This document shows, one piece after another, positions 1-64,000 of a DNA stretch of 64,000 nucleotides (within the stretch, counting starts at the first letter, position 1; each line of letters opens with the position of its first letter). Under the pieces are notes generated by a model, which saw only the letters and a list, made by a program, of their open reading frames with translations, was not told the origin of the DNA and made no database searches. Source of the DNA: Candidatus Woesearchaeota archaeon (GTDB lineage Archaea; Nanobdellota; Nanobdellia; Woesearchaeales; GW2011-AR4); contig JACOUX010000006.1 in NCBI GenBank assembly GCA_016177615.1, forward strand, positions 30,131-94,130. Reading direction: 5' to 3'. The translations under genes and the position numbers were made by a program.

Positions 1-3000
1 TCCAGCTCCCAGTCATCTGGAATTCCGTCTCCGTCTGTGTCTTTAGCGCCTGCTGCCTCTTCGCTGTCAGGAATGCCGTTGCAATTCACATCATTGTCTG
101 CGCATGTTTTGCATGTTGAGGAAACACATTTTAAGTCGCTGTCGCAGTCATTATTCCTGATGCATGCCTTACCCTCCAGGCATTTTTCCGGGCATAATCC
201 TCCGCAGTCTATATCTGACTCGCTTGAGCTCAATTTGCCGTCAGAGCACGTTTCGGGAACTTGGCAATATCCAAGGCTGCAGTAAAAGCTTGCGCAATCG
301 CTGTTCTGGGTGCATTTCTTGTCAATCTGGCATTTTGCAGAGCATTGGCCTCCGCAGTCTACATCAGGCTCAAGCTGGTTCTTTATCCCGTCGCCGCATG
401 TAGGCTCTTTGCACAAGTTGTTATGGCAGAATTTGCTCCTGCAATCTGAATTGGTGCTGCAGGCAGAATTCAATTCGCATTCTCCCCTGTCCCTGCAGTT
501 TACTCCTGTTGAATTTGTTGCGCAATTTTGAGTTCTTATCCTGCAATTCCTGCAGTTAAGGGTTCCGCTTATGAAGTTGCTGCTGTAGCTGGTGCAGCTG
601 GTGCTTAGATTGCCAAAATTATTCCCATCACATTCCTCTCCTGCGTCTATAAGCCCATTGCCGCATTTTTCTGCTTCCTGACATGATTGCGTATCAAGCT
701 TGCAGGAGCTGGTACATGCTATCTCTCCTGTTCTGAAAAACACAGAATACGCAGAGCAGCTTTTATTCAATGCCCCGAAATTGTTGCCGTCGCATTCTTC
801 ACTTGGGTCTATGAGCCCGTTGCCGCATTTGTCAATCGGGTTGCATGAGCTTGTGTCAATGGCGCAATTTTTGCACTTCAGCTGGCCGCTGCTGAAACTG
901 CTGTAGTCTTTGCAGTCCTGTATACTTCCAAACTTATCATTATCACATGTTTCTCCAACATTAATTATATTGTTGCCGCATGAGCCTGCGCCTCCAAAGC
1001 AAGTGCCGGTATCGAGCTTGCAGCTGCTGTCGCATTTTAAGGTTCCGCCGCTGAAAGTCTCTGAAGAATACTGCTGGCACTGCCCGTTTAATGGACCGAG
1101 ATTGGTTCCATCACACTGCTCTCCAGGATCGATGATTCCGTTGCCGCATTTTTGCTTTGGCACGCATTTAGAGGTGTCCAAAAAGCACCCTGGAGTGCAG
1201 CCCACAGCGCCAGATGAAAAGTTCAGGTCCGAGCAGCTGCTTATTAAACCAAAAACATTGGTGTCGCAATGCTCCCCTGTATTTATCACCTTGTCTCCGC
1301 AATGCGGCTGCTCTGTGCATTTTGTTTTGTCGAGCTTGCATCCTGAACATCCAAGATCCCCTCCAATATAATTTGGGAAAAATGTGCATGTATTGATTGT
1401 GTCGCCAAAAACAGGACCTTTGTCATCGCAAAGCTCTCCAGAATCTATCTTGGCATTGCCGCATGGCGATGGCTGGTCGCATTGCGAAAAGTCAAACTGG
1501 CAGTCTGTTGATTTGCATTTCAAAGTTCCTCCTGCATAATTGAAGGATTTGCAGTTCTTGCTGTCGAGATTTGACCCGTCGCATTGCTCTCCTGCATTGA
1601 TTGCTCCATCTCCGCATCTTGGAGTGGTTGTGCAGTCGGCATAGTTAAATGTGCAGTCCCCTTTGCATGCAATCTGTCCAGCAGTATAGCTATCAAACAT
1701 TGAACATGTTTTGCCGTCGAGATTTGCCTTGTCGCATTGCTCGTTTACATCAGCATTATTCGGTTTCTGAACTATTGAATCTCCGCACCGTGGCTTATTT
1801 TCATCAGGAATGCATGCGCTAGTGTCATAAATGCAGCTTGTTGTACATTTCAATTCCCCTGAAAGGTAGCCAAGAGATTTGCAAGTGTTTCCTTTCAAGT
1901 CGGTTTTATCACATTCTTCTATGTTTTGATTTATTGTGCCATCTTGGCATGTTGGCGGATTAATTGGAGTGCATTTAGAATAATCGAAAGTGCAATCGCT
2001 CCTGCATCCAAGGTCGCCTCCGTTATATGCATCAAAAGAGGTGCATGTTTTGCTGTCAAGATTTGCCTTGTCGCATTGCTCGTTTACATCAGCATTATTC
2101 GGTTTCTGAACTATTGAATCTCCGCACCGTGGCTTATTTTCATCAGGAATGCATGCGCTAATATCATAAATACAGCCTGTGCATTTTAAGTTCCCTGAAC
2201 TGGATTTGTAACCAAATGACTGGCATGTTTTTCCCTGTAAATCGGGATCATCGCAATCTTCATTTAGCTGATTTTTAATTCCGTCCCCACATTTTGCTGT
2301 TTTCGCCTGGCAGCTTGTCGTGTTGATTTTGCATCCAGAACAAAGCAGGTCTCCGCTTATGAGGCTTGTGCTGTAGTTTATGCATGTTCCGCTGAATAAA
2401 CCAAATTTGTTGCCGTCGCAAGTTTCCCCTAATGCAGTGTCTATAACACCGTCTCCGCAGAAGTTTGGAGTGGCACATCCTGATGTGTTGAGCTTGCAGT
2501 TTATGCAGCTTAGCGAGCCGCTTGTGAAAGACCTGCTAAAGTTTGTGCATATTCCATTAAGCTTTCCGAAATTGTTGCCGTCGCATTCTTCACTTGGGTC
2601 TATAAATCCGTTGCCGCACGTCGGGCTTGGCCTGCAGCTTGTTGTGTCTAATTTGCAGTCAGAACTGCAGCTTATTGCCCCGCTTTCGAAATATTGGCTG
2701 TAATCAATGCATCTTGTTGTAAGGCTTCCGAGATTTGTCCCGTCGCATTCCTCGCTCGGGTCTATGAGCCCATTGTTGCACAGCGGCTTTGGAGTGCATT
2801 TTGCTGTATCAAGCCCGCAATTTTTGCAGCTTATATTGCCGCCCTGGAATCCAAGATCTGCGCAGCTGTCTATGACGCCGTAAAATGGCGAGTCGCAAGA
2901 TTCTCCTGGATTTATGAATTTGCCGTCGCATGCTCCAGAGGCTCCGGAGCAGCTGCTCGTATCAAGCTTGCAGCCATTGCATCTCATGCTGCCTCCTGTA

Positions 3001-6000
3001 AAGAAATTCGGATATGCCTCTTTGCAATTTGTAGTTGGCAGCCCAAGATTATTGCCGTCGCATTCTTCTCCTGCGTCTATGATGCTGTTTCCGCATAAAG
3101 CCCTTGGCTTGCATTGGGATGTATCCAGATAGCAATTTTGCCCGCATGCCAGTTGTCCAGATGCGAAGCCAAGATCAGTGCATAGTTTTGCAGCCCCGAA
3201 AAGATTTCCTTTTGTGTCGCAATGCTCACCTGAGTCAAGCTTTCCGTCCCCGCAATATGCAGGTGAAATGCAGTTTGACGTATCTGGAAGGCAGCTGTTG
3301 CGATTGCATCCTAATCTTCCTCCGATGAAGTTTGAATAAGAGGTACATTTATTTATAGGCCCGAAAACAATGGTTCCTGCGTCCGGATCGCAAAGCTCAT
3401 TTGTGTCAAGCCTTCCGTTTCCGCAAGGCAATGTTGTGTCGCATAGTGAAATGTCCACAGTTATGCCGTCGCTTGCTTTTGGCTGGCTTTCTATGCCTGC
3501 AAAATTCTTTGCCTTGACGCTGAATGTATATCTGGAATTGTCCTCTAAATTAAGGTTCTCGACCCAAAACCATTGGTTCCCTATGCCTGCTGCAATCTCC
3601 ACAAAGTCTTTAAGCAGCTGGCTTCCTTTAAATAAAGAGTAGAAATAGCTCCTTACATTAGACTCGTTGTCCTCTGCCAAAAATTTTACCCTTAGCTTGT
3701 CTGTGTTACATGTCTTGTCCGGCATTGCAAGCGTGCTTGTGTCATTTACAAAAAGCATTGCAGGAGCAGTTGTGTCAATCACAAAATTTATTGAGGTGCT
3801 TGCTGTTTCTCCTGTTGCGCTATTGCACTCTATGTTAAATGAGTATTTTCCCACATTTAACGTTAGCTCCTTCCTATGCAAATATGCTGCAGGGCCCATC
3901 ACATTTCCTGTGCTTGAAGAGGCCGCGTCTGAATAAGTGCATATTGCTCTCTTGTTTGTTTCAAGCGATATGACTGCTGTGGTTGTATTGAACAAACTTC
4001 CTGTATGGGACATGATTTTTAATGCCGCATTAACATCTACACTTACTGTAACTCCCTTTGTATCCGACTCAAGGCCTGAGCGGCTTTGGCACGCGACAAA
4101 GTAAGATACGCTGTTTCGGTTCTGGAGCGTGACTTCCTGCCTGTTTATTTCCCTAAAGTTATTGTCGTCAAAGCCGTCAAATTTATTCTCCATTGAGCTG
4201 AAAATCCTTTGGCTTGTGCTGTATTTGCAAACAGAAGGCTTATCTGTTTCAGCAGTCAATGTAGTAATAAATGGCTCTTCGGAAATTGGGTTTGGAAATG
4301 CTGTTAACTGGCTTATTTTTGGCTTTGCTGAATCCACGCTCAAGTCAAACGAATTTGATGAAATCCCCCTCCTGTCCTTGCATTTGACATAGAGCTTGTG
4401 GGTTCTTGAGTCTCCTGGCTGTATCCTGTTAAAATTTAAAATATTATGCAGCGTGGATCCTGTGTTTGTGAATCTCGCCATAGAAGCATAATTAAATTCA
4501 TTGTCAAAGCTGTACCTGCACTCTGCATCATTATCTGTTTCGACAGCTATTTCAAATGAATAGGATGTTGCTGCGCCGTTTCTCGGCTTTACAAGCTTTA
4601 TGGTTGTTGGGTTTGCATCAACGGTGAACAAAGACCTGCCGGTAACGCTGTTTCCTGCATAGTCTGCGGCTTCGGCAACAAGATTTTTATGGCCGTCAGA
4701 GAGGTTAACTGCTGCAGAAAATATCTTGTTGTCTGTTGTGTTAAAAATCCTTTTTATGTCCTGCCCGTCCAAAATTATGGATCCGAGAATAACTTCCTCG
4801 TTGAAAGACATGCGGATTTGCACTTTGGAAGAGTCATTTATGACTGCGTTATTTTCGGGAATAAGCGTGATTGTTGGCGCAGCTGTATCTATGACGATTG
4901 CAACAGCATAAACTGCATCCATCATGATGTTTTTTTCGTTTTTGGCATTGAACTCAAGCAAATATTCGCCGTCGCGGAGCAGTTCCGGAACCTGCAGGAT
5001 TGATTGTGTGCTCAATTGGGGGCTGCTCTGCAAATCAATTATTTTGCTTTTGTCCTTGGCAGATAGCTTTACAGAAAGCATAGTTGCAGGCTCGAAAAAC
5101 CTGATTGATATTGCTGGCCTTGGGTTGCTTGTGTAGATCTTACCTAGAACTTTTTGGCTTCCGATTATATCGACGGAAAATACTTTCGGACCAGCAGTAT
5201 TGCTGTATGCGTCAATAGGAATTATTTTGACTTTGCCAAGGTTCTTGGACGGGTCTTGGGAGTAATACCTGATGGTGTTGCGGCCTTCCCTGAATGACAA
5301 AAACCTGCTACCAGTTGTTGCGTCAAAAGCGTTTAGGTTGCTTATTATCACTGATCTTCCTGCCGTGAACGAGTCATAAGGAAGGTTATTGCACGGCTCC
5401 ACGCATAAAAAAGTAAGGTAATCTGCAGATGTCCTTAAAAATGAAGATCCATTGAAGCTTATCTTGTCGAGAACCTGTATGTTCAGACTGTCGTATATTC
5501 CCTTGGAGTTTCTGCCTGCCGTTATTGTTGTGTTTGGAGCAAAGTAATCGCTCTCACATTCCCTGCTGTCACAATCCGGAGCATCATCCCCATCAGCATT
5601 TTTTGCGCATCCGTTTCCGAAATTCTCGCAGACCTTTATGCCGCATACATCATTTGACTGGGATACTACGTGATTATTTTCATCAAGAATCACCTGGTTG
5701 TTACACTGGCTGGTGTCATAATCCATGCACACCAAATTATTGCAGCTTGCAGACTTTCCATTGCTGTAATAGCATTTGAATGCCCCTTCTGAAAGCGCAT
5801 CTGATTTTTCTTTTGTGCACAAGTCAAATATTTCATTGTAAGAGCGCAGGTTTTTCAGCGTTTCTGTTCCTTTTCTGTCGCACCACTTGCAGTTATAATC
5901 TTTTGTGCTCACACATGCCCCGATGCCAAATTGCCCAATTAGGGGCAGGGGCTTCCATACGCAATTTCTCAGCGCACAGTTGTCTGTGTTGCATGCACCT

Positions 6001-7298
6001 TCTGTTTTATAGTCATAGCATTCCATTGAAGGGTTGCAGTTGAAGCATGCATTCACAATTGTATAAGATCTATCATAAAAGCAGTATTTCTGGTTTCCGT
6101 CATCATATTTTTCGCATTCCTGCTTTGTGGTAAACACCCCAGTAGGGTCTTTTGCATTAATTGAGCAGTCTTCCTTATTTACACATCTTGGCTGCTGGCC
6201 GGTTGGCTTTAATGGAAGGCAAACCTGGTTTGGGGTGCATGCCAGTTGAGGGCCTTTAAGCCTGTTAATCTCGTCGCAGGCAAACGCCTTGTTGAACTTT
6301 TCCCTGTATTTGGCTACTACCTTGAGTGCAAAATCCCCTGAGAACTCATTTGGAAAATTGCTTACAAGATAGCTTTTGTACTGCTCATAAGTAGCTCTCT
6401 GGATGCAGAAAGGGCTATTGGAGGTTATTCCCAAGCACTCAATGTTTCCAAGGCTTGCTGTTTTTGAGATTGTTGGTGTTGCTGACTGTGGGGCATAATG
6501 CACCTTTATCTGATAAGTGTAGACATTATCAAACAATAAGTCGCTTGAAGAGTCCTCGAATTTGGCTTCCGAGGTTGTTGCTACAAGGGCAAAATTTGTG
6601 CAACTGCTTCCCCTGCACCTCAATACATCATAAGACTTTGCATTCTGGCTGCATTCATCTCTCCATTCAAGCCTTAATTTCTGCTCTCCTCTGGCAGGGT
6701 TGATGATTAATTCTGAAAGCTTAGGGGTGTATGCTGCATTATTGCAGTTTGCCGGAGGAGTCTTGCATGTCCCGCCTGACTCAACTTTGGTGCTGGTGGT
6801 TGCGCATGCAGTATCAAGAGAGTCGGCGCACCCGTTCCTGTCATTATCGATGCCGTCATTGCATTGAGGAATTGCGCATTTTTCATTGCATTCCTGTATA
6901 GAGCTTACTCCACCATAGAATGTAGTTCCAGGGTTTTTACACTGGAATTCAAGCACATTCACATTGCTGCCGATTGCAGAGCAGCAGCATCCCCTTGCTT
7001 GGCATTCACTGACTCCATCGCATGCCTGCCTGTCCTTGTAAAAAAGCTGGATGCACTCCTGCTGGTCTTTTGGCCCATTAGGCCAGTTATAGTATTCAGG
7101 GCTCTCTTCCTTGTTTGGGCAGCACAAGGATGCTTCCAGCAGGATTTCTGAATAGCATTTCACAGCTGTCGGTGCGCCTGGGTTGATGCAGCACCCTCGC
7201 CCTGCAAGCTGCGCATAGGCAGGACTGATGCTAAGTAATGCCATTATGCACAGCAATGAGTACAATAAAATTGCTTTTTTTGTTTTTTGAATCCCCAT
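1..7298 (-). CDS. Giant secreted cysteine-rich surface protein (>=2432 aa in window; C-terminus lies beyond window position 1). Signal peptide, Cys-rich N-domain, Cys-free beta-rich middle (~5500-3400), then a tandem array of cysteine-rich repeats
   Basis: Minus-strand frame from ATG at 7296-7298 (preceded by in-frame TAA) was hand-translated for 7298->~5200 and is in frame again at ~2660 and at 1-60 (codon phase identical). N-terminus MGIQKTKKAILLYSLLCIMALLSISPAYA|QLAG is a classic signal peptide. Region ~3400-1 encodes repeated units with CG(N/D)GxIDxxEECD(G)NN motifs (e.g. TCGNGFIDPSEECDGNNFG at ~2600), resembling Myxococcus-type cysteine-rich repeats, and a DTDGDGIPDD Ca-binding-like motif at the window edge. 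All + strand ORFs in the track between 37 and 7151 are antisense artefacts of this gene. Confidence 0.7.
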   Translation of the reverse strand, partial: MGIQKTKKAILLYSLLCIMALLSISPAYAQLAGRGCCINPGAPTAVKCYSEILLEASLCCPNKEESPEYYNWPNGPKDQQECIQLFYKDRQACDGVSECQARGCCCSAIGSNVNVLEFQCKNPGTTFYGGVSSIQECNEKCAIPQCNDGIDNDRNGCADSLDTACATTSTKVESGGTCKTPPANCNNAAYTPKLSELIINPARGEQKLRLEWRDECSQNAKSYDVLRCRGSSCTNFALVATTSEAKFEDSSSDLLFDNVYTYQIKVHYAPQSATPTISKTASLGNIECLGITSNSPFCIQRATYEQYKSYLVSNFPNEFSGDFALKVVAKYREKFNKAFACDEINRLKGPQLACTPNQVCLPLKPTGQQPRCVNKEDCSINAKDPTGVFTTKQECEKYDDGNQKYCFYDRSYTIVNACFNCNPSMECYDYKTEGACNTDNCALRNCVWKPLPLIGQFGIGACVSTKDYNCKWCDRKGTETLKNLRSYNEIFDLCTKEKSDALSEGAFKCYYSNGKSASCNNLVCMDYDTSQCNNQVILDENNHVVSQSNDVCGIKVCENFGNGCAKNADGDDAPDCDSRECESDYFAPNTTITAGRNSKGIYDSLNIQVLDKISFNGSSFLRTSADYLTFLCVEPCNNLPYDSFTAGRSVIISNLNAFDATTGSRFLSFREGRNTIRYYSQDPSKNLGKVKIIPIDAYSNTAGPKVFSVDIIGSQKVLGKIYTSNPRPAISIRFFEPATMLSVKLSAKDKSKIIDLQSSPQLSTQSILQVPELLRDGEYLLEFNAKNEKNIMMDAVYAVAIVIDTAAPTITLIPENNAVINDSSKVQIRMSFNEEVILGSIILDGQDIKRIFNTTDNKIFSAAVNLSDGHKNLVAEAADYAGNSVTGRSLFTVDANPTTIKLVKPRNGAATSYSFEIAVETDNDAECRYSFDNEFNYASMARFTNTGSTLHNILNFNRIQPGDSRTHKLYVKCKDRRGISSNSFDLSVDSAKPKISQLTAFPNPISEEPFITTLTAETDKPSVCKYSTSQRIFSSMENKFDGFDDNNFREINRQEVTLQNRNSVSYFVACQSRSGLESDTKGVTVSVDVNAALKIMSHTGSLFNTTTAVISLETNKRAICTYSDAASSSTGNVMGPAAYLHRKELTLNVGKYSFNIECNSATGETASTSINFVIDTTAPAMLFVNDTSTLAMPDKTCNTDKLRVKFLAEDNESNVRSYFYSLFKGSQLLKDFVEIAAGIGNQWFWVENLNLEDNSRYTFSVKAKNFAGIESQPKASDGITVDISLCDTTLPCGNGRLDTNELCDPDAGTIVFGPINKCTSYSNFIGGRLGCNRNSCLPDTSNCISPAYCGDGKLDSGEHCDTKGNLFGAAKLCTDLGFASGQLACGQNCYLDTSQCKPRALCGNSIIDAGEECDGNNLGLPTTNCKEAYPNFFTGGSMRCNGCKLDTSSCSGASGACDGKFINPGESCDSPFYGVIDSCADLGFQGGNISCKNCGLDTAKCTPKPLCNNGLIDPSEECDGTNLGSLTTRCIDYSQYFESGAISCSSDCKLDTTSCRPSPTCGNGFIDPSEECDGNNFGKLNGICTNFSRSFTSGSLSCINCKLNTSGCATPNFCGDGVIDTALGETCDGNKFGLFSGTCINYSTSLISGDLLCSGCKINTTSCQAKTAKCGDGIKNQLNEDCDDPDLQGKTCQSFGYKSSSGNLKCTGCIYDISACIPDENKPRCGDSIVQKPNNADVNEQCDKANLDSKTCTSFDAYNGGDLGCRSDCTFDYSKCTPINPPTCQDGTINQNIEECDKTDLKGNTCKSLGYLSGELKCTTSCIYDTSACIPDENKPRCGDSIVQKPNNADVNEQCDKANLDGKTCSMFDSYTAGQIACKGDCTFNYADCTTTPRCGDGAINAGEQCDGSNLDSKNCKSFNYAGGTLKCKSTDCQFDFSQCDQPSPCGNAKIDSGELCDDKGPVFGDTINTCTFFPNYIGGDLGCSGCKLDKTKCTEQPHCGDKVINTGEHCDTNVFGLISSCSDLNFSSGAVGCTPGCFLDTSKCVPKQKCGNGIIDPGEQCDGTNLGPLNGQCQQYSSETFSGGTLKCDSSCKLDTGTCFGGAGSCGNNIINVGETCDNDKFGSIQDCKDYSSFSSGQLKCKNCAIDTSSCNPIDKCGNGLIDPSEECDGNNFGALNKSCSAYSVFFRTGEIACTSSCKLDTQSCQEAEKCGNGLIDAGEECDGNNFGNLSTSCTSYSSNFISGTLNCRNCRIRTQNCATNSTGVNCRDRGECELNSACSTNSDCRSKFCHNNLCKEPTCGDGIKNQLEPDVDCGGQCSAKCQIDKKCTQNSDCASFYCSLGYCQVPETCSDGKLSSSESDIDCGGLCPEKCLEGKACIRNNDCDSDLKCVSSTCKTCADNDVNCNGIPDSEEAAGAKDTDGDGIPDDWEL
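1720..2160 (-). repeat. Intragenic tandem duplication: 102-bp perfect direct repeat (1720-1821 and 2059-2160), period 339 bp (= 113 codons), within the repeat array of the giant surface protein
   Basis: Exact identity of 'agatttgccttgtcgcattgctcgtttacatcagcattattcggtttctgaactattgaatctccgcaccgtggcttattttcatcaggaatgcatgcgcta' at both positions; flanks similar but diverged. Confidence 0.9.
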
Positions 7299-7311
7299 TT
7301 TTATTTTTGAC

Positions 7312-8547
7312 TCATTTTCTTTTGACAAATATTTCCTGCCAGTCCTTCAGCGCCCCATCAGCAACTTCGACCCTGAAAGTAATGGATGGCTGGTCTAATA
7401 TGGCAGATTCGGGATTGCCCGGCAATTGCGCATATACACTATATGAAAGCTGGTCTTCATCCGGGTCCTCTGCATTTTTCTGGTAGCCCTGCAGCAGCTT
7501 GCTTTCATCTATCAGTTCATCTGCATCAAATTCTACAACATTGTTTATTATATAGTAAAGTGCCGGCGCCCTATTTTTTCTGGCAAAGATATATTGGAAT
7601 TGCCTGCCGTTCACCAGCGATTTTTGGTCAGTGATTATTATTATATCTGCTTTCGCCTTTGTTTCATCATTGTATGGGTATTCATTTTTGACTACGGCCA
7701 CGGTCATAAAATCTCTATTTTCTGCATTGCCCATATCAAATTTTATGCTTCTGGTGTCATTCCTGATTAAATTTTTCGCAAAAAAATAGATTTCCTTCAG
7801 CCTTACATTTACATTTGTAGAGAATTCGCTTAACTGTGATGACTCTTTTGTTTTTGCATCAGTTATTGTTATAGGAATCTTTGACTTGACGCTTATATCG
7901 CCGCTGCCTATGATCACTGTTGTATTGGGCTTTTTCATTGCTACGTTTATGCCCTGCTCCTTAAATATGTTGAAATTTGCGCATGCTGCCATGTTGTTGT
8001 TGATGAAAGATTCCATCTGGTCCTGAAAAGAATGAGGGCCTTCAGACGAGTTTATTGGGGGAAGATAGCTGATGCCGAAATAGCCTTCAAACTTTTCATT
8101 CGCATATCTTTCAGTATATGGGAATATTTTCCATGGATAATCCCCATTGTTTGTGTTTGAAGAATATGATATGTCGTCATAAGCTGCTGCAAAGCTTGGG
8201 GGCATGATGTTGTAGGAAACATTGTAGTTGTTGTATTTTACAAATAACATGCCCTCGCTTGTTTTAGGAGGAGCAAGGGTTACCCCTCCCTGTCCTTTGT
8301 ATATAACTCCGCCTTGGTTTCCTAATAAAATTAAAGAGTCTTTTGTAAGCTTGTCAAGGCATTTTACTACAAATTCCTTTATAGGACTTGTTTCAAGCGC
8401 AGTCTCCTGCACTTTTTTTATGCTCTGCTGGGTATTTTTTTTAATGGCGGACTTGGAGAGGTACAAGACAAGGCTTACTACTATGAATAATAAAAGTCCT
8501 ATAATAAGCAGCATTGTAACCTGCGATCTTGCAGATGCTTTGCTCAT
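7312..8547 (-). CDS. N-terminally membrane-anchored extracytoplasmic protein (~411 aa), unknown function; middle gene of the surface-protein operon
   Basis: ORF 7312..8580; the preferred start MSKASARSQVTMLLIIGLLLFIVVSLVLYL (8547) directly abuts the stop of the upstream 843-aa gene. Single N-terminal TM helix followed by Asn/Ser/Tyr-rich soluble domain. 13-nt gap to the giant gene downstream. Confidence 0.55.
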   Translation of the reverse strand: MSKASARSQVTMLLIIGLLLFIVVSLVLYLSKSAIKKNTQQSIKKVQETALETSPIKEFVVKCLDKLTKDSLILLGNQGGVIYKGQGGVTLAPPKTSEGMLFVKYNNYNVSYNIMPPSFAAAYDDISYSSNTNNGDYPWKIFPYTERYANEKFEGYFGISYLPPINSSEGPHSFQDQMESFINNNMAACANFNIFKEQGINVAMKKPNTTVIIGSGDISVKSKIPITITDAKTKESSQLSEFSTNVNVRLKEIYFFAKNLIRNDTRSIKFDMGNAENRDFMTVAVVKNEYPYNDETKAKADIIIITDQKSLVNGRQFQYIFARKNRAPALYYIINNVVEFDADELIDESKLLQGYQKNAEDPDEDQLSYSVYAQLPGNPESAILDQPSITFRVEVADGALKDWQEIFVKRK

Positions 8548-11075
8548 TCCAGCCTTAGCTTCGAGGTTAAGTCCTGCCATATTGAATCAGGGTCTATGCT
8601 TGTAAACTCGCTGCCCTGCACCAAAACGTAATAATCATTGCCTGATTTCCTGCACGAAATTCCTGATGAAGATCCTTTTGATTGTGAGTACTGGCTCATG
8701 AAGCTGCATATATCAAATCCTATTCCTTTGTATTCAAGCGATGCACTTTTTGTGTTTGGGCTTTTTCCCTCTATGAATGCGCTGATGGTTTGCGTCCCTT
8801 GCTTTGCCAGATAAAGCCTGTCAAATTTCTTGATGCCCTTGAGAAAGTTGGACGAATAAGAATTGTCTATTGGGGGTGTTATCAATCTCCTTATGGAATC
8901 TATTATTCCTCTTATTATGCTGTTTAATGCCTCTGCCAGCGTACCCTGTGGAGGAACCTGAATTGCACTCGAGCTGTAAATGAGGCTTTTTAGCCTTTTG
9001 TTGTACCATACTTTCCTTGAAGAATCACATGCATGATATTGGCCATCGTCAATCAATCCGCTGCTGCAGCCTGTGACTCCAAATATGTTGAGGCTTCCTC
9101 CAGCAGCGCTTTCCAAATTCCTGTTTATGGAAGTTGCTGCAATTATCCTTGCTCCTGACTTAATTATGCAGAAATTGTTTGTCTGCAGGCTTGAAAATGT
9201 GTCCGCTACCGCGCCGCCAGATTCAGCCACAATCTCAAGGGTGTTAAGGACGTTTTCCCTTGTATCGCAGAACAATATAAAGTCATTGCCTTTCATCTCA
9301 AGCATCTTTAACGCCAAAAGCTTTGTCCTTGACGACCAGTTTCCTTTATCGCAGTAATTGTCAATTGTATAGTTTCCAGAGGGAATACATTTGTCTGTGG
9401 CCTGCGCATCCGGATTGACAAGACATTCTGTATCCGAAGGGCAAAACCCTGTCTTTTCGCCATCAGGAGTGTATTTGATTCCCAATTCTATCCATTGGCC
9501 GTCAATGCACCTTAAATTTGTATCTCCAAACGGCTTTGCATTTGGGCTGTTTCTTTGGCTGTCAATGCATACTGAGCCGTTCCAGCATTGAGTTGCAGAG
9601 CAGCATTCTGAGTAAATGGGAACATTTGAAGATGGTGCAGAGCTGAAGTATGTCTTGTCCGTTCCAAATGTCTGGTTCCACCATCCCCTTGGAGAGCAGT
9701 AGTATCTTTTGTCTGGATCATTAAAGCATGCATCGTGGTCCCTAACTAAAACAGAGCCAGTATGTGAATCTGTTTTTCCCAGTATTTTTATTTTGTCTTC
9801 CTGCGGCTTTATAGTAATCTTGCACCCATGGAATGCGCCTCCAAAATTTATTACAGAGAAGTTTGTTCCATTCACGAAATCAATGCTCCTTACAAATGAG
9901 CTGTTCCAGCAGCCTCCGATTGTTCCTGGATCATTGTAAGATTCTGTTTTTTCTGTGCATCCTTCTGCATCTTCAATCATGCAGCCATTGAATTCAGCAG
10001 GGCATCCAGAAGGCGTTATTTGGGCATATTGCAGCGTGCATATCTTGTCATCTGCCTCGCTGCAGCATTTTGTTCCAGTCCATTTTAATCCTGCCTTTTC
10101 ACATGCTGATTGGCCATCAGATGTGTCCAAGTCAGTTGCAAATTTTTTGTTTGACTTGCAGTAATAAGTGTTTGAATTTTCATCGCCTGGGCCTGAAACT
10201 ACATTACCTGTAATTAAATAGTTTCCGGGCACATCCTCATTCTCAAAATTACTTGGTTTTGTCAACTGTCCTGTTGTCAGCCTTTTTCCAGCCTCATTCG
10301 AGGACTTGCAGTCATTTGCTGAATCGCCGCAGCATTCTACTATAGAGCCTTTTCCCCTTCCTATGCATAAGTATTCCCTACCAGATACTAGTTTGTTCCA
10401 GAAATTGCCATCGCAGAGCTGCCAATCCCTTCCGTCGAACAGGTACTCAGCTGCCTTGCATTGGACATATTTTATCTCTCCTATTTTTCCTTCAGATATT
10501 TTAGGCGGCTGGCAGATTGGAACGCACTCAACATTATCTCCTGTTGCCTTGCACTCGTAGTCTTCATCGCATTTTACTTTTGTAATTTCATAATTGCTCC
10601 TGATGACCCCCCATAGATTATAATCATCTAATGATTTGCAATCGTTTTTGGCATAGACCGTGATGTCTATTGGTGATCCCCTAGAAAATGGAATTACTGT
10701 ATTCGGACTATCTGACTTGCCGCAGTTTTTGCCAGTATGATCTGGTCCACAATTACAGGCGCAATAATCCCAATTCCATATATTTTGAGTCAGTGTGCTG
10801 ATTCTGCCTTCATCGTCCACATTAACACTCCTGAGCTTGACTGAAACAGTGCATTCATCTGTCTGTATCTGGTCTGTTTTTGTGCAGGTCTGGCCGCAGC
10901 CGCCTCCACTGAATCTTATTTCGCAGTCTATTTGCTTGCTTGAGTCAGTTTCCAATACTCCGTGCTCTATGCTTTGCGCATAAACACCGAATGAAAAGAA
11001 TACTACAAGAGCTAAAAATGACAATAACAGACAAAATCTCCCGTGATTAATATTTCCTCTTTTTTTTCTTCTCAT
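8544..11075 (-). CDS. Secreted cysteine-rich protein (843 aa), unknown function
   Basis: ORF track. N-terminus MRRKKRGNINHGRFCLLLSFLALVVFFSFGVYAQS is a signal peptide with AQS cleavage site. >60 Cys spread through the extracellular region. Confidence 0.7.
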   Translation of the reverse strand: MRRKKRGNINHGRFCLLLSFLALVVFFSFGVYAQSIEHGVLETDSSKQIDCEIRFSGGGCGQTCTKTDQIQTDECTVSVKLRSVNVDDEGRISTLTQNIWNWDYCACNCGPDHTGKNCGKSDSPNTVIPFSRGSPIDITVYAKNDCKSLDDYNLWGVIRSNYEITKVKCDEDYECKATGDNVECVPICQPPKISEGKIGEIKYVQCKAAEYLFDGRDWQLCDGNFWNKLVSGREYLCIGRGKGSIVECCGDSANDCKSSNEAGKRLTTGQLTKPSNFENEDVPGNYLITGNVVSGPGDENSNTYYCKSNKKFATDLDTSDGQSACEKAGLKWTGTKCCSEADDKICTLQYAQITPSGCPAEFNGCMIEDAEGCTEKTESYNDPGTIGGCWNSSFVRSIDFVNGTNFSVINFGGAFHGCKITIKPQEDKIKILGKTDSHTGSVLVRDHDACFNDPDKRYYCSPRGWWNQTFGTDKTYFSSAPSSNVPIYSECCSATQCWNGSVCIDSQRNSPNAKPFGDTNLRCIDGQWIELGIKYTPDGEKTGFCPSDTECLVNPDAQATDKCIPSGNYTIDNYCDKGNWSSRTKLLALKMLEMKGNDFILFCDTRENVLNTLEIVAESGGAVADTFSSLQTNNFCIIKSGARIIAATSINRNLESAAGGSLNIFGVTGCSSGLIDDGQYHACDSSRKVWYNKRLKSLIYSSSAIQVPPQGTLAEALNSIIRGIIDSIRRLITPPIDNSYSSNFLKGIKKFDRLYLAKQGTQTISAFIEGKSPNTKSASLEYKGIGFDICSFMSQYSQSKGSSSGISCRKSGNDYYVLVQGSEFTSIDPDSIWQDLTSKLRLE

Positions 11076-11212
11076 TTTTTTGCCTTGTCTCTCTCAAGCT
11101 TTTCCTTTAACGCTTCGTTTATGTACTCGATTAAGGTCTTGTTCTGGAGAACGCAGTTTAGCTTTGCCTTCTTGTGGGCATCTGAATCTACTTCTATGTT
11201 TATCCTAACCAT
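11072..11212 (-). CDS. Small ribbon-helix-helix (CopG/antitoxin-like) DNA-binding protein, 46 aa; candidate regulator of the surface-protein operon
   Basis: Hand-translated minus strand: MVRINIEVDSDAHKKAKLNCVLQNKTLIEYINEALKEKLERDKAKK; beta-strand then two helices is typical of RHH proteins. Its TGA stop overlaps the ATG of the 843-aa gene (ATGA), indicating translational coupling. Absent from the ORF track because it is shorter than 60 aa. Confidence 0.45.
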   Translation of the reverse strand: MVRINIEVDSDAHKKAKLNCVLQNKTLIEYINEALKEKLERDKAKK

Positions 11213-11345
11213 GCTCTGAATAACTTAAATTACTTATTTAGCTTATTTTAGTTAGCAAACTTAATGTATTTAATATACTAAAAGATATATTATCATTTAT
11301 TTAAGTTAGTAGTATTTATAGTTTGTTATTTTTGCTGTCTGCGGC

Positions 11346-11933
11346 TTATAGCCTGAAATTCCTGGATTCTATTATTTTTCTCTTGTCCATGCCGAGTGTT
11401 GAGAACAAGCTGGATAAGTCATGGCCTGGCCTTAAGTCATAGGGGTTGCTTGAAAAACACCCAATCAAAGTCTTTACCTTGTATTTTTGGCACAGCCTGA
11501 TGTTTTGGATCATCCTTCCAATAAGCACAGTAGATTGCCTGTCCTTGCCGAACAAAGAGCTGTAGGAAAATCCTATAATAACATTATTTCTCCTTGCAAG
11601 CTCGCAGACAATGTGATTAAGGCCTGATGCTTTTTGGCTGAGGTAGTCTTTTTTTTGGCTTTCTTCAAATCCATAAACCATTTTCACTTTGCCTGTTTCA
11701 ATAAAAAAGCGCGCCATTCCATCGTCTTTTGCCACCAATGGCAGCTGCCGGCTGCTCGCTAGATTCATGCTTTTCCTGTTGATCAGGATGCACCTCTCTA
11801 TGAGGACATTGCTACCTTTACTTGCTTTGAGCCTTTCAGGATTGTAAAGAAAGCACAGCTTTTTGATGCCAAGCCTTTGTGCCATCTGCATGAATTCTTC
11901 TTCGTTATTGTCAGGCATAACAATGTCGGCCAT
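11346..11933 (-). CDS. rnp3: RNase P protein component 3 (Rpp30/Rnp3 family, TIM-barrel)
   Basis: C-terminal half GLNHIVCELARRNNVIIGFS...KYKVKTLIGCFSSNPYDLRPGHDLSSLFSTLGM aligns closely with Pyrococcus Rpp30 ([20 protein letters not shown]...KYKVRRFLTSSA...DVRYPRDLISLGVVIGM). Confidence 0.7.
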   Translation of the reverse strand: MADIVMPDNNEEEFMQMAQRLGIKKLCFLYNPERLKASKGSNVLIERCILINRKSMNLASSRQLPLVAKDDGMARFFIETGKVKMVYGFEESQKKDYLSQKASGLNHIVCELARRNNVIIGFSYSSLFGKDRQSTVLIGRMIQNIRLCQKYKVKTLIGCFSSNPYDLRPGHDLSSLFSTLGMDKRKIIESRNFRL

Positions 11934-12094
11934 TTTATTAAGATTTTTTATTTGAGATTAATAAACTTTGTTTAAGCTTAAAAATAAAAGTATTTATAAA
12001 GAAAGTGGGTTTATAAATAAATATAAATAAAATATGCCAAATAAGCATAAAAAAGACCTTATTTTTTATTTGGGGGTGTTTTAAGGCTTTTTCA

Positions 12095-12121
12095 GCTCAA
12101 ATATATTATTTTAATTGGAGG
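12095..12121 (+). promoter_or_regulatory. Archaeal TATA-like box (aaatatatta, 12099-12108) followed by GGAGG (12117-12121) upstream of the TBP gene
   Basis: AT-rich element ~25-30 bp upstream of ATG 12130; SD-like GGAGG 9 nt upstream of ATG. Confidence 0.35.
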
Positions 12122-12129
12122 AATCTAAA

Positions 12130-12684
12130 ATGGTCAAGAAAGAAACTAAAAGAGATATAAAAGTAGTTAATATTGTTGTTTCTACATCTTTAAAGCACGA
12201 TATACCGCTTGAAAAGATGGCGGCAACCTTAAGCAATACAGAATATAATCCAGAACAGTTTCCTGGCCTTGTAATAAGAATTAAAGAGCCAAAAACGTCT
12301 GCATTGATATTCAGCTCAGGCAAGGTTGTATGTACTGGAGCAAGGTCGATGGACAAGGTTGAAGAGAGCATCAAGAAGATAATCAAGAGTCTTGAGAAGA
12401 TAAATGTCAAGATTACAGTTAAGCCAGAAATAAAAATACAGAATATTGTGGCTTCTGGAAGCGTCGGCATGGACCTGAACCTGAACACATTAGCCATGAA
12501 ACTGGAAAATACTGAATACGAACCTGAGCAGTTTCCTGGCCTTGTTTACAAGCTGACTGCCGCAAAAGCAACATTTTTGCTGTTCAGCAATGGAAAAATT
12601 GTGTGCACAGGCACGAAGAGCGAAAAGGAAGTGCATGCCGCGCTTGACAAGCTGGTAGAAAACCTGAAGAAGGCCAAGGCGTAA
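12130..12684 (+). CDS. tbp: TATA-box binding protein (TBP)
   Basis: Two direct repeats of the TBP fold (VVNIVVSTSL...EQFPGLVIRIKEPKTSALIFSSGKVVCTGARS / IQNIVASGSV...EQFPGLVYKLTAAKATFLLFSNGKIVCTGTKS). The track ORF starts at a TTG (12115); the ATG at 12130 is preferred. Confidence 0.9.
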   Translation: MVKKETKRDIKVVNIVVSTSLKHDIPLEKMAATLSNTEYNPEQFPGLVIRIKEPKTSALIFSSGKVVCTGARSMDKVEESIKKIIKSLEKINVKITVKPEIKIQNIVASGSVGMDLNLNTLAMKLENTEYEPEQFPGLVYKLTAAKATFLLFSNGKIVCTGTKSEKEVHAALDKLVENLKKAKA

Positions 12685-12769
12685 TTTAAATTTTTATCTA
12701 AAATCTGATTATCAGCCACTGGACATCCTTGCCTAAAATATTTAAACTTGGAGATGGAAGAGTGCTTGT

Positions 12770-15700
12770 ATGGAAATCAACGTTTTGGAGCAGATAAAGA
12801 GGTTTCAGGATTTTATAGACGGCAACTACTATAAGTCATTGCTGGAGAATGCAAGAAAAGGGGATAGGTTTCTTATTATAGATTTTATAGAGCTTTCAAA
12901 GTACGATCCTGACCTTGCTACTCAGCTTCTTGATGCTCCTGAAGAAACTATAAAGGCAGTGGAAAAGGCGATCGAGCAGTTTGATATTGAGGGAATTTCC
13001 AGATTCAGGATAAGGTTCCATAACCTGCCACAGGGCCAGCACACAAAGATCAGGGATATAAGAAGCAAGCATATATCGCGGCTTGTATATGTCGAAGGGC
13101 TGATAAGGCAAAAATCTGATGTAAGGCCTCAGGTTACCTCGGCAAAATTTGAATGCCCTGCCTGCGGAAATATCATAAATGTCCTCCAGCTTGAAGGAAC
13201 TTTCAAAGAGCCGGCCAGGTGCGGATGCGGGAGAAAGGGAAAGTTTGTGGAGATTGGGAAAGAGCTTGTTGATGCGCAGGGCATTGTGATGGAAGAGGTG
13301 TCTGAAAATCTTGAAGGCGGAGAGCAGCCAAAGCGCATAAGCGTACTGCTGACAGACGATCTTGTAAGCCCGATCAGCGAAAAAAGAACAGCTCCGGGAA
13401 GCAAGGTTGGGATTATTGGAATTGTAAAGGAAGTCCCAATAATCTCCAGAACAGGTGCCAAGTCTACAAAATTTGATTTGATGATCGAGGCAAACTACGT
13501 CAAGCCTACCCAGGACACGTTTTATGAGGTCATGGTAAGCGATGAAGAGGAAAAGCAAATTCTGGAAATAGCTAACGACCCCAGGGGGTACGAAAAGCTG
13601 ATCAATTCCATTGCCCCCTCTATTTATGGCTACGAGAAGATAAAAGAAGCCCTGCTATTGCAGCTTATGGGAGGCGTAAGGAAAGTCAGGGCCGATAATG
13701 TGATCAGCAGAGGGGACTGCCACATTTTGCTAGTCGGTGATCCTGGAAGCGGAAAAAGCGCATTGCTCAAAAGAATAACCACTTTTGCCCCAAAAGGGAG
13801 ATATGTATCGGGCAAAGGGATTTCAGGGGCCGGAATAACTGCCGCTGTTGTTCGCGACGAATTTCTCAAGGGATGGGCTCTTGAAGCCGGAGCAATGGTT
13901 CTCAGCAGCGACGGGGTTGTTTGTGTTGACGAGCTTGACAAGATGAGCAATGAAGACAGGGCAGCGATGCATGAGAGCCTGGAAAACCAAAGCTATCACT
14001 ATAATACAGAGATAATGCTGTCTGATGGAAGCACCTTTAAGATTGGCAAATTTGTGGAAGAACTAATTGATAATAATAGGGACGAAGTTATTTTTGGAAA
14101 AAATTGTGAAATATTGCCTGTAAATAACGTAGAGCTTCTAACAACAGATTTTGAGAAAATTTTCCCTACAAAAGCAACAATGGTTAGTAAGCATAAAGCG
14201 CCAGATTACTTTGTCAAAATAACATATTCTAATGGAAGATCCATTATGGTAACTCCAGAACATCCCGTATATGTTTTCTACAATGGCAAGATAAGTGAAA
14301 CTCCAGCAGAGCAAGTAAAACAGGGTTTATTGGCTCCTGCACCAAGAAAATTGCCTACTAAAAGTAAAAATGTGGAATTTATTCCTAGTGGGCTTAATCA
14401 TTTCAACAATAAGGAAATTGAGTTTCCCTCAAGCCTTAACAACGGTCTTGCTAGGCTTCTTGGTTATATAACAACCGAGGGTTATGCTTATTTCAGCACA
14501 CAAAACAGATATGCCGAGGTTGGTATCTCCAACACGAATCCTTTTATAATTGATGAGATGTCGCTTTTATTTAAAGAAACTTTTAAAACTACAGTAAATA
14601 TCAATGTTCAATTTGCTAATAGTAGATCAAAGGCAAAAAAAGACATTGCAACAGTAAGAATTTGCTCTAAGCCATTTTATAATTATATATTCTCAAATTT
14701 TCGGGGAAGTGCAAATGGTGCTAAAAACAAGTACATCAATAATAGTCTGAGATGTGCTGATAAAGAGTTTCAATTGGAGTTTCTGAGAACCGCTTTTAAA
14801 GGTGATGGTTTTGTTGATAGCAGAAGATTTGGTTATTCTACTTCGTCTCTTGAATTGGCAAAGGGCTATCAGGATTTATTGCTTCAGAACAATATCGGCA
14901 GTCGAATAGACACAGAAAAAAGAAATTCTACAGAATATTATAAGGTAGCAATTACTGGTACAGAAGGTGCTGGCTTGTTTCTCAATAACATAGCCGAGGA
15001 AGATGATCATAGAATAAAGAGATTAAGCGAATTTTATAATGCAAGCAAAAACAAGAAAAATGAAAGAGATATTCTGCCAAGGGAAATATTGATTGAAGTT
15101 AATTTGCTTCTAAAAAGCTTTAATTTGAGTGATGGATATTTTATTAATAACATAAATAGGGGATTTAACGCGCATAAAGATGTAGTTTTAGGTTATATAA
15201 GAAAAATTGAAGATAAGCTAAAAGAATGTGATAAAGCTGTCCAACTCAACAATCCTAAAAAACTTAGGAGGTTACTGAATATTGAAGTAAATTTCCTCGC
15301 CAGAAATGTCAATGTTTCTGCTGGGACAATATACAATATAGAGAAGAAAAATAATTCTGCCAGGTATCATGAGTTAGTCAGAACCATAAAAAAACTTGGC
15401 AACGAGAAGATACAATTTACCAAATCTAAGGTAAATTATATTTTGAAACTTATTAATTCTGAAATTAGATTTCTTTACGTCAAAAAGGTAGAGAAAATAA
15501 AAAATGATGGGATGGAATGGGTTTATGATGTTACCGTTGAGCCTACAAGGACTTTTATAAGCGAAGGGTTGGTTTTACATAATACAATCAGCATTTCAAA
15601 GGCAAACATACAGGCGACATTAATTGCAAGGACTACTGTTCTCGCTGCTGCAAACCCGAAATTCGGAAGGTTTGATCCTTATGCTATAATAGCCGACCAG

Positions 15701-16384
15701 ATTGATCTTCCTCCTACCTTAATCAACAGGTTCGACCTCATCTTTCCCATAAAGGACTTGCCTGAAGAGACAAGAGATGAGAAAATGGCAAAGCATATCC
15801 TTACCCTTCACCAAAGCCCTGAGGTAAATGAGCCTGAGGTATCAACAGAGCTCTTAAGAAAATATGTTGCTTATGCGAGGCAGAAAGTGTCCCCAAAGCT
15901 TACTGATGGCGCTCTTGAAGAGATAAAAGATTTCTATTTAAAGATGCGAAAAGGAGGAGGCGAAGGGGGTATAAGGTCTGTTCCTATATCTGCAAGGCAG
16001 CTGGAAGCACTAGTCAGGCTGAGCGAAGCTTCTGCAAAAGCAAGGCTGGACGACAGGGTTACCAGAAAGGATGCAAAAAAAGCCATAGAGCTTCTTGATT
16101 ACTGCCTTATGCAGGTCGGATTTGACAAAGAGACTGGAAAGGTGGATATTGACAGGATAGCCACTGGTGTTGGAGCGTCGCAAAGAAGCCACATAATGGT
16201 TTTAAGGGATATAATAATCGAGCTTGAGTCCAAGCTTGGAAAATCTGTTCCAATGGAAGATGTCATGGCAGAAGCAAAGAGCCGCGGCTTGGATGAGGAT
16301 AAGGTTGAAGAAGCCCTTGAGAGGCTGAAGCGCTCGGGAGATGTTTATGAGCCTAAGAGAGGCCATGTAAGCAAATTGCCTTAA
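12770..16384 (+). CDS. mcm: MCM replicative helicase containing one intein
   Basis: C4 zinc finger CPACGN...CGCG, Walker A GDPGSGKS, Walker B VCVDELDKM, arginine finger SARQLEALVRLSEA, C-terminal wH. Host sequence ...HESLENQ | TISISKANIQATL is interrupted by a 531-aa insertion. Confidence 0.9.
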   Translation: MEINVLEQIKRFQDFIDGNYYKSLLENARKGDRFLIIDFIELSKYDPDLATQLLDAPEETIKAVEKAIEQFDIEGISRFRIRFHNLPQGQHTKIRDIRSKHISRLVYVEGLIRQKSDVRPQVTSAKFECPACGNIINVLQLEGTFKEPARCGCGRKGKFVEIGKELVDAQGIVMEEVSENLEGGEQPKRISVLLTDDLVSPISEKRTAPGSKVGIIGIVKEVPIISRTGAKSTKFDLMIEANYVKPTQDTFYEVMVSDEEEKQILEIANDPRGYEKLINSIAPSIYGYEKIKEALLLQLMGGVRKVRADNVISRGDCHILLVGDPGSGKSALLKRITTFAPKGRYVSGKGISGAGITAAVVRDEFLKGWALEAGAMVLSSDGVVCVDELDKMSNEDRAAMHESLENQSYHYNTEIMLSDGSTFKIGKFVEELIDNNRDEVIFGKNCEILPVNNVELLTTDFEKIFPTKATMVSKHKAPDYFVKITYSNGRSIMVTPEHPVYVFYNGKISETPAEQVKQGLLAPAPRKLPTKSKNVEFIPSGLNHFNNKEIEFPSSLNNGLARLLGYITTEGYAYFSTQNRYAEVGISNTNPFIIDEMSLLFKETFKTTVNINVQFANSRSKAKKDIATVRICSKPFYNYIFSNFRGSANGAKNKYINNSLRCADKEFQLEFLRTAFKGDGFVDSRRFGYSTSSLELAKGYQDLLLQNNIGSRIDTEKRNSTEYYKVAITGTEGAGLFLNNIAEEDDHRIKRLSEFYNASKNKKNERDILPREILIEVNLLLKSFNLSDGYFINNINRGFNAHKDVVLGYIRKIEDKLKECDKAVQLNNPKKLRRLLNIEVNFLARNVNVSAGTIYNIEKKNNSARYHELVRTIKKLGNEKIQFTKSKVNYILKLINSEIRFLYVKKVEKIKNDGMEWVYDVTVEPTRTFISEGLVLHNTISISKANIQATLIARTTVLAAANPKFGRFDPYAIIADQIDLPPTLINRFDLIFPIKDLPEETRDEKMAKHILTLHQSPEVNEPEVSTELLRKYVAYARQKVSPKLTDGALEEIKDFYLKMRKGGGEGGIRSVPISARQLEALVRLSEASAKARLDDRVTRKDAKKAIELLDYCLMQVGFDKETGKVDIDRIATGVGASQRSHIMVLRDIIIELESKLGKSVPMEDVMAEAKSRGLDEDKVEEALERLKRSGDVYEPKRGHVSKLP
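13991..15583 (+). mobile_element. Intein (531 aa) with LAGLIDADG homing-endonuclease domain inside the MCM ATPase domain
   Basis: Insertion between Walker B and sensor 1. It begins with Ser (SYHYNTEIM...) and ends ...GLVLHN followed by +1 Thr. Two LAGLIDADG-like motifs (LARLLGYITTEGYAY and LEFLRTAFKGDGFVD). Confidence 0.8.
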
Positions 16385-16398
16385 TAAGTTTCTGGAAA

Positions 16399-17028
16399 AT
16401 GGAAGGATCTCAAGAAAAGTCATTTCAAAAAAGGGATGTTGCATACAAAACCAGTGTTTTTGATGTTCTGAACAGGGAGCTGGTAATGGACGGAATGTTC
16501 AGCCATATAATTTTTGGCAATATCAAAGTTTCGAGAGCCAATATAATTGCAACTCTTGTCAACAAGCAGGAGCTGCCAAATTGCACAGCCGGAATAATAG
16601 ATGACGGCACTGGAAGGGTTTTATTGAAAAGCTTTGAAAAAATAGGAATGTTTGCGAATATTGACATCGGCGACCCTCTGGTCGTGATAGGAAGAATCAG
16701 GGAATTTGGTGGAGAAAGGTATATAATGCCCGAGATTGTAAAAAAGCTTCAAAGCAGCGAATGGATATCCATCAGGAAGGCAGAATTGGAGAGGTCAGGC
16801 GTTGCCAGCAAGCCTAAAGCCAGTGTTGCTGGTGCTGAAAATCCGGATGCTGGTGCTGGAGAAGGGATTCTATCTCTCATAAGGGAGCTGGACGATGGGA
16901 ATGGCGCATTTATAGACAAAGTTATCAAAATGAGCAATAACACAAACGCAGATGCTGTATTGAATACTTTGCTGGAGAATGGGGATATTTTCGAAGTCAA
17001 CCCAGGCAAAGTCAAGGTATTAGAATAA
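16399..17028 (+). CDS. OB-fold plus C-terminal winged-helix protein (RPA32-like / ssDNA-binding candidate)
   Basis: Central OB-fold-like segment (NIIATLVNKQEL...GIIDDGTGRVLLKSF...GDPLVVIGRIREFGGERYIMPEIV), Gly/Ala/Ser linker, C-terminal wH-like domain; immediately downstream of mcm. Confidence 0.4.
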   Translation: MEGSQEKSFQKRDVAYKTSVFDVLNRELVMDGMFSHIIFGNIKVSRANIIATLVNKQELPNCTAGIIDDGTGRVLLKSFEKIGMFANIDIGDPLVVIGRIREFGGERYIMPEIVKKLQSSEWISIRKAELERSGVASKPKASVAGAENPDAGAGEGILSLIRELDDGNGAFIDKVIKMSNNTNADAVLNTLLENGDIFEVNPGKVKVLE

Positions 17029-17928
17029 GACAGGAGTAACGTAAACTTCAAGAAATGCTGCCGCCACAAGGAACCCAACTGCTATGAGCACCAGCTCCGA
17101 AAAATCCAATATTATTTTTTGAAATTTAATGGTATTGAAGTGCTTTCTAATCAGCGCGACTGAAAGTATGCCCCCTGCCAGGCCGCCGTAGAAATATGCT
17201 GCTATTTCCGGAATTCCGTGTATCGAATATTTCAGAAGCCCTAAGGAAAAAACATGAAAATAATTCCCTGCTTCCAGCAGGCCAAGCGAGCTCGTGTATG
17301 TGCTTACGTTTGCCCTGATGAAGTTCCCTATGGCTGCTCCTATGACAGTTGCATTCCACGCAAGTATGAACAGCGCCCCTGCGCCGTAAATCAGCGCGAA
17401 AAGTATAGAGAAAGACAATACCTTGAAGTTATTGAAGAATATTTTCCAGAAAACGCCAAGGTTGACTATCACGTTTCCGGAAACCTGGTTGTTTATGGCC
17501 TGTATTGTCCCGATTTGCTTGTCGAAAAGGCTGTTGACTTGGTCTGTCGGAAGAAAAACGTACCATAATGCGCATGCCACGGTTATGCCGACAAACATGT
17601 ACATAAAAAAGGATATTGCCTTGTTGTGCTCCTTCAAAATCATAGATTCTGAGTCAATAATCATGTCTTTGCTCTCTTCCAGCTTCATTGTATTGTAAAA
17701 TATTGGCAAAGCCGCCATTGTTATCATGAATACCATTACCATGCTTGCCTGGTCTATAAAAATCCAAAGTGATAGTGCTATACCGATTGAGGCATATAGG
17801 AACCCGAGAAAGAACATCTGCCATGGCTTTTTCTCTGCATTAAGCGGGAACAGCAAGGACTCGACTACCATGGATTTTTTATTGGGCAGTCTGTTTATAT
17901 ATTTTTTGATATGTCGAAAATATACCAT
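17020..17928 (-). CDS. Polytopic membrane protein, SpoIIM/DUF95-like family
   Basis: ORF 17020..18006; ~6 predicted TM helices. Start likely at an internal Met (17928 or 17871) because the 5' end would overlap the aIF2-beta promoter region. Confidence 0.55.
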   Translation of the reverse strand: MVYFRHIKKYINRLPNKKSMVVESLLFPLNAEKKPWQMFFLGFLYASIGIALSLWIFIDQASMVMVFMITMAALPIFYNTMKLEESKDMIIDSESMILKEHNKAISFFMYMFVGITVACALWYVFLPTDQVNSLFDKQIGTIQAINNQVSGNVIVNLGVFWKIFFNNFKVLSFSILFALIYGAGALFILAWNATVIGAAIGNFIRANVSTYTSSLGLLEAGNYFHVFSLGLLKYSIHGIPEIAAYFYGGLAGGILSVALIRKHFNTIKFQKIILDFSELVLIAVGFLVAAAFLEVYVTPVLF

Positions 17929-18070
17929 CACTCTATATAATGGACATAAGTCCAATGTGCCTGCGCAGGATGATATATTTTCGAGCATGCTCAAAAACCA
18001 CCACAAATATAATAAATCTTGGTGGTTTTTGACAATTAAATTTATAAACCTTGACAGGTTATTCCCGGCA

Positions 18071-18484
18071 ATGGAAGACTACAAGTCTATGCTTGAGAGC
18101 GTAAGAAAAAACCTGCCTGAGGCTGTTTTCCTCAAGGAAAGGTTTGAGATACCAAAGGCAATGGGCCACCTCCAGGGCAACAGGACAATAATATCAAATT
18201 TTCTCCAGATTGCATCCGCTTTAAGGAGGGAGGTCAGCCATTTGCTGAAATACGTGCTCAAGGAGCTTGCGACCCCTGGCGAGATAAAGAAAAGCGGTGC
18301 GTTAATTCTTGGAACAAAAGTTCCCGCTTCAAGGATAAACGAAAAGGTAAGGCAGTATGCAAACGAGTTTGTCCTCTGCTTCGAGTGCGGCAAGCCAGAC
18401 ACGCAGCTGATAAAAGAAGGTGAATTGACTTACATGAAATGCACAGCGTGCGGCGCGAAGAATTTCGTCAAGGCGAAGATTTGA
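18071..18484 (+). CDS. eif2b: Translation initiation factor 2 beta subunit (aIF2-beta)
   Basis: MEDYKSMLESVRKNLPEAV...; C-terminal C4 zinc ribbon CFECGKPDTQL...MKCTACGA. The track ORF 17726..18484 is an upstream in-frame extension with no homology. Confidence 0.8.
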   Translation: MEDYKSMLESVRKNLPEAVFLKERFEIPKAMGHLQGNRTIISNFLQIASALRREVSHLLKYVLKELATPGEIKKSGALILGTKVPASRINEKVRQYANEFVLCFECGKPDTQLIKEGELTYMKCTACGAKNFVKAKI

Positions 18485-18556
18485 TTCTTGATAGAAAATC
18501 TCTAAATTTAAGATTAGCCATTTTGGTTTTGGAATTTCTTAATCAACTATTATTCT

Positions 18557-21500
18557 CTACCCAAACCATCTCCCTAACCCTTCCTGCTTTTCCTTGTCCC
18601 TTCCGAAGACTCCTTCCACTCTATCTTTAGTCAAAAGCAAAGTCTGCTTCAGGTAAGGGGGCAGGTTGTACTTGTCGGACAGGGAAATCGCAGGCTCGAG
18701 ATATTTTATTATTGCCCCCTCTGTAACTGTGAATATGAGCTTGCTTCCGCATTCCAGGCATTTCCCGGCCAAAGGGGGCCTCCTGTATTTTTCAGTGCAC
18801 TTGCTGCACCTGAACTGCTGTTGGGAGAATTTCCTTAAGTTTCCTCTTATGTCCCTCAGCAAATGCTTTTCAATGACCAGCCTTGCAACATCGGCTGCGT
18901 CAACCGCCCTTATCTTGTCTGCAAGGTCCATCTGCCCCTTTAGCTTGTCTTCCATTGAAGGGATTGTCTTGTATGAAGAGCACTTTACTCCCATGTTTAT
19001 GCTGCTGACGGGATGGGTGTAGTAAATTGCAGACGCCTCTTTTGAGCCTAGAATGTTTGCAATCCTTTGTATCTTGACATTGTGCGGCATCTCATAATTC
19101 AAAGCCGCTTCATAAAATTCCAAAGGGTATCTTTTGACAACATCCACATCGAATGCCATGTCATCAACTTCTGTCGGAACCAAAATGGATGTTAAAACTA
19201 ATGGCGCGTCCTGTGTCGCACCTCTTGTGTCTGGAAGAAACTGCTTTGAGAAATTTAGCAATACGTCCATTAGTAATGTTACTGAAGCTTCGTCGCCATC
19301 ACAATCGCGCCTAGTAGCAGCATGAAGCAGCGGATGGGCATAAAATGCCTGTGTTTTTGAAAACCCGATTATTCTTCCTATTATTCCAGCTGATGTGTGC
19401 GGAGCAAGCGCGACTACCAATTCTCCAATAAGGTCTTTTTCGGATTTAAGGTTGTAGAATTTGCCAAGCTTGTACAAAGACCCCAGCAGCTCATCTATAA
19501 ACAGGCTGACTTCGTAAAGAACCTTGTCTGCGCCTTTCTCAGGAGCATCCTCGCATTTGGGTAGTATTATATCCTGAGGCATCAACTCAATGATTTGTTC
19601 CTCATCCTCCAATTGGTTGGAGTTTATATCCTCAGTATACCCAAGCTGCCTGAGTTTCTCTATAGAGGTCCCTATCTCTCTTGGCTTGAAATGTGTTATC
19701 GGCAGTTGCGTCATATCATACCTTGTTGTGCCGTCTTTATTGACTGGTATGCCATATTTTGCCCTCAGTATACCTTTAGCCAAATGCTCGGGAATATGGT
19801 TTTTATTTGATGTCCCTCTAACCCCTTTTACCAGATCTGGATAATGGCTCATGCCTAAGTTAGCCAATATTCTGTTGAAGTAGTGGTTAATGTCAATTTT
19901 TTGCAGTTTATAGGTTGTTGTTTTTCCGTGAATGCATTTTTCATTTCTTATCGTGCCGCAAACCTTGCACAGGTGCATCTGTACGGACTTGGAATTGCAT
20001 TTCTCGCAGACAGGCATGATTGTTGGCTCCTTGCAGCTTTCGCAGAAATAAATCGGAAATTCTGCTGTTACGCCCCCAATTCCGAGGGCGCTTTGAAAAG
20101 ACCTTAGCTTGCCCCCTTCTTTGCCTACTGGAAAGAGCATATGAGGATCACCTTCCATTTTCCTGACTTTTCCTTTTTCGGGCCTGCCCATTCTTGCACC
20201 TATGAATGTGCCTGATTTGTCTCTTATCTTAATCTCAGATGACATATTTATAATTTCAATTGTGTTTTCGTTTATAACGCTTGCATATTTTTCATAAAAT
20301 TCTTCATTATCCAGGCTTAGAAGGGCATAGAATACCTCTGCTTCATTTTTCTCCAAAATAGTGAATTCATTATTCACATAGATATGCGGTGCACCTATAG
20401 ATTCCAGTACTTTCTTGGCTTTCTCGTTTTTTGGAAGAATTATTTTGCTTAGCTTGCTGTTTTCAAACTCCATCTTTGCATGCTTAAACCATGACAAAAT
20501 CTCAAGCAGCGATTCTCTTGAAATAATTTTCCAGTGGTAGGTATGAAATGGGTGGAGGGGGACACTTAAAATTCTGCTTAACGCTGCCGACTCGTATCCG
20601 TTGGGCTTTGAAATAAAATAATCCTGAATGAACGACTTTAGGTTTTCAACTGGAATTCCGCTCAGTTCAGATAATTTGCCAAAGTCATTGTTGAATAACT
20701 CCTTTATCGCCTGCTCTGCTTCAAGCGCCCACCATTCCTCACAATAGCCTGCAGGCACCAACTGATGCGCCCTGTTAAAAAAATCACCGTAATTTATCAA
20801 TATATCTCCCAAAAATATTATTTCGCTGATTTGGCTGGCTGACTGCTTTGCGATTTGTTCGCTGTGCACATATATAACACTCCCATCATTTAATTTGACT
20901 ATTGGACCCTCTAAGCAATCACATACTGTTATCGCTGTTGCTTTCCCGGGCCTTTCCACTTTCAGCTGGGTGCCTATCCCAAGGTATTTGTTTAGCACAT
21001 ACATAGTCGCAGGATGTATTGATGTAGCAGAATATCCTGACGTTCTGCATCTGCCGTACCTTAATCTGAACCCTCCAGTTGCAGAAGGGTGCCCCAAAAC
21101 CGGGCGTCCTGCAACCAGATCCTGAATGTATGTGTAAATCGGGGTTATTCCTTTCTTTGATGCCTTTTCTTTCGCTTTTATTTCCTTTTGCAGATGCACA
21201 AATTCCTGCAGAAAAGACCAGTGGCCAAGCTCAAACTCGTCTCCCCATTTTTTAAGCTGCGACCATACTTTGGGTGCCTTTTGCGCAATGCACTCCCCCA
21301 AAACAAGCGCGGGCCCGCTTCTTATCCTATTTGTAGCAATCCTATCTAGGTCTTTGTAGTTAGATACCTCAATTTCTTCTGAAGGGTCTCCATCTATTTG
21401 GACAGGGAGGTTGCTTACCAAAAAGGATATTTCTTTTTCGCTTGGCAGGTATTGAAGGTTTGTAACCCTTTCGTGATAATCATACAGTTCTGTTACCATC

Positions 21501-22060
21501 CTCCTGATTTCCTGCTCTGACGGGTCATAAGCTTCAAACCCCATTTTTTTCCTGATATAGTCCGCTATAACTGCGCTGACTGCCCCAGCTGTCCCGCCAG
21601 CGCTTCGTATTGGGCCGGAGTACATCAGCGAGAAATAATCTTTGCCGTCCCTGCGCTTGTTGATTTTTAGTTCCACAAACCCCTCAAGCGGCGATGCCAC
21701 AACACCCAATGTCAAATATGCGAGACCAATCCTTATGCCAGTCTCCATAGCAATCTTCTGTGAATCGAATTTGCAGAATCTTTCCTGAGACACTTCCAGC
21801 GAAATTGAAAGTGCAACCCTCCAGTCCGATTTTCCGTAAATGGCTTCCAATTCTTTGATTCTTTCCGGAATCCCACTATTCATGAGTTGGGGCACAACAA
21901 CACTTACAATACCTTCCACTCTTTCTGCCATATTTTTTGCGAGAGGTGCGCATACTATCGGTTCAGGATCATACCCTTTGGACCTTGCTTCAGAGGCTAT
22001 GGCGTAGCATTTCTCAATTTCTTCCGCCATCTTCTTGCTGGATTTTTCGTTGGTAATCAT
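18557..22060 (-). CDS. polC: DNA polymerase II (PolD) large subunit DP2
   Basis: 1167 aa; DP2-typical Cys clusters (CESCKEPTIMPVCEKCNSK...CKVCG; C-terminal CSKCTEKYRRPPLAGKCLECGS); global similarity to archaeal DP2. Confidence 0.9.
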   Translation of the reverse strand: MITNEKSSKKMAEEIEKCYAIASEARSKGYDPEPIVCAPLAKNMAERVEGIVSVVVPQLMNSGIPERIKELEAIYGKSDWRVALSISLEVSQERFCKFDSQKIAMETGIRIGLAYLTLGVVASPLEGFVELKINKRRDGKDYFSLMYSGPIRSAGGTAGAVSAVIADYIRKKMGFEAYDPSEQEIRRMVTELYDYHERVTNLQYLPSEKEISFLVSNLPVQIDGDPSEEIEVSNYKDLDRIATNRIRSGPALVLGECIAQKAPKVWSQLKKWGDEFELGHWSFLQEFVHLQKEIKAKEKASKKGITPIYTYIQDLVAGRPVLGHPSATGGFRLRYGRCRTSGYSATSIHPATMYVLNKYLGIGTQLKVERPGKATAITVCDCLEGPIVKLNDGSVIYVHSEQIAKQSASQISEIIFLGDILINYGDFFNRAHQLVPAGYCEEWWALEAEQAIKELFNNDFGKLSELSGIPVENLKSFIQDYFISKPNGYESAALSRILSVPLHPFHTYHWKIISRESLLEILSWFKHAKMEFENSKLSKIILPKNEKAKKVLESIGAPHIYVNNEFTILEKNEAEVFYALLSLDNEEFYEKYASVINENTIEIINMSSEIKIRDKSGTFIGARMGRPEKGKVRKMEGDPHMLFPVGKEGGKLRSFQSALGIGGVTAEFPIYFCESCKEPTIMPVCEKCNSKSVQMHLCKVCGTIRNEKCIHGKTTTYKLQKIDINHYFNRILANLGMSHYPDLVKGVRGTSNKNHIPEHLAKGILRAKYGIPVNKDGTTRYDMTQLPITHFKPREIGTSIEKLRQLGYTEDINSNQLEDEEQIIELMPQDIILPKCEDAPEKGADKVLYEVSLFIDELLGSLYKLGKFYNLKSEKDLIGELVVALAPHTSAGIIGRIIGFSKTQAFYAHPLLHAATRRDCDGDEASVTLLMDVLLNFSKQFLPDTRGATQDAPLVLTSILVPTEVDDMAFDVDVVKRYPLEFYEAALNYEMPHNVKIQRIANILGSKEASAIYYTHPVSSINMGVKCSSYKTIPSMEDKLKGQMDLADKIRAVDAADVARLVIEKHLLRDIRGNLRKFSQQQFRCSKCTEKYRRPPLAGKCLECGSKLIFTVTEGAIIKYLEPAISLSDKYNLPPYLKQTLLLTKDRVEGVFGRDKEKQEGLGRWFG

Positions 22061-22066
22061 TCTGGT

Positions 22067-23551
22067 TTATTGCCCAAACTTAAGGATTTTTATGTCTCTT
22101 GTGCCAAGGTTCACTATTGGAACTCTGCTCGGCTCTGGATTGTGGCCAACCTTTTCCTGAAAAGTAGTTTTTCCTTGCCAACAGCTGCCGCAGATTAGTG
22201 TAGTGTTCCTGTAATTGGAAGTTGATGATTTGTGTATATGGCCGCTGAGAAAAAAGTCAGGGACTTTCTCTATCACTAAATTGTCTTTTTTTGTGTCTGG
22301 GATGTATAAAGATGATAAGTGAGAAGGGGCCAAATGCCTTCTTTTTAGAAGGAACTTCATGATGAGGTCAGGCCTGTTATAACCACCTAGACTTCTCAAT
22401 GAGTCTACATTTGCCACAAAATAATCAAAAGAATAGCCATGATACATCAATACATCAAAGCCCGAAAAGTTACTTGTTGAGTTTATGTTTATCATTGAGG
22501 GGTTTGATACCATTATAACATTGCTCATTTCGTGCAGTGGCTTTGCAAAGTCTTTGGATAATTGTGGCTGCGGCTCTGCTATTCTCAGAGCATCATGGTT
22601 TCCAGGGCAGATAATCAATGGTATTTGGTGGGGGATCTGCCTTAAAAGACCTGCGCATTCTTCGTATTGCTCATAAATGTCTTTTGTAATGAGCTCTTTC
22701 TCTTGACCGGGGTACACCCCGCACCCATCAACTAAGTCTCCTGCAATAAAGATGTATTGGATTTTATTCGATATGCTTCTTTGCTGTTCGTTTCCCATCT
22801 TCCCGTTTATCCATTTCAAAAACCTTTCAAAATCTTCAGGCAAAAATTTTGAAGATCCAACGTGCAAGTCTGAGAGGAATATAGCATAAGATTCCTCCTC
22901 GTGCTTCTTGAGCTCCTTGCTCGCTGGTATGTCTGGCCACAGTATGTTATTGGCAAAAATAAAATTCTCTATGTTTACACCAACCACTCCTACAACCTCG
23001 TCCAGCACAATGTCTTTGGCCTCGTTGAAAAGCGCCGGCTTGTTTTTGTTTACTAGGACCTTTCTTTGACCTGTTGGGTCTTCCAAAAGCAAGAGGAGAT
23101 TTCCATTTTTTGTTGTTTGCTTGTAGCTGACCATTCCAATCACAGAAAGGGGCTCTTTTTCCCTTTTGTTTGGAATTTTCCCTATTGAAACCGTATTTTG
23201 CATCTCTTGCCTTTGCTTCAATATTTTTTCGATCGCTTTGTACCTGTTGTTGAAGTGGTCCACAAAATCCTGGATGTCCCTTTTCTTTGGCTCTTCTTTG
23301 TAAGAATAAACAATTTTTATTTCCCCTTGCTTTGGGGCTTCTGCCATTTCTGGCGATTTTGTGCATGTTAATTCTGTTAAACTGAAGTCCGCTACCGGAT
23401 CGTTAAGCTGTTTCGTCCTGATAACCTCAAAAATTCTGGATATCTTGTCATAGTCATTAATTCCCCTCAAAAAGTCAGGGCTTATGAGAATTCCTTTCTT
23501 TAAGCACGCTTCTATTACTTCCCGCTTTTTGTCTATAAGTTCCTGCTGCAT
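22067..23551 (-). CDS. polB: DNA polymerase II (PolD) small subunit DP1 (calcineurin-like phosphoesterase)
   Basis: Phosphoesterase motifs (IFLSDLHVGS, FIAGDLVDG, GNHD, GHIH). Start trimmed to the Met that avoids overlap with cdc6 (track ORF extends to 23647). Confidence 0.85.
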   Translation of the reverse strand: MQQELIDKKREVIEACLKKGILISPDFLRGINDYDKISRIFEVIRTKQLNDPVADFSLTELTCTKSPEMAEAPKQGEIKIVYSYKEEPKKRDIQDFVDHFNNRYKAIEKILKQRQEMQNTVSIGKIPNKREKEPLSVIGMVSYKQTTKNGNLLLLLEDPTGQRKVLVNKNKPALFNEAKDIVLDEVVGVVGVNIENFIFANNILWPDIPASKELKKHEEESYAIFLSDLHVGSSKFLPEDFERFLKWINGKMGNEQQRSISNKIQYIFIAGDLVDGCGVYPGQEKELITKDIYEQYEECAGLLRQIPHQIPLIICPGNHDALRIAEPQPQLSKDFAKPLHEMSNVIMVSNPSMININSTSNFSGFDVLMYHGYSFDYFVANVDSLRSLGGYNRPDLIMKFLLKRRHLAPSHLSSLYIPDTKKDNLVIEKVPDFFLSGHIHKSSTSNYRNTTLICGSCWQGKTTFQEKVGHNPEPSRVPIVNLGTRDIKILKFGQ

Positions 23552-23558
23552 GTCCCAA

Positions 23559-24764
23559 TTAAATATGAATGCTGTCTTCAAGAATGCTCTTGGTTTTTTG
23601 GAGTGTTGCTTCTGGGATTTCCAGGGATATCTCTCTTGTTCTGCCATACCTCCCTTTGGAAATCACTTTGGCATTTACTACCCCCATCATATCAAACTCG
23701 GATATAATATCTGAAACCCTTCTTTGTGTCAATGTGCTTATGTTTATCTTGCTGCACAGGGATTTGTAAACCCCATATACCTCCCCGGTGAACAGCGATT
23801 CCCTGCCGCGCTGCAAGGAGATTATGGAATAAAGCACAACCTGATATTGTTTTGGCTGAGTTGTTGCTATATCCATTATCCTGTCTCGATCTATCTTTTC
23901 CTCTGCTTCATCTATGTCTTCCAGAGTTATTGTTTTTGTGTTTTTCCTGTCTGCAACTTCCCCTGCAACCCTTAGAAGCTCCATGGCGCGCCTTGCATCC
24001 CCGTGGTCGCGAGCTGCGTAAGCCGCGCATTTCTCAATTACCCCCTGCCCCAAAACCCCTTTATTAAATGCGAATTCCGCTCTTTGCTTTAAAATGGATT
24101 GAATTTGGAGCGCGTTGTATGGAGGAAAAACAATTTCTTCTTCTGATAATGATGATCTGACCCTAGGATCGAGCCCATCAACAAACATTATGTCATTAGA
24201 TATCCCAATCAAAGAGATTTGTGATGTTGTGTCTTCTTCACTAATCCGTGTTAGGTTGTAAAGCGCATTGTCTCCCATCTTGTTAATGAGTTGGTCTATC
24301 TCATCGAGTATTATCACGTAGTTTTGATTTTGCTTATTTAATGCCTTAAAGAATGATCTGTAAACTTCTTCTGTAGGCAAACCTGTTGGGGGGATTTCCT
24401 TGCCGAGTTCCCTCGCAAGCTGCGCTATGAGCCTGTATTCTGTATCGGCGCTTCTCTTTAGCTTGCAATTGACATAAATTACCTTCAAAGGCAACTTCTC
24501 TTTTTCTGCTACGCTAGCCAGTTTTTGAGTGGTGTGTTTTACCGTAAGGGTTTTTCCTGTGCCTGTTTTGCCATAGACAAAGGTGTTTGAGGTTTTGTCC
24601 CCTTTTAAAGATGGTGCAAGGACATTGGCTACTTGTTTTATCTGGATTTCCCTATGTAAGACCGTTTCTGGAATATAGGATGCTTGAAGTGCCTTTTTAT
24701 CAGAAAAAACGCTCTTTTTCCTTAAAAAATCTTCAAAGAAGGTTTCTGTGTCCTTTTCTACCAT
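23559..24764 (-). CDS. cdc6: Orc1/Cdc6 replication initiator
   Basis: AAA+ Walker A GKTGTGKT, Walker B ILDEID, C-terminal wH; lies directly next to the ORB-containing AT-rich region. Confidence 0.9.
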   Translation of the reverse strand: MVEKDTETFFEDFLRKKSVFSDKKALQASYIPETVLHREIQIKQVANVLAPSLKGDKTSNTFVYGKTGTGKTLTVKHTTQKLASVAEKEKLPLKVIYVNCKLKRSADTEYRLIAQLARELGKEIPPTGLPTEEVYRSFFKALNKQNQNYVIILDEIDQLINKMGDNALYNLTRISEEDTTSQISLIGISNDIMFVDGLDPRVRSSLSEEEIVFPPYNALQIQSILKQRAEFAFNKGVLGQGVIEKCAAYAARDHGDARRAMELLRVAGEVADRKNTKTITLEDIDEAEEKIDRDRIMDIATTQPKQYQVVLYSIISLQRGRESLFTGEVYGVYKSLCSKINISTLTQRRVSDIISEFDMMGVVNAKVISKGRYGRTREISLEIPEATLQKTKSILEDSIHI

Positions 24765-24969
24765 AAATTTCCATACGAAATATAGGTATTTAAGCCTTTT
24801 CTTTGCTCAAGACTCCCCTTTATTTCGTATGGAAGTTGTTTATTGATTGTGTGTCTGTTTAATTAATATTTTTCTATATAGAAAAAATAATAAATAATAT
24901 AAAAAAATATAAAAAATAAAATATATAAAAAAATATAAAATATTTTCCAAAGGAAATGAAGGGCATGGG
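24765..24969. other. Candidate chromosomal replication origin (oriC): AT-rich DUE (24835-24944) flanked by inverted ORB elements
   Basis: ORB2 on minus strand (24813-24834, TTCCATACGAAATAAAGGGGAG, carries G-string). ORB3 on plus strand (24945-24969, TTCCAAAGGAAATGAAGGGCATGGG). mini-ORB1 (24769-24781, TTCCATACGAAAT) 5 bp upstream of the cdc6 ATG. These match the archaeal ORB consensus TTCCAgtGGAAAtGAAa...GGGG. The intervening ~110 bp is >90% A+T with aatataaaaaa repeats. Confidence 0.65.
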
Positions 24970-25187
24970 AAAACGCAACGGCTTTGCCCGAAAACTCGCC
25001 AAAGACTCGGTTTTTACCATCGCTCAGCTTATTTTTCCCTTACTTGATTGCAATTTTCTCTCTGGAACTCCGAAAATTGCTGGTTTTTATTGTAAATCAG
25101 CTTCGCATTTTGATGGCAAAAACTACTTTTCGGGCAAAGCCAAAAGCAACAAAACCTATTTATATAGGCGCCCAGACACTAGCGAAC

Positions 25188-25829
25188 ATGTATGGCATAA
25201 TGCGCTGGCTCATGCCAAGGGATGAAAAATTCTTCGAGATGTTGTTAGAGCAGGCGGAAATTGCTTTGCAAGGCGCCAAAGAGCTTAAAGATTTTGTAGA
25301 GAACTACTCAAATCTTGACAGAAACTGGCGCAAGTCAAAGTCGCAGTTAATAAGGGAAATAGAGCATAAGGGAGACAAAACAACCCACAAGCTCATTGAA
25401 AAGCTCAACAAGAGCTTTATAACGCCCATCGACAAGGAAGATATACACCAGATGGCCGTGCTTCTTGATGATGTAATTGATTTAATCAATGCTGTTGTGT
25501 TAAGGTTTAGCCTCCTTGGCATAGAAAGAATAGATATTTGCATAACCGAGCTGGTGGAAATTATTTACAAGTCTGTAGCCGAGCTGAACAAAAGCATTTC
25601 TGACTTGAGAAAGATGAAAGACATGAAAGAGTATTACATAAAGATACACAGCCTTGAAAATGAGGCAGACGAAGTATATTACAAGGGCATCGATGAATTA
25701 TTTCATTTCTACAAGAACCCCATTGACATTATGAAATACAAGGAAATTTACGAGCTTCTTGAGTCGGTTACAGATAAATGTGAAGACATCACCAATGTCA
25801 TTGAAGGCATAGTGGTCAAACATGCTTGA
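25188..25829 (+). CDS. PhoU-like phosphate-uptake regulator (DUF47 family)
   Basis: Helical protein that overlaps pit by 8 nt in an operon; TATA-like tttatata at 25161-25168. The track ORF 24984.. is an unsupported 5' extension across the origin. Confidence 0.6.
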   Translation: MYGIMRWLMPRDEKFFEMLLEQAEIALQGAKELKDFVENYSNLDRNWRKSKSQLIREIEHKGDKTTHKLIEKLNKSFITPIDKEDIHQMAVLLDDVIDLINAVVLRFSLLGIERIDICITELVEIIYKSVAELNKSISDLRKMKDMKEYYIKIHSLENEADEVYYKGIDELFHFYKNPIDIMKYKEIYELLESVTDKCEDITNVIEGIVVKHA

Positions 25830-26820
25830 AATCCCCATAGTGGTATTTATAGGGATTTTGCTCGCATTGGTATTTGATTTTGGCAATGGGCTAAATGATG
25901 CTGCAAACGCTGTTTCTACGATAATTGCTACGCGCGGCCTTAGCCTGCGCCAGGCTGTTCTTATGTCAGCGATAGGCAATTTCATCGGCGCTTTTATATT
26001 TGGTGTTGCTGTTGCAACAACCATTGGAAAAGGGCTGGTAATTCCGGAAATTGTTAATCCCTATATAATCATCACGGGCCTTGCCGGAGCTATTTTCTGG
26101 GTTTATTTTACAACCTATTTTGGCTTGCCCATATCTGCAAGCCACTCTTTGATAGGTGGTTATGTTGGAAGCGCCGTTGCTGCAGCAGGATTGAAAGCAG
26201 TTATTTTTTCCGGCATCACAAAAGTGTTGCTGTTTATATTTGCCGCCCCTTTGCTTGGAATGATTGTGGCATTTTTGTTCCAGCTGCTTATTTTTCACAT
26301 TTTTAAGAAATCAGATCCTTCGCAAGTCAATAAATATTTCAGGAAGCTCCAGATAGTGTCAGCATCTATTTATAGCATAGGCCACGGCACAAATGATGCA
26401 CAAAAGACGATGGGAATAATTGCAATACTCCTTTTCAGCGCAGGCATTCTTGGAAAAGAGTTTTATGTCCCTTTCTGGGTTGCTATTATGTCTTACGCAG
26501 CAATAGCCCTTGGCACCATTGCAGGCGGCTGGAAAGTGATTAAGACAATGGGGATGAGAATAACAAAGCTGCAGCCTGTTAATGGATTTTGCGCAGAAAC
26601 AGCAGGCTCCAGCGTAGTGATTGGCTCCACAATCCTAGGAATACCAGTAAGCACCACCCACGTTATAAGCGGCTCCATCATTGGAGTTGGTGTTCTAAAA
26701 AGAGTATCTGCAGTAAGGTGGGGTATTGCAAGAAACATTATGTGGGCATGGATACTTACAATGCCTGTGTCTGGGCTGGTAGGAGGATTAAGCTATTTTG
26801 CTGTAAAGCTCTTTATCTAA
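25822..26820 (+). CDS. pit: Inorganic phosphate transporter, PiT family
   Basis: Signature GNGLNDAANA... and HGTNDAQKTMGII repeats; ~10 TM helices. Confidence 0.85.
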   Translation: MLEIPIVVFIGILLALVFDFGNGLNDAANAVSTIIATRGLSLRQAVLMSAIGNFIGAFIFGVAVATTIGKGLVIPEIVNPYIIITGLAGAIFWVYFTTYFGLPISASHSLIGGYVGSAVAAAGLKAVIFSGITKVLLFIFAAPLLGMIVAFLFQLLIFHIFKKSDPSQVNKYFRKLQIVSASIYSIGHGTNDAQKTMGIIAILLFSAGILGKEFYVPFWVAIMSYAAIALGTIAGGWKVIKTMGMRITKLQPVNGFCAETAGSSVVIGSTILGIPVSTTHVISGSIIGVGVLKRVSAVRWGIARNIMWAWILTMPVSGLVGGLSYFAVKLFI

Positions 26821-26881
26821 TCACCATTCCTTAATGCTAACAAAAGTTTTAATAAAAACAGCTTCGCATATCTCTTGGTGA

Positions 26882-27523
26882 ATGTTAGTGGGGTTTTTTA
26901 AGTTCTTGAAAAGAGGAAAAGAGAAGGCAGAAGAAGGTGGCTTGGATTTGCCGCCTATGCCACCCATGGACGAAGGTTTAAGCATGGACGCGCACGGAAT
27001 AGATTTTGATAAAGATCTGCCAGATCTTCCTGAATTGCAGGGTTTGGACAAAGATTTTGATAATGCCTCTGGCGTGTCCGAATTTGACATTCCAAAAATT
27101 GATGAATGGCCACAAGCAGCAGCAGAACAACCAGCTTCAGAACTTGATAGGGAAGCCACAAACCAAACACTTCCAGTCCCACAAACCCCGGAGCAGAACA
27201 TTGAACCCCAAAACATACAAAAGGATATTTCTGGTTTAATCCATTTATCTGAAGAACCAAAAAGCCAGATTTCTGTGCACGGAAGAAACTTTCCAAGGGC
27301 ACACGCCGGGAAAACCGTTTATGTAAGGGTTGACGACTTTAAAGCCGCGCTTGGAACCATAAACATGGTTAAAACCGACTTAAGGAAATGGGAAGGTGCA
27401 TTGGCTAAATTGGAAAACGTAAAAGCTGCGAAAGACTCATCATTCGAAAAGATTAGAACATCCATAGGAGATTTGCAGAAAAAGCTCATTTTCATAGACA
27501 AAACTTTATTCAAGGGTGATTGA
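26882..27523 (+). CDS. Hypothetical protein, paralog 1 of a tandem triplet (acidic Pro-rich N-terminus, conserved C-terminal ~70-aa domain)
   Basis: The C-terminal domain VYVRVDDFKAALGTINMVKTDLRKWEGALAKLENVK... aligns with the next two ORFs. Confidence 0.5.
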   Translation: MLVGFFKFLKRGKEKAEEGGLDLPPMPPMDEGLSMDAHGIDFDKDLPDLPELQGLDKDFDNASGVSEFDIPKIDEWPQAAAEQPASELDREATNQTLPVPQTPEQNIEPQNIQKDISGLIHLSEEPKSQISVHGRNFPRAHAGKTVYVRVDDFKAALGTINMVKTDLRKWEGALAKLENVKAAKDSSFEKIRTSIGDLQKKLIFIDKTLFKGD

Positions 27524-27526
27524 GAA

Positions 27527-27769
27527 ATGAAAGACCAAAGATCAGGTGCACCGGTTTTTGTAAAGGTAGATGAGTACAAAGAAATTCTGGACGTGCTGGA
27601 AATGGTAAAATCAAAAATAACAGAAATAAGGGAAACCCTCGGGAGCATAAATTCGCTGAGAAACGAGGAAGATGCGGAGCTGGCTATGTGGAACAACGCG
27701 ATCAGCGACATTGAAAAAAAAGTGGACCGCATTGACAAGCTGATGTTTGAGCCGGAGCACACATGGTGA
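27527..27769 (+). CDS. Hypothetical protein, paralog 2 (domain only)
   Basis: VFVKVDEYKEILDVLEMVKSKITEIRETLGSINSLRNEE... aligns residue-for-residue with paralog 1. Confidence 0.5.
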   Translation: MKDQRSGAPVFVKVDEYKEILDVLEMVKSKITEIRETLGSINSLRNEEDAELAMWNNAISDIEKKVDRIDKLMFEPEHTW

Positions 27770-28166
27770 GAAATTGAAAGAGCAAACAAACGACCTTTTC
27801 TTTGTTGAAATAAGGCAGCACAGCGAAATCAGGAAGGATATTCTTGAAGCCCTGAAGCAGATGCTGGAAGTGCTGCAGAGATTTGAAAAGTTTAGGCACA
27901 TCAGGCACTCAAAGTCAGAAAATATCCAGAAGCTTAAGGCAATGATTAAGGACGCGAATAAAGTGCTTGGAACTCTTAAGGGCAAGCTGCCGCAGACAAA
28001 TTTAAGGGTATCATCCGTAAGGGAGGACAAGCCAGCCCCAAAAAAAATTCACAAAAAAAACAAACCAGCTCCGCAGAAAAAAGAGCCAAAGCGGGAAATG
28101 ACAGAAATGGAAAGGCTCGAGGCAGAGCTAAATGCAATAGAAAGCAAGCTGAAAAGTTTGGACTAA
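27747..28166 (+). CDS. Hypothetical protein, paralog 3 (domain plus Lys-rich C-terminal tail)
   Basis: FFVEIRQHSEIRKDILEALKQMLEVLQRFEKF... shares the domain; KKIHKKNKPAPQKKEPK tail followed by a coiled coil. Confidence 0.45.
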   Translation: MSRSTHGEKLKEQTNDLFFVEIRQHSEIRKDILEALKQMLEVLQRFEKFRHIRHSKSENIQKLKAMIKDANKVLGTLKGKLPQTNLRVSSVREDKPAPKKIHKKNKPAPQKKEPKREMTEMERLEAELNAIESKLKSLD

Positions 28167-28230
28167 TTCTGTAAGTGCCTAATCAGTTTAAGAAAATTAA
28201 AAGTGGAGATTATTCCCCTATGATAATAAA

Positions 28231-28372
28231 GTGGACAGCTTTTCTGTTTTCCCGTGCGGAGCACAGTACACACAGAAACGGAGGCTTGCTTAACTTCCGT
28301 GAACCCGCTAAAATGCGGACGCACTTTACTTTCGGGATGGGAACGGGTGAACCAAGCCCCTATGGCCGTCCA
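28231..28372 (-). rRNA. rrf: 5S ribosomal RNA (stand-alone gene), apparently with a ~29-nt hairpin insertion in loop C
   Basis: Minus strand reads UUGGACGGCCAUAGGGGCUUGGUUCACCCGUUCCCAUCCCGAA[AGUAAAGUGCGUCCGCAUUUUAGCGGGUU]CACGGAAGUUAAGCAAGCCUCCGUUUCUG...GUACUGUGCUCCGCACGGGAAAACAGAAAAGCUGUCCAC. This aligns with archaeal 5S (e.g. GGCGGCCAUAGCGGUGGGGUUACUCCCGUACCCAUCCCGAACACGGAAGAUAAGCCCACC...). Helix I (GGACGGCC/GGCUGUCC) and helix II (GGGGCUUG/CAAGCCUC) are complementary. GC-rich relative to surrounding intergenic DNA. Confidence 0.75.
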
Positions 28373-28476
28373 AGCTAAAAGGGAAGAAAACCCGGTTTAA
28401 AAATGTTGTGGAATTTTTTTGTTTTGCCTGAAAAGATTTTTAAAGCGAAGCTTATAATTTGCTCTTGGTGATTTAA

Positions 28477-28719
28477 ATGAGCACAGTTCCAGCGGTTCCA
28501 TTGGAGAGTAAAGTAATTGAGGTTGTAGTAACTGGTGACATAAGATATGATATTCAGAGGGCTATAGCCATGATGGGCTCCAGTTTCCCAGGCGCGCATT
28601 TGTCAGGCAAAGCATTGGCAAAAGCCCTGGATGAAAAGCTGCCAGAAGGAAAGTACATAGCCCATGCAACAGGGAATATTGTAGAGTATATTGAGCCTAA
28701 ACCAGCCAATTACAATTAA
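28477..28719 (+). CDS. Hypothetical small protein (80 aa)
   Basis: ORF only; no recognised motif. Confidence 0.35.
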   Translation: MSTVPAVPLESKVIEVVVTGDIRYDIQRAIAMMGSSFPGAHLSGKALAKALDEKLPEGKYIAHATGNIVEYIEPKPANYN

Positions 28720-28946
28720 AGAGCGGGAAAGAGCTATAAAAGCATTTTAATCTACTTCAAACAGTACAGATTCTAATGACTTATTTCATCCCTTATTACA
28801 TGAATTAAGATTATGGAAAAGTTCGCCATAACGGTGTTATATTCACTTTTTTTATCGCCTATAAGGTTGCTATCGCACACCGGAAATTTAGATTTGTTAT
28901 CTTCGCTTAAGATTGGTATCTTAAACAAACTTTTTTATTATACTAT

Positions 28947-28989
28947 GAATCGGGGGCTAACGATTAATAAAACGATAACGGTTCGGGGG
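28947..28989 (+). repeat. Left terminal inverted repeat (bipartite: 12-nt outer box + 10-nt inner box)
   Basis: gaatcgggggctaacgattaataaaacgataacggttcggggg. Confidence 0.7.
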
Positions 28990-29386
28990 TGAAAAATAGC
29001 TGCTGCTGAGGAATGGTGCAAGGCAAGGAAGATGAAATTTAGGATAATCTCAAGATACTAAAGCTGCTTCTGTTTTACTAATTTCTATTTTAAATTCTAG
29101 TCCGCATTTTTTGCATTTGTATGATCCTAAATCTTCAAATCTCTTTGATATAGGTTCAAATTTATGTTTATGATTTTCCACTACTACCACCTCTTTTGCT
29201 ATTCGCTTTTTATTTCAATGAGGTATTTTATAGGTATTAGTAGTTGGGGTTTATATAGTTCACGCAGAGATGTCCAGTGATACTCTAATATATAGATTAA
29301 AATAAATGAACTACAACTAAGAAATTAAGAAAAGAAAACTTTATATATGTGATATACTAGATTTTCTAAATAAATGGGTTTTTAGT

Positions 29387-30094
29387 ATGAATAAAATTTC
29401 TGAATTAGGAATAGAGAAAGTTACCCCTGATGAACTTATAGGCCCATTGAATGACATTGAGAAGAAGTTTGCTCCACCTTACCTTTTTCTTAAAGGAAAT
29501 CGTAAACTTATAGATAATCATCCTAGAGTCTCAATTATTGGTACTAGGCATCCTAGTGAGGGCGGAATAAATAACACTAGTAAATTAACGAAGTTTCTTC
29601 TTAAGAATGAAGTGGTTATTGTAAGTGGTCTTGCCCTAGGTATAGATACCGTGGCACATAAAACTGCGATTGAAAATGGTGGTAGAACCATAGCTGTGTT
29701 AGGTACGCCTCTTGATAGGTATTACCCAAAACAGAATAGTGATTTGCAGGATGAAATTGCGAGAGACAATTTAGTAATCTCACAATTTTCCTTAGGGTCA
29801 GCCATACAAAGGAAGAACTTCCCTCTACGTAATAGAACAATGGCATTGCTTTCTCATGTTTCAATTATTGTTGAAGCAGGGGAGGGTAGTGGAACAATTC
29901 ACCAAGGATGGGAAGCACTTCGTTTGGGTCGACCATTATTTCTTATTGAAGATATAATTAAGAATAAGAATCTAAAATGGCCACATAAATTAATTGGATA
30001 TGGTGCTAAAATTCTTCCAATTTCTCAAGCCAAATTTGTGCTTGAATCTTTACCAGTCCCCATGCTAGAGGCGGGGAACTATGCTACTTTCTGA
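29387..30094 (+). CDS. DprA/Smf-like Rossmann-fold (SLOG superfamily) protein; Rossmann core only, no SAM or wH domains
   Basis: RVSIIGTRHPSEGG...VVIVSGLALGIDTVAHKTAIENGGRTIAVLGTPLDRYYPKQN...NFPLRNRTMALLSHVSIIVEAGEGSGT matches the DprA Rossmann motifs (GxRxxS, SGxAxGID..AH, TIAVLG.G.D..YP, RNR, VVEA...SG). Confidence 0.8.
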   Translation: MNKISELGIEKVTPDELIGPLNDIEKKFAPPYLFLKGNRKLIDNHPRVSIIGTRHPSEGGINNTSKLTKFLLKNEVVIVSGLALGIDTVAHKTAIENGGRTIAVLGTPLDRYYPKQNSDLQDEIARDNLVISQFSLGSAIQRKNFPLRNRTMALLSHVSIIVEAGEGSGTIHQGWEALRLGRPLFLIEDIIKNKNLKWPHKLIGYGAKILPISQAKFVLESLPVPMLEAGNYATF

Positions 30095-30725
30095 ATTAGA
30101 ATTTGGTTCTTATCTAACTTATAGTCCCCGAGGAAAATCTGATCTTGCTAAGCGGTCTAAGAATATTATGATTTATCTTAAATCTGAAGGAAATTTTGGT
30201 AACCCACCCAAGTTTATGTCACAACTTGTTGCAGAAAGGATAAAGGAAAGTATTGACAAAATGCCATTCAATCATTTTTTTAGTCCAAATGTTTCATTAG
30301 TTCCTATACCCAAAAGTTCTCTGATGCAACCAAACACACTTTGGGTTTCTGAGAAAATTGCAAAGGCTCTATCAAAACAAGCATTTGGAGATTTTTATCC
30401 TTGTTTAAAAAGAATAAAACCATTACAAAAAGCAGCTTATTCAAATCCACCAAATAGGCCTAAAGCTATTGATCACTATAACAGTATAGAATGTCAACCA
30501 CTTGTTCATAGACCGAAAGAGATAGTTCTTATTGATGACATTATTACGCGTGGTTCCACTCTACTTGGATGTGCAAGTAGATTAAAGGAAATTTTTTCTG
30601 ATGTACCGATTCGGGCATTTGCAGTCATTAGAACGATGAGTGATCCTAACGACTTTACAAATATAGAAGACCCATGTATTGGAACGATAACTCTCTCTAA
30701 CAATGATACATTTAGAAAACCCTAA
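30081..30725 (+). CDS. Phosphoribosyltransferase (PRTase) domain protein, ComF-like without zinc finger
   Basis: PRPP-binding motif EIVLIDDIITRGSTL; overlaps the dprA-like gene by 14 nt in an operon. Confidence 0.7.
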   Translation: MLLSELEFGSYLTYSPRGKSDLAKRSKNIMIYLKSEGNFGNPPKFMSQLVAERIKESIDKMPFNHFFSPNVSLVPIPKSSLMQPNTLWVSEKIAKALSKQAFGDFYPCLKRIKPLQKAAYSNPPNRPKAIDHYNSIECQPLVHRPKEIVLIDDIITRGSTLLGCASRLKEIFSDVPIRAFAVIRTMSDPNDFTNIEDPCIGTITLSNNDTFRKP

Positions 30726-30776
30726 TATAAAATAAGTGAATAAAAGCTAATAATAATTCAATTAAGCTATTCTTCG

Positions 30777-30817
30777 CCCCCGAACCCCCAGGATATACTA
30801 ATTAAAGCCCCCGATTC
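30777..30817 (-). repeat. Right terminal inverted repeat
   Basis: plus strand cccccgaacccccaggatatactaattaaagcccccgattc; reverse complement gaatcgggggctttaattagtatatcctgggggttcggggg. Confidence 0.7.
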
Positions 30818-30932
30818 TTAATAAAAAAGTACTATAACACTAAATTTTCGGCGGTAAAAAACTCGATGTTCGCTACGCTCACTCGCCTATCGGTCGCCTA
30901 ACACTCGCAAGGCAAACTTTTTCTCGCTTCGC

Positions 30933-32090
30933 TCAAAAAAGTCTCGAGTGCTTCAAAATTTTTTCAGCTCTGAATTTTGCGGGTTGCCTCAAAATTCGAG
31001 GAAAAAATTTCTCGCCTCGAGCCAAATGTCGCCGGCCCTTCAGCTTTTCCTTTATCTCTTTCCAGGAAAACTTTTTGCTGGCCTTGCTGAGCTCATCAAG
31101 CACGTCCTTGATTAATCCATAATTATGGTAAATCAATTCGCCTTTCTGCCTTAGCTCGTGCCCTTCCTTTCCAAGCTCCTCTATTGTTTGCTTCTGCTGC
31201 CCAATTATTCTCTGCAGCGACTTTATCTGTTTGTCCTGCTCAGTTTCTTTTATTTCCCTGAACTGGGAATAAAAATGCCGCACAGCATCATTGAAGGTTT
31301 CAAATTTTGTTTTTTTGCTGTTTTTGTAGAAATTCAAGCCAAATGGAATGAAATCTATTAAGCTGTTGTCCGCGTCCAATACAGCATAAGGCTCTGTCTT
31401 GTTGTTGAGCAAGCTGTTAATGGAATCCTGCAATTGCTGCGCTTGCTTTTCATCAATGTTCTTGGGATTAAGATTTTTATCAACATTGGACATCAAGCAG
31501 AGCTCTTCAGAATACAACCCTCCCAGGCCAAGCTCCGTTGCCAGCGCAACCACAACACTTTCCTTTTTTGAATTTTTCATCAGCTCAGCAAGCTCATTAT
31601 TTTTCAAATCAAACATGTTAAAATCCATGATAGGATACGTGTACTTTAATTTTGGCTTGATAGACCTTTCCCTGAACTCATGATGCTCAAGTGCGTTTAT
31701 TATCACGTTATGGCTGTCGCAAAGGATTGCATTGCCCTTTCCGAAGAATTCTATGTAAAGATATTTATTTTCATCCTTGATATTAAACCCTAATTTAATT
31801 ATCCTTTCCGGCTTCAGCTGGCTTATCTCGCTTAAGAAATGCCCGTCCAAATGCTTTCTCAAAAGCATCCCGAAGCCAAGAGTCTCCCCATAATCTTCTT
31901 TGGTTTCTGCAGCGAATATGGACTGCCCGACACATATCCTCAGCAGCTTTTTGCCCAAATTCGCCTTGTGCAGGCTGAACATCAGGACAGTTTTCTCTGG
32001 CTGGTATATTTTGTCTATTCTTGAATCTTTAAGAGCTTCAAGCTCCATGACCAAAAAGTGCAGGTCCAATGAAGACAATTGCCTTTTCAT
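30933..32090 (-). CDS. NFACT-N/FbpA-family protein (archaeal RqcH/Tae2 homolog), apparently C-terminally truncated
   Basis: The N-terminus MKRQLSSLDLHFLVMELEALKDSRIDKIYQPEKTVLMFSLH matches NFACT-N, followed by a coiled coil. Length is only ~385 aa, with no NFACT-R or zinc-ribbon domain. The last ~35 codons (GRRHLARGEKFFPRILRQPAKFRAEKILKHSRLF) are encoded by atypical GC-rich repetitive DNA next to the insertion. Confidence 0.55.
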   Translation of the reverse strand: MKRQLSSLDLHFLVMELEALKDSRIDKIYQPEKTVLMFSLHKANLGKKLLRICVGQSIFAAETKEDYGETLGFGMLLRKHLDGHFLSEISQLKPERIIKLGFNIKDENKYLYIEFFGKGNAILCDSHNVIINALEHHEFRERSIKPKLKYTYPIMDFNMFDLKNNELAELMKNSKKESVVVALATELGLGGLYSEELCLMSNVDKNLNPKNIDEKQAQQLQDSINSLLNNKTEPYAVLDADNSLIDFIPFGLNFYKNSKKTKFETFNDAVRHFYSQFREIKETEQDKQIKSLQRIIGQQKQTIEELGKEGHELRQKGELIYHNYGLIKDVLDELSKASKKFSWKEIKEKLKGRRHLARGEKFFPRILRQPAKFRAEKILKHSRLF

Positions 32091-32100
32091 AAAAATTAAA

Positions 32101-32469
32101 CTAACCTCTTTCCACAACAACCAAGTCTCCGTTATTTACCGTTTTGAATATTGCAGAGTTTCCAATAATCTTTCCAAAAACATTAACCTTTGATGCAGCC
32201 CTTATCCCGTCTTCTGTTGATTCCGGGGTTTTTCCGAAGAATATGCAGAAGCAGCTTCCTTCAGGCCAGTAGGCAACATCACCTTTCTCAACAATGTCTG
32301 TTGCATTTTTCTCCTCATCAACCCTTACAGGAATGACAAAATAAATCTCGTCTCCCCACCTGTTTGCAGCCCCGTCAATCGGGAGTGAATTGTAGATGGT
32401 TCTGGCAGTTTGGGTTTCTTCAAGCTCTACTCCAGCCTCGATATCATTTACAAAAATTTTTATTTTCAT
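32101..32469 (-). CDS. Cyclophilin-like-fold protein (DUF369/TM1367-like)
   Basis: Motifs ...LEETQTARTIYNSLPI...WGDEIYFVIPV...GDVAYWPEGSCFCIFFGKTP... resemble the DUF369 family. Confidence 0.45.
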   Translation of the reverse strand: MKIKIFVNDIEAGVELEETQTARTIYNSLPIDGAANRWGDEIYFVIPVRVDEEKNATDIVEKGDVAYWPEGSCFCIFFGKTPESTEDGIRAASKVNVFGKIIGNSAIFKTVNNGDLVVVERG

Positions 32470-33623
32470 TTCAATGACTTGCCAACCCACTTCTCAATCC
32501 TGTCCATTCCCTTTTCTATCTCTTTTGTTGAAGTTGCATAGCTTAGCCTTATATGGCTGTCTGAGCCGAAGGCAATGCCAGGAACAACAGCAACAAGGGC
32601 ATCGTCAAGCAGCCCAGAGCAAAATTCCATCGATTTCATGCCGGTTTGGCTTATGTCGGCAAACGCATAAAAAGCGCCCTGCGGCTCGACACAGCTCATT
32701 CCCTTTATTTCATTAAGCCTCTTGTGCATGAGCTTTCTCCTTTCATCAAACGCTTCCACCATTTTTGCAACGCTGTCCTGCGGCCCGTTGAGCGCCTCAA
32801 GCGCTGCCATCTGCGCAATGCTCGACGGGTTGCTCGTGGAGTGGCTTTGAAGATTTTCCATTCCCTTTATTACTTCCTTGCCAGCACCGCAATATCCGAT
32901 GCGCCAGCCTGTCATAGCATATGTTTTTGAGACAGCATTCACGGTTATAGTAAGATTTTTGATGTCCTCATTTAAGGATGCTATGCTAATGAACTCATTG
33001 TTCCCATACACAAAATGCTCGTAAACCTCATCTGATATTACATAAAAATTATGCCTGGCTGCAAGCTCCGCTATCTTCCTTATCTCTTCAGGCTCAACAA
33101 CTGCGCCGCTCGGATTGCTCGGGCTGTTCAGCACAAGCAGTTTCGTCTTTTCGGTTATTTTTTCTTCAACAGTTTTTGCCGTGAGCATGAATCTTTTGTC
33201 AGTGTCGCAGAAAACAGTCTTTGCCCCTGTAAGCCTTATCATCTCATCAAAGCTCACCCAATATGGCACAGGAAGAATTGCCTCATTACATTCTCCAAGC
33301 ACAGCCATCATTGCATTGTAAAGTATATGCTTGCCGCCGCATCCAACAGTTACTTCAGAAACATCATATTGTATTTTGTTAAATCTCCTGAACTTATCGG
33401 CAACAGCCTTCTTAAGCTCCGGAATGCCTCCTACAGGAGTGTACCTTGTAATGTTATTGTTGATTGCCCTGATTGCGGCTTCTTTTATGTTGTTCGGCGT
33501 GTTGAAATCTGGCTCCCCTGCGCCGAAAATAACCATATCCTTTCCTTCTTTTTTAAGCTGCTTTGCCTTTGCGTCAATGGCCAGCGTTGCACTGGGAGCG
33601 ATATTTCTTACCTTTTGTGACAG
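32466..33623 (-). CDS. Aspartate/aromatic aminotransferase (class I PLP-dependent)
   Basis: MLSQKVRNIAPSATL start, SKTYAMTGWRIGY (PLP-Lys), NPSGAV, overall AspAT architecture. Confidence 0.8.
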   Translation of the reverse strand: MSQKVRNIAPSATLAIDAKAKQLKKEGKDMVIFGAGEPDFNTPNNIKEAAIRAINNNITRYTPVGGIPELKKAVADKFRRFNKIQYDVSEVTVGCGGKHILYNAMMAVLGECNEAILPVPYWVSFDEMIRLTGAKTVFCDTDKRFMLTAKTVEEKITEKTKLLVLNSPSNPSGAVVEPEEIRKIAELAARHNFYVISDEVYEHFVYGNNEFISIASLNEDIKNLTITVNAVSKTYAMTGWRIGYCGAGKEVIKGMENLQSHSTSNPSSIAQMAALEALNGPQDSVAKMVEAFDERRKLMHKRLNEIKGMSCVEPQGAFYAFADISQTGMKSMEFCSGLLDDALVAVVPGIAFGSDSHIRLSYATSTKEIEKGMDRIEKWVGKSLK

Positions 33624-33655
33624 CATGCTTTCACCAAAATTTATTAGCCAAAAAA

Positions 33656-34156
33656 TCAAATCTTTGATTTGATTTTTTGGTATATTGTATATGTATTAAA
33701 ACCTTTTGTAGTGTCAACTTCTATCAGTTTATGCCCTCTTTCCCTGGCTTCGTTAAGGCAGATATCAAATATCTCTGACTGAAGGTTTTCTTTTATTTTT
33801 TCTTTGTGGAAGCCCTTCTTTTTGAGGCGCTTATTTAATTCTTTAATATCACATTTTGTAATGATGCAGAAATCAACCAATCTTTTCGGCAGGTAGTGGG
33901 AAAGATGGGAATCTATTATGATCCCGTCTGCTTTCTTGGTTTTTTTGATATCAGCCATCTCTTTTATTATTTGCCCGTTTAAATTTTTTATGTCTACAAT
34001 CATGGTTTTTCTTTTTTTGTCATAGCCCTCAGACAATCTATATTTTGAAATGATTTTATTAGCATCCAAATAATGGAATTTTAGCTTATTGAACAAGCTC
34101 TTTGCCAAAGTGGTTTTTCCGGTTCCTGGGGTCCCAGACACAATTATAACTTTCAT
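33656..34156 (-). CDS. Adenylate kinase isoenzyme-6 / Fap7-like nucleoside kinase
   Basis: P-loop SGTPGTGKTT at the N-terminus; ~166-aa size typical of archaeal AK6. Confidence 0.65.
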   Translation of the reverse strand: MKVIIVSGTPGTGKTTLAKSLFNKLKFHYLDANKIISKYRLSEGYDKKRKTMIVDIKNLNGQIIKEMADIKKTKKADGIIIDSHLSHYLPKRLVDFCIITKCDIKELNKRLKKKGFHKEKIKENLQSEIFDICLNEARERGHKLIEVDTTKGFNTYTIYQKIKSKI

Positions 34157-34157
34157 T

Positions 34158-35243
34158 TTAATAATTAAGCCTAAACCTTAATATTGCTCCAATCCCCCCC
34201 AACCCATCAAGCCTTTGCCCCCCTTCATGCTCCGAGCTTATTATATTTATTTCACCCTTTGTCTTATCTACAATTTTCATTATATTTTCTATTTCTTTGT
34301 AGAAATTTTCAGCCCTTGATTTTTGTATTAAAGTGTCTGTAATCAGAAACTCCTTTACAGCTCCGATGGAGGCCGCATCTGCAGTTTCTTTCATCCCGTA
34401 TACTGCAAGGTTGCTTCTGGCGATTTCAGTCAATAGCTCTTCCACTTTACCCATCTCTTTTGCAGCCCTTTCCCGCTTTAGAGCTTCCCTGACTTCAGGC
34501 CTTTTGATTACTTCGTCAATCCCGTTTTTCGTTGCAGAAGAGCATGTGGCGAGAATTATCTTCTGCTTCATCTCTTTATCGCTTACATTTTTCATAAGGT
34601 CTTCCTTCCAGAATGCAGGGGATGCAACAATGATCTGGCTTATTTTGTGTCTTTCCACATACTCCTTCATCTTGCCTATTATTGCAGCATAGAAATTTTC
34701 TTTCTTTATGTTCTCCTCCCTTTTCTTCTGCACTTCCCCATGAAGATGGCAGATGACCTCATACCCATATTTCCTGAACAAGGCGAAATAAGCCTCTTCC
34801 CGGTCGTGGACGCAGATGAGCAATGAAGATTTCTTCTCGGAGCACGCCTCTTTCAGCTTGTCAAGCTGGTATTTAAGCCAGGATTCCTTTATTATTGTTA
34901 GGGCAGTGTTTTCGTCAACATTAAAGGTGTGATGCTCTCCAAGCGGAATGTCCTCTGGCGCCTCTTTTATGACTCCAGAAACCCTAAGCAAATTGGAGGA
35001 CTTTCCGAACTCAACCTTCTCAACAAGGAGCTTCAAAAAAACAGCCATCTTGGCAGCATCCCTTGGCCTTTCGCCATCGGACTGGGATTTTATCTTCCTA
35101 AAGGTTTTTCCCTTGACAAAGTCACCTGGCTCTATTATTCCATTCAGATACCATAAGTCATCAAGATTCTGTACCAGTATTTTTACTTCCCCTGTTTTCA
35201 GATTGGAATGAACTAGTTTCATATCGCTGTCTGTAATTTTCAA
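34158..35243 (-). CDS. pelA: Pelota/Dom34 ribosome-rescue factor
   Basis: Three-domain aRF1-like architecture; global similarity to archaeal Pelota. Confidence 0.8.
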   Translation of the reverse strand: MKITDSDMKLVHSNLKTGEVKILVQNLDDLWYLNGIIEPGDFVKGKTFRKIKSQSDGERPRDAAKMAVFLKLLVEKVEFGKSSNLLRVSGVIKEAPEDIPLGEHHTFNVDENTALTIIKESWLKYQLDKLKEACSEKKSSLLICVHDREEAYFALFRKYGYEVICHLHGEVQKKREENIKKENFYAAIIGKMKEYVERHKISQIIVASPAFWKEDLMKNVSDKEMKQKIILATCSSATKNGIDEVIKRPEVREALKRERAAKEMGKVEELLTEIARSNLAVYGMKETADAASIGAVKEFLITDTLIQKSRAENFYKEIENIMKIVDKTKGEINIISSEHEGGQRLDGLGGIGAILRFRLNY

Positions 35244-35282
35244 AACATTTAAATATGTTTATGTAAATTTCTTCACCTTGAA

Positions 35283-36449
35283 ATGGAAAAAAAAGCCCAG
35301 AGCGGGATGAACGCTGCCATACTAGTGGCAATCATCGCAGGGCTTATCGTCCTTTACATAGTTTTTCTGCCGACTTCCGAGCGCGAGCGCCTGGTTTTGG
35401 ATAAGGGTGAAGAAGATGGAGCTGAAACCCAATCCAATCTTTTGCTTGACGTGTTCCCAGGGACGCTCAGCATTTCAAAAGGACTTGAGAACGAAAAGCC
35501 AATCCCAAACCTATTCCTGATTGAGACAACGAATGCAATGGAATTTGAGACAATCAATCCTTTTATAATAAGGAACGGGTGGTTTGACAAGAAATCAAAG
35601 TCTTTTGACTTTTCACTTGATGATCCTTCCAATGTTGATAATGTAATCCTTTCATTCACGACAAAAAAGAGGCAAGGCATACTTACTATACGGCTAAATA
35701 ATGAAGTGGTATTCGAAAATGAGTTTGCAAGCGACATAGTTGCCCCTGTAAGGCTTAGCAAAAGGCTCCTGGACAAGGCCAACACGCTGCAGTTCAGCGT
35801 TTCATCAGTAGGGGCAAGGTTCTGGGCAACCAATGAATATGAATTCGAAAATGCGAAGATAATAGGCGACATAACCGATACAAGCAGGCAGGAAAGCTCT
35901 AATGTGTTTGTCATCAGCGATTCAGAATACCAAAATATGGAAAAGGCAGAATTGAAGTTTAACCCGTACTGCGGCAATGTACGCGACTTGGGGGCTTTGA
36001 ACATACTTATAAACAACAAGAAATTAGTGTCTTCAGTTCCCAAGTGCGACGACCCTTACAACCAGCCAATTCCAAAATCCGTGCTTAATTCAGGAGAAAA
36101 CAACATAGTATTCAAGACAGACAAGGGAAGCTACGGCATCGAGCAGATAAGAGTGACATTGGATTTCAAAGGAGCTGCTGTCAAGACTTATTATTTTGAG
36201 ATAAAGACAGATGATTTCCAGAGCATCAGGAGCAATTCGAGGAAAGTCATGCTCATGGTCAAGTTTGCAGACGGGAAAACCCTTAAGAGGGCAAAGCTTG
36301 ATGTCAACAGCAGGATAGAAACAATAGAAACAGACAAAATGCTGTTTTCAAAGGACATAACAGGCAAAATTTCAGAAGGAAACAACTTTGTAAGGCTCGA
36401 GCCGCTTGAAGACATAGAAGTCGTAGAGCTGAAAGTTGAGCTGGCATAA
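35283..36449 (+). CDS. N-terminally anchored extracellular protein with pilin-like (class III signal-peptide-like) N-terminus
   Basis: MEKKAQSGMNAAILVAIIAGLIVLYIVFL resembles archaeal prepilin signals (KxQxS...hydrophobic), though the usual +5 Glu is absent; the rest is beta-rich. Confidence 0.45.
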   Translation: MEKKAQSGMNAAILVAIIAGLIVLYIVFLPTSERERLVLDKGEEDGAETQSNLLLDVFPGTLSISKGLENEKPIPNLFLIETTNAMEFETINPFIIRNGWFDKKSKSFDFSLDDPSNVDNVILSFTTKKRQGILTIRLNNEVVFENEFASDIVAPVRLSKRLLDKANTLQFSVSSVGARFWATNEYEFENAKIIGDITDTSRQESSNVFVISDSEYQNMEKAELKFNPYCGNVRDLGALNILINNKKLVSSVPKCDDPYNQPIPKSVLNSGENNIVFKTDKGSYGIEQIRVTLDFKGAAVKTYYFEIKTDDFQSIRSNSRKVMLMVKFADGKTLKRAKLDVNSRIETIETDKMLFSKDITGKISEGNNFVRLEPLEDIEVVELKVELA

Positions 36450-36510
36450 TTCATTTCCCTTTCAATTGCTTAAAAACAAGAGGTGGCTAGGAAGAGTTCT
36501 CTATTAAGGT

Positions 36511-39500
36511 ATGACAGACGATAAATTGCCGTTTAAGGTGGTGGATAAAAGAAGAAGAGAGCCAGAGGAAGGTGGCAAGCAGTTGTTTAAGGTTACAGAT
36601 AGGAGAAGTCTAGAGGCACAGAATGCGGCAGCAGAAATGCAAAGAAGAGCAACAACAACTGCTCCGAAGAATGATAATCCGCCTTTCAAAGTTATAGACA
36701 GGAGAAACGAAGAAAGCCAGAGAATAGCTGAAGAAATGCGAAGGGAAAGGGAGCAACAGGCTGCCCAAGCCAAAAGCGCGGCAAGCGAAGCTGCCAGAGG
36801 AAGGCGAATGAATTTAAGGGCTTCTTGGCAGGCTATGAGAAATAACATGCTAATAGCAAAACAGAACCGTGCTTCTGAAAAGCAAGCTGCCAAGAAACAA
36901 GCCCAAAAGACTCCTGAGCAGGAGCCAGAAGATCAGGGACAGGCTAAAGGCAGGGGAAGCGGACTAATAAATCCCATTCAAATCAATATGCCAGGGGGTG
37001 GTTTGCTGAAGTTTCTTTTGAGAATATTAATATTTTTTGCATTGGTGGTAGCCTTTGTGATTTTTTTTGGCCAAGGAATAACGATCAATACATCATTTAT
37101 AATAAAATCAGTTATTGCATTGATGTTTTTTGGGTTTGTCCTTGCAGGTTTATTTCTCAATAAAGAGGGGGATATCGCTCCTTTTTTTATTTCTGTTGCC
37201 TTGATTATTACATTCATAGACATGTTGCCAGAGTTTTTTTCTGGATATGGAAGCTATTACACCGGATTTGCATTTGATTCACAGGGCCTTTTAAACACAA
37301 ACTGGTCGGCAGTTATTGCTTCAAGCCTTGTCTTTTTGCTTTTGCTCTTGGGGATGTTTAAAACTATCCTAAAAAGAAGCATAGTGGGTTTTCTTATCAT
37401 AGCCTCACTTATACTTATAATCTTCAATAAATACATGAATTATTACACAACAACAATCAGCAAACCTTACCTAAACTACTACATTGCTGGAATAGTGGTT
37501 GCTTTTTTAGTCATATACTTGCTGATTAAGCATAAGATTGAGGGCTCCGAGCTTGAAGAAAAAATAACTTACGTCTTCATGGCTTTGGTTTTTTCCTTCT
37601 TTTGGGTCAATATTGGATGGAAAGATGATACAAAGGCATTAATCCATATGATCTACATTTTGATTTATGGTTTTGTTTATATAAGGTCATATGCGGAAAG
37701 CCCTAGCGAATGGCATATACTAATCCCCGTTTTTATTATACTTGATTTCTTTGGTTATGGCATTATCTATAATTATGTTTACACAGCCGGCAATCTTGAT
37801 AAAGTTCTGCATATTCCGATCTTGCTTTTCCTGGTAAACCTCTATTGCCTAAAAAGGTCAAAGAGCCCATATCCTACATTTGTTATGATGTTTATAGCAG
37901 TTATTATCTTATTTTCAGGCGTTAATCTAATTGTATTCGCAGCCGGCGAAGGTTCATATACCTTTCAAAAGCAGGCTATTCAGGGTGTAGAGGGATTTTG
38001 GGAAAGGATTGCTGGAGGCATAGAAAGATTCACCCAGCAGGGGCTTGATTATGCAACAGGAGGATATTACAGCAGCACTGTTGAGCAGAACCAGTATGAA
38101 AGCCTTGGGGTTTACTTTTCAAATGTAAGGGGCGCAGACCCAAAATTCTACACAGACCAGCCAGTAACAATCTGGGGAACCATCAAAAGCAAGACGTATA
38201 AGGATCCTGTCTTGGTAAGCTTCAACTGCCAACTGGAGGGGCCCCAGAAGCAGACACCCATTGATCCAACCAGCCACTATCCTAACCAAGAGTTTCCTGT
38301 ATTTACATTTGACCAGATTGATACAGAATGCACATTTGACCCAAAAATCACAGGAGAGCTGCCTGCAGGCGCCAACAAGGCAAAATTAAGCGCAGATTAC
38401 AATTTCGGCACAGACGCTTATATCAAAACATATTTTATTGACAGAAGCAGGCTGATAGCAAGCAGCAGGGAAGACATAGATATATTGGCTCAATATGGAA
38501 TTCAGGATAATGACCCTATTGCAGTTTTTACAAACGGGCCTGTGGCAATCGGCATAGAAAGAGTTCCTTTGGTTCCTGTAGGCGCAACTGATTATCCAGT
38601 CAAGCCAGCCATAGGAATTAGCCTGAGCAATAGAGGACAAATTACAGATAAAAATGAGAACGTCTATTCAAGATGGGAAGGAAGAATAAACAAAGTGACA
38701 GAGCTTGTTTTATTGACTCCGCCGGGAGTAACTCTTGCGAAAGATGCTAACAATAATTATATATGCAGCACGCCTTTTAAGGATTACACAGCATTAAATT
38801 GTATCGCCTCTTGTAAAGACAATGTTGGTGATCCATGCAAGTATTTATGCTCCAAGATTTACACTTTCAATGCACTTACAGACTGTACTACAGAGTGCAC
38901 CAATAGCCTTATGAACTGTGAAGGCGAATGTGGAAGTATTTTCACAGGCGACGGCCTGCAGGGAAAATATAATGGATACCAGGCAGACATAGAGTTTCTT
39001 AATAAAAACAAACTGAACGAAAATATAGAAAAGAGCCTAAGGGTGCAATGCCGCTATAACGCAGATGAAAGCGTTCTGGACAAGACACCCATAACAACAA
39101 GGTATTTCAGGGTAAGGGCAAGATACAATTATTATCTTGAGAACAAGTTTAATGTCCCAATTGAAAAGAGGATAGAGGAAAGCTTATTGCCGCAGCCGGC
39201 TCCGGCAGAAACTTCCACGCCAGGATTCAGAACAGACTTACCCGAAGGTGTTTATAAAAATGCTTATTTTACAGCCGGGCAAAGAGAAGCAGATTATAGT
39301 GGTATTGTGTTTGAAGTTGCTAAGCAATATAATGTAGATTATCTTTTTGTAAAAGCAATAATACAACAAGAAAGTAGTTGGAATCCAAACGCAGTTGGAG
39401 ATGGAGGGAATTCATTTGGCCTTATGCAAGTTTCTAGAACCAACGCGCAGAAATTAGGATGCGGAGCCAATTTTGAAACTGACCCAAGAGCAAATATAGA

Positions 39501-39768
39501 ATGTGGCATAAAGTTAATAAGAGAATTAATGGATGTCCAACAAAAAAATAGCTGGAAACCCGGGTTAAGGAACATTGCTGGAGGCTACAACTGTGGTGAG
39601 CAGGCCATGAGGTACATCACTAGTCCAACCGGACAAATATCATATTGGGAAGGCCAAGGTAATTGTCCACACCGCGATCAAAAGGGGAACATCGTTTCCT
39701 ATACAAGAAATTATGTAGACATCATATGGAATAATTATCAAACCTTAAAAAACAAAATCCCGCAGTAG
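36511..39768 (+). CDS. Large polytopic membrane protein with extracellular Cys-rich region and C-terminal lytic transglycosylase (SLT/GH23) domain
   Basis: N-terminal cytoplasmic triple repeat (LPFKVVDKRRRE / QLFKVTDRRSLE / PPFKVIDRRNEE), ~12 TM helices (aa ~170-480), a Cys-cluster region (CIASCKDNVGDPCKYLCSK...CTTECTNSLMNCEGECGS), and a C-terminal domain VAKQYNVDYLFVKAIIQQESSWNPNAVGDGGNSFGLMQV that fits the SLT catalytic motif (E-S...GLMQ). Confidence 0.7.
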   Translation: MTDDKLPFKVVDKRRREPEEGGKQLFKVTDRRSLEAQNAAAEMQRRATTTAPKNDNPPFKVIDRRNEESQRIAEEMRREREQQAAQAKSAASEAARGRRMNLRASWQAMRNNMLIAKQNRASEKQAAKKQAQKTPEQEPEDQGQAKGRGSGLINPIQINMPGGGLLKFLLRILIFFALVVAFVIFFGQGITINTSFIIKSVIALMFFGFVLAGLFLNKEGDIAPFFISVALIITFIDMLPEFFSGYGSYYTGFAFDSQGLLNTNWSAVIASSLVFLLLLLGMFKTILKRSIVGFLIIASLILIIFNKYMNYYTTTISKPYLNYYIAGIVVAFLVIYLLIKHKIEGSELEEKITYVFMALVFSFFWVNIGWKDDTKALIHMIYILIYGFVYIRSYAESPSEWHILIPVFIILDFFGYGIIYNYVYTAGNLDKVLHIPILLFLVNLYCLKRSKSPYPTFVMMFIAVIILFSGVNLIVFAAGEGSYTFQKQAIQGVEGFWERIAGGIERFTQQGLDYATGGYYSSTVEQNQYESLGVYFSNVRGADPKFYTDQPVTIWGTIKSKTYKDPVLVSFNCQLEGPQKQTPIDPTSHYPNQEFPVFTFDQIDTECTFDPKITGELPAGANKAKLSADYNFGTDAYIKTYFIDRSRLIASSREDIDILAQYGIQDNDPIAVFTNGPVAIGIERVPLVPVGATDYPVKPAIGISLSNRGQITDKNENVYSRWEGRINKVTELVLLTPPGVTLAKDANNNYICSTPFKDYTALNCIASCKDNVGDPCKYLCSKIYTFNALTDCTTECTNSLMNCEGECGSIFTGDGLQGKYNGYQADIEFLNKNKLNENIEKSLRVQCRYNADESVLDKTPITTRYFRVRARYNYYLENKFNVPIEKRIEESLLPQPAPAETSTPGFRTDLPEGVYKNAYFTAGQREADYSGIVFEVAKQYNVDYLFVKAIIQQESSWNPNAVGDGGNSFGLMQVSRTNAQKLGCGANFETDPRANIECGIKLIRELMDVQQKNSWKPGLRNIAGGYNCGEQAMRYITSPTGQISYWEGQGNCPHRDQKGNIVSYTRNYVDIIWNNYQTLKNKIPQ

Positions 39769-39777
39769 GCAGGAGCC

Positions 39778-40824
39778 ATGAAAAATATGGAACAAAGGTT
39801 TTTAGCATCGATCACATGTTTATTAATATTCCTCTCAGCCTGCACTCTAACCTCATCCGGCGCATCAGAGCAAAATTTCCGCACAGGAAATACCGGCCTT
39901 GCTTTGGAATTATTGAAAAACACCCCTCCTCCAAGGATGTTTGAAGGCGACACATTTCCTGTTGTTATAAGGGTGGCAAACACAGGAGCCTTTGATATTC
40001 CTCCGGAAGGGGCAGTCCTGTCGCTTGGAGTGGAAAAGGACTATACAAAGGAAGTCAGCCTTTTGTACAAACAAGATCATCTTACGCCGGATACTGCAAA
40101 TGATTTTTCAGGATTTTTTGGAATAAAAGGAAAGAGCATGTTGAGCCCAAGAGGGGAAGAAGAAGTCTTTAGCTATAATGTGATAGCAGGAAAACTGGAT
40201 CCCCAAAGCGAGCAGCACATCTCAACAATCACAGCATCTGTATGCTATCCTTATGAGACAATTCTTGACACGACAATATGCATAGACACAGACGTCAATA
40301 GCCTAAGGCCCGGTAAAAAGGTATGCAGCAACCAGGACATTATATTCGGGAATGGCCAGGGAGCGCCTGTTGCAATAACAAAGATAGAGCCAAAAATGCT
40401 TCCGATACAGGCATTCGGCAATGTAGAGTCTTCTGACAAGATAAAGCCGCAGTTCCTGATTTATGTCGAGGATTTTGGAGGAGGAGTTGTGATAAAAAAG
40501 GAATCACTTAAAAAATCATGCATAGGGGAACAGGACAGACCATTTGACCATAATGATTTTGGAATAGTATATGTTAAGGTAGAACTTTCAGGAAAAGAGC
40601 TCCACTGCCAGCTGGAAAAGAAGGAGCGCGACCCCGGGCCTGGGCACATCAAGCTTCAGGACAAGAAAGACATAATAAGATGCAATACAGAGAATAATAA
40701 AGAATACTTGACTGTCATAGACAGGAGCCAGGATTCCTATTTTGCCCCGCTAAGAATCACATTGGAATACGGATACACTAAATCCATATCCGCAAGCTAC
40801 ACAATACAAAAGCCAGTCAGCTGA
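39778..40824 (+). CDS. Lipoprotein, paralog A of a tandem triplet
   Basis: Signal peptide with lipobox FLSAC. Shared motifs NTGAFDIPPEG...CYPYETILDTTICIDTDVNS...KKVCSNQDIIFGNGQGAPVAITKIE. Confidence 0.6.
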   Translation: MKNMEQRFLASITCLLIFLSACTLTSSGASEQNFRTGNTGLALELLKNTPPPRMFEGDTFPVVIRVANTGAFDIPPEGAVLSLGVEKDYTKEVSLLYKQDHLTPDTANDFSGFFGIKGKSMLSPRGEEEVFSYNVIAGKLDPQSEQHISTITASVCYPYETILDTTICIDTDVNSLRPGKKVCSNQDIIFGNGQGAPVAITKIEPKMLPIQAFGNVESSDKIKPQFLIYVEDFGGGVVIKKESLKKSCIGEQDRPFDHNDFGIVYVKVELSGKELHCQLEKKERDPGPGHIKLQDKKDIIRCNTENNKEYLTVIDRSQDSYFAPLRITLEYGYTKSISASYTIQKPVS

Positions 40825-40890
40825 GTTATTCACTAAACCTTTAATCCTTATCAAAAGTTTTAAATATCATATCCCCAATTTTGCATAATT

Positions 40891-41970
40891 ATGGCTAAGC
40901 CGCATAAATTCTTGATAGCTGGGTTTTTATTATTTTTATTGTTGTTTATTTCATATGGCTGCGGCAGCAAGTCCAGCGGGAAAAAATCCCTTGAAGAAAT
41001 AAGGTCAGGCACAACTGGAGTAAATTTGGCTTTCCTTCCGAATAACCCCCCGTCAACAATACATGCAGAGCAGGCTTCAAACACATTTGATGTTGCCATT
41101 GAAGTGCAGAATACCGGCGCATTTCCGCAGCCTGAAGATCTAATGGATAAGAAGCTCGAAGGCAGGATTTATTTAAGCGGCTTTGATACAAGCATAATCA
41201 GCTTTAATACAATTGATCTGAAAGGGCAGTCTTCACAGAAATTTTATGCTTTTGAGAATCATGAGCCAGAACTGCACGGCAAAAGCAACATCAATCCAAA
41301 CGGAGGCTCTGATATTGCCTCATTCAAGGGAACCATAGACATGGGCAAGCTAAATGTAGAGAGTTATGAGCCGTCAATTTTGGCAACAGCATGCTATAAA
41401 TACTACACAATAGCAGGCCCTTCTGTATGCATTGATCCTGACCCTTATTCCACAATGAAGCAAAAAAAAGTTTGCGAAATCCGAAGCACGACTTTGACAG
41501 GCCAGGGAGCACCAATATCAGTAATACAAGTCGATGAAGACGCCACTGCAGACAAAACACAGTTCAAGATAACCATTAGAAATGCAGGCAATGGCGATGT
41601 TTTCTGGCCCGGCCAAAAAGGTGAAGAAGAGCCGCAAACATCAAACGCCATTGGAAAGTGCAACCCATCTGCCGACAATAAGAACAAGGTTGGAAGAGAT
41701 GATATTGGCAGGGTGCATCTTGACAAGGCCATTATAGGAGACTTGCAATTGGTATGCTGGCCTTTTGCACAGGAGAATGTAAGGTCAGAGAACGGAGGCA
41801 TAATAAGGCTTCTTGAAGGCGAAGGCTCAATATTCTGCGAGCTTAAAAAGGATAAATACAAGGGAGGAAACACAGCTTATACCACTCCATTAAGGATTGA
41901 GCTAAGCTACTTTTACAGGACATCCGCAGAGCGAAAGGTGCTGATAAAGAAAGAAATGCCAAGCCCATAA
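40891..41970 (+). CDS. Lipoprotein, paralog B
   Basis: Lipobox ISYGC. Motifs NTGAFPQPED...CYKYYTIAGPSVCIDPDPYS...KKVCEIRSTTLTGQGAPISVIQVD are collinear with paralog A. Confidence 0.6.
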   Translation: MAKPHKFLIAGFLLFLLLFISYGCGSKSSGKKSLEEIRSGTTGVNLAFLPNNPPSTIHAEQASNTFDVAIEVQNTGAFPQPEDLMDKKLEGRIYLSGFDTSIISFNTIDLKGQSSQKFYAFENHEPELHGKSNINPNGGSDIASFKGTIDMGKLNVESYEPSILATACYKYYTIAGPSVCIDPDPYSTMKQKKVCEIRSTTLTGQGAPISVIQVDEDATADKTQFKITIRNAGNGDVFWPGQKGEEEPQTSNAIGKCNPSADNKNKVGRDDIGRVHLDKAIIGDLQLVCWPFAQENVRSENGGIIRLLEGEGSIFCELKKDKYKGGNTAYTTPLRIELSYFYRTSAERKVLIKKEMPSP

Positions 41971-42046
41971 AACAAAAACAGAAAACTTTATATAATCGAA
42001 AAAAAATTTCAATTTGATTGAAATTTTTTATAATTAAAGAGGCAAA

Positions 42047-43078
42047 ATGAATAAGAGGTTTTATGCGATTGCATTGCTTGTAATTCTTGTTCTTCTAATG
42101 GCCGCATGCAAGAAAAGCGGAGCATCAACTGGTAGCGCCCCAAGGACGCCGTTTATAGGCGGAACAGCAGGGGTGACAATCAACTTTGAAAAGGATTCAC
42201 CGCCTCCGGAAGTGACAGATGACGAGTCTTTCGCATTTAACGCGATTGTAAGGCTTAAAAATGACGGGGAGCACACTGTAAACAAAAATGACATGAGAAT
42301 AAACATGGTCGGCTTTGACCCAGCTGATTTTGGCAAGGACTTTATTGACATGAAGGATGTGCAGCCTCAGGACGATTTGCTGGCCAAAAGAAGAGACTCT
42401 GAAGGCAACCTGATAGAGGGAACAACCACCTTCGCAACATTTCCAAGAAGCGGAGACTCATTTATCCCAAAAAAATTCAGCGGCAACCTTGAGTTCACAT
42501 TCAGGGCAGACACATGCTATAACTACATGACCGAGGCTAACACAAAGCTATGTATTTTAAGGGACATGATTAATATCAGGGATGACAGCATCTGCAGGCC
42601 AAGCGGAACAGGCACCTCAGGCAGGCCAATATACAGCTCGTCAGGTCCTGTGCAAATCACAAATTTCAGGCAAAGCGTGATAGGAAGAGACAAAATATCT
42701 TTCAGCTTTGACATTGTGTTAAGCGGCAATGTGGACATTTTCTGGAGCAGGGACAAAAGAACGCCGTCAAGCGGGTTTGATGCAGCATGCCCAAGAGACC
42801 CAAGGCTTAGAAGGGAAATCGAAAATAATGTGGGAATAGAAATCACAGAAATAGCAGGAGACCCAATAATAACCGATTTAAGGTGCGGCGGCCTTGAAAG
42901 CGACTCAGTCGGAACAGTCAAGCTGGTCAACGGCAAGAGAACCATAACCTGCACAGCTGATTTGCTGCAGGACAGGCTTGACTTGGAAAAGGCAGTCGGC
43001 ATATTGTTAACCTATAATGTCTTGGACAATAAAGAAACAAAAGTTCTGATAAAGCACTTGGCTTCTACAAACCCGTAA
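42047..43078 (+). CDS. Lipoprotein, paralog C (more divergent)
   Basis: Lipobox LMAAC. CYNYMTEANTKLCILRDMIN...SGTGTSGRPIYSSSGPVQITNF is collinear with A and B. Confidence 0.55.
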   Translation: MNKRFYAIALLVILVLLMAACKKSGASTGSAPRTPFIGGTAGVTINFEKDSPPPEVTDDESFAFNAIVRLKNDGEHTVNKNDMRINMVGFDPADFGKDFIDMKDVQPQDDLLAKRRDSEGNLIEGTTTFATFPRSGDSFIPKKFSGNLEFTFRADTCYNYMTEANTKLCILRDMINIRDDSICRPSGTGTSGRPIYSSSGPVQITNFRQSVIGRDKISFSFDIVLSGNVDIFWSRDKRTPSSGFDAACPRDPRLRREIENNVGIEITEIAGDPIITDLRCGGLESDSVGTVKLVNGKRTITCTADLLQDRLDLEKAVGILLTYNVLDNKETKVLIKHLASTNP

Positions 43079-43096
43079 TTTGATAGCGCTCTGATA

Positions 43097-44068
43097 TTAC
43101 CTGCTTCCAGCCAAGGCAAACTGGCTTAATAATGCCTCAAGCTGCACAAATTCATCAGAGCCTTCTGTCATCCTGAATTCTGTTTCTCCGCATTTCTCGA
43201 TAAGGCTCATCTTGGACTTATTGTCAAGGTTTAGCTCCAGAATTTCTTTTTGAATCTGCTTTATTATGTCAATGCCTGCCAATCCGTAGTTAAGCATAAG
43301 TTCAAGCAGCTTTGTCCTTGCTTCAATGAACCTGTTGCCCATTGCCAATTCCAAAACTTCCCTTATCTCTTTCGGCTTTGCCATAGAAGCCATAGAATGG
43401 ATTAAATCTTCTGTCAGATGGTCTGCAATCGCTGAAGAGCTTTGCAGTATGTTTTCCAGCCTCCTGCAGTCTCCCTCTGAGATTTCGTACAGTGCCTCTT
43501 TTGCCTTCTCGTCTATCTTTATTTTTTCATCTTCAGCGATTTTATCTATAATGGAAAAAATATCCTTTTTGTCCAACGGCTTGAACCTGAAGACAACGCA
43601 CCTGCTTTGGATCGGGTCGATAATTTTTGAGGAATAATTCGCCGAAAGGACAAACCTGGTTGTCTGGGCGAAATTTTCCATGGTCCTTCTTAGCGCTTGC
43701 TGGGCTTCTCTTGTTAATGCATCAGCCTCGTCTAAAAAAATAATTTTGAAGGGAACATTTCCTATTGATTTTGTCCTTGCAAAATCCTTTACATTAGTCC
43801 GTATAGTATCTATACCACGCGTATCGCTAGCATTTAACTCGAGAAAATTTTGTCGCCATTGAGATTCAAACAATTTCTTTGCGATTACTATGGCTAATGT
43901 TGATTTTCCAACCCCTGCAGGCCCTGCAAACAGCAAATGCGGCAGGTTTTTCTGCTCGACAAATGCCTTCACTCTTTGCACTATCTCTTTCTGGCCCTTT
44001 ATATCAGAGAAGTCGCTGGGCCTATACTTCTCAGTCCAGAGAGCACTTTCAGGGTTCATTAAAATCAA
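43097..44068 (-). CDS. rfcS: Replication factor C small subunit
   Basis: PHLLFAGPAGVGKST (Walker A), IIFLDEADALT, SRC motif (QSRC). Confidence 0.9.
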   Translation of the reverse strand: MILMNPESALWTEKYRPSDFSDIKGQKEIVQRVKAFVEQKNLPHLLFAGPAGVGKSTLAIVIAKKLFESQWRQNFLELNASDTRGIDTIRTNVKDFARTKSIGNVPFKIIFLDEADALTREAQQALRRTMENFAQTTRFVLSANYSSKIIDPIQSRCVVFRFKPLDKKDIFSIIDKIAEDEKIKIDEKAKEALYEISEGDCRRLENILQSSSAIADHLTEDLIHSMASMAKPKEIREVLELAMGNRFIEARTKLLELMLNYGLAGIDIIKQIQKEILELNLDNKSKMSLIEKCGETEFRMTEGSDEFVQLEALLSQFALAGSR

Positions 44069-44108
44069 GGACGAGTAATCAAAGAACGTTTAAAAATGTA
44101 TTTGAAGA

Positions 44109-44372
44109 TTAAACAATATCCTCTTCAGCCACAACAACAAAGTCTCCAGTTGCTATGACTGCGCTGAAAGGTATAAGTATATGGCTTTCCTTGTCTTTCT
44201 CCAGCTCAAGCTTTTCAGTATATGATGTAGGGTTATGGAGCACTACATGAACAAGCTCCCCTGTTCTTGTCTCAAAAATAAGATCTCCAACCTCTCCGAA
44301 CCTCTTGCCCGTCTTGCTTACAACAGTCTTTCCAATCAATTGCTTTGAGAATTTCTTGTCTTCTTCAGGCAT
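44109..44372 (-). CDS. PRC-barrel domain protein
   Basis: 87 aa; LIGKTVVSKTGKRFGEVGDLIFETRTGEL is typical of PRC barrels. Confidence 0.6.
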   Translation of the reverse strand: MPEEDKKFSKQLIGKTVVSKTGKRFGEVGDLIFETRTGELVHVVLHNPTSYTEKLELEKDKESHILIPFSAVIATGDFVVVAEEDIV

Positions 44373-44408
44373 TTTCTTCCCTCTTGAGTTAATACTAAAG
44401 TTTAGACA

Positions 44409-45299
44409 TCAAGTTATATTTAAATGTTTTTGTTTTATGGGCGTTTCGCTGCGGTTTGCCCTTATTTTCAGTAGATTCTCCATTTCTCCCTTACTATAGC
44501 ATTTTTCCCTTAATCCACACTTCCTGCACTTGTTTTTGTTATTGCAAAAATCAGGCAGTTCTTTGCTCTCCAACAAATCAATTACCTCATTAACCAGTTG
44601 TATTACTTCCTCTTTCATATAGGGATTTATGGCTATGTGCCTTTTTTCCTTTGTATCAAGATAAACCACGAATCCTTCCTTTATATCTTTGTTAAATCTC
44701 TCCTGAAGAAGCATTGAATAAGCAGCTATCTGTACCCTGTGGGATGGCCAGATGCCATCAAAAGGCATTTTGCCTGTTTTCAGCTCAAATGGCACGTAAT
44801 CGTTGTCATAAACATGCACTTGGTCAATTATTCCCTTTAATCTAAGCTCATCAGATTCCACCCTTAATTCCGAGATTATTTTTGGAGTCAGCCTTTCCCA
44901 CAGCACCTCACCGAAAACATTGTTTTGCTCGATGAAATTGAATATGTTAAGGGCTCTTGTAGAGGACTCCTCCAAAATGAAAGGAAATGATTTTTTGTAT
45001 GCATCAAGCATGTTTATATTAACTTCTTTCAATCTTAGCTTGTTGTTGACTATGACCTTTCGTAAGATTTTAAGATATTCTTTCTTATAGAGCTCTTGTA
45101 CCTCCCCCAAAGGAATCTTTTTCTCAATTGAGGAAACAATCAGCTCTTCTTTTTTGTTTATATAATCATAGGCCTCGTGCCTTATGGTGCCCATTACAAG
45201 GCTTTCTTTTGGAGGCTCTTCAAGCTTCAAAACCTTCTCAAGAAAGAGCTTTCTGGAGCAGTAAAGATAGCTTGAAAGAAGGGTAACAGAGATTTTCAT
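44409..45299 (-). CDS. Cas4-like / RecB-family PD-(D/E)xK exonuclease with 4Fe-4S cluster (stand-alone, no CRISPR locus)
   Basis: N-terminal Cys (YLYCSRKLFL) plus C-terminal CNNKNKCRKCGLREKC Cys triad; central nuclease motifs (DQVHVYD...FELKTGK). Confidence 0.6.
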   Translation of the reverse strand: MKISVTLLSSYLYCSRKLFLEKVLKLEEPPKESLVMGTIRHEAYDYINKKEELIVSSIEKKIPLGEVQELYKKEYLKILRKVIVNNKLRLKEVNINMLDAYKKSFPFILEESSTRALNIFNFIEQNNVFGEVLWERLTPKIISELRVESDELRLKGIIDQVHVYDNDYVPFELKTGKMPFDGIWPSHRVQIAAYSMLLQERFNKDIKEGFVVYLDTKEKRHIAINPYMKEEVIQLVNEVIDLLESKELPDFCNNKNKCRKCGLREKCYSKGEMENLLKIRANRSETPIKQKHLNIT

Positions 45300-45401
45300 C
45301 TTGTTTTCATGGCAGAATTGCTTTAAATATTTTACGTGGGCATGTCCAGTGGTCTGCGTACATAGAAAACTATTTTAATGACCTTTTAAATAACATAATT
45401 T

Positions 45402-45662
45402 ATGAAAGAAGGAGCATATATAGGTGCTTTTGCAGCTTTTCTGGTCTATCTAATGCTGCCTATCTATGGCGAAAACGGAGAGCCAGCCACTATTATGCCA
45501 ACAGGCCATGCAATATCGAGCCCTGCTGCTTTTAATGGTTATGTATCCAATCTCCCTTTCAGCATGATAGTGTTCTTTGGTTTAGAGGTGTTGGGCATAT
45601 CTGCAGGAATAGCCTCTCAGATGGCTTTGAGGAAATACGGCAATACGAATAACAATCAATGA
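45402..45662 (+). CDS. Small hypothetical membrane protein
   Basis: Two hydrophobic helices; ORF only. Confidence 0.3.
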   Translation: MKEGAYIGAFAAFLVYLMLPIYGENGEPATIMPTGHAISSPAAFNGYVSNLPFSMIVFFGLEVLGISAGIASQMALRKYGNTNNNQ

Positions 45663-45729
45663 AAAAATTATTTTTTTTCTTTCCAAATCCAACAACCTTT
45701 AAATACAAATAATAAAACTTGTTCTTGAT

Positions 45730-46803
45730 ATGGACTTTGAGGCAAGATTAGAGCTTGTAAAGCAGGTTGGAGAGGAAATTCTTACAGAAGAGGAGCTTAA
45801 GCATCTTCTGCAGACAGAAGATCATCCAGTTGCCTATGACGGATTTGAGCCTTCAGGCACCGATATACATATTGCTCAGGGAATTCTAAGATCCATAAAC
45901 ATCAACAAGATGGTCAAGGCTGGTATCAAGTTCAAGATGCTTGTTGCAGACTGGCATGCGTGGGCAAACAACAAGATGTCCGGCGATTTGGAAAAGATAC
46001 AATCAGTCGGCAAATATATGATTGAGGTATGGAAGCATTGCGGAATGGACTTAAAAAACGTGGAATTCATATGGGCCAATGATTTTGTCAAAGAGCCAGA
46101 GTACTGGAAGAAGGTTATGCAGGTTGCAAGGCATTCCACTGTTAACAGGATAGTCAGGACAGGCCAGATAATGGGCAGGAAAGAGGCAGAAGTCCAGCAG
46201 GCTTCGCAGATTCTTTATCCTTGCATGCAGTGCGCTGACATCTTCCAGCTTAAAGCTGATATAACCCAGCTAGGAATGGACCAGAGAAAAGTCAATGTTT
46301 TGGCTAGGGAGCTGGGCCCCTCATTGGGCTTCTGGAAGCCTGTTGTAGTTTCTCATCATATGCTTATGGGCCTTGGAGAGCCTCCAAAGACAAAAGACAT
46401 TGACAGGGTTATTGACTTGAAAATGTCAAAATCAAAGCCGGACACGGCAATCTTTATGAATGATTCTGAAGAAGAGATTAAAAGAAAAATATCTAAGGCT
46501 TACTGCCCTGTTAAAGTTATTGAGGAAAATCCAATTTTGGAATACTGCAAATACCTGGTCTTTGAAAAATTCAATGCCATGGAATTCAAACGGCCTGAAA
46601 AGTTTGGCGGAGACTTAGTTGTGGGAAATTATAAAGAATTGGAAAAGCTGTACTCAGAAGGAAAAATACACCCGATGGATTTGAAAAATGCAGCGGTTTT
46701 TTACATCAACGAGATGGTGAATCCTGTAAGAGGGGCATTTGAAAAAGATAGTAAACTGAAAAAATTGCTGCATACCATAAGAGAGTATGAAGTAACTAGA
46801 TAA
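45730..46803 (+). CDS. tyrS: Tyrosyl-tRNA synthetase (archaeal type)
   Basis: KMSKS motif (KMSKSKP); class I Rossmann N-terminus. Confidence 0.85.
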   Translation: MDFEARLELVKQVGEEILTEEELKHLLQTEDHPVAYDGFEPSGTDIHIAQGILRSININKMVKAGIKFKMLVADWHAWANNKMSGDLEKIQSVGKYMIEVWKHCGMDLKNVEFIWANDFVKEPEYWKKVMQVARHSTVNRIVRTGQIMGRKEAEVQQASQILYPCMQCADIFQLKADITQLGMDQRKVNVLARELGPSLGFWKPVVVSHHMLMGLGEPPKTKDIDRVIDLKMSKSKPDTAIFMNDSEEEIKRKISKAYCPVKVIEENPILEYCKYLVFEKFNAMEFKRPEKFGGDLVVGNYKELEKLYSEGKIHPMDLKNAAVFYINEMVNPVRGAFEKDSKLKKLLHTIREYEVTR

Positions 46804-46841
46804 TCTTGTCACAAAATAGAATTAAAGATATCAAATGATTT

Positions 46842-47108
46842 TTAATGAACCGATATATCCGCTAGTTTTTTCCGTTCTGGTGGTTTATTAGAAAATACAA
46901 CATAAAGACTGTAACCGGTACTTTCGCTTCCTTCAATAACCGCTATTCCAGGTATAGGCGATATTAATCTTGCTATTAAATGGTTTAGAGATTTATATTG
47001 TCCTTCAACAAGTCCGTAATACGTTCTATCCAGCCCCGTACTCGAGTCAAACCTAGCTTCTAAAGGTGCTCCTTCTGGAATATCTAACGCTTCGTTATGC
47101 ACAATCAT
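46842..47108 (-). CDS. Hypothetical protein (88 aa)
   Basis: ORF only; co-oriented with the GalT-like gene. Confidence 0.3.
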   Translation of the reverse strand: MIVHNEALDIPEGAPLEARFDSSTGLDRTYYGLVEGQYKSLNHLIARLISPIPGIAVIEGSESTGYSLYVVFSNKPPERKKLADISVH

Positions 47109-47190
47109 TTTATAAGATATTTTTAATATGTATTTAAATCTATCTTAAGCCCTTCTGGAAACTATAAAGAAGTTTGAAGTGACTAGGTAG

Positions 47191-48339
47191 TTATTTCTTA
47201 GGTCTATTTTGTTCAATTTTAGCAGCAATATCTTCTGGCGCATGTTTAAGAACTGGAATACCTAAAAAGTGTGACATAATTCCACTGCGCCTTTCAGTTT
47301 CTAATTCAGGCGAAGCGGGATATATGCTAAATTTCCAATGATACAATCTTGAATCTCTCCTGGATTTCCAAGGGGCTTGTACCAATTCATAATTATATCC
47401 GCAATCAGGATATGTATTGCCTAGTGCAATCATGGTTCTATGCAACATATCTGCAAACGATGAAGCTTGTTCATCGGTTATTTCATCAAACAGGCTTTGA
47501 TGGTTTATTGGAACAATCTTAATCTCTGAATGATACGGGGGCATATCTGGATCTCGCACATAATAGCTTATATGAGTACCATCATTTTCTCTTGCTAGAG
47601 GCAAATCTCTTAGTTCAATACATCCTTTGCACCCCATTAATATCTTTCCTAAATTGTCAGTTTTTAATATTTTCTCATATTTTTCGGATGGAAGATCATA
47701 CTCCTCTATACGTTTTGGAGTTTTGTCAAGTGCAATTCCCTGGGAATGTAAATGTGGTTGTGAATCGCCTGCATCTTTCTTCATGCCATCTTTGTACCCG
47801 CCATTTCTATTTTTTATTACACCGCCAAATTCATACATACCATACCCTTCACTTCTTAATGCTCGCAGCATTTGAATCCACCCCCATACAATGTTGTGGT
47901 AGTAATTTCTAGTCATTGGGGAATCTTCAAATGTATCAAGATAGTGATTTGGTGTTTCAATCATAACCAAATGTCTTCCTCTTGCCAATCTTCTATTGGA
48001 AAAAATACTAAGTTGATTAAGATAAGTCATATCAATTCCTTTTGTGATTTCTGGAGGCACTACTGTTGGAAATTTGTTGTCAATAACGTACAAACCCCGG
48101 TCTTCCATCATAGCCAGCCTGGCGCCACCAAAATATACTTCCCCTAATTTATGCCGAGCATCAGGACAGAAAACACATACTTCGTCAAGCGTTTTATCTT
48201 TTGCCGGCTCTGGCTTAGCAAGCCTAGTATAAGGAACTATAGCCTGTTTTCCACTAGAACCTGTTCTAATTTCTGAGGCACCACGTAATAAATTAAAGTC
48301 AATAGTGTGCTTATCGCCATCTGCCAAGATTCTCACCAA
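47191..48339 (-). CDS. GalT-family (HIT superfamily) nucleotidyltransferase
   Basis: Zn site CVFCPD; HIT-like motif SQPHLHSQG (compare GalT SNPHPHGQ); two half-barrel repeats. Confidence 0.55.
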   Translation of the reverse strand: MVRILADGDKHTIDFNLLRGASEIRTGSSGKQAIVPYTRLAKPEPAKDKTLDEVCVFCPDARHKLGEVYFGGARLAMMEDRGLYVIDNKFPTVVPPEITKGIDMTYLNQLSIFSNRRLARGRHLVMIETPNHYLDTFEDSPMTRNYYHNIVWGWIQMLRALRSEGYGMYEFGGVIKNRNGGYKDGMKKDAGDSQPHLHSQGIALDKTPKRIEEYDLPSEKYEKILKTDNLGKILMGCKGCIELRDLPLARENDGTHISYYVRDPDMPPYHSEIKIVPINHQSLFDEITDEQASSFADMLHRTMIALGNTYPDCGYNYELVQAPWKSRRDSRLYHWKFSIYPASPELETERRSGIMSHFLGIPVLKHAPEDIAAKIEQNRPKK

Positions 48340-48422
48340 ATTACTCTAATAAACTAGTGCTTATAAATCTTTCCATATAGTTATAACTTAAAAGTAGTTA
48401 AAATTTATCCTAAGAAATCTAA

Positions 48423-49631
48423 TCATTCCTGCTCAATCACAATCATCGTGTAATTGGCATTAAGGTATTTCTTTGCGACCATTTTAACATCTTCTATGGA
48501 AACTTTTTTTACATTTTTTAGATAAGATTCTGCCAATCTTGAATCTTTTATTGACTCCCAGACTGCAAGATTGTCTGCATGGTGGAAATTATCTTCCATC
48601 TGCAAAGTGTGGTTTCCTTCAATGTAAGTCTTGGCTTCATCCAGCTCAGTATCACTTAAGTTTTCCAGCTTCCTAAGCTGCTCTAGGATTATTTCTTTTG
48701 CCTTTTCGATATTCTTTTTATCTAATCCAGTATAAACCGCAAACATCCCGTAATCAGATTCATGCTCAGTGTTCACGCCAACCTGGTATGCAAGGCCCCT
48801 TTTGTTCCTTATCTCGTTGAACATCCATCCTGACTGGCCCCTTCCAAGCACTGCTGAAATTACATCAAGAACATAGCTATCAGCATGAGTCCTTGAAACA
48901 GTTTTGTACCCAAGAACCATGTATGAATTCAAAGTTTTCTTTTTCTCAATGAAATTTTTTATTTTATTCTGCAATGGCTCATTTATAGCAGGCCTTCTCA
49001 AAAGTTTTCCCGGCTTAAGCTTTCCAAAGTATTTTTCTATCTTTTCCTTTACGTTATCAACATTCCCGATAACTAAAATTATCATGTTATTCGGAACATA
49101 ATGGCTGAAATAATATCTTGAAACATGGTTTCTGTCAAAGCTTTTTACAGTTTTCACTGTCCCATAAGTCGGATTTTTAGCAGGGTGCTCTTCGAAAAGA
49201 TTTTTCTGGAAAAGAATCCATTGATGAAGCCTAGGATCATCTGTTACCATGTTTATCTCCTTCAGAACAACCTGCTTCTCTTTCTCAAGAATTTTTGAGT
49301 CAAAAACAGGATTTGCAGCCATGTCTGAAAGAATATCCAGCGCAATATCAAGCCTCTTGCTTATTATCTTGATGAAGAACGCGGTCCTGTCGCCTGTTGT
49401 GTAAGCATTGAATTCTCCGCCGTATTTTTCAATCTCGTTTGCTATTTCTCTTGAGTCTTTTCTTTTTTTTGTGCCTTCAAAAAGCATATGCTCAAGAAAG
49501 TGGGAAATGCCGGCCATTTCTTTGCTTTCAAAATTGGAGCCGACCTTGTACATGACTTCAACTGCAACAGACTTAGAAGAAGTTTTCTCGAAAATAAGGG
49601 TAATTCCATTTTTTAGCTTCTGCTTAATCAT
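48423..49631 (-). CDS. M16 family zinc peptidase (pitrilysin-like)
   Basis: Inverted zincin motif HFLEHMLFEGT. Confidence 0.8.
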   Translation of the reverse strand: MIKQKLKNGITLIFEKTSSKSVAVEVMYKVGSNFESKEMAGISHFLEHMLFEGTKKRKDSREIANEIEKYGGEFNAYTTGDRTAFFIKIISKRLDIALDILSDMAANPVFDSKILEKEKQVVLKEINMVTDDPRLHQWILFQKNLFEEHPAKNPTYGTVKTVKSFDRNHVSRYYFSHYVPNNMIILVIGNVDNVKEKIEKYFGKLKPGKLLRRPAINEPLQNKIKNFIEKKKTLNSYMVLGYKTVSRTHADSYVLDVISAVLGRGQSGWMFNEIRNKRGLAYQVGVNTEHESDYGMFAVYTGLDKKNIEKAKEIILEQLRKLENLSDTELDEAKTYIEGNHTLQMEDNFHHADNLAVWESIKDSRLAESYLKNVKKVSIEDVKMVAKKYLNANYTMIVIEQE

Positions 49632-49676
49632 CCAAATAGGAAAACTTTAAAACATATATAAGTTTATGGATTTTAT

Positions 49677-50747
49677 ATGAAGTTAAACGAATTCCAGAAT
49701 ATATTGGAAAAAAAGAACTGCGATTTTGCAGTGTTCTATACTGCCGATTCTTCAAGAATAAATCCAAACCTGTTTTATTTTACCGGCTACAGCGGAATAG
49801 GAATTTTGGTCGTTCCGAAAAAACATAGGCCTTTTCTAATTGCGCCGCAGATGGAATTTCAAAGAGCCAAGAAATCTTCAATCAAAAAAGTTTATTCCAT
49901 GGAGAAGAAAAGATTTTTTGAATCAGCCCATTCCATAATAAAGAAAAATAGCATTAAAACTAAAAACATTGCTATTGACAAGAATAATTTTACTTTAAAT
50001 TCTTACAAGCATTTCAAAAGGCAATTCAAAAAATCAAAAACAAAAGATATTGCTTTAGAATGCCTGAAATTAAGGGGGAGAAAAACAGAAAAGGAAGTAC
50101 AAATCTTAAGGAAGTCATGCAATTATGCTGACAATATTCTTCAAAAAACGATTAAAAACTTCGAATCATTCAAAACTGAATCAGAAGTTTCTGCATTTCT
50201 GGAATACGAGACGAAAAAATTAGGTTTAGAACTCTCCTTTAATCCAATAATAGCATCAGGAAGCAACGGAAGCATGCCCCATTACGAGCCAAAAAATATC
50301 AAGATAAAAAATGGATTTTGCGTTATTGATTTTGGGGTAAAATATAAGGGATATTGCTCTGACATAACGAGGACAATTTATATTGGAAAGCCGAGCCAAA
50401 AAGAAAGAGGAATTTATAATTTATTATTGGGAATTCAGGAAGATTCAATTAAAATGGTAAAAAATAACATCAAATGCTCCGGGATTTATGATTTTGTATG
50501 CAATAAGCTGGGAAAATATAAAAATAATTTTACTCACGGGCTTGGGCACGGAGTGGGTATTGAAATCCACGAAATGCCAAACCTTACCTTAAATTCAACA
50601 GACAGGATAAAAGACAATATGGTTTTTACTATTGAGCCGGGAGTTTATTTTCCTAATAAGTTCGGGATAAGGATCGAGGATACTATTTTGTTTAAGGGGA
50701 GAGTTAAAGTTTTGACCAGAACATCAAAACATTTATTAATCGTTTAG
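49677..50747 (+). CDS. M24 family Xaa-Pro aminopeptidase / prolidase
   Basis: HGLGHGVGIEIHE and ITRTIYIG motifs of the pita-bread fold. Confidence 0.8.
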   Translation: MKLNEFQNILEKKNCDFAVFYTADSSRINPNLFYFTGYSGIGILVVPKKHRPFLIAPQMEFQRAKKSSIKKVYSMEKKRFFESAHSIIKKNSIKTKNIAIDKNNFTLNSYKHFKRQFKKSKTKDIALECLKLRGRKTEKEVQILRKSCNYADNILQKTIKNFESFKTESEVSAFLEYETKKLGLELSFNPIIASGSNGSMPHYEPKNIKIKNGFCVIDFGVKYKGYCSDITRTIYIGKPSQKERGIYNLLLGIQEDSIKMVKNNIKCSGIYDFVCNKLGKYKNNFTHGLGHGVGIEIHEMPNLTLNSTDRIKDNMVFTIEPGVYFPNKFGIRIEDTILFKGRVKVLTRTSKHLLIV

Positions 50748-50834
50748 TCTTGCCTTTTCTGATGAAATACAACGAGAGCGCCTTTAATTCTGCATAAAAA
50801 TGCCTTCTACTCTATTGCTCCTTTATCAAGAGCT

Positions 50835-52463
50835 TTGCATGATCTTGAAGCCGATGTAAGCTGCATTGGAATTAACGGGAAATCAGAAGCTCTTGATGCG
50901 GTAAAAGATGTCTGGAATGTTTCTGAAGAGCTTGAAAATGGAATCAGCAATGAGAAAACTTCTGCTCTGAAAGAATTCATAGAAGAAGTCGACAAAAAAG
51001 CAAAAGGTGAATTCAAAAAAATATTCAAAAAGCCGGATTTTATTCTTGAAGCAAAGAACGGAAAATTCAAAGGAAATTTAGAGCTGCCATTCCATTCAGA
51101 ATGGTTCAATGATTACAGGATGGATGAATTAATGCAGACTTCTAATATCCTATGGAGAGATGTTTATTCTTTAAAAAAAGGTGAGAAAGTCGGAATTGGA
51201 TTTTCTCTCATACCAACTTCTGAGCTAATAGGGCATCCTTTGGAAGACTATCTAGATTCATATTCCATAATCTGGGCAATGACGCAAAGCGCATCAAAAA
51301 TAGCAGAGCCTACAATGAGCGGCTATACTTTCAGGAGGTCTATGCTTGAAAGCAGCGAAAAGGTTTCTGAACTAAGGTCAACATTGTTGGGATGTGAATT
51401 AGACAAGGAAATAGATGAAGAGCCTTTTATTAAATACAAAAAACTTTCAAAATTATTAGGCTTAGACAGAATAAAACCAATCGATTTGTCTTTTTCAATA
51501 AGCGCAAAAGGATACCCCGGAAAACATTTGTTTGGAGAAATAATCGGATATCCGTCATCAAATAAAAAAACAAGATGGCAGACACCTGGGCAGATAGTCT
51601 ACAAGCTTGATTTCTACCCGCAGACAAAGTATGAGCCAAGAGACCCGATTGCGAGGGTTGCTTTTACTGAAACAATCCCAATAGACATCTTCATAGAAAC
51701 AAACCTTGTCGACTGGAAAGACATAAGGGAAAGAAACCAAAAGATAAAGGACAAGATGGATAGGTGCGATGTCATTTACGTTGAAGGAAAACTGAAAGAG
51801 AGGCATGTAACTAAACTTGAAGTTGGGTTAGTGAAAGAAAACGGCACAAGAAGATGGGTCAGAAGGTCAGATACTGATGTAAGGGAGAAGATAAACAAGA
51901 CTTATTTTGAGATGACAGGAATAAGAGCAGGAAACATGGGAAATATACCTGGAGGAGAGGCTTTCACAACGCCGGAATACATTAAAGGAGTTTTTGTCGG
52001 GGATGTTGTTGTTCACGTCGACCAGAGCTATCCTTTGGATGAAAAAAATCCTCTTGTTATAGGATGCTATGGCGACAGCTACAAAATAATAGATGGCCCA
52101 AAGGAGATTATCACAAAAATAAACGAGAGGAAAGCGGAAGCAATGAAGCTGTTGCTCGAGGCTGAGAAAAATAATAGCCTTCCGCACGAAATAATTGATT
52201 TGAAAAAAAAGAATTTTGAGAGGGTTGGCGAGTTTGCAATCAACACAAACCCGAAGGCCAGGCTATGTGAATACCTTATTGTAAACGAGAAGATAGCAAA
52301 GATGATGCACATTGCCTTGGGCTCCGGATTCGAGCCTGACCGGAGCACAGAATACCACATGGACATCGTCTTCAATGCACCAAGGCAGAAGCTTGATGTT
52401 TTTGGAAAGGACAAGAATGGAAATATTCATTGGATTTTAAAGGAAGGGGAGTTTGTAGCTTAA
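50835..52463 (+). CDS. M29-family aminopeptidase (AmpS/aminopeptidase T-like), long form
   Basis: C-terminal HIALGSG...H motif; N-terminal extension; start uncertain. Confidence 0.5.
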   Translation: MHDLEADVSCIGINGKSEALDAVKDVWNVSEELENGISNEKTSALKEFIEEVDKKAKGEFKKIFKKPDFILEAKNGKFKGNLELPFHSEWFNDYRMDELMQTSNILWRDVYSLKKGEKVGIGFSLIPTSELIGHPLEDYLDSYSIIWAMTQSASKIAEPTMSGYTFRRSMLESSEKVSELRSTLLGCELDKEIDEEPFIKYKKLSKLLGLDRIKPIDLSFSISAKGYPGKHLFGEIIGYPSSNKKTRWQTPGQIVYKLDFYPQTKYEPRDPIARVAFTETIPIDIFIETNLVDWKDIRERNQKIKDKMDRCDVIYVEGKLKERHVTKLEVGLVKENGTRRWVRRSDTDVREKINKTYFEMTGIRAGNMGNIPGGEAFTTPEYIKGVFVGDVVVHVDQSYPLDEKNPLVIGCYGDSYKIIDGPKEIITKINERKAEAMKLLLEAEKNNSLPHEIIDLKKKNFERVGEFAINTNPKARLCEYLIVNEKIAKMMHIALGSGFEPDRSTEYHMDIVFNAPRQKLDVFGKDKNGNIHWILKEGEFVA

Positions 52464-52464
52464 A

Positions 52465-53433
52465 ATGCTGGAAAAACCCTCCAACACGATTCTTAGAAAT
52501 TGCATGGCTCTCAAAAAGAATGAAAGCTGCTTGATAATAACAGACTCTAAATTAAGCAGAATAGGGCATTCATTATACAAAAACTCATTAAAAATTACAA
52601 AAAAATCAAAAATAATCCTTATTCCAATTCCAGAAGCCCACGGCAGCGAGCCTCCTTCTGGTATTGCAAAAGAAATGCTGAGATATGACGTTATTTTGAT
52701 GCCAACCACGAAATCACTGAGCCATACAACTGCAAGGAAAACTGCTTCAGTGAAAGGGGCAAGAATAGCTAGCATGCCTGGCATCACAATGAGCATGATG
52801 AAAAGGACATTAAATGTTGATTTCAATAAAATTAAGTCCATCAACGAAAAACTCATTAACAAATTAAACAATAAAAATAAAATAAGAATCACCACAAAAA
52901 AAGGGACTGATGTTTTATTTCAGCTTAAAGGGAGAAAATGGATTTCTGATGATGGTATTTACACAAAAAAGGGAGCTTTTGGCAACCTTCCTGCAGGAGA
53001 AGTGTTTATAGCGCCTCTTGAAAACAAGGCAAATGGGATAATTGTCGCTGATGCGAGCGTAGGAGGATTAGGCAAAGTTGATGAAAATATCATTGTAAAA
53101 ATCAAAAATGGGTTTATTCAGTCCATCACAGGAGGAAATGTTGCTGCCGAATTCAAAAAATTATTGAAAAATAGGCTTTACAGAAATGTTGCAGAGCTTG
53201 GAATAGGGACAAATTACAAGGCAAAAATAACCGGAGAAGTCCTGGAAGACGAGAAAGTCTCAGGCACTTTCCATGTGGCTTTCGGCAACAATATGCACTT
53301 TGGCGGAAAAGTTGATGTTCCTTTCCATGTTGACTTTGTTGTTAAGAATCCGATGATTTATGCTGATGGAGAAATCATAAAGAAGGAAAAATATCCTAAA
53401 CCCAAAGACTTTTATATTACTTTATTGTCCTAG
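52465..53433 (+). CDS. M29-family aminopeptidase, short form
   Basis: FHVAFGNNMHFGG...FHVDFV motifs; abuts the preceding gene. Confidence 0.55.
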   Translation: MLEKPSNTILRNCMALKKNESCLIITDSKLSRIGHSLYKNSLKITKKSKIILIPIPEAHGSEPPSGIAKEMLRYDVILMPTTKSLSHTTARKTASVKGARIASMPGITMSMMKRTLNVDFNKIKSINEKLINKLNNKNKIRITTKKGTDVLFQLKGRKWISDDGIYTKKGAFGNLPAGEVFIAPLENKANGIIVADASVGGLGKVDENIIVKIKNGFIQSITGGNVAAEFKKLLKNRLYRNVAELGIGTNYKAKITGEVLEDEKVSGTFHVAFGNNMHFGGKVDVPFHVDFVVKNPMIYADGEIIKKEKYPKPKDFYITLLS

Positions 53434-53438
53434 GAAAA

Positions 53439-54587
53439 ATGGCTATCCAGGAAGAAAAGACAAAAAATATAATTGACAGCGTGATGTACAGCTACTCCAC
53501 TGCCGCAAACATACATGAGGAGGAAAACAGGATTCTTAGGGAGACTGTATCAAGGCTGAGGGAAGAGGTTGAAAGGTTTAAAGCAACTCCTTTGATGGTT
53601 TGCGAAGTGAGAGACCTAATAGGCAAAAATGCCATAATAAAAATCCCGAATGGCAACCAGTTTCTTGTTAACATCTCCAATGAATGTGAGAAGCTGAGAT
53701 CAGGAGACCTTATCCTTGTCGAGCAGAAAAACCTCACTATAATAAAAAAAGTCCCGATAGCAAGGCGCTTTAATGTTGAAAAGTTTGTCATAGTTGAAAA
53801 GCCCAAGGTTTCGTGGGAAGAAATAGGTGGGTTAAATCATCAAGTCCGGGAAATAAAGGAAGTCGTGGAGCTTCCGCTGAAAAATCCTGAGCTGTTCAAG
53901 AAAATCGGAATTTCTCCTCCAAAAGGCATATTGCTTTATGGAGAGCCGGGAACCGGAAAAACACTTTTGGCAAAGGCCGTTGCAGCATCCACAAACTCCA
54001 CTTTCATCGAGGTTGTAGGCTCCGAGCTGGTGCAGAAATTCATAGGCGAAGGCGCAAAGCTGGTAAAGGAAATCTTTGAGCTGGCGAGGAGAAAATCACC
54101 TTCTGTAGTGTTTATTGACGAGCTGGACGCATTGGCCGCAAAAAGAATGGAAGTCGGCACTTCAGGAGAAAGGGAAGTAAACAGGACCTTCATGCAGCTG
54201 CTGGCCGAAATTGACGGCTTCAAGCCATTGGACAATGTAAAGATAATAGGCGCGACAAACAGGAAAGACATACTGGATCCTGCAATAATAAGGCCGGGAA
54301 GGCTCGACAGGCTTATTGAAATTCCGATTCCAACAAAAGAAGCCAGGATTGAGATATTCAAAATCCACACAAAAAGCATGAGCCTTGATAAAAGCGTTGA
54401 CATAGCGCACATCAATGGGGAAACAGAAGGATTAAGCGGGGCAGAGATAAGGGCGATATGTACAGAAGCAGGATATTTTGCAATCAGGGATAACAGGACT
54501 CAAGTTACAAAATCAGATTTTCTGAAAGGAATTGAAAGGGTCAGGCAGGAAGAGAAAGATAGCGATTACAAGGGGATTTTTGGGTAG
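53439..54587 (+). CDS. pan: Proteasome-activating nucleotidase (PAN, AAA+ ATPase)
   Basis: N-terminal coiled coil, OB domain, Walker A GEPGTGKT, Walker B VVFIDELD, C-terminal hydrophobic-Tyr-X-like tail. Confidence 0.85.
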   Translation: MAIQEEKTKNIIDSVMYSYSTAANIHEEENRILRETVSRLREEVERFKATPLMVCEVRDLIGKNAIIKIPNGNQFLVNISNECEKLRSGDLILVEQKNLTIIKKVPIARRFNVEKFVIVEKPKVSWEEIGGLNHQVREIKEVVELPLKNPELFKKIGISPPKGILLYGEPGTGKTLLAKAVAASTNSTFIEVVGSELVQKFIGEGAKLVKEIFELARRKSPSVVFIDELDALAAKRMEVGTSGEREVNRTFMQLLAEIDGFKPLDNVKIIGATNRKDILDPAIIRPGRLDRLIEIPIPTKEARIEIFKIHTKSMSLDKSVDIAHINGETEGLSGAEIRAICTEAGYFAIRDNRTQVTKSDFLKGIERVRQEEKDSDYKGIFG

Positions 54588-54621
54588 AAAGCCTTAAAAA
54601 CAAATGTTCATTCTGGCTGAT

Positions 54622-54736
54622 GTGTACGCGATGACTTCGTGAACACCCTTTGAGCAGTGACATGCGGGTGAGCTTCGTTTCACTCGCTCACAAATTCACG
54701 GCGATGAAATGCGGAAAGTAACTGCTGAGCGTACAC
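54622..54736 (+). ncRNA. Candidate structured small RNA in the convergent intergenic spacer (C/D-box-like: terminal stem + GAUGA ... CUGA)
   Basis: 8-bp terminal stem GUGUACGC (54622-29) / GCGUACAC (54729-36). Immediately inside are GAUGA (5' side) and CUGA (3' side). A second GCGAUGA box at ~54699. Internal hairpin GUGAGC-N12-GCUCAC. GC-rich compared with neighbouring DNA. Confidence 0.3.
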
Positions 54737-54738
54737 AC

Positions 54739-55572
54739 TTAATTAACTTTAAAATCAACACACACCCTATAGAATCCAGGAGAGTACTGCCCGCATTTTA
54801 AAATATTCAGTATTTTAAACCTTTTATTCAATCCTTGGCAGGCCCTTTGAATCTTATCTTCTGCCTTGTAAAATTCATTCTCATGCAGGAAATCGTAAAA
54901 ATGAATTATTCCGTTATTTTTAATATGAGTTAATGCCAGTTCAAGGAAATGCTCTCCGCCTTTGGGCAGCGGCATCAGAATTCTGTCAAACTTTTTATTT
55001 AACTTAGACAGGATTTTTTTGACATCTCCCAAAAAAATCTTGATTTTGCTTTCCATCTTATTTCTTATTACATTTTCCAGAGCATATTTGTGTGCAACAG
55101 GATTTATTTCGATTCCATAAACTTCTTTGCATTTGGAGTTTTTTGCTATGACTAAAGGGTATGGTCCGGCGCCTGAAAACATCACTAGAACAGATTCATC
55201 CGGCTTGGTCAACTCAGAAATTCTTTTCCTCTCTGTTGACATTCTTGGGGAGAAATAAACTCTTTCAACATCCAGCTTTATGAAAACGCCGTTTTCCTTG
55301 TGTGTTGTTTCTTTTCTTTTCCCGCCTGCAATGATTTTCAGTTTAGGAGTCCTGAATTTGCCTGAATATTTTTTGGTTTTTTTGAGGATTGTTTTAATAT
55401 GCGGATAAGTTTTCAATATGGTTTCTCCGATTAACTTTTCTTTTTTGCTTAATTCTTTTGGAAACTCAGAGAAAATAAGAATATCGCCGACTACATCAAA
55501 TGAGGTAGGAAGCAACTCCAGCTCTTTTTTGCTTAATTTATTTTTTAGGTAAAATTTTAGGTTTTGTTTCAT
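54739..55572 (-). CDS. trm5: tRNA (guanine37-N1)-methyltransferase Trm5 / TYW2-like class I SAM MTase
   Basis: Met-10+ like fold; SAM-binding VLVMFSGAGPY and catalytic-region IEINP motifs. Confidence 0.65.
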   Translation of the reverse strand: MKQNLKFYLKNKLSKKELELLPTSFDVVGDILIFSEFPKELSKKEKLIGETILKTYPHIKTILKKTKKYSGKFRTPKLKIIAGGKRKETTHKENGVFIKLDVERVYFSPRMSTERKRISELTKPDESVLVMFSGAGPYPLVIAKNSKCKEVYGIEINPVAHKYALENVIRNKMESKIKIFLGDVKKILSKLNKKFDRILMPLPKGGEHFLELALTHIKNNGIIHFYDFLHENEFYKAEDKIQRACQGLNKRFKILNILKCGQYSPGFYRVCVDFKVN

Positions 55573-56606
55573 CCAAAAAACTCCCCCAGCCCTTTCTGGT
55601 TCGCTTTCCTTTTTGACTCCACGAGCCCTTCAATCTGCCCTCTTACCCTTTCTTCCGAAAAGTCATGCTTGTCAACAAGCAACTTGGTAATCTCTTCTTC
55701 ATCTATATCTGACCAGTTAAGGCTGTAATCATTGCTTACTGGCATGTTTCTTATCAAGTCAAACACTTCTTCCCACCCAAATTCAAAATGCTCATTCCAT
55801 TTTGCCTCATTGAATATAGATTTAAGATCATTTCCATGCTTTTTTACAATTTTAAGGGCAGTCCTTGGGCCTATTCCCTTGACTCCACCCATATTGTAAT
55901 CTGTGCCTATCAGCATGGCAAGAGCAATAAGCTGTCCATGGCCTATGCCTAAATGCCTAAGGTTATCTTCAAGCACAATCAAATCGGGATTTATAGTCTG
56001 AAAACTTAGCTTGTTTGCCTTCTTTTTCCTGCCGGTCATGTTGAGGTTCCTTATAATCCTTGGAGACTCAAACAGCAATGCATCAGCGTCATTTGTGGCA
56101 ATAGAGAAAGCATCGCCATTTCTTACAATCAAAGATGCCTGGGCCTCTGCCTCTGTCGGCGCTTCAATGACTGGCAATCCAAACGCTTCTGCAAGCTTTT
56201 TTGCCTCTTCAATCATCTCATCTGTCAGCCTTGATGTCCTTGCAGCGTACTTCTTCATTAATCCTTCATCTGCTTTCTCCTTTGCTTTTTCAAAATTTTT
56301 TTCAGCTTCAATCTTCATTGCCTTTCTTTTTTCAAGAGTCAGTTTTTTCAGGACAGGAGGCTCTCCGTCAAACACAAAAGCCAGCCTGATGCTCCTCTGG
56401 GCTAGGCTGGATATTCTGGACAACAGCCCCATTAAATGGGAGGTCACATTCCCCTTTGAATCAGTAAGCAAAGAGCCGTCCCGCTGCCTTATCGAGCTCA
56501 GGAATTGGTAAAGCCACATCGGGGCATCAACAATTAATGTTTTATTTCTGAGAAAATCTAAGTCAATCTCTTTCATCAGCAATAATTCGGTTAAGGCAAC
56601 TCCCAT
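55569..56606 (-). CDS. fen: Flap endonuclease FEN1
   Basis: XPG-N/XPG-I domains; H3TH GIGPRTALKI; C-terminal PIP box QKGLGEFF. Confidence 0.9.
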   Translation of the reverse strand: MGVALTELLLMKEIDLDFLRNKTLIVDAPMWLYQFLSSIRQRDGSLLTDSKGNVTSHLMGLLSRISSLAQRSIRLAFVFDGEPPVLKKLTLEKRKAMKIEAEKNFEKAKEKADEGLMKKYAARTSRLTDEMIEEAKKLAEAFGLPVIEAPTEAEAQASLIVRNGDAFSIATNDADALLFESPRIIRNLNMTGRKKKANKLSFQTINPDLIVLEDNLRHLGIGHGQLIALAMLIGTDYNMGGVKGIGPRTALKIVKKHGNDLKSIFNEAKWNEHFEFGWEEVFDLIRNMPVSNDYSLNWSDIDEEEITKLLVDKHDFSEERVRGQIEGLVESKRKANQKGLGEFFG

Positions 56607-56615
56607 TTTGGTTAA

Positions 56616-57542
56616 TTATATTTTCTTAAACGTCAAATTCCTTAGTTCCTTGCTTATCATCTCCTGCGCTTTTGCTGACAGCTCTCCGGGCGACAAAAAA
56701 ATAACAGGCAGCTTCTTGAATTGCCCCTTGACATATGCATTGCTCAAATCAGAATCGCTAACCCTTTTCTTGCTCTTTGCCTTGCAGTAATACTGCAGAT
56801 TTCCAACAACGCTTGGGATTTCAACAACAAAATCAATCTCAGAGTTCTTCTTTATAACTTCTGAATTGACTATATTTATCTTGTTCTTTTCAAAAAATCT
56901 GGATATTTCTCTAAGAAAGCTGTCTTCTGTTTCTTTTTGCTTTGGCTTCCTTTCCCTTTTAGCAGGCTCCTGTTCAGCAGGCAGCTCTCTTTGAACTGTT
57001 TTGGCATGCTCCTCTTCTGCCGTTTTCTCGATTGGCTTCTCTTCAACCGCATTTGGAAGCGGCTGCTCAGCTTTTTTCGCCGGCAGGTTCAGCTTTGATT
57101 TTATCAATAATTCAGCTTCCTCATTGCTGAGAAGATGCCATTTCCAGAATATTTCTGTTTTATTTTCATGCGTTACATTAAGCTGCACTGCAAAATCCCT
57201 TATTTCTCGCATCGCAACCCTTATAACAGGCTCCTGTTCAGAGTCCCTTAAAACTTTGCTTTGCTGCAGCAGATCATATGCCTTTCTTTCCTTGTCATTC
57301 ATGCCTCCTATAAATTTTTGCAGCATGGCTTCCTGCCCGGAAAGATAATAAAGCGGCGAGCCTCCTACTTTTATTGCGGAAATTTTCAATTTGCCGCTTG
57401 CTGTAAGCTCCGCAAGATGAGCTGATGATATGAGTATGTCTGTTCCTATAATCTTTGATATCTCAACTGGCAATACAGGCCCTTTTACTCTAATAAACTG
57501 GAGAATCTTATCGCGGTTTTCCATAAACAAAGAATAGAACAA
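56616..57542 (-). CDS. Hypothetical protein: N-terminal winged-helix, acidic/Lys-rich linker, C-terminal putative nuclease-like domain
   Basis: ORF; N-terminal wH-like ILQFIRVKGPVLPVEISKIIG; C-terminal EIDFVVEIPS...YYCKAK resembles a PD-(D/E)xK core. Confidence 0.35.
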   Translation of the reverse strand: MFYSLFMENRDKILQFIRVKGPVLPVEISKIIGTDILISSAHLAELTASGKLKISAIKVGGSPLYYLSGQEAMLQKFIGGMNDKERKAYDLLQQSKVLRDSEQEPVIRVAMREIRDFAVQLNVTHENKTEIFWKWHLLSNEEAELLIKSKLNLPAKKAEQPLPNAVEEKPIEKTAEEEHAKTVQRELPAEQEPAKRERKPKQKETEDSFLREISRFFEKNKINIVNSEVIKKNSEIDFVVEIPSVVGNLQYYCKAKSKKRVSDSDLSNAYVKGQFKKLPVIFLSPGELSAKAQEMISKELRNLTFKKI

Positions 57543-57577
57543 GTGTTTTTATATATTTTTGGCTTATATGTAAAAAT

Positions 57578-58183
57578 CTAAGGCCTTAACCATCTACATT
57601 CGTAGTATGTTACATCATTTTCCGAGTCAACAATGCCCAAAAGCAGCCTTTTTTTCGTGGAATGAGCAACCCTATTCTTGGCTGCAAACTCGTACCAGGT
57701 CAGGCTGGAGCCTTCATGCACAGGAAAAACAACCCATCTCGCATGGTCTTCTCCCGGCTTTATTCCCCTATCATAAATCCTGAAGTCGGCCCCGAATTTC
57801 AGCGCTGTTTTTATTATGTAGCCCCTGTTCCTTATATCTTTGAAGACAGAGTATTTGACCCAGAAATTTGTTTCTGATTTCTGGCCTTTCTTGAAGAGAG
57901 CATCAAAATCAATTTGCTTGTCTTTAGAATCATAAACTATCAGCCTTTTCTTTTCAATCAGGTAAGTTGCTTCAATTAGTGAAAGCTGGATTCGTCCATC
58001 ATCAAGCAAAGTGCCATATCTGCTTTGGTTATAGAGCTCTCTAGCATTATCTGAGCTTTCTGTAAGCACTCTTTCCTTTGAAAAAAATGCCTTGACAGGC
58101 TCTTTTGGCTCCTTGGACTTTTCTTCCTTTGTCTCCTTATGCGGAAGAATTTCTTCTGACTCTTCCTTTTTCTTGGCCGTCAT
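57578..58183 (-). CDS. endA: tRNA-splicing endonuclease EndA
   Basis: C-terminal catalytic domain SVFKDIRNRGYIIKTALKFGADFRIYDRG...HARWVVFP (conserved Tyr/His/Lys triad); N-terminal Lys/Glu-rich region. Confidence 0.75.
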   Translation of the reverse strand: MTAKKKEESEEILPHKETKEEKSKEPKEPVKAFFSKERVLTESSDNARELYNQSRYGTLLDDGRIQLSLIEATYLIEKKRLIVYDSKDKQIDFDALFKKGQKSETNFWVKYSVFKDIRNRGYIIKTALKFGADFRIYDRGIKPGEDHARWVVFPVHEGSSLTWYEFAAKNRVAHSTKKRLLLGIVDSENDVTYYECRWLRP

Positions 58184-58258
58184 GATTTTAGATATGAGAT
58201 TTTTGGTATAGTAGGGACTTTAAAAAGGTTTTTAAAGCATTTTAGAATACAACAATGT

Positions 58259-59149
58259 ATGCAGCTGACATTTTTAGGAACATCTTCAATGGTTCCTACA
58301 AAAGAGAGAAACCAGACAGCGGTTTTCCTTAGCTACGGCTCTGAGGGAATATTGTTTGATTGCGGGGAAGGAACGCAAAGGCAATTAAAAATAGCAGGAA
58401 TAAGTCTTACAAAAGTCACAAAAGTGCTCATAAGTCACTGGCACGGCGACCATGTTCTTGGATTGCCTGGGCTAATGCAGACATTAAGCTCGACAGAATA
58501 CGAAAAAACCCTTGAGATTTATGGTCCAACAGGAACAAAGAAAAGGATGGAAAAGATGTTTGAAGCATTTGTTTTTGACAAAAGGCTAAACTTCAAAGTT
58601 ATTGAAGTCAAGTCAGGAAAATTCTTTGAGAACAATGATTTTGAAATAGAATCGTATCCTTTAGAGCATGGAATAGAAACTTTAGGATTCAGGTTTGTTG
58701 AAAAACCCAAAAGGAGGATTGACATTAAGAAGATTAAAAAATTTGGAATTCCTGAAGGGCCTTTGCTTGGCGAGCTTCAGAGAGACAATTCCATAACTCA
58801 TAATGGAAAAAAAATTAATCCAGATGATGTCACTTACATTGAAGAGGGAAAAATTATAGCCTATGTGACAGATACATTGCTTTGTGACGGCTGCTACAAA
58901 GCTGCGCAAGATTCTGATGTACTTATTGCAGAAGCAACCTATTCCTCAAAATTGACTGACAAAAGTGAGGAATACGGCCATATGACTGCAAAGCAGGCAG
59001 GCCAATTGGCAAACAAGGCAAATGCAAAGCAGTTGGTTTTGATGCACTTTAGTGCAAGATACAAAAACACCCAGGAGATAGAAGAAGACGCAAGAAATGT
59101 TTTCGATAATGTGATCTGTGCAAAAGACTTCATGAAGATTGAACTGTGA
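58259..59149 (+). CDS. rnz: Ribonuclease Z (tRNA 3' endonuclease, metallo-beta-lactamase)
   Basis: HWHGDH zinc motif; ~300-aa short-form RNase Z. Confidence 0.85.
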   Translation: MQLTFLGTSSMVPTKERNQTAVFLSYGSEGILFDCGEGTQRQLKIAGISLTKVTKVLISHWHGDHVLGLPGLMQTLSSTEYEKTLEIYGPTGTKKRMEKMFEAFVFDKRLNFKVIEVKSGKFFENNDFEIESYPLEHGIETLGFRFVEKPKRRIDIKKIKKFGIPEGPLLGELQRDNSITHNGKKINPDDVTYIEEGKIIAYVTDTLLCDGCYKAAQDSDVLIAEATYSSKLTDKSEEYGHMTAKQAGQLANKANAKQLVLMHFSARYKNTQEIEEDARNVFDNVICAKDFMKIEL

Positions 59150-59250
59150 TTTTAATCCATTCTAATTAATATATTCTTTAACATATATATTGTGCTATCA
59201 CTGGACATGCTCACGTAAAGCTTTTAAAGAACGCAACTATAACTAGGTTT

Positions 59251-60087
59251 ATGAGTATTGCACAACTAATTTATCCAAAAGAGAGTAAAAACAAAACTAA
59301 AAGTGTAAATAAACCATATTTATCAAAAAAAAATATCATAATATTCAATGACGACATTTTGGCCATTAACTCTATTCCATTATCCTCTGTAGATTTAATT
59401 GTAACTTCGCCACCGTATAATGTCGATATTGATTACAATTTGCATAAAGATGATGCTTCTTATGAAGAATACTTGGATTTTACTGCAAAATGGCTTAAAA
59501 AATGCTTTGATTTAGCAAAAGATGATTGTAGATTTTGCTTGAATATTCCATTGGATAAAAATAAAGGAGGCCATCATTCTGTTTATTCCGACATAATTAA
59601 TTTAGCTAAAAAAATAGGATGGAAATATCATTCTACTATTGTGTGGAATGAGCAGAACATGTCTAAGAGAACCGCATGGGGTTCATGGTTATCTGCGTCT
59701 GCACCTCACGTCATAGCCCCAGTTGAAATGATAGCTATACTTTATAAGGATAAATGGAAAAAGGAAGGGGGTAGTAAAAAATCTGATATTAATAAAGATG
59801 AGTTTATGGCATGGACAAATGGAGTCTGGAATTTTAATGGAGAGAGCAAGAAAAGAATAGGACATCCTGCACCTTTTCCTGTTGAGTTGCCAAGAAGATG
59901 CATTAAGTTGTTTAGTTTTGTTGGCGATGTTGTCTTTGATCCCTTTTTAGGAAGTGGAACGACTCTTTTAGCTGCCGCTTCGACAAAAAGGAAAGGCATT
60001 GGAGTGGAGATTGACAAAACTTATTGTGAACTCGCTAAAAGAAGATTGACCAAAGAAGCCAAGATTACCCAATCCACTCTGATATGA
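59251..60087 (+). CDS. DNA methyltransferase, beta-class N4-cytosine/N6-adenine (N6_N4_Mtase family)
   Basis: Motif IV SPPY (VTSPPYN) precedes motif I FDPFLGSGTT. Confidence 0.8.
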   Translation: MSIAQLIYPKESKNKTKSVNKPYLSKKNIIIFNDDILAINSIPLSSVDLIVTSPPYNVDIDYNLHKDDASYEEYLDFTAKWLKKCFDLAKDDCRFCLNIPLDKNKGGHHSVYSDIINLAKKIGWKYHSTIVWNEQNMSKRTAWGSWLSASAPHVIAPVEMIAILYKDKWKKEGGSKKSDINKDEFMAWTNGVWNFNGESKKRIGHPAPFPVELPRRCIKLFSFVGDVVFDPFLGSGTTLLAAASTKRKGIGVEIDKTYCELAKRRLTKEAKITQSTLI

Positions 60088-60093
60088 TTAAAT

Positions 60094-60678
60094 ATGAAAA
60101 AGGACAAATCTGTTAGTGAATTAATTGTAGAATATTTCAAAAGTCATCCTAAACAGGATTTGACACATGGCCCAGTGGTTGACTGGGTGGAAGAAAAATA
60201 TATAGAATTGTATAAAAAGAAACCTCGTGATACATGGAGGGCCATAAGGAAGCTGCATGAAGAAGGATTTTTAATCAAGGTTAAAAAAGGAGTTTACAGA
60301 TATGACCCCGATTTAGTTCAGAAGCGAAAAATAGAGGAATTTACCGAGCAACAAAAGAAAAAAATTCTGGAAAGAGACGATTATAAATGTGTCAGATGCG
60401 GCAGGGGGCCTAAAGAAGGCGTTGAACTGCAAGTAGACCACATTGATCCTAAATATTTAGGCGGTAAAGCAATTCTTGAAAATGGCCAAACACTCTGCTC
60501 TCAACATAATTTTGTAAAAAAACATCTAAATCAGACAGAAACTGGCAAGAAGATGTTTATACGTTTGTACGAATTAGCTAAGAAAAAGGACAATAAAGAA
60601 ATTTTGAATTTCTGTAAAGAAGTACTGGAAGTTTATGATAAGCATCATATAAATAACCATATTATCTGGAAAGAATAA
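60094..60678 (+). CDS. HNH endonuclease (probable restriction endonuclease partner of the MTase)
   Basis: CVRCGRG...QVDHIDPKYLGG...CSQHN: HNH with zinc-binding Cys pairs; 6-nt gap after the MTase gene. Confidence 0.7.
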   Translation: MKKDKSVSELIVEYFKSHPKQDLTHGPVVDWVEEKYIELYKKKPRDTWRAIRKLHEEGFLIKVKKGVYRYDPDLVQKRKIEEFTEQQKKKILERDDYKCVRCGRGPKEGVELQVDHIDPKYLGGKAILENGQTLCSQHNFVKKHLNQTETGKKMFIRLYELAKKKDNKEILNFCKEVLEVYDKHHINNHIIWKE

Positions 60679-60690
60679 TGGAGGTGTTTT

Positions 60691-60879
60691 ATGGTAACTA
60701 AATCATTAATGGGAAGGAGAGAAATTTATAAAATTTATCAAGAATATTATGAAGATGAAACATTAAATGAATTTGAAGAATTCTTGAGTTTTTTAGAGAT
60801 TGATTTATATGATTGGGTTAATGAGAATTTAAGGCAATTTGAGTATAATAAAAACTTTGAACCAATTAATAAAAGATAA
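60691..60879 (+). CDS. Small hypothetical protein (62 aa), possible R-M controller or accessory
   Basis: ORF only, tightly linked to the HNH gene. Confidence 0.25.
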   Translation: MVTKSLMGRREIYKIYQEYYEDETLNEFEEFLSFLEIDLYDWVNENLRQFEYNKNFEPINKR

Positions 60880-60905
60880 TATTTAATTATCGATATGGAG
60901 ATTAT

Positions 60906-61307
60906 ATGATGTCTCACAAATCCAAAGGCTCAAACGCGGAAAGAGAATTATTGCACATGTTCTGGAGCAGAGGATGGCCTTGTTTGCGATCTGCAGGCTC
61001 AGGTTCAATGAAATATCCGGGACCTGATTTGCTGGCAGGGAGCAAGGACAAGACAAGAAGAGTGGCAATAGAATGCAAGACTACAAAAACAAACAAAGTC
61101 TATCTAAACGAGCATGATATAATCCAGCTCAAAGAATTCTCAGCCATCTTTGATGCAAGGCCCTGGTTTGCTGTTAAATTTGCAGGAAAAGAGTGGCTTT
61201 TCATCATGATAGAAGATTTGGAGAAAACGCCGACAGGATATGCAGTGGACCAGAAGAAAGCTGAGTTAAGAGGAATATCTTTTAATGAATTAATAGAATA
61301 TAAATAA
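60906..61307 (+). CDS. hjc: Holliday junction resolvase Hjc
   Basis: KGSNAERELLHMFWSRGWPCLRSAGSG...PDLLAG...RRVAIECKTTK matches Hjc catalytic motifs (E..D..EcK). Confidence 0.85.
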   Translation: MMSHKSKGSNAERELLHMFWSRGWPCLRSAGSGSMKYPGPDLLAGSKDKTRRVAIECKTTKTNKVYLNEHDIIQLKEFSAIFDARPWFAVKFAGKEWLFIMIEDLEKTPTGYAVDQKKAELRGISFNELIEYK

Positions 61308-61308
61308 A

Positions 61309-61650
61309 TTACTTTTTTGTCTTTTTTCGAATATCGCTCTTTTTATGCACTTTATTTGAAGATTTAATAAAAAGAAATATTCCTATAACTAAAGGAAAAT
61401 ATATGAACCATGCAGCACCAGAACCGAGTGCAATAAAAACTTCCTTTATACATATGCCAAAACCACACGCTTCGCTTTTCGGATATAACCTGCCAACAAT
61501 AAAAATGATGGGTATTACTGGAATAAGCCACGATAACAATACTTTTTTCAATAAACCTAATTTTTTAGAAAGCTTGATTAAATAAAATACAGAAAAGAAA
61601 AAAATAATCCAAGCGACAATTTCCGTAAAAAGATTATAATTAAAAGGCAA
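61309..61650 (-). CDS. Hypothetical membrane protein (113 aa)
   Basis: 3 predicted TM helices; ORF only. Confidence 0.35.
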   Translation of the reverse strand: MPFNYNLFTEIVAWIIFFFSVFYLIKLSKKLGLLKKVLLSWLIPVIPIIFIVGRLYPKSEACGFGICIKEVFIALGSGAAWFIYFPLVIGIFLFIKSSNKVHKKSDIRKKTKK

Positions 61651-61685
61651 AAATAGAGTTATTATAATTTCATCAAAAATTTTAA

Positions 61686-61877
61686 TTACCTCTTTCTGAC
61701 TGCCCTTTCGATTTTTATCTCTTCCTTGACAACCTTGTCCACAACTCTTTCAATATGCATCTCTATCCTTGCAATCCTCCGCTCCATAAGGACAAGTATC
61801 CTCAAAGAATAAACAATGGCAGCCAATGTGCCTATGATAATAGCAAGTGTTATTTCCTGAACTTCAAATGCCATCAT
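61686..61877 (-). CDS. Small hypothetical membrane protein (63 aa)
   Basis: One TM helix; ORF only. Confidence 0.25.
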   Translation of the reverse strand: MMAFEVQEITLAIIIGTLAAIVYSLRILVLMERRIARIEMHIERVVDKVVKEEIKIERAVRKR

Positions 61878-61945
61878 ATCACCTCAATTTTTTCTATTGC
61901 ATATTATTTATCTGGTTATTTATAAAGCTTTCGCAAATCGCCAAA

Positions 61946-63304
61946 TCACAAATCATTATTTGGACTCTGCTTGGCAGCACCAGCTTTCTTCCCTATCTTG
62001 CCTCCTTTGCTGATGAGCCATGCCTTTCTTGTCGTGTACTGTGCAGGGTTCCTTATCTTTTGGCAGAAATTATCAGGCTTGCACACACCGATGCCGACCA
62101 TGTACATCTCATTATCGCAATTTGGAGGCGGCACCTTTTTCCGCATCTGCTTGTGGTACCTCAACTGGCCAAGCAAATAAGGCTCCCTTATCGGCTCTTT
62201 GTTCTTCGCATTCCATTCTTTCAGCCTTTTCTCGATCATCTCGTAATCCCATCCAATCGAGGCGAAGTAATTAATAAGAATGAGCAAAGCCCTTTTTCTT
62301 CCATCTTCCATACCATTCAAGATCAGCTTGACACAGGGAGGAAACAGCTCTTCTGGCAGCGCCTTTTCAGGCCTCTTGAACTCTTTTGGCACCTTATCTT
62401 TATAGTCCTCCTCTTTTTTCAGGCTGAAATCAAGCGCAGCCACCAGCAGTTGCTTTGCCTCATTTAAATCGGCATCCGAGCTGTCCAGAAACCTGTGACG
62501 GCTTATCTTAACATTTTTTGGCAGCGCAAATTCTTTTCTGAAAAGCAAAACTTTGTCGGGATTCAATGGAGTTGAAACTAATCCGGATTTCTCGTGCAGC
62601 GAATAAGCCATCCTGTACAAATGCCTTGAAGAGATCAGCAAAGTGTCCATCTGTAAAATAGATTCGGGATTGAATTTTTTTGTGCCATTTTGGACCAATA
62701 CGACTTCAGAATATGCCTTTCCAGTCTTTTCGAGCAGGGCGCCAAAATCATGCTTTTCAAAATCCATGATTCTGTTTCCGAACTCTTCCATTATCATGCT
62801 CTTTATATACAAGGCTATTTTTTTTGGCGCTTCGGGAAACATGTTTTTTGTTTCTTTGTCCATTATTCTTTTCGGAAAAGCTTCGAAAGGCACACCTATA
62901 TGGAACCCCTTATTGCCTGAAAACTTGCAGGATATTGACTTGATTTTGTGAAACTTTAAGGCATTGACTATCAAATCAGCCGCAATTTTTGAATACTCAA
63001 ACACTCCACAGTCAATGTCTATGACAAGGTCCCAGCCAATCCTCAGGTTGTCAAGCTCATGCCGCCTTAGCGAAGGGTCGAGCTGCAGCGGATTCCTCCA
63101 AAGCTCCTCAGAGGCATGAAAAGAAGTCGCGCCCTGCTTTGCAAGCTCAAGTATGTCGCTTTTGTTCCTCAGAATATCCGGCCTTTTGGAAAAATTATCG
63201 TTGAACCTTGCAGCGACCTCCCTGTTTTCAGAATTTGCAATTATCTCTTCCTGCACATCGCTTATTTTGTAGTGGCTCAGCGAAACGCTTATAGGAATCA
63301 TCAT
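61946..63304 (-). CDS. priS: DNA primase, catalytic PriS domain fused to a PriL-CTD-like (Fe-S) C-terminal domain
   Basis: PriS catalytic motifs LVIDIDCG (DxD) and SGNKGFHIGVPF (SGxRGxH). C-terminal ~120 aa with FPPCVKLIL...GRKRALLILINYF and a further CDNE...CKPDNFC Cys cluster reminiscent of the PriL 4Fe-4S domain. Length 452 aa vs ~330 for stand-alone PriS. Confidence 0.7.
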   Translation of the reverse strand: MMIPISVSLSHYKISDVQEEIIANSENREVAARFNDNFSKRPDILRNKSDILELAKQGATSFHASEELWRNPLQLDPSLRRHELDNLRIGWDLVIDIDCGVFEYSKIAADLIVNALKFHKIKSISCKFSGNKGFHIGVPFEAFPKRIMDKETKNMFPEAPKKIALYIKSMIMEEFGNRIMDFEKHDFGALLEKTGKAYSEVVLVQNGTKKFNPESILQMDTLLISSRHLYRMAYSLHEKSGLVSTPLNPDKVLLFRKEFALPKNVKISRHRFLDSSDADLNEAKQLLVAALDFSLKKEEDYKDKVPKEFKRPEKALPEELFPPCVKLILNGMEDGRKRALLILINYFASIGWDYEMIEKRLKEWNAKNKEPIREPYLLGQLRYHKQMRKKVPPPNCDNEMYMVGIGVCKPDNFCQKIRNPAQYTTRKAWLISKGGKIGKKAGAAKQSPNNDL

Positions 63305-63346
63305 ATTAGGAAAATTTATATGTTTTTAATAGTTTTGAAACCCGTA

Positions 63347-63703
63347 ATGGATGAAAAAACAGGAAAACTCAATAACTTAATAGGGAAAGCCATGGAAAGC
63401 GGCATTTTGGTTATTGTGGAGGGGAGGAAGGATAAAAACGCGTTGAACAAGCTTGGAATCAGAAACATAATAGAGTTAAATAAAAAGCCGCTTTTCAGCA
63501 TTGTCGAAGAAGCGGCAGGGCAGAAAGAATGCATTATACTCACAGATCTTGATAGAAAAGGGAGGGAGTTATACGGGAAACTCAATTCTGGCTTACAGGA
63601 AAGAGGGGTAAAGGTTGACAATAGACTAAGGAACTTCCTGTTTAAGAGCACGAAGCTCAGGCAGATTGAAGGAATCTTGAAGCTATTTCCTATAAATTTT
63701 TAA
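63347..63703 (+). CDS. Small Toprim-domain protein
   Basis: ILVIVEGRKD...CIILTDLDRKG (Toprim E...DxD). Track ORF 63116.. is a 5' extension; ATG at 63347 preferred. Confidence 0.6.
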   Translation: MDEKTGKLNNLIGKAMESGILVIVEGRKDKNALNKLGIRNIIELNKKPLFSIVEEAAGQKECIILTDLDRKGRELYGKLNSGLQERGVKVDNRLRNFLFKSTKLRQIEGILKLFPINF

Positions 63704-63726
63704 ATAAGTGCATCTTAGCATTTAGC

Positions 63727-64000
63727 TATGGCAATCAAAAACCAGCTCAAGACAGCAGTATTGCTGGCGCTGCTTACCGCTGTATTCTTGTGGGTAGGCA
63801 GCTTATTTGGCAGAACAGGATTTTATTTTGCTTTAATATTTGTAGGGATAATGAACTTTGGCTCATACTGGTTTTCCGACAAAATTGTGCTGTGGATGTA
63901 TAGGGCAAAAGAAGCTAAAGAAAGCGAATATCCTAAGCTTTATAAGATTGTAAAAGAAGTCGCGAGATTAAGCAATTTGCCAATGCCAAAGGTTTATGTA
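63727..64000 (+). CDS. htpX: HtpX-like M48 membrane protease (N-terminal part; continues beyond window)
   Basis: MAIKNQLKTAVLLALLTAVFLWVGSLFG...EYPKLYKIVKEVARLSNLPMPKVYV is a typical HtpX N-terminus (TM helices then the segment before HExxH). Confidence 0.6.

Follow-up and report, generated by a model that had tools for sequence, protein, structure and literature searches.

Archaeal type IV pilus loci, as catalogued by Makarova, Koonin and Albers in 2016 (PMC4858521), have a recurrent composition. In examples such as Thermoproteales clades 4B/4G and the methanogen Epd-type system 1, several minor pilins are encoded together with one large signal-peptide protein, which may be an adhesin or a minor pilin, and one large "S-layer-like" protein with a C-terminal transmembrane (TM) segment, all of them rich in cysteine; the pilin loci often lie apart from the ATPase and TadC genes. 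Signal-peptide proteins encoded in DPANN "dark matter" islands have been proposed to be pilins, and a DPANN-specific secreted family, "NEQ255", is mentioned in the same work (PMC6393860). These papers provide a general framework, and no account of the specific cluster considered here was found in the literature. The architecture has already been outlined for other archaea (PMC4858521), and the Woesearchaeal cluster is most likely an unannotated variant of it.

The window, which is the whole 64-kb stretch of Candidatus Woesearchaeota DNA that was analysed, opens with four same-direction minus-strand ORFs, encoding an RHH-like protein and the proteins A, B, and G (Table 1). We read region 1-11345 as the 5′ half of a Woesearchaeota/Nanoarchaeota pilin/accessory module of an archaeal type IV filament, joined by two large disulfide-rich adhesion proteins, and assign this reading a probability of roughly 0.6. 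A previous sequence-only reading had described four co-directional, nearly contiguous genes that end in a giant one of more than 2,400 aa, and both points stand: RHH and A share an ATGA overlap, B and G are separated by 13 nt, and from its start at 7298, G remains open for 2,432 codons down to window base 3. Its completion in the NCBI record (HYS31_00550, P0163, 2,660 aa) is 100% identical over the entire in-window part. Frameshifts and internal stops, which had been named as possible signs of a pseudogene, were not found in the four ORFs. The assignment to a small-genome archaeon was likewise sound. The organism belongs to the DPANN, with archaeal MCM, PolD, Cdc6, eIF2-beta, TBP, and RNase P p30 genes adjoining the locus and the NCBI proteins named Candidatus Woesearchaeota.

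Table 1. Positions of genes, protein segments, and upstream elements in the window
Feature	Coordinates	Strand	Remarks
AT-rich intergenic region, likely promoter	11213..11345	-	between RNase P p30 gene and RHH gene
Direct repeats CTAACT(N4)TAA	11297-11309 and 11243-11255	-	54 nt apart; candidate RHH operators
RHH-like gene	11212-11072	-	46 aa; ATGA overlap with A start
Protein A gene	11075-8544	-	843 aa, secreted, Cys-rich
A, variable beta-rich N-terminal head	aa ~34-290		
A, conserved C-terminal module (~550 aa)	aa ~290-843 = nt 8547-10208	-	
Protein B gene	8580-7312 (first ATG, 422 aa) or 8547-7312 (M12, 411 aa)	-	
Giant protein G gene	7298 to 3, running past window start	-	first 2,432 of 2,660 aa
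G, Sec signal peptide (aa 1-29, ...PAYA↓Q) and conserved Cys-rich distal head	5379..7298	-	aa 1-640
G, Cys-poor, about seven ~95-aa bacterial Ig-like beta-sandwich modules	3444..5378	-	aa ~641-1285
G, 18 tandem ~54-aa six-Cys repeats (CGNGxIDxxEECD...)	495..3425	-	aa 1292-2268
G, three ~45-aa Cys-knot-like modules and first TSP3 repeat	3..494	-	aa 2269-2432; membrane-proximal

The organisation of the locus is best appreciated in relatives. A-B-G-d1-d2-d3-d4 are collinear in 35 of 35 species-level loci of related DPANN, and because the order is the same in all of these, the gene arrangement is not a product of chance. Taken gene by gene, A is present in 32 of the 35 loci, G in 33, d1 in 26, d2 and d3 in 25 each, d4 in 21, and small pilins in 14, with most absences being due to contig ends. 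The genes d1-d6 are known from relatives alone, the window ending inside G and the source genome not being a GTDB species representative. In the closest relatives, L043 and L015, the order is RHH-A-B-G-d1-d3/d4. Small pilins of ~90 aa often follow d4, and at another locus, L044, the cluster runs on with three small pilins and at least eight further proteins with class III-type N-termini. Homologous operons, whose existence the sequence-only reading had left to be checked, are therefore found, and they do not bear out its self-contained four-gene operon, since the orthologous loci go on with d1-d4, small pilins, and more pilin-like genes. The cluster apparently occurs once per locus and occupies, in nearly all relatives, a fixed site between the MCM, TBP, RNase P p30, and PolD genes.

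The resemblance to the archaeal TFF pilin loci (PMC4858521) lies in the combination of small class III proteins, a large signal-peptide protein, a large C-terminal-TM protein, and many cysteines. The Woesearchaeal cluster differs in that arCOG/Pfam pilin and DUF2341 (PilY-like) models go undetected in it, and in that the A and B families and the head of G are without annotated relatives, while G carries TIGR02232-type and TSP3 repeats. It also differs in its location beside replication genes and in the joining of an RHH gene to the operon in one subclade.

The N-termini speak for the assignment to a type IV filament. B, d1, d2, d3, d4, and d5/6, six otherwise unrelated families, each begin with a short basic stretch, followed by G/A/S, then Q or F, and a hydrophobic helix of ~20 residues, a signal that can be summarised as [KR][GAS]↓Q plus hydrophobic helix (the arrow denotes the cleavage site). 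When the pilin-like families are compared with hhalign, similarity is almost confined to this N-terminal module (85.6% probability for d3/d4 and 60.5% for d1/B). No Pfam/NCBIfam pilin model reaches threshold for the cluster proteins; sub-threshold N-terminal matches relate d3 to BasB (E 0.008) and d5 to UpsA (0.03) and XpsI (0.18). There is also a parallel to the tip complexes of bacterial T4P/T2SS (FimU-PilVWX-PilY1; GspH-I-J-K), in which four small-to-medium pilin-like proteins are likewise found, one of them about twice the size of the others, as is d2 (333 aa) here.

Protein B is the member of this set that lies in the window. Translation from the first ATG (8580) would overlap A by 37 nt, while the conserved start is M12 at 8547, where a second ATGA overlap is formed with the A stop codon; B is thus probably a protein of 411 aa. 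Its N-terminus, MSKASARS↓QVTMLLIIGLLLFIVVSLVLYL, has the layout of a class III (prepilin-like) signal, with a basic residue at -2, a small residue at -1, and a hydrophobic helix of ~20 residues. Orthologues read KS↓Q, RG↓Q, KA↓Q, or RA↓Q at the cleavage site, so that the Ser at -1 of the window protein, non-canonical compared with G/A, alternates with these residues among orthologues. The signal is followed by a helix, by alpha/beta domains, and by beta-sandwiches of cadherin/Ig-like type in which a DPDED motif is invariant, and the ectodomain resembles cadherin/Ig adhesion modules. No curated Pfam/NCBIfam pilin/archaellin N-terminal model matches B. The protein had been taken for a membrane-anchored one, a description that fails to capture the class III prepilin-type signal shared with d1-d6; given this shared signal, a type IV filament module is the best reading of the system.

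Signal peptides had been predicted for the locus and are present, those of A and G being of the classical Sec type. The accompanying claim that its proteins are dominated by disulfide-rich modules holds for A, with 47 Cys in 843 aa, and for G; it does not extend to B, which has only 2 Cys. A has a signal peptide at aa 1-33 (...GVYA↓QS) and no membrane anchor. The conserved C-terminal module is preceded by a head that, in orthologues, consists of Hint, lectin/pentaxin, or Stig1-like modules. In some A lineages, the Hint domain directly follows the signal peptide. Clustered at 50% identity, the family amounts to about 1,330 clusters; it has neither a Pfam match nor a structural relative. An exact-protein lookup of A returned short Logan contigs only, all of them ending inside G. 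Because L044 encodes A away from the cluster, A is not strictly tied to it. Like PilY1 in FimU-PilVWX-PilY1, A is a large, co-encoded, secreted non-pilin in which one part, putatively for docking, is conserved, and another, putatively adhesive, varies. A PilY1-like tip adhesin proper is ruled out for A by its fold, and the PilY1-type markers, DUF2341 or a C-terminal beta-propeller, were not found in it. With its lack of an anchor, its conserved C-terminal module, and its exchangeable head, A is likely to be a filament- or pilin-associated adhesin.

The giant protein G is modular, and the TIGR02232-type repeat and the TSP3 motif that had been suggested for it from the sequence are present. Its head, which has no Pfam match, retains 41-55% identity at the nearer orthologous loci and 22-35% in a distant clade. 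The Cys-poor middle scores as Ig-like in Pfam (Big_13, 31.9 bits; Big_3_3, 23.9 bits), and the motif [VI]D-x3-P recurs at the module boundaries. The repeats that had been noticed as CGNGxIDxxEECD conform to the consensus C-G-[ND]-G-x-[IL]-[DN]-x-x-E-x-C-D ... C ... C-x2-3-C-x-[LF]-D-T-[ST]-x-C and score 25.6 bits against TIGR02232 (cut-off 20.8). The Cys-knot-like modules follow the pattern C-x-DG-x2-N/S-x2-E-x-D-[VI]-DCGG-x-C..., and the calcium-binding motif DTDGDGIPDD proves to be part of the first TSP3 repeat, DTDGDGIPDDWEL. On full-length P0163, PF18884 (TSP3_bac) scores 56.1 bits against a threshold of 25; it is undetected on the truncated in-window protein, which holds the first repeat only. 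Beyond the window, the last 228 aa add more TSP3 repeats and FPKS, and then a TM helix that leads into a cytoplasmic tail of ~130 aa rich in K/E/R/P. This makes G a type I membrane protein whose C-terminal TM helix is followed by a charged cytoplasmic tail, features also seen in its orthologues.

The orthologues contain 0-13 CGNG units, versus 18 here, and the block can be regarded as an optional, length-variable stalk or spacer. Within the stalk DNA is a 339-nt duplication with 83% identity (1630-1841 / 1969-2180), and Tandem Repeats Finder reports no DNA-level tandem array in G. Because the repeats have diverged at the DNA level (60-83% identity), hypervariable slippage appears unlikely. With the TIGR02232 "Myxococcus cysteine-rich repeat" proteins, G shares the CGNGxxDxGEECD signature and a score above the cut-off of the model; it differs from them in having a ~54-aa six-Cys unit in 18 copies, in being an archaeal type I membrane protein, and in the dispensability of the block in orthologues. 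Pfam DUF4215 is undetected in G at E <= 0.1. Giant surface proteins are also known from other DPANN, for instance SPEARE of Nanohaloarchaeum. G has in common with SPEARE and with giant Ca-dependent fibrillar adhesins (SiiE, LapA/MpIBP type) a size of more than 2,500 aa, an Ig-like/repeat extender, Ca motifs, and a distal, putatively ligand-binding head, whereas its Sec export, C-terminal TM anchor, and richness in disulfides set it apart from these proteins and from type I secretion. No protease or nuclease domains were detected in G.

The membrane topology of G invites another interpretation, in which A and G form a housekeeping cell-envelope module, not an apparatus dedicated to adhesion, comparable to SlaB/SlaA or other archaeal S-layer anchors, G being the anchored stalk or fibril and A the secreted partner or canopy, with the pilin-like proteins as separate neighbours or envelope scaffolds. 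The C-terminal TM helix, cytoplasmic tail, and huge extracellular part of G are consistent with this, as is the term "S-layer-like" given to the C-terminally anchored feature in pilus loci by Makarova et al. (PMC4858521), and a single copy per locus at a fixed position among core replication/translation genes would suit a housekeeping structure. However, neither A nor G matches an S-layer family in Pfam or NCBIfam. A stalk of 0 to 18 repeats in G and the swapping of the A head between lineages are what one typically sees in adhesins exposed to diversifying pressure, not in lattice-forming proteins, and this view does not account for five or more pilin-like genes lying in tight collinearity. 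An S-layer-like module therefore seems unlikely.

Somewhat less probable again is a membrane-anchored adhesion complex that forms no filament. The N-termini of B and d1-d4 would then be uncleaved signal anchors, or would build a short bindosome- or pseudopilus-like assembly that holds the cadherin/Ig-like ectodomains, A, and G at the surface. Many B and d1 orthologues do have the non-canonical Ser at -1, the ectodomain of B is cadherin/Ig-like and not a recognisable pilin head, and the weak match of d3 is to BasB, a bindosome protein. Assembly machinery is also not found nearby: an assembly ATPase, a TadC/FlaJ platform, and a prepilin peptidase are all missing from the window ORFs scanned with Pfam (all but a few), and none came to light when the window and every fetched locus were searched for the Walker-A motif. 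This result, the Ser at -1 of B, and the lack of a pilin match above threshold also count against the filament reading itself. Against the filament-free complex, the -2 position is strictly basic, the -1 position small, and the +1 position Q/F in all six unrelated families, and among orthologues G, A, and S replace one another, a pattern that a peptidase recognition site predicts; moreover, the cluster is followed by ~90-aa small pilins in tandem that are of major-pilin type.

Within the type IV filament module, the following sequence of events can be envisaged. Transcription would start in the AT-rich stretch that precedes the RHH gene, and the ATGA overlaps of RHH/A and A/B would couple translation; RHH-A-B-G is a tightly packed and probably co-translated unit. 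A and G, whose signal peptides can be read in the sequence, would be exported via Sec and subsequently fold with many disulfides. A prepilin peptidase encoded elsewhere may cut B and d1-d4 after the small residue of the motif, at S19↓Q20 in B. By analogy with bacterial and archaeal type IV minor pilins, processed B and d1-d4 could assemble into a minor-pilin complex that initiates the filament or forms its tip, and the small pilins d5/d6, ~60 aa when mature, might polymerise on it. From the membrane outwards, G would display its TSP3 repeats, Cys-knot modules, six-Cys stalk, Ig-like modules, and Cys-rich head, and act as a long adhesive fibril or as an S-layer-like partner of the filament. The adhesion or host-interaction role that had been proposed for the locus is retained as the most plausible function, and the cluster likely serves to attach the archaeon to partner cells, host cells, or surfaces.

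A bolder version of the filament reading can be offered only tentatively. A, B, G, and d1-d4 might be a hitherto undescribed, DPANN-specific attachment organelle, comprising a type IV-derived filament, a minor-pilin tip that docks A via a new ~550-aa C-terminal adaptor fold, an adhesin released or activated by Hint in some lineages, and a giant membrane-anchored fibril of tunable length; Woesearchaeota would recognise their hosts mainly by means of this organelle, with the variable heads defining host range. We know of no Woesearchaeota that have been cultured. For these ultra-small archaea, the cluster supplies candidate attachment parts, namely a pilin set, a modular secreted adhesin family, and a length-variable giant fibril, and through it a row of "hypothetical proteins" beside replication genes gains an annotation as components of a type IV filament. 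It follows that B should be processed at S19↓Q20, that B and d1-d4 should form a complex with the C-terminal module of A, and that the head of A should differ with the host.

The RHH-like gene stands apart from the conserved cluster. Its product (MVRINIEVD...) has a beta strand followed by two helices, a pattern compatible with RHH, with weak Pfam matches to ParD (15.7 bits) and 56B_RHH (15.3 bits), at E 0.02 and below the cut-offs of ~27 bits, and a weak precomputed RH3_dom match. The gene is present in one of the 35 species loci and in L043, the closest relative, which encodes a 46-aa orthologue. Missing from the other 34, it is a lineage-specific add-on and not the defining regulator of the cluster, and the RHH repressor that had been thought to control the operon is no general feature. 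The protein is 88% identical to its L015 orthologue, with synonymous differences in the DNA, and is under purifying selection. That four genes make up a self-contained operon for host interaction, with an RHH repressor as its defining and controlling element, is very improbable. The ATGA coupling of RHH to A, the paired promoter repeats, and this selection speak in its favour; the narrow distribution of the gene, its sub-threshold Pfam matches, and a conserved unit that reaches d1-d4 and further contradict it as a general description. At most, it could hold as a regulatory layer confined to the subclade.

Such a layer would act on the upstream region, which contains TATA-like boxes and two CTAACTNNNNTAA repeats. 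A scan for sigma-70 promoters and terminators gave counts at shuffle level, the sigma-70 model being uninformative for an archaeon. The pattern CTAACT(N4)TAA occurs in only two places in the window, versus 0.52 expected for a pattern that was picked after the copies had been seen. In this subclade, RHH probably binds the two repeats and autoregulates. In an alignment of three upstream regions, that of L043 has a similar pair of repeats, likewise 54 nt apart.

The sequence-only reading had proposed a four-gene operon governed by a ribbon-helix-helix (RHH) repressor, and its four co-directional minus-strand genes are borne out by the ORFs, by archaeal neighbours (RNase P p30, TBP, an intein-containing MCM, eIF2-beta, the large and small subunits of PolD, and Cdc6) and by NCBI protein records. 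In the latter, the secreted Cys-rich protein A (HYS31_00560) and the giant protein G (HYS31_00550) are both hypothetical proteins of Candidatus Woesearchaeota archaeon. No sign was seen of pseudogenisation, a possibility raised at the outset. The RHH and A genes meet in an ATGA overlap. Counted from its first ATG, the gene for protein B would overlap A by 37 nt; the start kept among orthologues is the methionine matching M12 (nt 8547), upstream of which stops interrupt the extension in those orthologues, and from there B and the stop codon of A again share an ATGA. B and G are separated by 13 nt. The product of the nearby MCM helicase gene (12770-16384, +) reaches 1,204 aa through an intein that interrupts the P-loop domain and carries a LAGLIDADG homing endonuclease; its orthologues at related loci lack the intein and measure 672-691 aa.

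Locations and motifs of the cluster genes, the modules of G, the pilin-type signals and two related loci
Feature	Location	Strand	Basis or detail
46-aa RHH gene	11212-11072	minus	ORF
A, 843 aa	11075-8544	minus	ORF
B, 422-aa ORF from first ATG	8580-7312	minus	ORF
G	start 7298, open to window base 3	minus	ORF, 2,432 codons
G, Sec signal peptide	N-terminus		
G, conserved Cys-rich head	aa 31-640		
G, about seven Cys-poor Ig-like modules	aa 641-1285		partial Big_13 and Big_3_3 matches
G, 18 six-Cys repeats of about 54 aa	aa 1292-2268		TIGR02232 above its cut-off
G, three Cys-knot-like modules	C-terminal to six-Cys repeats		
G, first TSP3 repeat	C-terminal to Cys-knot-like modules		last part inside window
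d1 signal			K[GSA]|Q[LI]Y[GS]Q-IFIYILT...
d2 signal			KK[GA]|FE[IM]QFNW-IFVL...
d3 signal			K[KN][AS]|QIQ..E-TIAVLF...
d4 signal			[KR]K[AGS]|Q[MT]E-ILGLAIV...
d5/d6 signal			KK[GAS]|QSISIN-TIIIAAIALAVLVVLF...
L044 cluster	GCA_016185945.1 8078-25100		p30 then directly B
P0017, Hint-bearing A homologue	L007 10001-13015		

Homologous gene clusters in related genomes, whose absence was named at the outset as a refutation, are present at 35 species-level loci (labelled Woesearchaeota, Nanoarchaeia or default-labelled MAGs) and on several metagenome contigs; they were found by homologue lookups and by scanning a single genome for each GTDB species. In every locus the order is collinear, (p30)-A-B-G-d1-d2-d3-d4, where d1-d4 are conserved pilin-like genes whose products measure ~159, ~333, ~158 and ~156 aa, respectively; d4 is often trailed by two or three ~90-aa proteins. 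A is present in 32 of the 35 species loci, G in 33, d1 in 26, d2 and d3 in 25 each, d4 in 21 and the small proteins in 14, the absences falling mostly at contig ends. The two relatives nearest to the window genome, L043 and L015, have the order RHH-A-B-G-d1-d2-d3(-d4), and the L043 giant is 54% identical to G of the window. In locus L044, A is absent from the cluster, and its homologue in that genome (P0006) is found on a different contig. Past d4, this locus runs on through three genes for small proteins and eight or more others, making at least 11, which have pilin-like N-termini and no Pfam match; it is a very long island of putative pilin "dark matter".

B and all of d1-d6, d5/d6 being the small pilins further on, open with a class III (prepilin-type) signal. 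In B this reads MSKASARS|QVTMLLIIGLLLFIVVSLVLYL, and 35/35 orthologues keep [KR]-[SGA]-Q-[IV]-T followed by a hydrophobic helix, distant ones starting MRGQITIF.., MKAQVTMF.. or MRAQVTLF... B contains only 2 cysteines, and its predicted structure (pLDDT 85) comprises a TM helix, a linker, a second helix, alpha/beta domains and C-terminal beta-sandwiches that hold an invariant DPDED motif. The predicted mature products of d5/d6 would be ~60 aa long with a C-terminal CCC motif, and the proteins resemble the very short major pilins of methanogens. Profile-profile comparison of the six families finds likeness almost only in the N-terminal module (probabilities of 85.6% for d3/d4, 60.5% for d1/B over B residues 12-49, and 54% for d2/d5); a common N-terminal module on unrelated globular parts is the hallmark of type IV pilin-like proteins. 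Matches to the curated pilin models BasB, UpsA and XpsI are N-terminal and all sub-threshold, so membership rests on the motif and not on HMMs. Pfam scanning of window ORFs and a motif scan of the window and the fetched loci reveal no assembly ATPase, platform protein or peptidase, an absence described as common in archaeal pilin loci (PMC4858521).

A starts with a classical signal peptide (...FSFGVYA|QS), contains 47 cysteines and lacks an anchor. Conservation among its homologues is limited to roughly aa 290-843, and the N-terminal third is swapped for other modules in other lineages: a Hint domain right behind the signal peptide (aa ~28-180) in P0017, P0009, P0030, P0008 and P0039, a Laminin_G_3/pentaxin lectin with a He_PIG Ig domain in P0027, and a Stig1-like Cys module in P0003. 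The Hint domain suggests self-cleavage, by which the mature protein would be released from the segment at its N-terminus. Searched with a profile against 1.84 billion representative proteins, the A family comprises 1,330 clusters at 50% identity, 872 of them at E <= 1e-30. In the best 150 matches listed, the conserved module sits nearly always at the extreme C-terminus; these proteins are roughly 250-2,739 aa long, and the shortest of them are fragments.

The giant gene is completed by the full-length NCBI protein P0163 (2,660 aa), from which the rest of the C-terminus was read. Beyond the window it adds further TSP3 repeats, FPKS, one TM helix (KLKIILLILGILILASGFGYLGY) and a ~130-aa Lys/Glu/Arg/Pro-rich tail. 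Orthologues share this ending, and G is thus a type I membrane protein with its conserved head away from the cell. Complete, uninterrupted orthologues span 1,525-2,739 aa and hold 0-13 six-Cys repeats by the strict pattern; the repeat block is optional. The repeats of G have diverged in DNA (60-83% identity), with one 339-nt duplication among them.

The best-supported reading, with a probability of roughly 0.6, takes the cluster for the pilin and accessory module of a type IV filament in archaea. In it, B and d1-d4 would serve as minor pilins and d5/d6 as filament subunits, while A would be a modular secreted adhesin docking via its conserved C-terminal module, and G a long membrane-anchored fibril or S-layer-like partner stabilised by Ca and disulfides. 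For other archaeal type IV pilus loci, Makarova et al. (PMC4858521) described the composition seen in the A-B-G-d cluster: several minor pilins, a large protein with a signal peptide and another large one with a TM helix at its C-terminus, conserved cysteines being abundant in all of them. Dark-matter islands of signal-peptide proteins in DPANN have likewise been proposed to be divergent pilins (PMC6393860). Among the rival readings, an S-layer or cell-envelope module, which an anchored G would also fit, is unlikely, and an anchored adhesion complex that is non-filamentous is slightly less likely still. The filament module belongs to a category already known and is not a conceptual surprise; the literature searched yielded no description of families A, B, the G head or d1-d4, of the fixed synteny beside replication genes, of a stalk made of CGNG repeats, of A variants with a Hint domain or of the added RHH gene. 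The cluster is useful to DPANN genome annotation and to the design of host-attachment experiments.

The RHH protein matches RHH models weakly; it is a real gene product, given ~80-88% protein identity with its L015 and L043 orthologues and synonymous DNA changes, compared with ~45-54% for neighbouring proteins. The 133-nt region upstream of its gene contains TATA-like boxes as well as CTAACT(N4)TAA in two copies 54 nt apart, a pattern picked after the copies were seen and matched twice in the whole 64-kb window versus 0.52 expected. L043 has a comparable pair upstream, again spaced by 54 nt, and the copies are candidate operators. Since the gene occurs in 1/35 species loci plus L043, it represents a subclade-specific regulatory layer and not a defining component. 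A self-contained four-gene operon with RHH as its defining control, as first proposed, is therefore very hard to sustain, the unit being larger and its collinear order running on through d1-d4 in related loci.

A second surface-protein cluster (35283-43078, +) encodes one protein of 388 aa that has a class III-like signal (MEKKA|QSGMNAAILVAIIAGLIVLYIVFL), one of 1,085 aa that has an SLT lytic transglycosylase domain at its C-terminus, a peptidoglycan-cleaving type seen here in an archaeon, and three ~350-aa paralogues that resemble lipoproteins, bear N-terminal ...C motifs and match nothing in Pfam. The cluster may be directed at bacterial cell walls. A homologue of DprA, a recombination mediator of natural transformation, is encoded at 29387-30094 (+; DNA_processg_A, E 2.8e-55) and hints at possible DNA uptake, which relies on type IV filaments in many organisms. 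A stand-alone 5S rRNA gene (28230-28373, -; 58 bits) is present, and no tRNA genes were detected across the whole 64-kb window. Near a Cas4/PD-(D/E)XK nuclease-like gene (44409-45299, -), neither other cas genes nor a CRISPR array were seen among the scanned ORFs. A probable restriction-modification pair (59251-60678, +) consists of an N6/N4 DNA methyltransferase (PF01555, E 4e-49) and, after it, a protein with an HNH endonuclease domain; an Hjc resolvase is encoded just downstream (60906-61307). Finally, a single 452-aa ORF (61946-63304, -) weakly matches both the PriS (small) and PriL (large) primase subunit domains, suggesting a fused primase of the kind reported in some DPANN.

Follow-up and report, generated by a model that had tools for sequence, protein, structure and literature searches.

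The closest described systems are the oriC1 origins of Sulfolobus/Saccharolobus and Aeropyrum pernix and the oriC of Pyrococcus and other Thermococcales. In Sulfolobus oriC1, which lies upstream of orc1-1, ORB3 and ORB2 stand in inverted orientation on either side of a duplex unwinding element (DUE) within about 130 bp, and neither of them is dispensable (PMC12141716). ORB1 and ORB2 of Pyrococcus furiosus bind Cdc6 in vitro (PMC1904270), and Orc1-1 with ATP has been found to recruit MCM, with the DNA not melted (PMC3607249). For the uncultivated DPANN archaea, the literature searched gives origin locations based only on the position of cdc6 or on skew. The window analyzed here, a 64-kb stretch of DNA out of a genome of roughly 1 Mb, comes from a Candidatus Woesearchaeota (DPANN) archaeon and contains a locus upstream of an orc1/cdc6 gene that is very probably the chromosomal replication origin, of the oriC1 type (Orc1-1/ORB). 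Sequence anatomy and comparative analysis lead us to put the probability of this reading at roughly 85%. We conclude that the origin is of an already known class, to which the locus adds another example, while a central palindrome in the unwinding region is possibly a new detail with respect to the textbook archaeal origin. The locus and its surroundings comprise the following features:

12770-16384, plus strand: MCM replicative helicase gene (Pfam MCM, MCM_OB, MCM_lid, MCM_N, MCM_WH_arc, Intein_splicing, LAGLIDADG_3)
18557-22060, minus strand: PolD large subunit (DP2) gene (Pfam PolC_DP2_N, PolC_DP2_central, PolC_DP2_cat; E from 1e-83 to 1e-114)
22067-23551, minus strand: PolD small subunit (DP1) gene (Pfam Metallophos, DNA_pol_E_B)
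23559-24764, minus strand: orc1/cdc6 initiator gene, Orc1-1 type (Pfam Cdc6_C, Cdc6_lid, AAA)
24768-24791, plus strand: promoter-proximal ORB, with an exact core match, TTCCATACGAAAT, at 24769-24781; 24.6 bits
24785-24806, minus strand: cdc6 promoter, made of the TATA box CTTAAATACC (24785-24794) and, upstream of it, the purine-rich BRE-like block GCAAAGAAAAGG (24795-24806)
24813-24834, minus strand: proximal ORB TTCCATACGAAATAAAGGGGAG, the top matrix match of the whole window; 27.3 bits
24835-24944, no strand: putative duplex unwinding element, 110 bp, recognized by its composition (90.9% A+T) and stability ranks
24873-24884, no strand: central palindrome TTCTATATAGAA, 12 bp, situated where the DUE turns from T-rich to A-rich and conserved in close relatives
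24945-24969, plus strand: distal ORB TTCCAAAGGAAATGAAGGGCATGGG, with an exact core match; 23.9 bits
24970-25150, no strand: MITE-like insertion, made of an element of 162 bp (24980-25141) and repeats on both flanks
25157-25829, plus strand: region of the DUF47/PhoU_div gene (25188-25829), with its own TATA box, TATTTATATA, at 25157-25166
25822-26820, after the DUF47 gene: PHO4/Pit phosphate transporter gene (PHO4 E = 1e-91)

The genes for the initiator and for the small and large subunits of PolD adjoin one another, as identified by Pfam, which bears out the location directly upstream of cdc6–polD proposed in an earlier note on this DNA. Among structures in the PDB, the initiator matches the ORB-bound Orc1-1 proteins 2QBY_A (4e-104) and 2V1U (1e-98), versus 5e-45 for Orc1-3 and 2e-20 for ORC2. 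Residues G128/L129, R348, and R372 of the initiator align with G120/L121, R341, and R365 of Sso Orc1-1 (residues from PMC3089459), and by this alignment the known DNA-contact residues of the ISM, the HTH arginine, and the wing arginine are retained. A protein with 100% identity to the initiator carries the name Candidatus Woesearchaeota, and the identical cdc6 occurs in source runs such as SRR12113420-31 and SRR12113383-85. The DP1 open reading frame of 526 amino acids reaches position 23647, and gene calls on seven stretches of identical DNA give a protein of 494 amino acids that starts 8 bp past the cdc6 stop codon. An intein carrying a LAGLIDADG domain splits the MCM gene, which lies 8 kb from the origin locus and whose product has the archaeal C-terminal winged-helix domain. 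The window contains no tRNA genes, and at the gathering threshold Rfam retrieved the 5S rRNA and nothing else from its whole length.

Three ORB elements had been described in the earlier note, and direct reading of the sequence places them at the same positions. The proximal and distal ORBs lie on opposite strands (24813-24834, minus; 24945-24969, plus), bracketing 110 bp and spanning 157 bp in all. The dyad (TTCCA) end of each touches the DUE, with the G-string of the proximal ORB directed to cdc6 and that of the distal ORB directed away from the DUE. The core TTCCANNNGAAAT (TTCCA-N3-GAAAT) has exactly three exact matches in the window, all of them within 200 bp at this locus; the search for further matches that the earlier note had proposed retrieved no exact match beyond the three boxes in the 64 kb. 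Shuffling of the window gave an expectation of 0.52 core matches, and three matches anywhere in the window were reached by 1 of 100 shuffles. With one mismatch allowed, the 13-mer occurs at chance frequency outside the locus (15 observed versus 12.4 expected in the whole window). A matrix trained on relatives alone ranked the three boxes 1 to 3 among 128,000 positions, with the next match at 13.6 bits. Neither a second ORB cluster, by matrix scan, nor a second cdc6 was found in the 64-kb window.

The third box occupies the stretch from the cdc6 TATA box to the ATG, and its G-string half overlaps the TATA box. It had been called a mini-ORB 5 bp from the start codon; the location holds, but the gap to the ATG is four bases, and the box scores like a full ORB. 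The label of promoter operator suits it better than that of generic mini-ORB. The box is kept at −5 to −8 in 14 relatives, and an equivalent of the proximal ORB is found at −70 in close relatives. The blocks TTTAWATACC and AAAGAAAA are invariant in an alignment of 11 origins. The center of the TATA box lies ~26 bp from the ATG, which suggests that the cdc6 mRNA is leaderless. This placement points to the promoter-proximal ORB as a putative autoregulatory operator of cdc6.

The interval between the inverted ORBs had been described as an unwinding element of ~110 bp with >90% A+T that is made of short repeats. It measures 110 bp at 90.9% A+T, in line with that description, and the repeats are likewise confirmed, with 6.8 copies of ATATAAAAAA at a 10-bp period. 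The A+T content rises to 97.7% in a core of 86 bp (24859-24944). In A+T content and in instability, the DUE ranks first among the 100-bp stretches of the window, with a nearest-neighbor dG of −93.7 kcal/mol versus a window mean of −130.9 (standard deviation, 7.8). Its plus strand is T-rich from 24835 to 24872 and A-rich from 24885 to 24944, with A-tracts phased at 10 bp between 24876 and 24940, and the asymmetry of a T-rich and an A-rich arm recurs in 10 of 10 related origins. The CA-rich word AACACAAA, which a k-mer survey retrieved beside the ORBs in nine loci, is read as part of this arm asymmetry and not as a separate element.

The palindrome TTCTATATAGAA holds almost all of the G/C of the DUE core. 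The window has no second copy of its 10-mer, and 180 kb of relatives' flanking DNA has none; the 10-mer is found in the DUE of four relatives and as variants in three others. All 11 aligned origins of close relatives keep the palindrome, one of them with a mismatch, and its distances to the ORBs form classes ~10 bp apart. In the k-mer survey of the inter-ORB regions of all DPANN loci, the palindrome occurred in 7 loci versus a null maximum of 6, which is a modest excess; the strong support comes from the closer clade and not from this survey. These patterns make the palindrome a candidate factor-binding or initiation site. We suggest, tentatively and with more doubt than confidence, that it could be an essential element of Woesearchaeales origins that has so far gone undescribed. 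If so, it may be the site of a dimeric accessory factor that is ucm/UBP-like in function and unrelated in sequence, with TBP as a candidate binder because the palindrome core is TATA-like, or it may mark the meeting point of two MCM hexamers and the start of synthesis. Whether other archaeal lineages have ucm/UBP analogues is a question that has been raised explicitly (PMC12141716).

The arrangement is conserved in DPANN relatives. Across 32 orthologous loci, the 450-bp stretches upstream of cdc6 hold the ORB core at 3.77 per kb, compared with 0.076 per kb in the rest of the DNA, an enrichment of ~50-fold (Poisson P of about 1e-70); 30 of the 32 contain it. Positions 17 to 21, which lie outside the search pattern, are conserved as GGKGT. 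Head-to-head ORBs around the A+T peak, with a reverse-oriented ORB upstream of the peak, are found in 24 of the 32 relatives. The alignment of 11 origins shows the ORBs, the palindrome, and the TATA box to be invariant, whereas the arms of the DUE vary freely. Eight independent assemblies carry origin-proximal sequence; five are identical to the window over all the upstream sequence that they cover, and the other three differ only in about the final 10 to 20 bases, at the contig end.

Synteny breaks at the edge of the distal ORB, where a MITE-like element abuts. This element (24980-25141) has perfect 15-bp terminal inverted repeats, GGCTTTGCCCGAAAA, and is flanked by direct repeats of 9/10 bp (AAAA(C)GCAAC), namely, AAAACGCAAC at 24970-24979 and AAAAGCAAC at 25142-25150. 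It folds as a hairpin on both strands (z = −4.9 and −4.3), occurs once in the window, and is missing from the orthologous spacers. Its termini are shared by 22 metagenomic elements, several of which have perfect 9-bp target duplications. The element resembles MITEs in being short and noncoding, with perfect terminal inverted repeats, a palindromic body, a flanking repeat, and termini shared at other sites, whereas the interiors of the other copies are unrelated to the one found here. By these features, the element can be classed as a MITE; it lies outside the origin core. Soil Thaumarchaeota were considered as hosts of the metagenomic copies and rejected, as the one host checked is an acidobacterium: the copy lies in a soil acidobacterial contig, and homologues of the neighboring protein are named Pyrinomonadaceae. 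A known noncoding RNA in the structured spacer at 24975-25146 was likewise rejected, a permissive Rfam scan of 24600-25400 having given sub-threshold chance matches only.

The listed open reading frames 24956-25225 and 24984-25187, which the earlier note had already discounted as genes, have no Pfam match, and the 89-amino-acid frame is a singleton among 5.8 billion proteins. They traverse the distal ORB, the MITE, and the DUF47 promoter, and the 162-bp MITE abutting the distal ORB explains these spurious frames. The TTG extension upstream of DUF47 (24984-25187), for which Pfam gave no match, is judged to be noncoding. With the start at 25188, PhoU_div covers residues 11 to 211 of the DUF47 protein, versus 9 to 214 of the profile. 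The MITE, the break of synteny at the origin edge, and assemblies that end in the DUE or the palindrome together explain why contigs of metagenome-assembled genomes often end here and why spurious frames are annotated.

The skew check proposed in the earlier note was run on the 64 kb. Raw GC skew in the window follows the gene strand, and an analysis of crude reading frames was dominated by the coding strand; the gene calls were corrected for a 7.3-kb open reading frame that runs off the window. Within the 64 kb, the strand-corrected skew has its best breakpoint at the gap between cdc6 and DUF47 (P of about 0.025), and GC3 skew has one at 30.7 kb, within 6 kb of the gap (P of about 0.004). Even with the corrected gene calls, the skew signal is ambiguous: a significant step is present at or near the site, but its sign, with C exceeding G on the plus strand to the right, is opposite to the convention of bacterial and Pyrococcus origins. 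Genes are only weakly codirectional with forks leaving the site: to its left 79% of coding bases point the same way as the fork, and to its right 60%.

A mechanism can be proposed by analogy with Sulfolobus, Aeropyrum, and Pyrococcus. Orc1-1-type monomers from the adjoining gene would bind the two inverted ORBs (24813-24834 and 24945-24969), with the winged-helix domain on the TTCCA-N3-GAAA dyad and the ISM of the AAA+ domain on the GGKG G-string, both dyad ends pointing into the 110-bp A+T-rich DUE. ATP-bound Orc1 would bring a pair of MCM hexamers to the double-stranded DNA that separates the ORBs, and unwinding and bidirectional synthesis would begin in the easily melted, dyad-symmetric DUE (T-rich arm, TTCTATATAGAA, A-rich arm). 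Since the promoter is bracketed by the proximal ORB and by the third ORB, the latter placed between TATA box and ATG of cdc6, Orc1 probably represses its own cdc6-polD operon. We infer Orc1 binding, MCM loading, origin firing, autorepression, and any role of the palindrome from the sequence and its relatives.

The boxes might instead be only Orc1 autoregulatory operators of cdc6-polD, in which case the A+T tract would be ordinary intergenic or promoter DNA and replication would start elsewhere or be driven by recombination. Promoter control as such is very plausible, with one ORB in the gap from the TATA box to the ATG and another 16 to 20 bp upstream of the TATA box; the skew step also has the "wrong" sign, and Thermococcus kodakarensis replicates without Cdc6 or a comparable origin (PMC5663688), the dispensability of both in that organism meaning that a canonical origin sequence is no proof of use. 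We nevertheless consider this explanation improbable, because the distal ORB lies 180 bp upstream, beyond the least stable DNA, with no role in the cdc6 promoter, and because 24 of 32 relatives have the inverted pair around the A+T peak, even where a promoter-proximal ORB is missing. Dyad-symmetric arms and phased spacing are not promoter features, and the geometry is that of the experimentally validated Sulfolobus oriC1 (PMC12141716). That the boxes arose by chance in A+T-rich DNA, or serve an unrelated transcription factor, would agree with the chance frequency of the one-mismatch 13-mer in the window. This explanation is effectively refuted by the core count, the enrichment in relatives, the matrix ranks, and the 11-origin alignment: exact matches are clustered and above expectation, 10 bits separate the boxes from the next matrix match, the core is enriched ~50-fold upstream of cdc6 in relatives, and conservation extends to the G-string positions, which lay outside the search pattern. 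Furthermore, the core is identical to that of the Cdc6-binding ORBs of Pyrococcus (PMC1904270), and the DNA-contact residues of Orc1 are kept.

It is also conceivable that the locus is a real origin but one among several, or a dormant one, with the main start site at another locus. Both kinds are known in other archaea (PMC4595724, PMC4010727), some Woesearchaeota have divergent Orc1 paralogues with 24 to 25% identity, and the DNA examined spans 64 kb only. Such an arrangement appears quite unlikely given that ORC1/Cdc6 is reported to belong to the core gene set, in single copy, of complete Nanobdellota genomes of 0.55 to 2.7 Mb (bioRxiv 10.64898/2026.05.13.725050), that the window is without a second cdc6 or ORB cluster, and that it is the origin linked to Orc1-1 that is ancestral and broadly conserved (PMC4010727, PMC3914693). 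The oriC1-type reading advanced in the earlier note is supported by the Orc1-1 neighbor, the P. furiosus-like ORB core, the inverted ORBs around the least stable DNA, and the conservation.

The locus shows that the Orc1-1/ORB system, including its DNA-contact residues, is kept in a reduced DPANN lineage. The clade ORB consensus (TTCCA-tAn-GAAA-T-rAA-GGKGT), the head-to-head layout, and the operator on the initiator promoter should provide a reliable anchor for closing and orienting genomes, and a base-resolved origin supports peak-to-trough estimates of growth rate from metagenomes. The palindrome, with its strict dyad symmetry, is a concrete and testable candidate for an origin accessory site outside Crenarchaeota.

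As in Sulfolobus/Saccharolobus and A. pernix, the locus adjoins an orc1-1 gene, and as in Sulfolobus and Aeropyrum, each ORB consists of a dyad and a G-string four bases after GAAA. The G-string register of ORB4 of A. pernix (CTCCACAGGAAACGGAGGGGT) is the same as that of the ORBs described here. As in Sulfolobus oriC1, inverted ORBs surround an A+T-rich DUE, within 157 bp here versus about 130 bp there (PMC12141716), and about halfway from one ORB to the other the DUE contains a conserved motif. This internal motif is the palindrome TTCTATATAGAA here, whereas it is ucm, ATTATACAAAC, in Sulfolobus. The 11-bp ucm has no match in the origin with up to one mismatch, and its two matches elsewhere in the window are at chance level; UBP has been reported from Sulfolobales and Desulfurococcales alone (PMC12141716). 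The locus further differs from Sulfolobus oriC1 in having an extra ORB on the cdc6 core promoter and in its host, a DPANN archaeon with PolD.

With the oriC of Pyrococcus and other Thermococcales, the locus shares the gene order oriC-cdc6-DP1-DP2, two long ORBs as an inverted repeat around A+T-rich DNA, and the core TTCCA-N3-GAAAT-GAA of P. furiosus ORB1/ORB2, TTCCAGTGGAAATGAAA (PMC1904270). The match to Pyrococcus architecture claimed in the earlier note stands for the ORB core and the inverted pair, but it does not extend to a mini-ORB array or to a second ORB cluster in dp1. Pyrococcus has many 13-bp mini-ORBs, two A+T-rich regions, an origin of roughly 0.8 kb, and a second ORB cluster in dp1 (PMC1904270), whereas here three boxes lie in 200 bp and a matrix scan for a Thermococcales-type cluster in dp1 gave no match above 8 bits in 18500-24760. 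Here the G-string follows the GAAAT-type core by four bases, and in Pyrococcus it begins about nine bases later (TTCCAGTGGAAATGAAACTCTGGGGGG). Among DPANN archaea, the chromosome of Ca. Forterrea also has its origin mapped next to cdc6; that origin was placed by skew and Z-curve only, with no ORB or DUE anatomy described in the accessible part of the report (PMC5905446), whereas at the present locus this anatomy is resolved.

The predicted origin occupies the gap between orc1/cdc6 and a gene for a DUF47/PhoU-like protein. The three ORBs listed here were read directly in the interval 24400 to 25400, and the palindrome was identified from an alignment of 11 origins and from the duplex unwinding elements (DUEs) of relatives.

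12770 to 16384, plus strand: intein-containing MCM gene (1,204 amino acids), with the archaeal C-terminal winged-helix domain
23559 to 24764, minus strand: orc1/cdc6, followed on the same strand by the PolD small and large subunit genes
24769 to 24781, plus strand: third box, ORB core TTCCATACGAAAT
24813 to 24834, minus strand: proximal ORB, TTCCATACGAAATAAAGGGGAG
24873 to 24884: palindrome TTCTATATAGAA, at the switch from T-rich to A-rich sequence in the DUE
24945 to 24969, plus strand: distal ORB, TTCCAAAGGAAATGAAGGGCATGGG
24980 to 25141: MITE-type element separating the distal ORB from the DUF47 promoter, an imperfect palindrome of 162 bp whose 15-bp terminal inverted repeats are perfect
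From 25188: DUF47/PhoU-like gene on the other flank of the origin, with a Pit phosphate transporter gene beside it

In the 64-kb window, the pattern TTCCANNNGAAAT is matched exactly three times, always at the origin locus (shuffle expectation, 0.52), and these are the three boxes that the earlier note had placed there. A search for further copies, as that note proposed, gave no other exact match in the 64 kb, and copies with one mismatch are about as frequent in the remaining window as chance predicts (15 observed, 12.4 expected). The tract between the inverted ORBs (24835 to 24944) is 110 bp long and 90.9% A+T, with an 86-bp core of 97.7%, in agreement with the proposed unwinding element of more than 90% A+T. 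It ranks first in the window for both A+T content and instability at the 100-bp scale, with a nearest-neighbor ΔG of −93.7 kcal/mol compared with a window mean of −130.9 (standard deviation, 7.8). Its repeat ATATAAAAAA, present in 6.8 copies with a 10-bp period, forms helix-phased A-tracts.

The same Cdc6 gene, identical in sequence, is found in eight independent short-read assemblies (L035 to L042). In five of them, all the upstream sequence covered is identical to the window, and the other three deviate solely in the final ∼10 to 20 bases at the contig end. This agreement shows that the origin sequence is not an assembly artifact. In window coordinates, the contigs end at 24854 to 24879, 25004, 25028, and 25076, within either the DUE or the MITE palindrome, with three assemblies stopping at 25076, ∼15 bp from the palindrome center. 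Judged from these ends, origins of this type are a hazard for assembly.

The comparative set comprised 32 orthologous loci from Woesearchaeota, Pacearchaeota, Aenigmatarchaeota, and other DPANN archaea, retrieved by a genome scan with the Cdc6 protein. The core TTCCANNNGAAA is found in 30 of them, with 54 copies in the 450-bp regions upstream of cdc6 (14.3 kb in total) versus 14 in the other 183.7 kb (3.77 versus 0.076 per kb; Poisson P ∼ 1e-70). Beyond the positions searched for, GG(G/T)GT is conserved, and the predicted ORB consensus of the clade is TTCCA-tAn-GAAA-T-rAA-GGKGT, a dyad followed by a G-string. A matrix built from the relatives only ranks the three window boxes as the top 3 of 128,000 positions (27.3, 24.6, and 23.9 bits; next, 13.6) and reveals no ORB cluster in dp1 or elsewhere in the window. 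In 24 of the 32 relatives, the A+T peak has ORBs pointing away from cdc6 on its upstream side and ORBs pointing toward cdc6 on its downstream side, so that the TTCCA ends face the DUE and the G-strings face outward, as in the window. A CA-rich word, ACACAAA or AACACAAA on the ORB-sense strand, accompanies the TTCCA end of ORBs in 8 to 9 loci (null maximum, 6) and occurs in the window at 24835 to 24860; it may represent a longer ORB footprint or belong to the arm asymmetry.

The closest solved structures to the window Cdc6 are Sulfolobus solfataricus Orc1-1 (2QBY_A, 4e-104) and Aeropyrum pernix ORC1 (2V1U, 1e-98), both crystallized on ORB DNA, far ahead of Orc1-3 (5e-45) and ORC2 (2e-20), and the protein is classified from its sequence as an Orc1-1-type initiator. 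Residues G128 and L129 align with G120 and L121 of the ISM in Sulfolobus Orc1-1, R348 aligns with the helix-turn-helix arginine R341, and R372 aligns with the wing arginine R365; mutation of G120/L121, R341, and R365 lowers origin binding in Sulfolobus (PMC3089459). A protein with 100% identity to the window Cdc6 carries the name Candidatus Woesearchaeota, which assigns the window to a DPANN archaeon. No second cdc6 is present within the 64-kb window. Some Woesearchaeota (L033 and L034) carry a second, very divergent Orc1/Cdc6 paralogue, with 24 to 25% identity over the AAA+ region.

The position directly upstream of cdc6-polD is as the earlier note described it. The inverted ORBs, the DUE, the Orc1-1-type initiator, and the layout conserved in relatives together support its reading of a predicted oriC1-type origin, and we put the probability that this locus is the, or a, chromosomal origin at roughly 0.85. 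By analogy with validated systems, Orc1 monomers would bind the inverted ORBs with defined polarity, and ATP-bound Orc1 would recruit MCM, via the MCM C-terminal winged helix, onto the duplex between them, the N-terminal tiers of two hexamers ending up face to face. The DNA is not melted by Orc1 itself (PMC3607249, PMC12141716). The window supplies every part that this scheme requires, namely a pair of inverted ORBs separated by 110 bp, an intervening tract that is its least stable DNA, and an MCM bearing the archaeal winged helix. On geometric grounds, the outward-moving helicases would each encircle the T-rich strand of their own arm. The MCM intein interrupts the P-loop domain and holds a LAGLIDADG homing-endonuclease domain.

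A footprint alignment of 11 origins whose Cdc6 proteins are ∼75 to 80% identical shows invariant blocks at the distal ORB, the palindrome, the proximal ORB, a purine-rich block with the TATA box TTTAWATACC, and a reverse ORB between this TATA box and the ATG; outside these blocks, the DUE varies freely. The footprint alignment marks the third box as a predicted operator on the cdc6 core promoter. Its G-string half overlaps the TATA box, and the third box and the proximal ORB enclose the TATA/BRE region. The label of operator suits the box at 24769 to 24781 better than the generic one of mini-ORB. Orc1 autorepression at the cdc6 promoter would follow naturally from the predicted operator, and the spacing of ∼26 bp between the TATA center and the ATG suggests a leaderless cdc6 mRNA.

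The palindrome TTCTATATAG(AA) is kept in 11 of 11 aligned close-relative origins, with one mismatch in L068, and accounts for almost all G/C in the DUE core. Its 10-mer occurs nowhere else in the window, nor in 180 kb of the relatives' flanking DNA. Among more distant relatives, the DUE contains it exactly in L005 and L014 and as a variant in L018, L023, and L024; with the close relatives included, the occurrences span L001, L002, L005, L014, L018, L023, L024, and L065 to L072. In the orientation of cdc6, the arm on the distal-ORB side is T-rich (T-A skew, +0.30 to +0.83) and that on the proximal-ORB side is A-rich (−0.41 to −0.70), with the switch at the palindrome in all 10 origins measured. 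The palindrome center lies 43 to 46 or 54 to 55 bp from the ORB on one side and 48 to 49, 58 to 59, or 67 to 72 bp on the other. The arm switch and this spacing indicate that the whole origin is dyad symmetric about the palindrome. The distances form classes ∼10 bp apart, which may reflect a helical-phase constraint or may simply arise as copies of the 10-bp repeat are gained and lost. Across all DPANN loci, the support from a k-mer survey is modest (7 loci; null maximum, 6), and the palindrome is thus best seen as a feature of a Woesearchaeal subclade.

The MITE-type insertion lies outside the origin core, 10 bp past the distal ORB. Its terminal inverted repeats are GGCTTTGCCCGAAAA, it is flanked by 9/10-bp direct repeats (AAAACGCAAC and AAAAGCAAC; 24970 to 24979 and 25142 to 25150), and each of its strands folds into a long hairpin (z = −4.9 and −4.3). 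It has no Rfam match and is not present in the orthologous spacers of relatives. A metagenome scan for both termini 118 to 146 nt apart retrieved 22 elements (L043 to L064) that share termini of 15 to 18 bp, have unrelated palindromic interiors, and in several cases carry perfect 9-bp target duplications. At least one of the 22, L058, is carried by a contig from a soil acidobacterium, next to a protein whose homologues are named Pyrinomonadaceae, and the terminal-repeat family therefore appears to span both domains. The ORFs 24956 to 25225 and 24984 to 25187 cross the distal ORB, the MITE, and the DUF47 TATA box and have no Pfam match. In a set of 5.8 billion sequences, the product of the first ORF, a "hypothetical protein," is a singleton. 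These results bear out the earlier view that neither is a gene.

Raw skews track gene strand and change sign many times across the window. A per-gene model with a coding-strand term and a side-of-breakpoint term was fitted to the 64 kb. All-position GC skew puts the best breakpoint exactly in the cdc6/DUF47 gap, with a 20% lower residual sum of squares and a gene-order permutation P of 0.025, based on only 47 genes. With third-position skew in these 47 genes, the model fits best at 30.7 kb and nearly as well at the origin (P = 0.004). The step is negative both ways, the plus strand having C>G to the right, opposite to the convention of bacterial and Pyrococcus origins. The distal edge of the origin is the exact point at which synteny with relatives is lost (24970 to 26820 versus positions 1 to 1500 of L065 to L072). 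Beyond it, the window has the MITE and DUF47-Pit, whereas a divergent TrmB-family regulator and the gene for ribosomal protein L3 are found in the relatives; neither of these two genes occurs anywhere in the 64 kb. Given this nonsyntenic flank, the right-hand DNA may be a recent arrival that retains an earlier skew; as a confounder of the skew, such a relocation is speculative. Co-orientation with diverging forks holds for 79% of coding bases to the left of the origin and for 60% to its right. An ORF of more than 2,440 amino acids (3 to 7328, minus strand) runs past the left end of the window and strongly influences local skew statistics. The 64 kb contains no 16S rRNA, 23S rRNA, or tRNA gene. 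A stand-alone 5S rRNA gene (Rfam, 58 bits; 28230 to 28373, minus strand) is situated 3.3 kb from the origin, and a DprA-family (DNA_processg_A) gene (29387 to 30094, plus strand), unusual looking for an archaeon, lies 4.4 kb away.

An origin upstream of cdc6-polD is itself what a specialist would expect; the useful and testable additions are the DPANN ORB consensus, the predicted cdc6-promoter operator, and especially the invariant palindrome with its dyad-symmetric arms. The searchable literature yielded no ORB-level account of a DPANN origin. For the DPANN archaeon "Ca. Forterrea," skew has served to infer an origin beside cdc6 (PMC5905446). In Nanobdellota, where ORC1/Cdc6 is a single-copy core gene, complete genomes are routinely rotated to it (bioRxiv 10.64898/2026.05.13.725050). 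As in Pyrococcus, the gene order is oriC-cdc6-DP1-DP2 and the ORBs have the core TTCCA-N3-GAAAT-GAA; Pyrococcus furiosus ORB1, in reverse complement TTCCAGTGGAAATGAAACTCTGGGGGG, binds Cdc6 in vitro (PMC1904270). However, the window origin is far more compact, without mini-ORB arrays or a dp1 cluster. In Sulfolobus, both ORBs are essential, as is the internal DUE motif ucm, which is bound by UBP, a protein reported solely from Sulfolobales and Desulfurococcales (PMC12141716). The ucm sequence ATTATACAAAC is absent from the window origin, and the palindrome, although comparably placed in the DUE, is unrelated to it. In G-string register and in ORB-DUE-ORB span (157 bp, versus ∼130 bp in oriC1 [PMC12141716]), the window origin is nearer to Sulfolobus/Aeropyrum oriC1 than to Pyrococcus.

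What the first reader, a model, noticed from the sequence alone, without database searches (positions are those of the whole stretch)
28231..28372. Stand-alone 5S rRNA gene carrying a ~29-nt hairpin insertion in loop C
The minus strand aligns to archaeal 5S rRNA in helices I–III and the universally conserved CCCAUCCCGAA / CACGGAAGUUAAGC segments. An extra AGUAAAGUGCGUCCGCAUUUUAGCGGGUU sits between them. This extra segment can itself fold as a hairpin (GUG-CG-CCGC / GCGG-G-CAC). Insertions in 5S rRNA are rare (classic case: Halococcus morrhuae) and could mark an expansion segment or a small intron-like element. The track ORF 28175-28378 over this region is spurious.
Basis: seen in the sequence. 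Interest (0 to 1): 0.6.

Follow-up and report, generated by a model that had tools for sequence, protein, structure and literature searches.

The report
Probable spliced mini-intron in 5S rRNA
A stand-alone 5S ribosomal RNA gene of a tiny DPANN archaeon (Woesearchaeota) is interrupted by 29 bases that have the exact shape archaeal cells use to cut out introns, so this is probably a 5S rRNA intron, for which I found no published report, rather than a permanent extension of the ribosome.

Summary
Rfam finds one full-length 5S rRNA at 28373..28230 (-), 58.2 bits, with about 29 extra nt in helix III/loop C. It is the only structured RNA in the window, which comes from a Candidatus Woesearchaeota contig.

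The insert is most likely a bulge-helix-bulge (BHB) mini-intron, not an expansion segment.
- Exon CCCG pairs with the insert's 3'-terminal CGGG (4 bp), flanked by 3-nt bulges AA|A and UU|C, with an 8-bp inner hairpin.
- Cutting after the second bulge nucleotide gives CCCAUCCCGAA^CACGGAAGUUAAGC, the sequence of an insert-free 115-nt 5S at the same syntenic position in a relative (111/115 identical).
- The geometry recurs in 11/11 distinct insert-bearing 5S genes of three unrelated insert families: Woesearchaeota at this site, Bathyarchaeia at the same site, and Woesearchaeota at a second site.
- Both helices covary.
- Two relatives with nearly identical 5S genes carry the insert at different sites.

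No RNA data exist, so splicing is inferred. The outer helix is weak, making this a relaxed BHB. I found no report of a 5S intron in the searchable literature. I rate it a new variant of a known kind, with confidence about 0.75.

The parts
28230..28373 (-). 5S rRNA gene (144 nt precursor; predicted mature length 115 nt)
   Evidence: RF00001 at 58.2 bits, full model. The MFE is the 5S Y-shape, z = -4.3. The spliced form folds as canonical 5S, and 15 of 39 pairs are compensated across homologues.
28331..28373 (-). Exon 1 (RNA 1-43), ending ...CCCAUCCCGAA
   Evidence: 100% identical to positions 2-43 of the insert-free 5S in L029.
28302..28330 (-). Predicted BHB mini-intron, 29 nt: AGUAAAGUGCGUCCGCAUUUUAGCGGGUU (RNA 44-72)
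   Evidence: This is exactly the gap in the alignment to insert-free L029, L030 and L033. The BHB geometry test passes at these boundaries.
28230..28301 (-). Exon 2 (RNA 73-144), starting CACGGAAGUUAAGC
   Evidence: 95.8% identical to positions 44-115 of the L029 5S.
28333..28336 (-). Central helix H, 5' strand: exon nucleotides CCCG (RNA 38-41)
   Evidence: Pairs with CGGG at 28304-28307. H is 4/4 paired in 11/11 insert-bearing sequences. The first pair is C-G, U-G or U-A across site-1 sequences.
28330..28332 (-). Bulge B1: A A | A (RNA 42-44); predicted 5' splice site after A43 (window 28331|28330)
   Evidence: Read from the sequence. The bulge is 3 nt in every homologue. The cut-after-second-nucleotide rule was checked on a canonical tRNA-Thr intron in L018.
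28309..28328 (-). Inner hairpin h': UAAAGUGC / GCAUUUUA with loop GUCC (RNA 46-65); G45 and G66 are mismatched in this copy
   Evidence: Present in the MFE. 7 of 8 inner pairs show changes on both sides across 9 sequences.
28304..28307 (-). Central helix H, 3' strand: intron nucleotides CGGG (RNA 67-70)
28301..28303 (-). Bulge B2: U U | C (RNA 71-73); predicted 3' splice site after U72 (window 28302|28301)
   Evidence: The homologous bulges AA|C and AG|C in Bathyarchaeia keep the 3-nt size.
28396..28410 (-). Putative archaeal promoter: CACAAC A TTTTTAAA; the TATA-like box (28396-28403) is centred about 27 nt upstream of the 5S 5' end
   Evidence: AAC.TTTTTAAA is invariant in all 11 aligned Woesearchaeal 5S loci, with or without the insert. 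The promoter function is inferred.
28221..28230 (-). T-rich tract UUUAUUAUCA at the 3' end (likely terminator)
   Evidence: Read from the sequence. A similar T-rich tail occurs in all homologues. The function is inferred.
28175..28378 (+). Spurious 67-aa ORF antisense to the 5S gene
   Evidence: no Pfam match, and it lies wholly within the rRNA gene.
30933..32120 (-). NFACT_N family gene: syntenic anchor that lies directly upstream of the 5S in relatives
   Evidence: Pfam NFACT_N, E = 1.1e-51. In relatives the 5S follows within roughly 90-470 nt of its stop codon.

Best explanation
The 29 nt at window 28302-28330 (-) are an archaeal bulge-helix-bulge (BHB) mini-intron in a functional, separately transcribed 5S rRNA gene of a Woesearchaeote. 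In the primary transcript the last four loop C nucleotides before GAA (CCCG) pair with the insert's 3'-terminal CGGG to form the 4-bp central helix. A 3-nt bulge (AA|A) leads into an 8-bp intron hairpin, and a second 3-nt bulge (UU|C) lies on the opposite strand next to helix III. The tRNA-splicing endonuclease EndA would cut after the second nucleotide of each bulge. RtcB would then join the exons into a canonical 115-nt 5S rRNA (…CCCAUCCCGAA-CACGGAAGUUAAGC…) and release a 29-nt, probably circular, intron. What is shown here: the gene, the insert boundaries, the conserved and covarying 3-4-3 geometry, the insert-free alleles, and the second insertion site. What is inferred: cleavage, ligation and the enzymes involved.
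For: (1) The BHB geometry sits exactly at boundaries defined by homology. H = CCCG/CGGG, bulges are AAA and UUC, and the inner helix abuts H. The predicted junction equals the sequence of the insert-free 5S found downstream of the same NFACT gene in L029. The spliced window 5S is 111/115 identical to it.
(2) The same test (H 4/4 paired, at least 4 of the first 5 inner pairs) passes in 11/11 distinct insert-bearing 5S genes. The background rate is 0.0014-0.0023 per position pair, and 0.0004-0.004 for shuffled inserts. The 11 fall into three families with unrelated insert sequences: Woesearchaeota site 1 (6 sequences), Bathyarchaeia site 1 (3) and Woesearchaeota site 2 (2).
(3) Covariation supports both helices. 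90.7% of cells are paired, against 33-56% when partners are slid. 8 of 12 pairs change on both sides, and 0/500 shuffles reach the observed score. At site 2 the exon nucleotide that differs between L031 and L035 (CUCG vs CACG) is matched by the intron (CGAG vs CGUG).
(4) The distribution is intron-like. L029, L030 and L033 lack the insert. L010 (site 1 only) and L035 (site 2 only) have nearly identical spliced 5S sequences and promoters, and their NFACT proteins are 79% identical.
(5) The insert interrupts the conserved GAA^C of loop C/helix III and sequesters conserved CCCG. This is unlike described 5S expansion segments, which rarely interrupt conserved motifs. The only archaeal site known is 104.1-105 (PMC7812874).
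(6) The gene looks active. The promoter box is conserved, and the spliced sequences fold as 5S with 15 compensated pairs.
(7) The cut-site rule was verified on a canonical tRNA-Thr intron in L018.
(8) Small hairpin BHB introns under about 50 nt are known in archaeal 16S rRNA (PMC4496867). DPANN EndAs, including those of Woesearchaeota, carry an extra loop associated with disrupted tRNA genes (PMC5829648).
Against: There is no transcript evidence: nothing here shows that the 29 nt are removed. A covarying helical insert is also what a retained expansion segment would show. The outer helix h is weak (U-A, AxC, C-G, C-G) and competes with helix III, so the 3' site sits in a 6x3 internal loop in the MFE. 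This makes the motif a relaxed HBh' type. In the window copy G45 and G66 are mismatched at the start of the inner helix. In L011, L028 and the Bathyarchaeial copies the MFE lengthens H by 1-2 pairs. For L023 and the two site-2 genes the MFE does not contain H at all. A naive BHB scan gives 13-27 hits per precursor, so the motif alone is not rare; the argument rests on its coincidence with the homology-defined boundaries. EndA and RtcB were not looked for in this genome, and the α4 subunit type reported for DPANN lineages is the type classically regarded as strict.
Confidence: 0.75

Rival explanations
1. Retained expansion segment. The 29 nt stay in the mature 5S rRNA as a helical extension of helix III/loop C projecting from the central protuberance, as in Halococcus morrhuae or the loop C expansions of some Clostridia.
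For: The MFE keeps the three-way 5S fold with the insert as a coaxial-looking hairpin. The hairpin covaries. There is precedent for 13-109-nt 5S expansion segments, including bacterial loop C sites 34-37 (PMC7812874). That paper itself says insertions cannot be classed as retained or excised without RNA data.
Against: The insert splits the conserved GAA^C and pairs with conserved CCCG of loop C. Nearby positions 42-43 are reported as blocked by uL5 in bacteria. Exact 3-nt bulges either side of a 4-bp helix recur in three unrelated insert families, which an expansion segment does not require. Insert-free alleles occur in relatives, and alternative insert sites occur in nearly identical 5S genes. 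The second site disrupts the conserved AA bulge and pairs with the 3' strand of helix III.
Confidence: 0.15
2. Excised but not religated. EndA or another RNase removes the insert and the ribosome carries a 5S in two pieces of 43 and 72 nt, by analogy with fragmented bacterial rRNAs after removal of intervening sequences.
For: The same BHB evidence as for the intron. Helices II and III could hold the two pieces together.
Against: In archaea, BHB cleavage products are substrates of the RtcB ligase, and all described BHB introns are spliced (established knowledge; PMC4496867). Nothing here speaks specifically for fragmentation.
Confidence: 0.05
3. Decaying pseudogene or assembly artefact. The insert marks a dead 5S copy or a mis-assembly.
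For: The Rfam score drops from about 78 bits (insert-free L029) to 58 bits here. Some unrelated bacterial hits to the same search pattern do look like internal-duplication artefacts.
Against: The same kind of insert is seen in at least 11 distinct sequences from independent metagenomes and MAGs. The promoter box is invariant and all helices are intact with compensatory changes. This is the only 5S at the conserved syntenic position.
Confidence: 0.03

Closest known systems
Small non-coding BHB introns of archaeal 16S/23S rRNA genes (Thermoproteales, Desulfurococcales; Jay & Inskeep 2015, PMC4496867)
   Same: A short (under about 50 nt) hairpin that keeps a bulge-helix-bulge at the exon-intron junctions. 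It is inserted in highly conserved rRNA sequence and distributed sporadically among relatives. Related loci are associated with LAGLIDADG homing endonuclease genes.
   Different: The host gene is 5S rRNA, for which I found no intron report. The lineages are DPANN (Woesearchaeota) and Bathyarchaeia rather than hyperthermophilic Crenarchaeota. The outer helix is degenerate (relaxed motif).
Non-canonical tRNA introns with relaxed BHB (HBh' / BHL) motifs (Marck & Grosjean 2003, as reviewed in PMC6379350)
   Same: A 4-bp helix with 3-nt bulges, cuts after the second bulge nucleotide, a good inner helix and a poor outer helix. Processing is attributed to EndA variants with extra loops, which DPANN lineages have.
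   Different: The substrate is not a tRNA. The exon side of H is made from universally conserved 5S loop C nucleotides.
5S rRNA expansion segments (Halococcus morrhuae 108 nt at position 104.1-105; bacterial loop C sites 34-37; Stepanov & Fox 2021, PMC7812874)
   Same: An oversized 5S gene with an internally base-paired extra module. The core fold is preserved in silico.
   Different: Those shown experimentally are retained in mature 5S and sit at exposed, non-conserved positions. This insert lies between E. coli-equivalent positions A46 and C47 (my own numbering), inside a conserved motif. It has splice-motif geometry and is polymorphic among relatives with nearly identical 5S genes.
Group I introns in LSU/SSU rRNA genes of Woesearchaeota and other DPANN (Nawrocki et al. 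2018, PMC6125680)
   Same: The same lineages have intron-rich rRNA genes, often with LAGLIDADG genes.
   Different: Those are introns of several hundred nucleotides with a ribozyme core. A 29-nt insert cannot be one, and Rfam gives no intron hit in the window.

Membership tests
5S rRNA (Rfam RF00001) | Covariance-model score at or above the curated gathering threshold over the full model | tested here: met
   58.2 bits against 38, model positions 1-120, E = 1.3e-9.
5S rRNA (Rfam RF00001) | Three-way junction with helices I-V maintained by compensatory change | tested here: met
   The MFE of the precursor and of the spliced form is the Y-shape. The RNAalifold consensus of spliced homologues has 39 pairs, 15 of them with changes on both sides.
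5S rRNA (Rfam RF00001) | Contiguous conserved loop C / helix III motif CCCAUCCCGAACACGGAAGUUAAGC | tested here: not met
   In the gene the motif is split by 29 nt. It is restored only if the insert is removed, as in insert-free L029.
Archaeal BHB intron | 4-bp central helix flanked by two 3-nt bulges on opposite strands at the exon-intron junctions | tested here: met
   CCCG/CGGG with AAA and UUC. The same geometry is present in 11/11 insert-bearing homologues, against a background of about 0.2% per position pair.
Archaeal BHB intron | Cuts after the second nucleotide of each bulge give a functional, canonical exon junction | tested here: met
   The predicted junction CCCGAA^CACGG equals that of insert-free L029, L030 and L033. 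The rule was checked on the tRNA-Thr 37/38 intron in L018.
Archaeal BHB intron | Flanking helices h (exon-exon) and h' (intron-intron) for the strict hBHBh' form | tested here: inconclusive
   h' is good (8 bp, covarying). h is only U-A, AxC, C-G, C-G and competes with helix III, so at best this is the relaxed HBh' form.
Archaeal BHB intron | Helices supported by covariation rather than by sequence conservation alone | tested here: met
   90.7% paired against 33-56% in slid controls; 8/12 pairs change on both sides; 0/500 shuffles reach the score. At site 2, H covaries with the exon.
Archaeal BHB intron | Intron-less alleles of the same gene in relatives | tested here: met
   L029, L030 and L033 have no insert. 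L010 (site 1) and L035 (site 2) have alternative sites in nearly identical genes.
Archaeal BHB intron | Excision by EndA and exon ligation by RtcB in vivo; circular intron | not testable with these tools
   No transcript data are available. The enzymes were not searched for in this genome. For the literature on DPANN EndA see PMC5829648.
rRNA expansion segment (Halococcus-type 5S insertion) | Insert retained in the mature, ribosome-bound rRNA | not testable with these tools
   Needs RNA or ribosome data.
rRNA expansion segment (Halococcus-type 5S insertion) | Rooted at a variable, exposed position without interrupting conserved motifs or core pairings | tested here: not met
   The insert splits the conserved GAA^C and pairs with conserved CCCG. 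The described archaeal site is 104.1-105 only, and such insertions rarely interrupt conserved motifs (PMC7812874).
Group I / group II self-splicing intron | Ribozyme core detectable by covariance model; length of hundreds of nucleotides | tested here: not met
   The insert is 29 nt, and no intron family is matched in the window.

The most novel reading that the evidence does not exclude
5S rRNA genes of at least two archaeal phyla (Woesearchaeota in DPANN, Bathyarchaeia in TACK) host a previously undescribed class of spliced BHB mini-introns at two or more sites in helix III/loop C. One site is physically linked to a LAGLIDADG homing-endonuclease cassette. These would be, to my knowledge, the first introns reported in a 5S rRNA gene, and they would show that 5S is also a target of mobile archaeal introns.
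Probability: 0.65. Interest if true: 0.75.

Novelty: new variant of a known kind. Interest (0 to 1): 0.68.

Why it matters
Archaeal BHB introns are known in tRNA, 16S and 23S rRNA and a few mRNAs. 5S rRNA has been the exception, and oversized archaeal 5S genes have so far been reported only as retained expansion segments in Halobacteria. If these inserts are spliced, four things follow.

1. The substrate range of the tRNA-splicing endonuclease extends to the smallest rRNA.
2. Relaxed BHB processing would be shown to operate in DPANN archaea.
3. There is a practical explanation for weak or missing 5S calls in DPANN and Bathyarchaeial genomes. Insert-bearing genes score 37-58 bits against about 78 for insert-free ones, and one falls below the Rfam threshold.
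4. The site-2 genes, with their adjacent LAGLIDADG gene and duplicated 5S 3' half, offer a compact system for studying how such introns move.

If the insert is instead retained, it would be the first loop C expansion of an archaeal 5S and would alter a conserved protein-binding region of the central protuberance.

Tried and rejected
- Synteny through the PolD/Cdc6 cluster. Contigs of DP2 homologues (L001-L008) have a ribosomal-protein operon where the window has PhoU/PHO4/5S, and they hold no 5S.
- The pattern scans of genome and metagenome contigs returned many irrelevant hits. L009, L013, L016, L017, L019 and L027 are chance matches. L012, L014, L022 and L026 are bacterial 5S genes with partial internal duplications.
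- A naive BHB scanner is not discriminating: it gives 13-27 hits per 160-nt precursor. I replaced it with a test at homology-defined boundaries with background rates.
- A LAGLIDADG gene or a 5S remnant next to the window's 5S: none found by tblastn or blastn. The 139-aa ORF 27747-28166 shows no similarity to the L031 and L035 endonucleases and has no Pfam hit.
- MAFFT could not co-align site-1 and site-2 junction extracts, so covariation was counted on the 9 site-1 sequences only.
- An insert-free Bathyarchaeial 5S was sought through the neighbouring DUF1512 gene. The one look-up left returned a copy identical to L015, insert included.
- Literature searches for any 5S rRNA intron found nothing relevant.

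Full report
**1. What is there**

Rfam's 5S model (RF00001) matches window 28373..28230 on the minus strand from end to end. The score is 58.2 bits against a gathering score of 38, with E = 1.3e-9. It is the only Rfam family in the 64 kb, and ARAGORN finds no tRNA. The gene is therefore stand-alone.

The window is archaeal. Its PolD large subunit is 100% identical to a protein that NCBI labels Candidatus Woesearchaeota, and all its close homologues carry that label or "Nanoarchaeota". PolD small subunit, Cdc6, a PhoU-like protein, PHO4 and DprA lie nearby.

Between CCCAUCCCGAA and CACGGAAGUUAAGC sit 29 nt, AGUAAAGUGCGUCCGCAUUUUAGCGGGUU, at window 28330..28302. The covariance model reports a 30-nt insertion in the loop C region.

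The 67-aa ORF 28175-28378 (+) is antisense to the rRNA gene and has no Pfam match.

**2. Anatomy of the insert**

The minimum-free-energy fold of the 144-nt RNA is the normal 5S Y-shape, z = -4.3 against shuffles. In RNA numbering, position 1 is window 28373.
- C38CCG41 (the end of loop C) pairs with C67GGG70 (the end of the insert).
- An 8-bp hairpin, U46AAAGUGC53 / G58CAUUUUA65, lies inside.

This gives a 4-bp helix flanked by A42 A43 A44 on the 5' strand and U71 U72 C73 on the 3' strand. That is the 3-4-3 bulge-helix-bulge (BHB) layout recognised by the archaeal tRNA-splicing endonuclease (definition in PMC7714728 and PMC6379350).

Cutting after the second nucleotide of each bulge removes exactly the 29 nt and joins …CCCAUCCCGAA to CACGGAAGUUAAGC….

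I checked this cut rule within the data. A tRNA-Thr(UGU) gene on contig L018 has a canonical 37/38 intron with H = CUUG/CAGG and bulges UA|U and AC|A. The rule gives the correct mature anticodon loop.

**3. Relatives with the insert**

One scan each of the genome and metagenome collections, for CCCATYCCG-N(9-39)-CGGAAGTTAAGC, gave two groups of 5S genes with an insert at the same place.

- **Group A** shares the window's 5S core. It comprises the window, L010 (identical to L020 and L025; Ca. Woesearchaeota RIFCSPLOWO2_01_FULL_38_40), L011, L021, L023 and L028, with inserts of 28-31 nt.
- **Group B** has a quite different 5S core and unrelated inserts of 32-35 nt. It comprises L015, L018 and L024, and L037 from another metagenome is identical to L015. 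Its neighbouring DUF1512 gene has best named hits in Candidatus Bathyarchaeia and Thermoproteota.

All are full-length RF00001 matches at 52-67 bits.

In all nine distinct sequences:
- the four exon nucleotides before GAA pair with the last four insert nucleotides before a two-nucleotide tail;
- both bulges are 3 nt (AAA or AAU; UUC, AAC or AGC);
- an inner helix abuts the central helix.

The first H pair is C-G in group A, U-G in L015 and L024, and U-A in L018.

**4. Insert-free alleles and a second site**

In group A relatives the 5S lies just downstream of an NFACT_N gene (window 30933-32120). I fetched contigs of NFACT homologues with these results.
- **No insert.** L029 has a 115-nt 5S at 77.7 bits, L030 a 117-nt 5S at 69.2 bits, and L033 also lacks the insert. 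All read CCCAUC(C/U)CGAACACGG.
- **Boundaries.** The window's exons match the L029 5S as two blocks (2-43 at 100%; 44-115 at 95.8%) separated by exactly 28302-28330. The spliced window sequence is 111/115 identical to L029.
- **Second site.** L031 and L035 carry a 28-nt insert five nucleotides downstream of site 1, inside the conserved AA bulge of helix III: …C(U/A)CGGA | UUGAGC…CG(A/U)GA(U/G) | AGU(C/U)AAGC. The layout is again 3-4-3, with H = CUCG/CGAG in L031 and CACG/CGUG in L035. The bulges are GA|U and AU|A or AG|A, and the inner helix is UGAGC/GCUC(A/G). Cutting restores CGGAAGU(C/U)AAGC.
- **Three-way covariation.** The exon nucleotide that differs between L031 and L035 pairs with the intron in the precursor and with the opposite strand of helix III in the mature fold.
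- **Alternative sites in near-identical genes.** L010 (site 1 only) and L035 (site 2 only) have nearly identical spliced 5S sequences and upstream regions. Their NFACT proteins are 79% identical.

**5. Is this more than chance?**

A naive BHB scan is unspecific, giving 13-27 hits per precursor. I therefore asked a narrower question: at the boundaries fixed by homology, is the geometry present (H 4/4 paired, at least 4 of the first 5 inner pairs)?
- It is present in 11/11 sequences.
- The background rate is 0.23% for all position pairs in the same precursors, 0.14-0.17% across the whole window, and 0.04-0.37% when the insert is shuffled.
- With three unrelated insert families, joint chance occurrence is of order 1e-8 (my multiplication).

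On a gapless extract of the nine site-1 junctions:
- 90.7% of cells are paired, against 33-56% when partners are slid by 1-3 columns;
- 8 of 12 pairs change on both sides;
- 0/500 column shuffles reach the observed covariation score.

The extract was anchored by distance from the boundaries, not fitted to the structure. It contains only nine sequences in two clades.

**6. Is the gene alive?**

All 11 aligned Woesearchaeal loci, with or without the insert, share an invariant AAC.TTTTTAAA box. It ends about 22 nt upstream of the 5S 5' end (window 28396-28403), a position typical for an archaeal TATA box. All also have a T-rich tail.

The spliced sequences fold into canonical 5S with 39 consensus pairs, 15 of which show compensatory changes. 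A pseudogene or an assembly artefact is therefore unlikely.

**7. Interpretation**

The best explanation is a BHB mini-intron removed by EndA and ligated by RtcB. Several points argue against a retained expansion segment.
- The insert splits and base-pairs with universally conserved loop C/helix III nucleotides.
- The bulge sizes are exact and conserved.
- The insert is present or absent among relatives with nearly identical 5S genes.
- It occurs at two sites.

Stepanov & Fox (PMC7812874) catalogued prokaryotic 5S expansion segments from RefSeq.
- The only archaeal site is 104.1-105, in Halobacteria.
- Bacterial loop C inserts are at positions 34-37.
- Positions 42-43 are blocked by uL5.
- Inserts rarely interrupt conserved motifs.
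- The authors state that without RNA data an insertion could equally be excised.

Small hairpin BHB introns under about 50 nt are known in 16S rRNA of Thermoproteales (PMC4496867). Woesearchaeota have intron-rich LSU genes (PMC6125680).

**8. Weaknesses**

- Splicing is inferred; there are no RNA data.
- The outer exon-exon helix is poor (U-A, AxC, C-G, C-G) and competes with helix III. In the MFE the 3' site therefore lies in a 6x3 internal loop, which is a relaxed HBh'/BHL-type motif.
- Efficient cleavage of such relaxed motifs has been shown for the (αβ)2 and ε2 endonucleases. Bathyarchaeia belong to TACK, where the (αβ)2 type predominates.
- Multiple DPANN lineages have α4 enzymes with an extra "L3" loop that correlates with disrupted tRNA genes. 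A Woesearchaeote was among the genomes surveyed. This is suggestive, not proof (PMC5829648).
- In the window copy the first inner position is a GxG mismatch.
- In several sequences the MFE extends H by 1-2 pairs. For L023 and the site-2 genes the MFE does not contain H.
- I did not look for EndA or RtcB in this genome.

**9. Novelty**

Full-text searches for 5S rRNA introns returned nothing relevant. A 2026 preprint on 208 complete Nanobdellota genomes reports a few genomes with no detectable 5S and does not mention 5S introns.

Insert-bearing genes score 37-58 bits, against about 78 bits for insert-free ones. L031 falls below the Rfam gathering score. Such introns could therefore explain some "missing" 5S genes.

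I class the finding as a new variant of a known kind: a BHB intron in a new host gene and new lineages. My confidence in the intron reading is about 0.75.

Noticed in passing
L031:4958-6018 and L035:2651-3724: In both site-2 loci the intact, insert-bearing 5S is followed immediately by a LAGLIDADG_3 ORF on the opposite strand (L031:5103-5783, Pfam E = 4.6e-12; L035:2802-3473). A remnant of the 3' half of a 5S gene follows (L031:5962-6018; L035:3666-3724). This looks like a homing-endonuclease cassette that inserted into the 5S gene and brought its own 5S 3' half. The 28-nt site-2 insert sits at the left junction.
   Followed up: partly
window 28400-30930: About 2.5 kb lies between the NFACT gene and the 5S promoter. 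It holds a DprA-like gene (29387-30094), an ORF with no Pfam hit (30081-30725) and a 74-aa ORF (28375-28599). In relatives (L010/L025, L011, L021, L028, L029, L033) the 5S follows NFACT within roughly 90-870 nt, so this block is lineage-specific.
   Followed up: partly
L011 (CAZUWB010000002.1): This contig is labelled as an uncultured Methanosarcinales MAG. However, it carries a group A Woesearchaeal 5S with the insert and an adjacent NFACT homologue 60-70% identical to the window's, so it is probably mis-binned.
   Followed up: partly
L012:5252-6188, L014:2799-2915, L022, L026: Bacterial 5S genes (Neglecta, Clostridiales and others) contain a tandem partial duplication of the CACCCGUUCCCAUCCCGAACACGG segment, which matched the search pattern. 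These may be assembly artefacts or real internal duplications of the kind Stepanov & Fox discarded.
   Followed up: no
L018:12626-12715: A tRNA-Thr(UGU) gene in the Bathyarchaeial contig has a 14-nt canonical 37/38 BHB intron. ARAGORN reports it as tRNA-??? with a 4-base anticodon. It was used here as an internal control for the cut-site rule.
   Followed up: yes
window 18557-24764: Cdc6/Orc1, PolD small subunit and PolD large subunit lie in one minus-strand cluster, so a replication origin is probably near 24.8-25.0 kb. Several close DP2 homologues (about 1620 aa; for example P0003 and P0005) carry intein/LAGLIDADG Pfam domains that the window's 1167-aa protein lacks.
   Followed up: no
L031:4958-5101; L035:2651-2794: Site-2 insert-bearing 5S genes score only 37.0 and 41.3 bits against RF00001 (gathering 38). 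L031 is not reported in gathering mode. Intron-bearing 5S genes are thus easily missed by standard annotation.
   Followed up: yes
L031:3668-4339; L034:2642-3260; L005:13510-14162: Toxin-antitoxin pairs (PIN/RHH, ParE-like, PIN/MazE) are repeatedly inserted next to the conserved NFACT-5S or PolD blocks in Woesearchaeal contigs.
   Followed up: no
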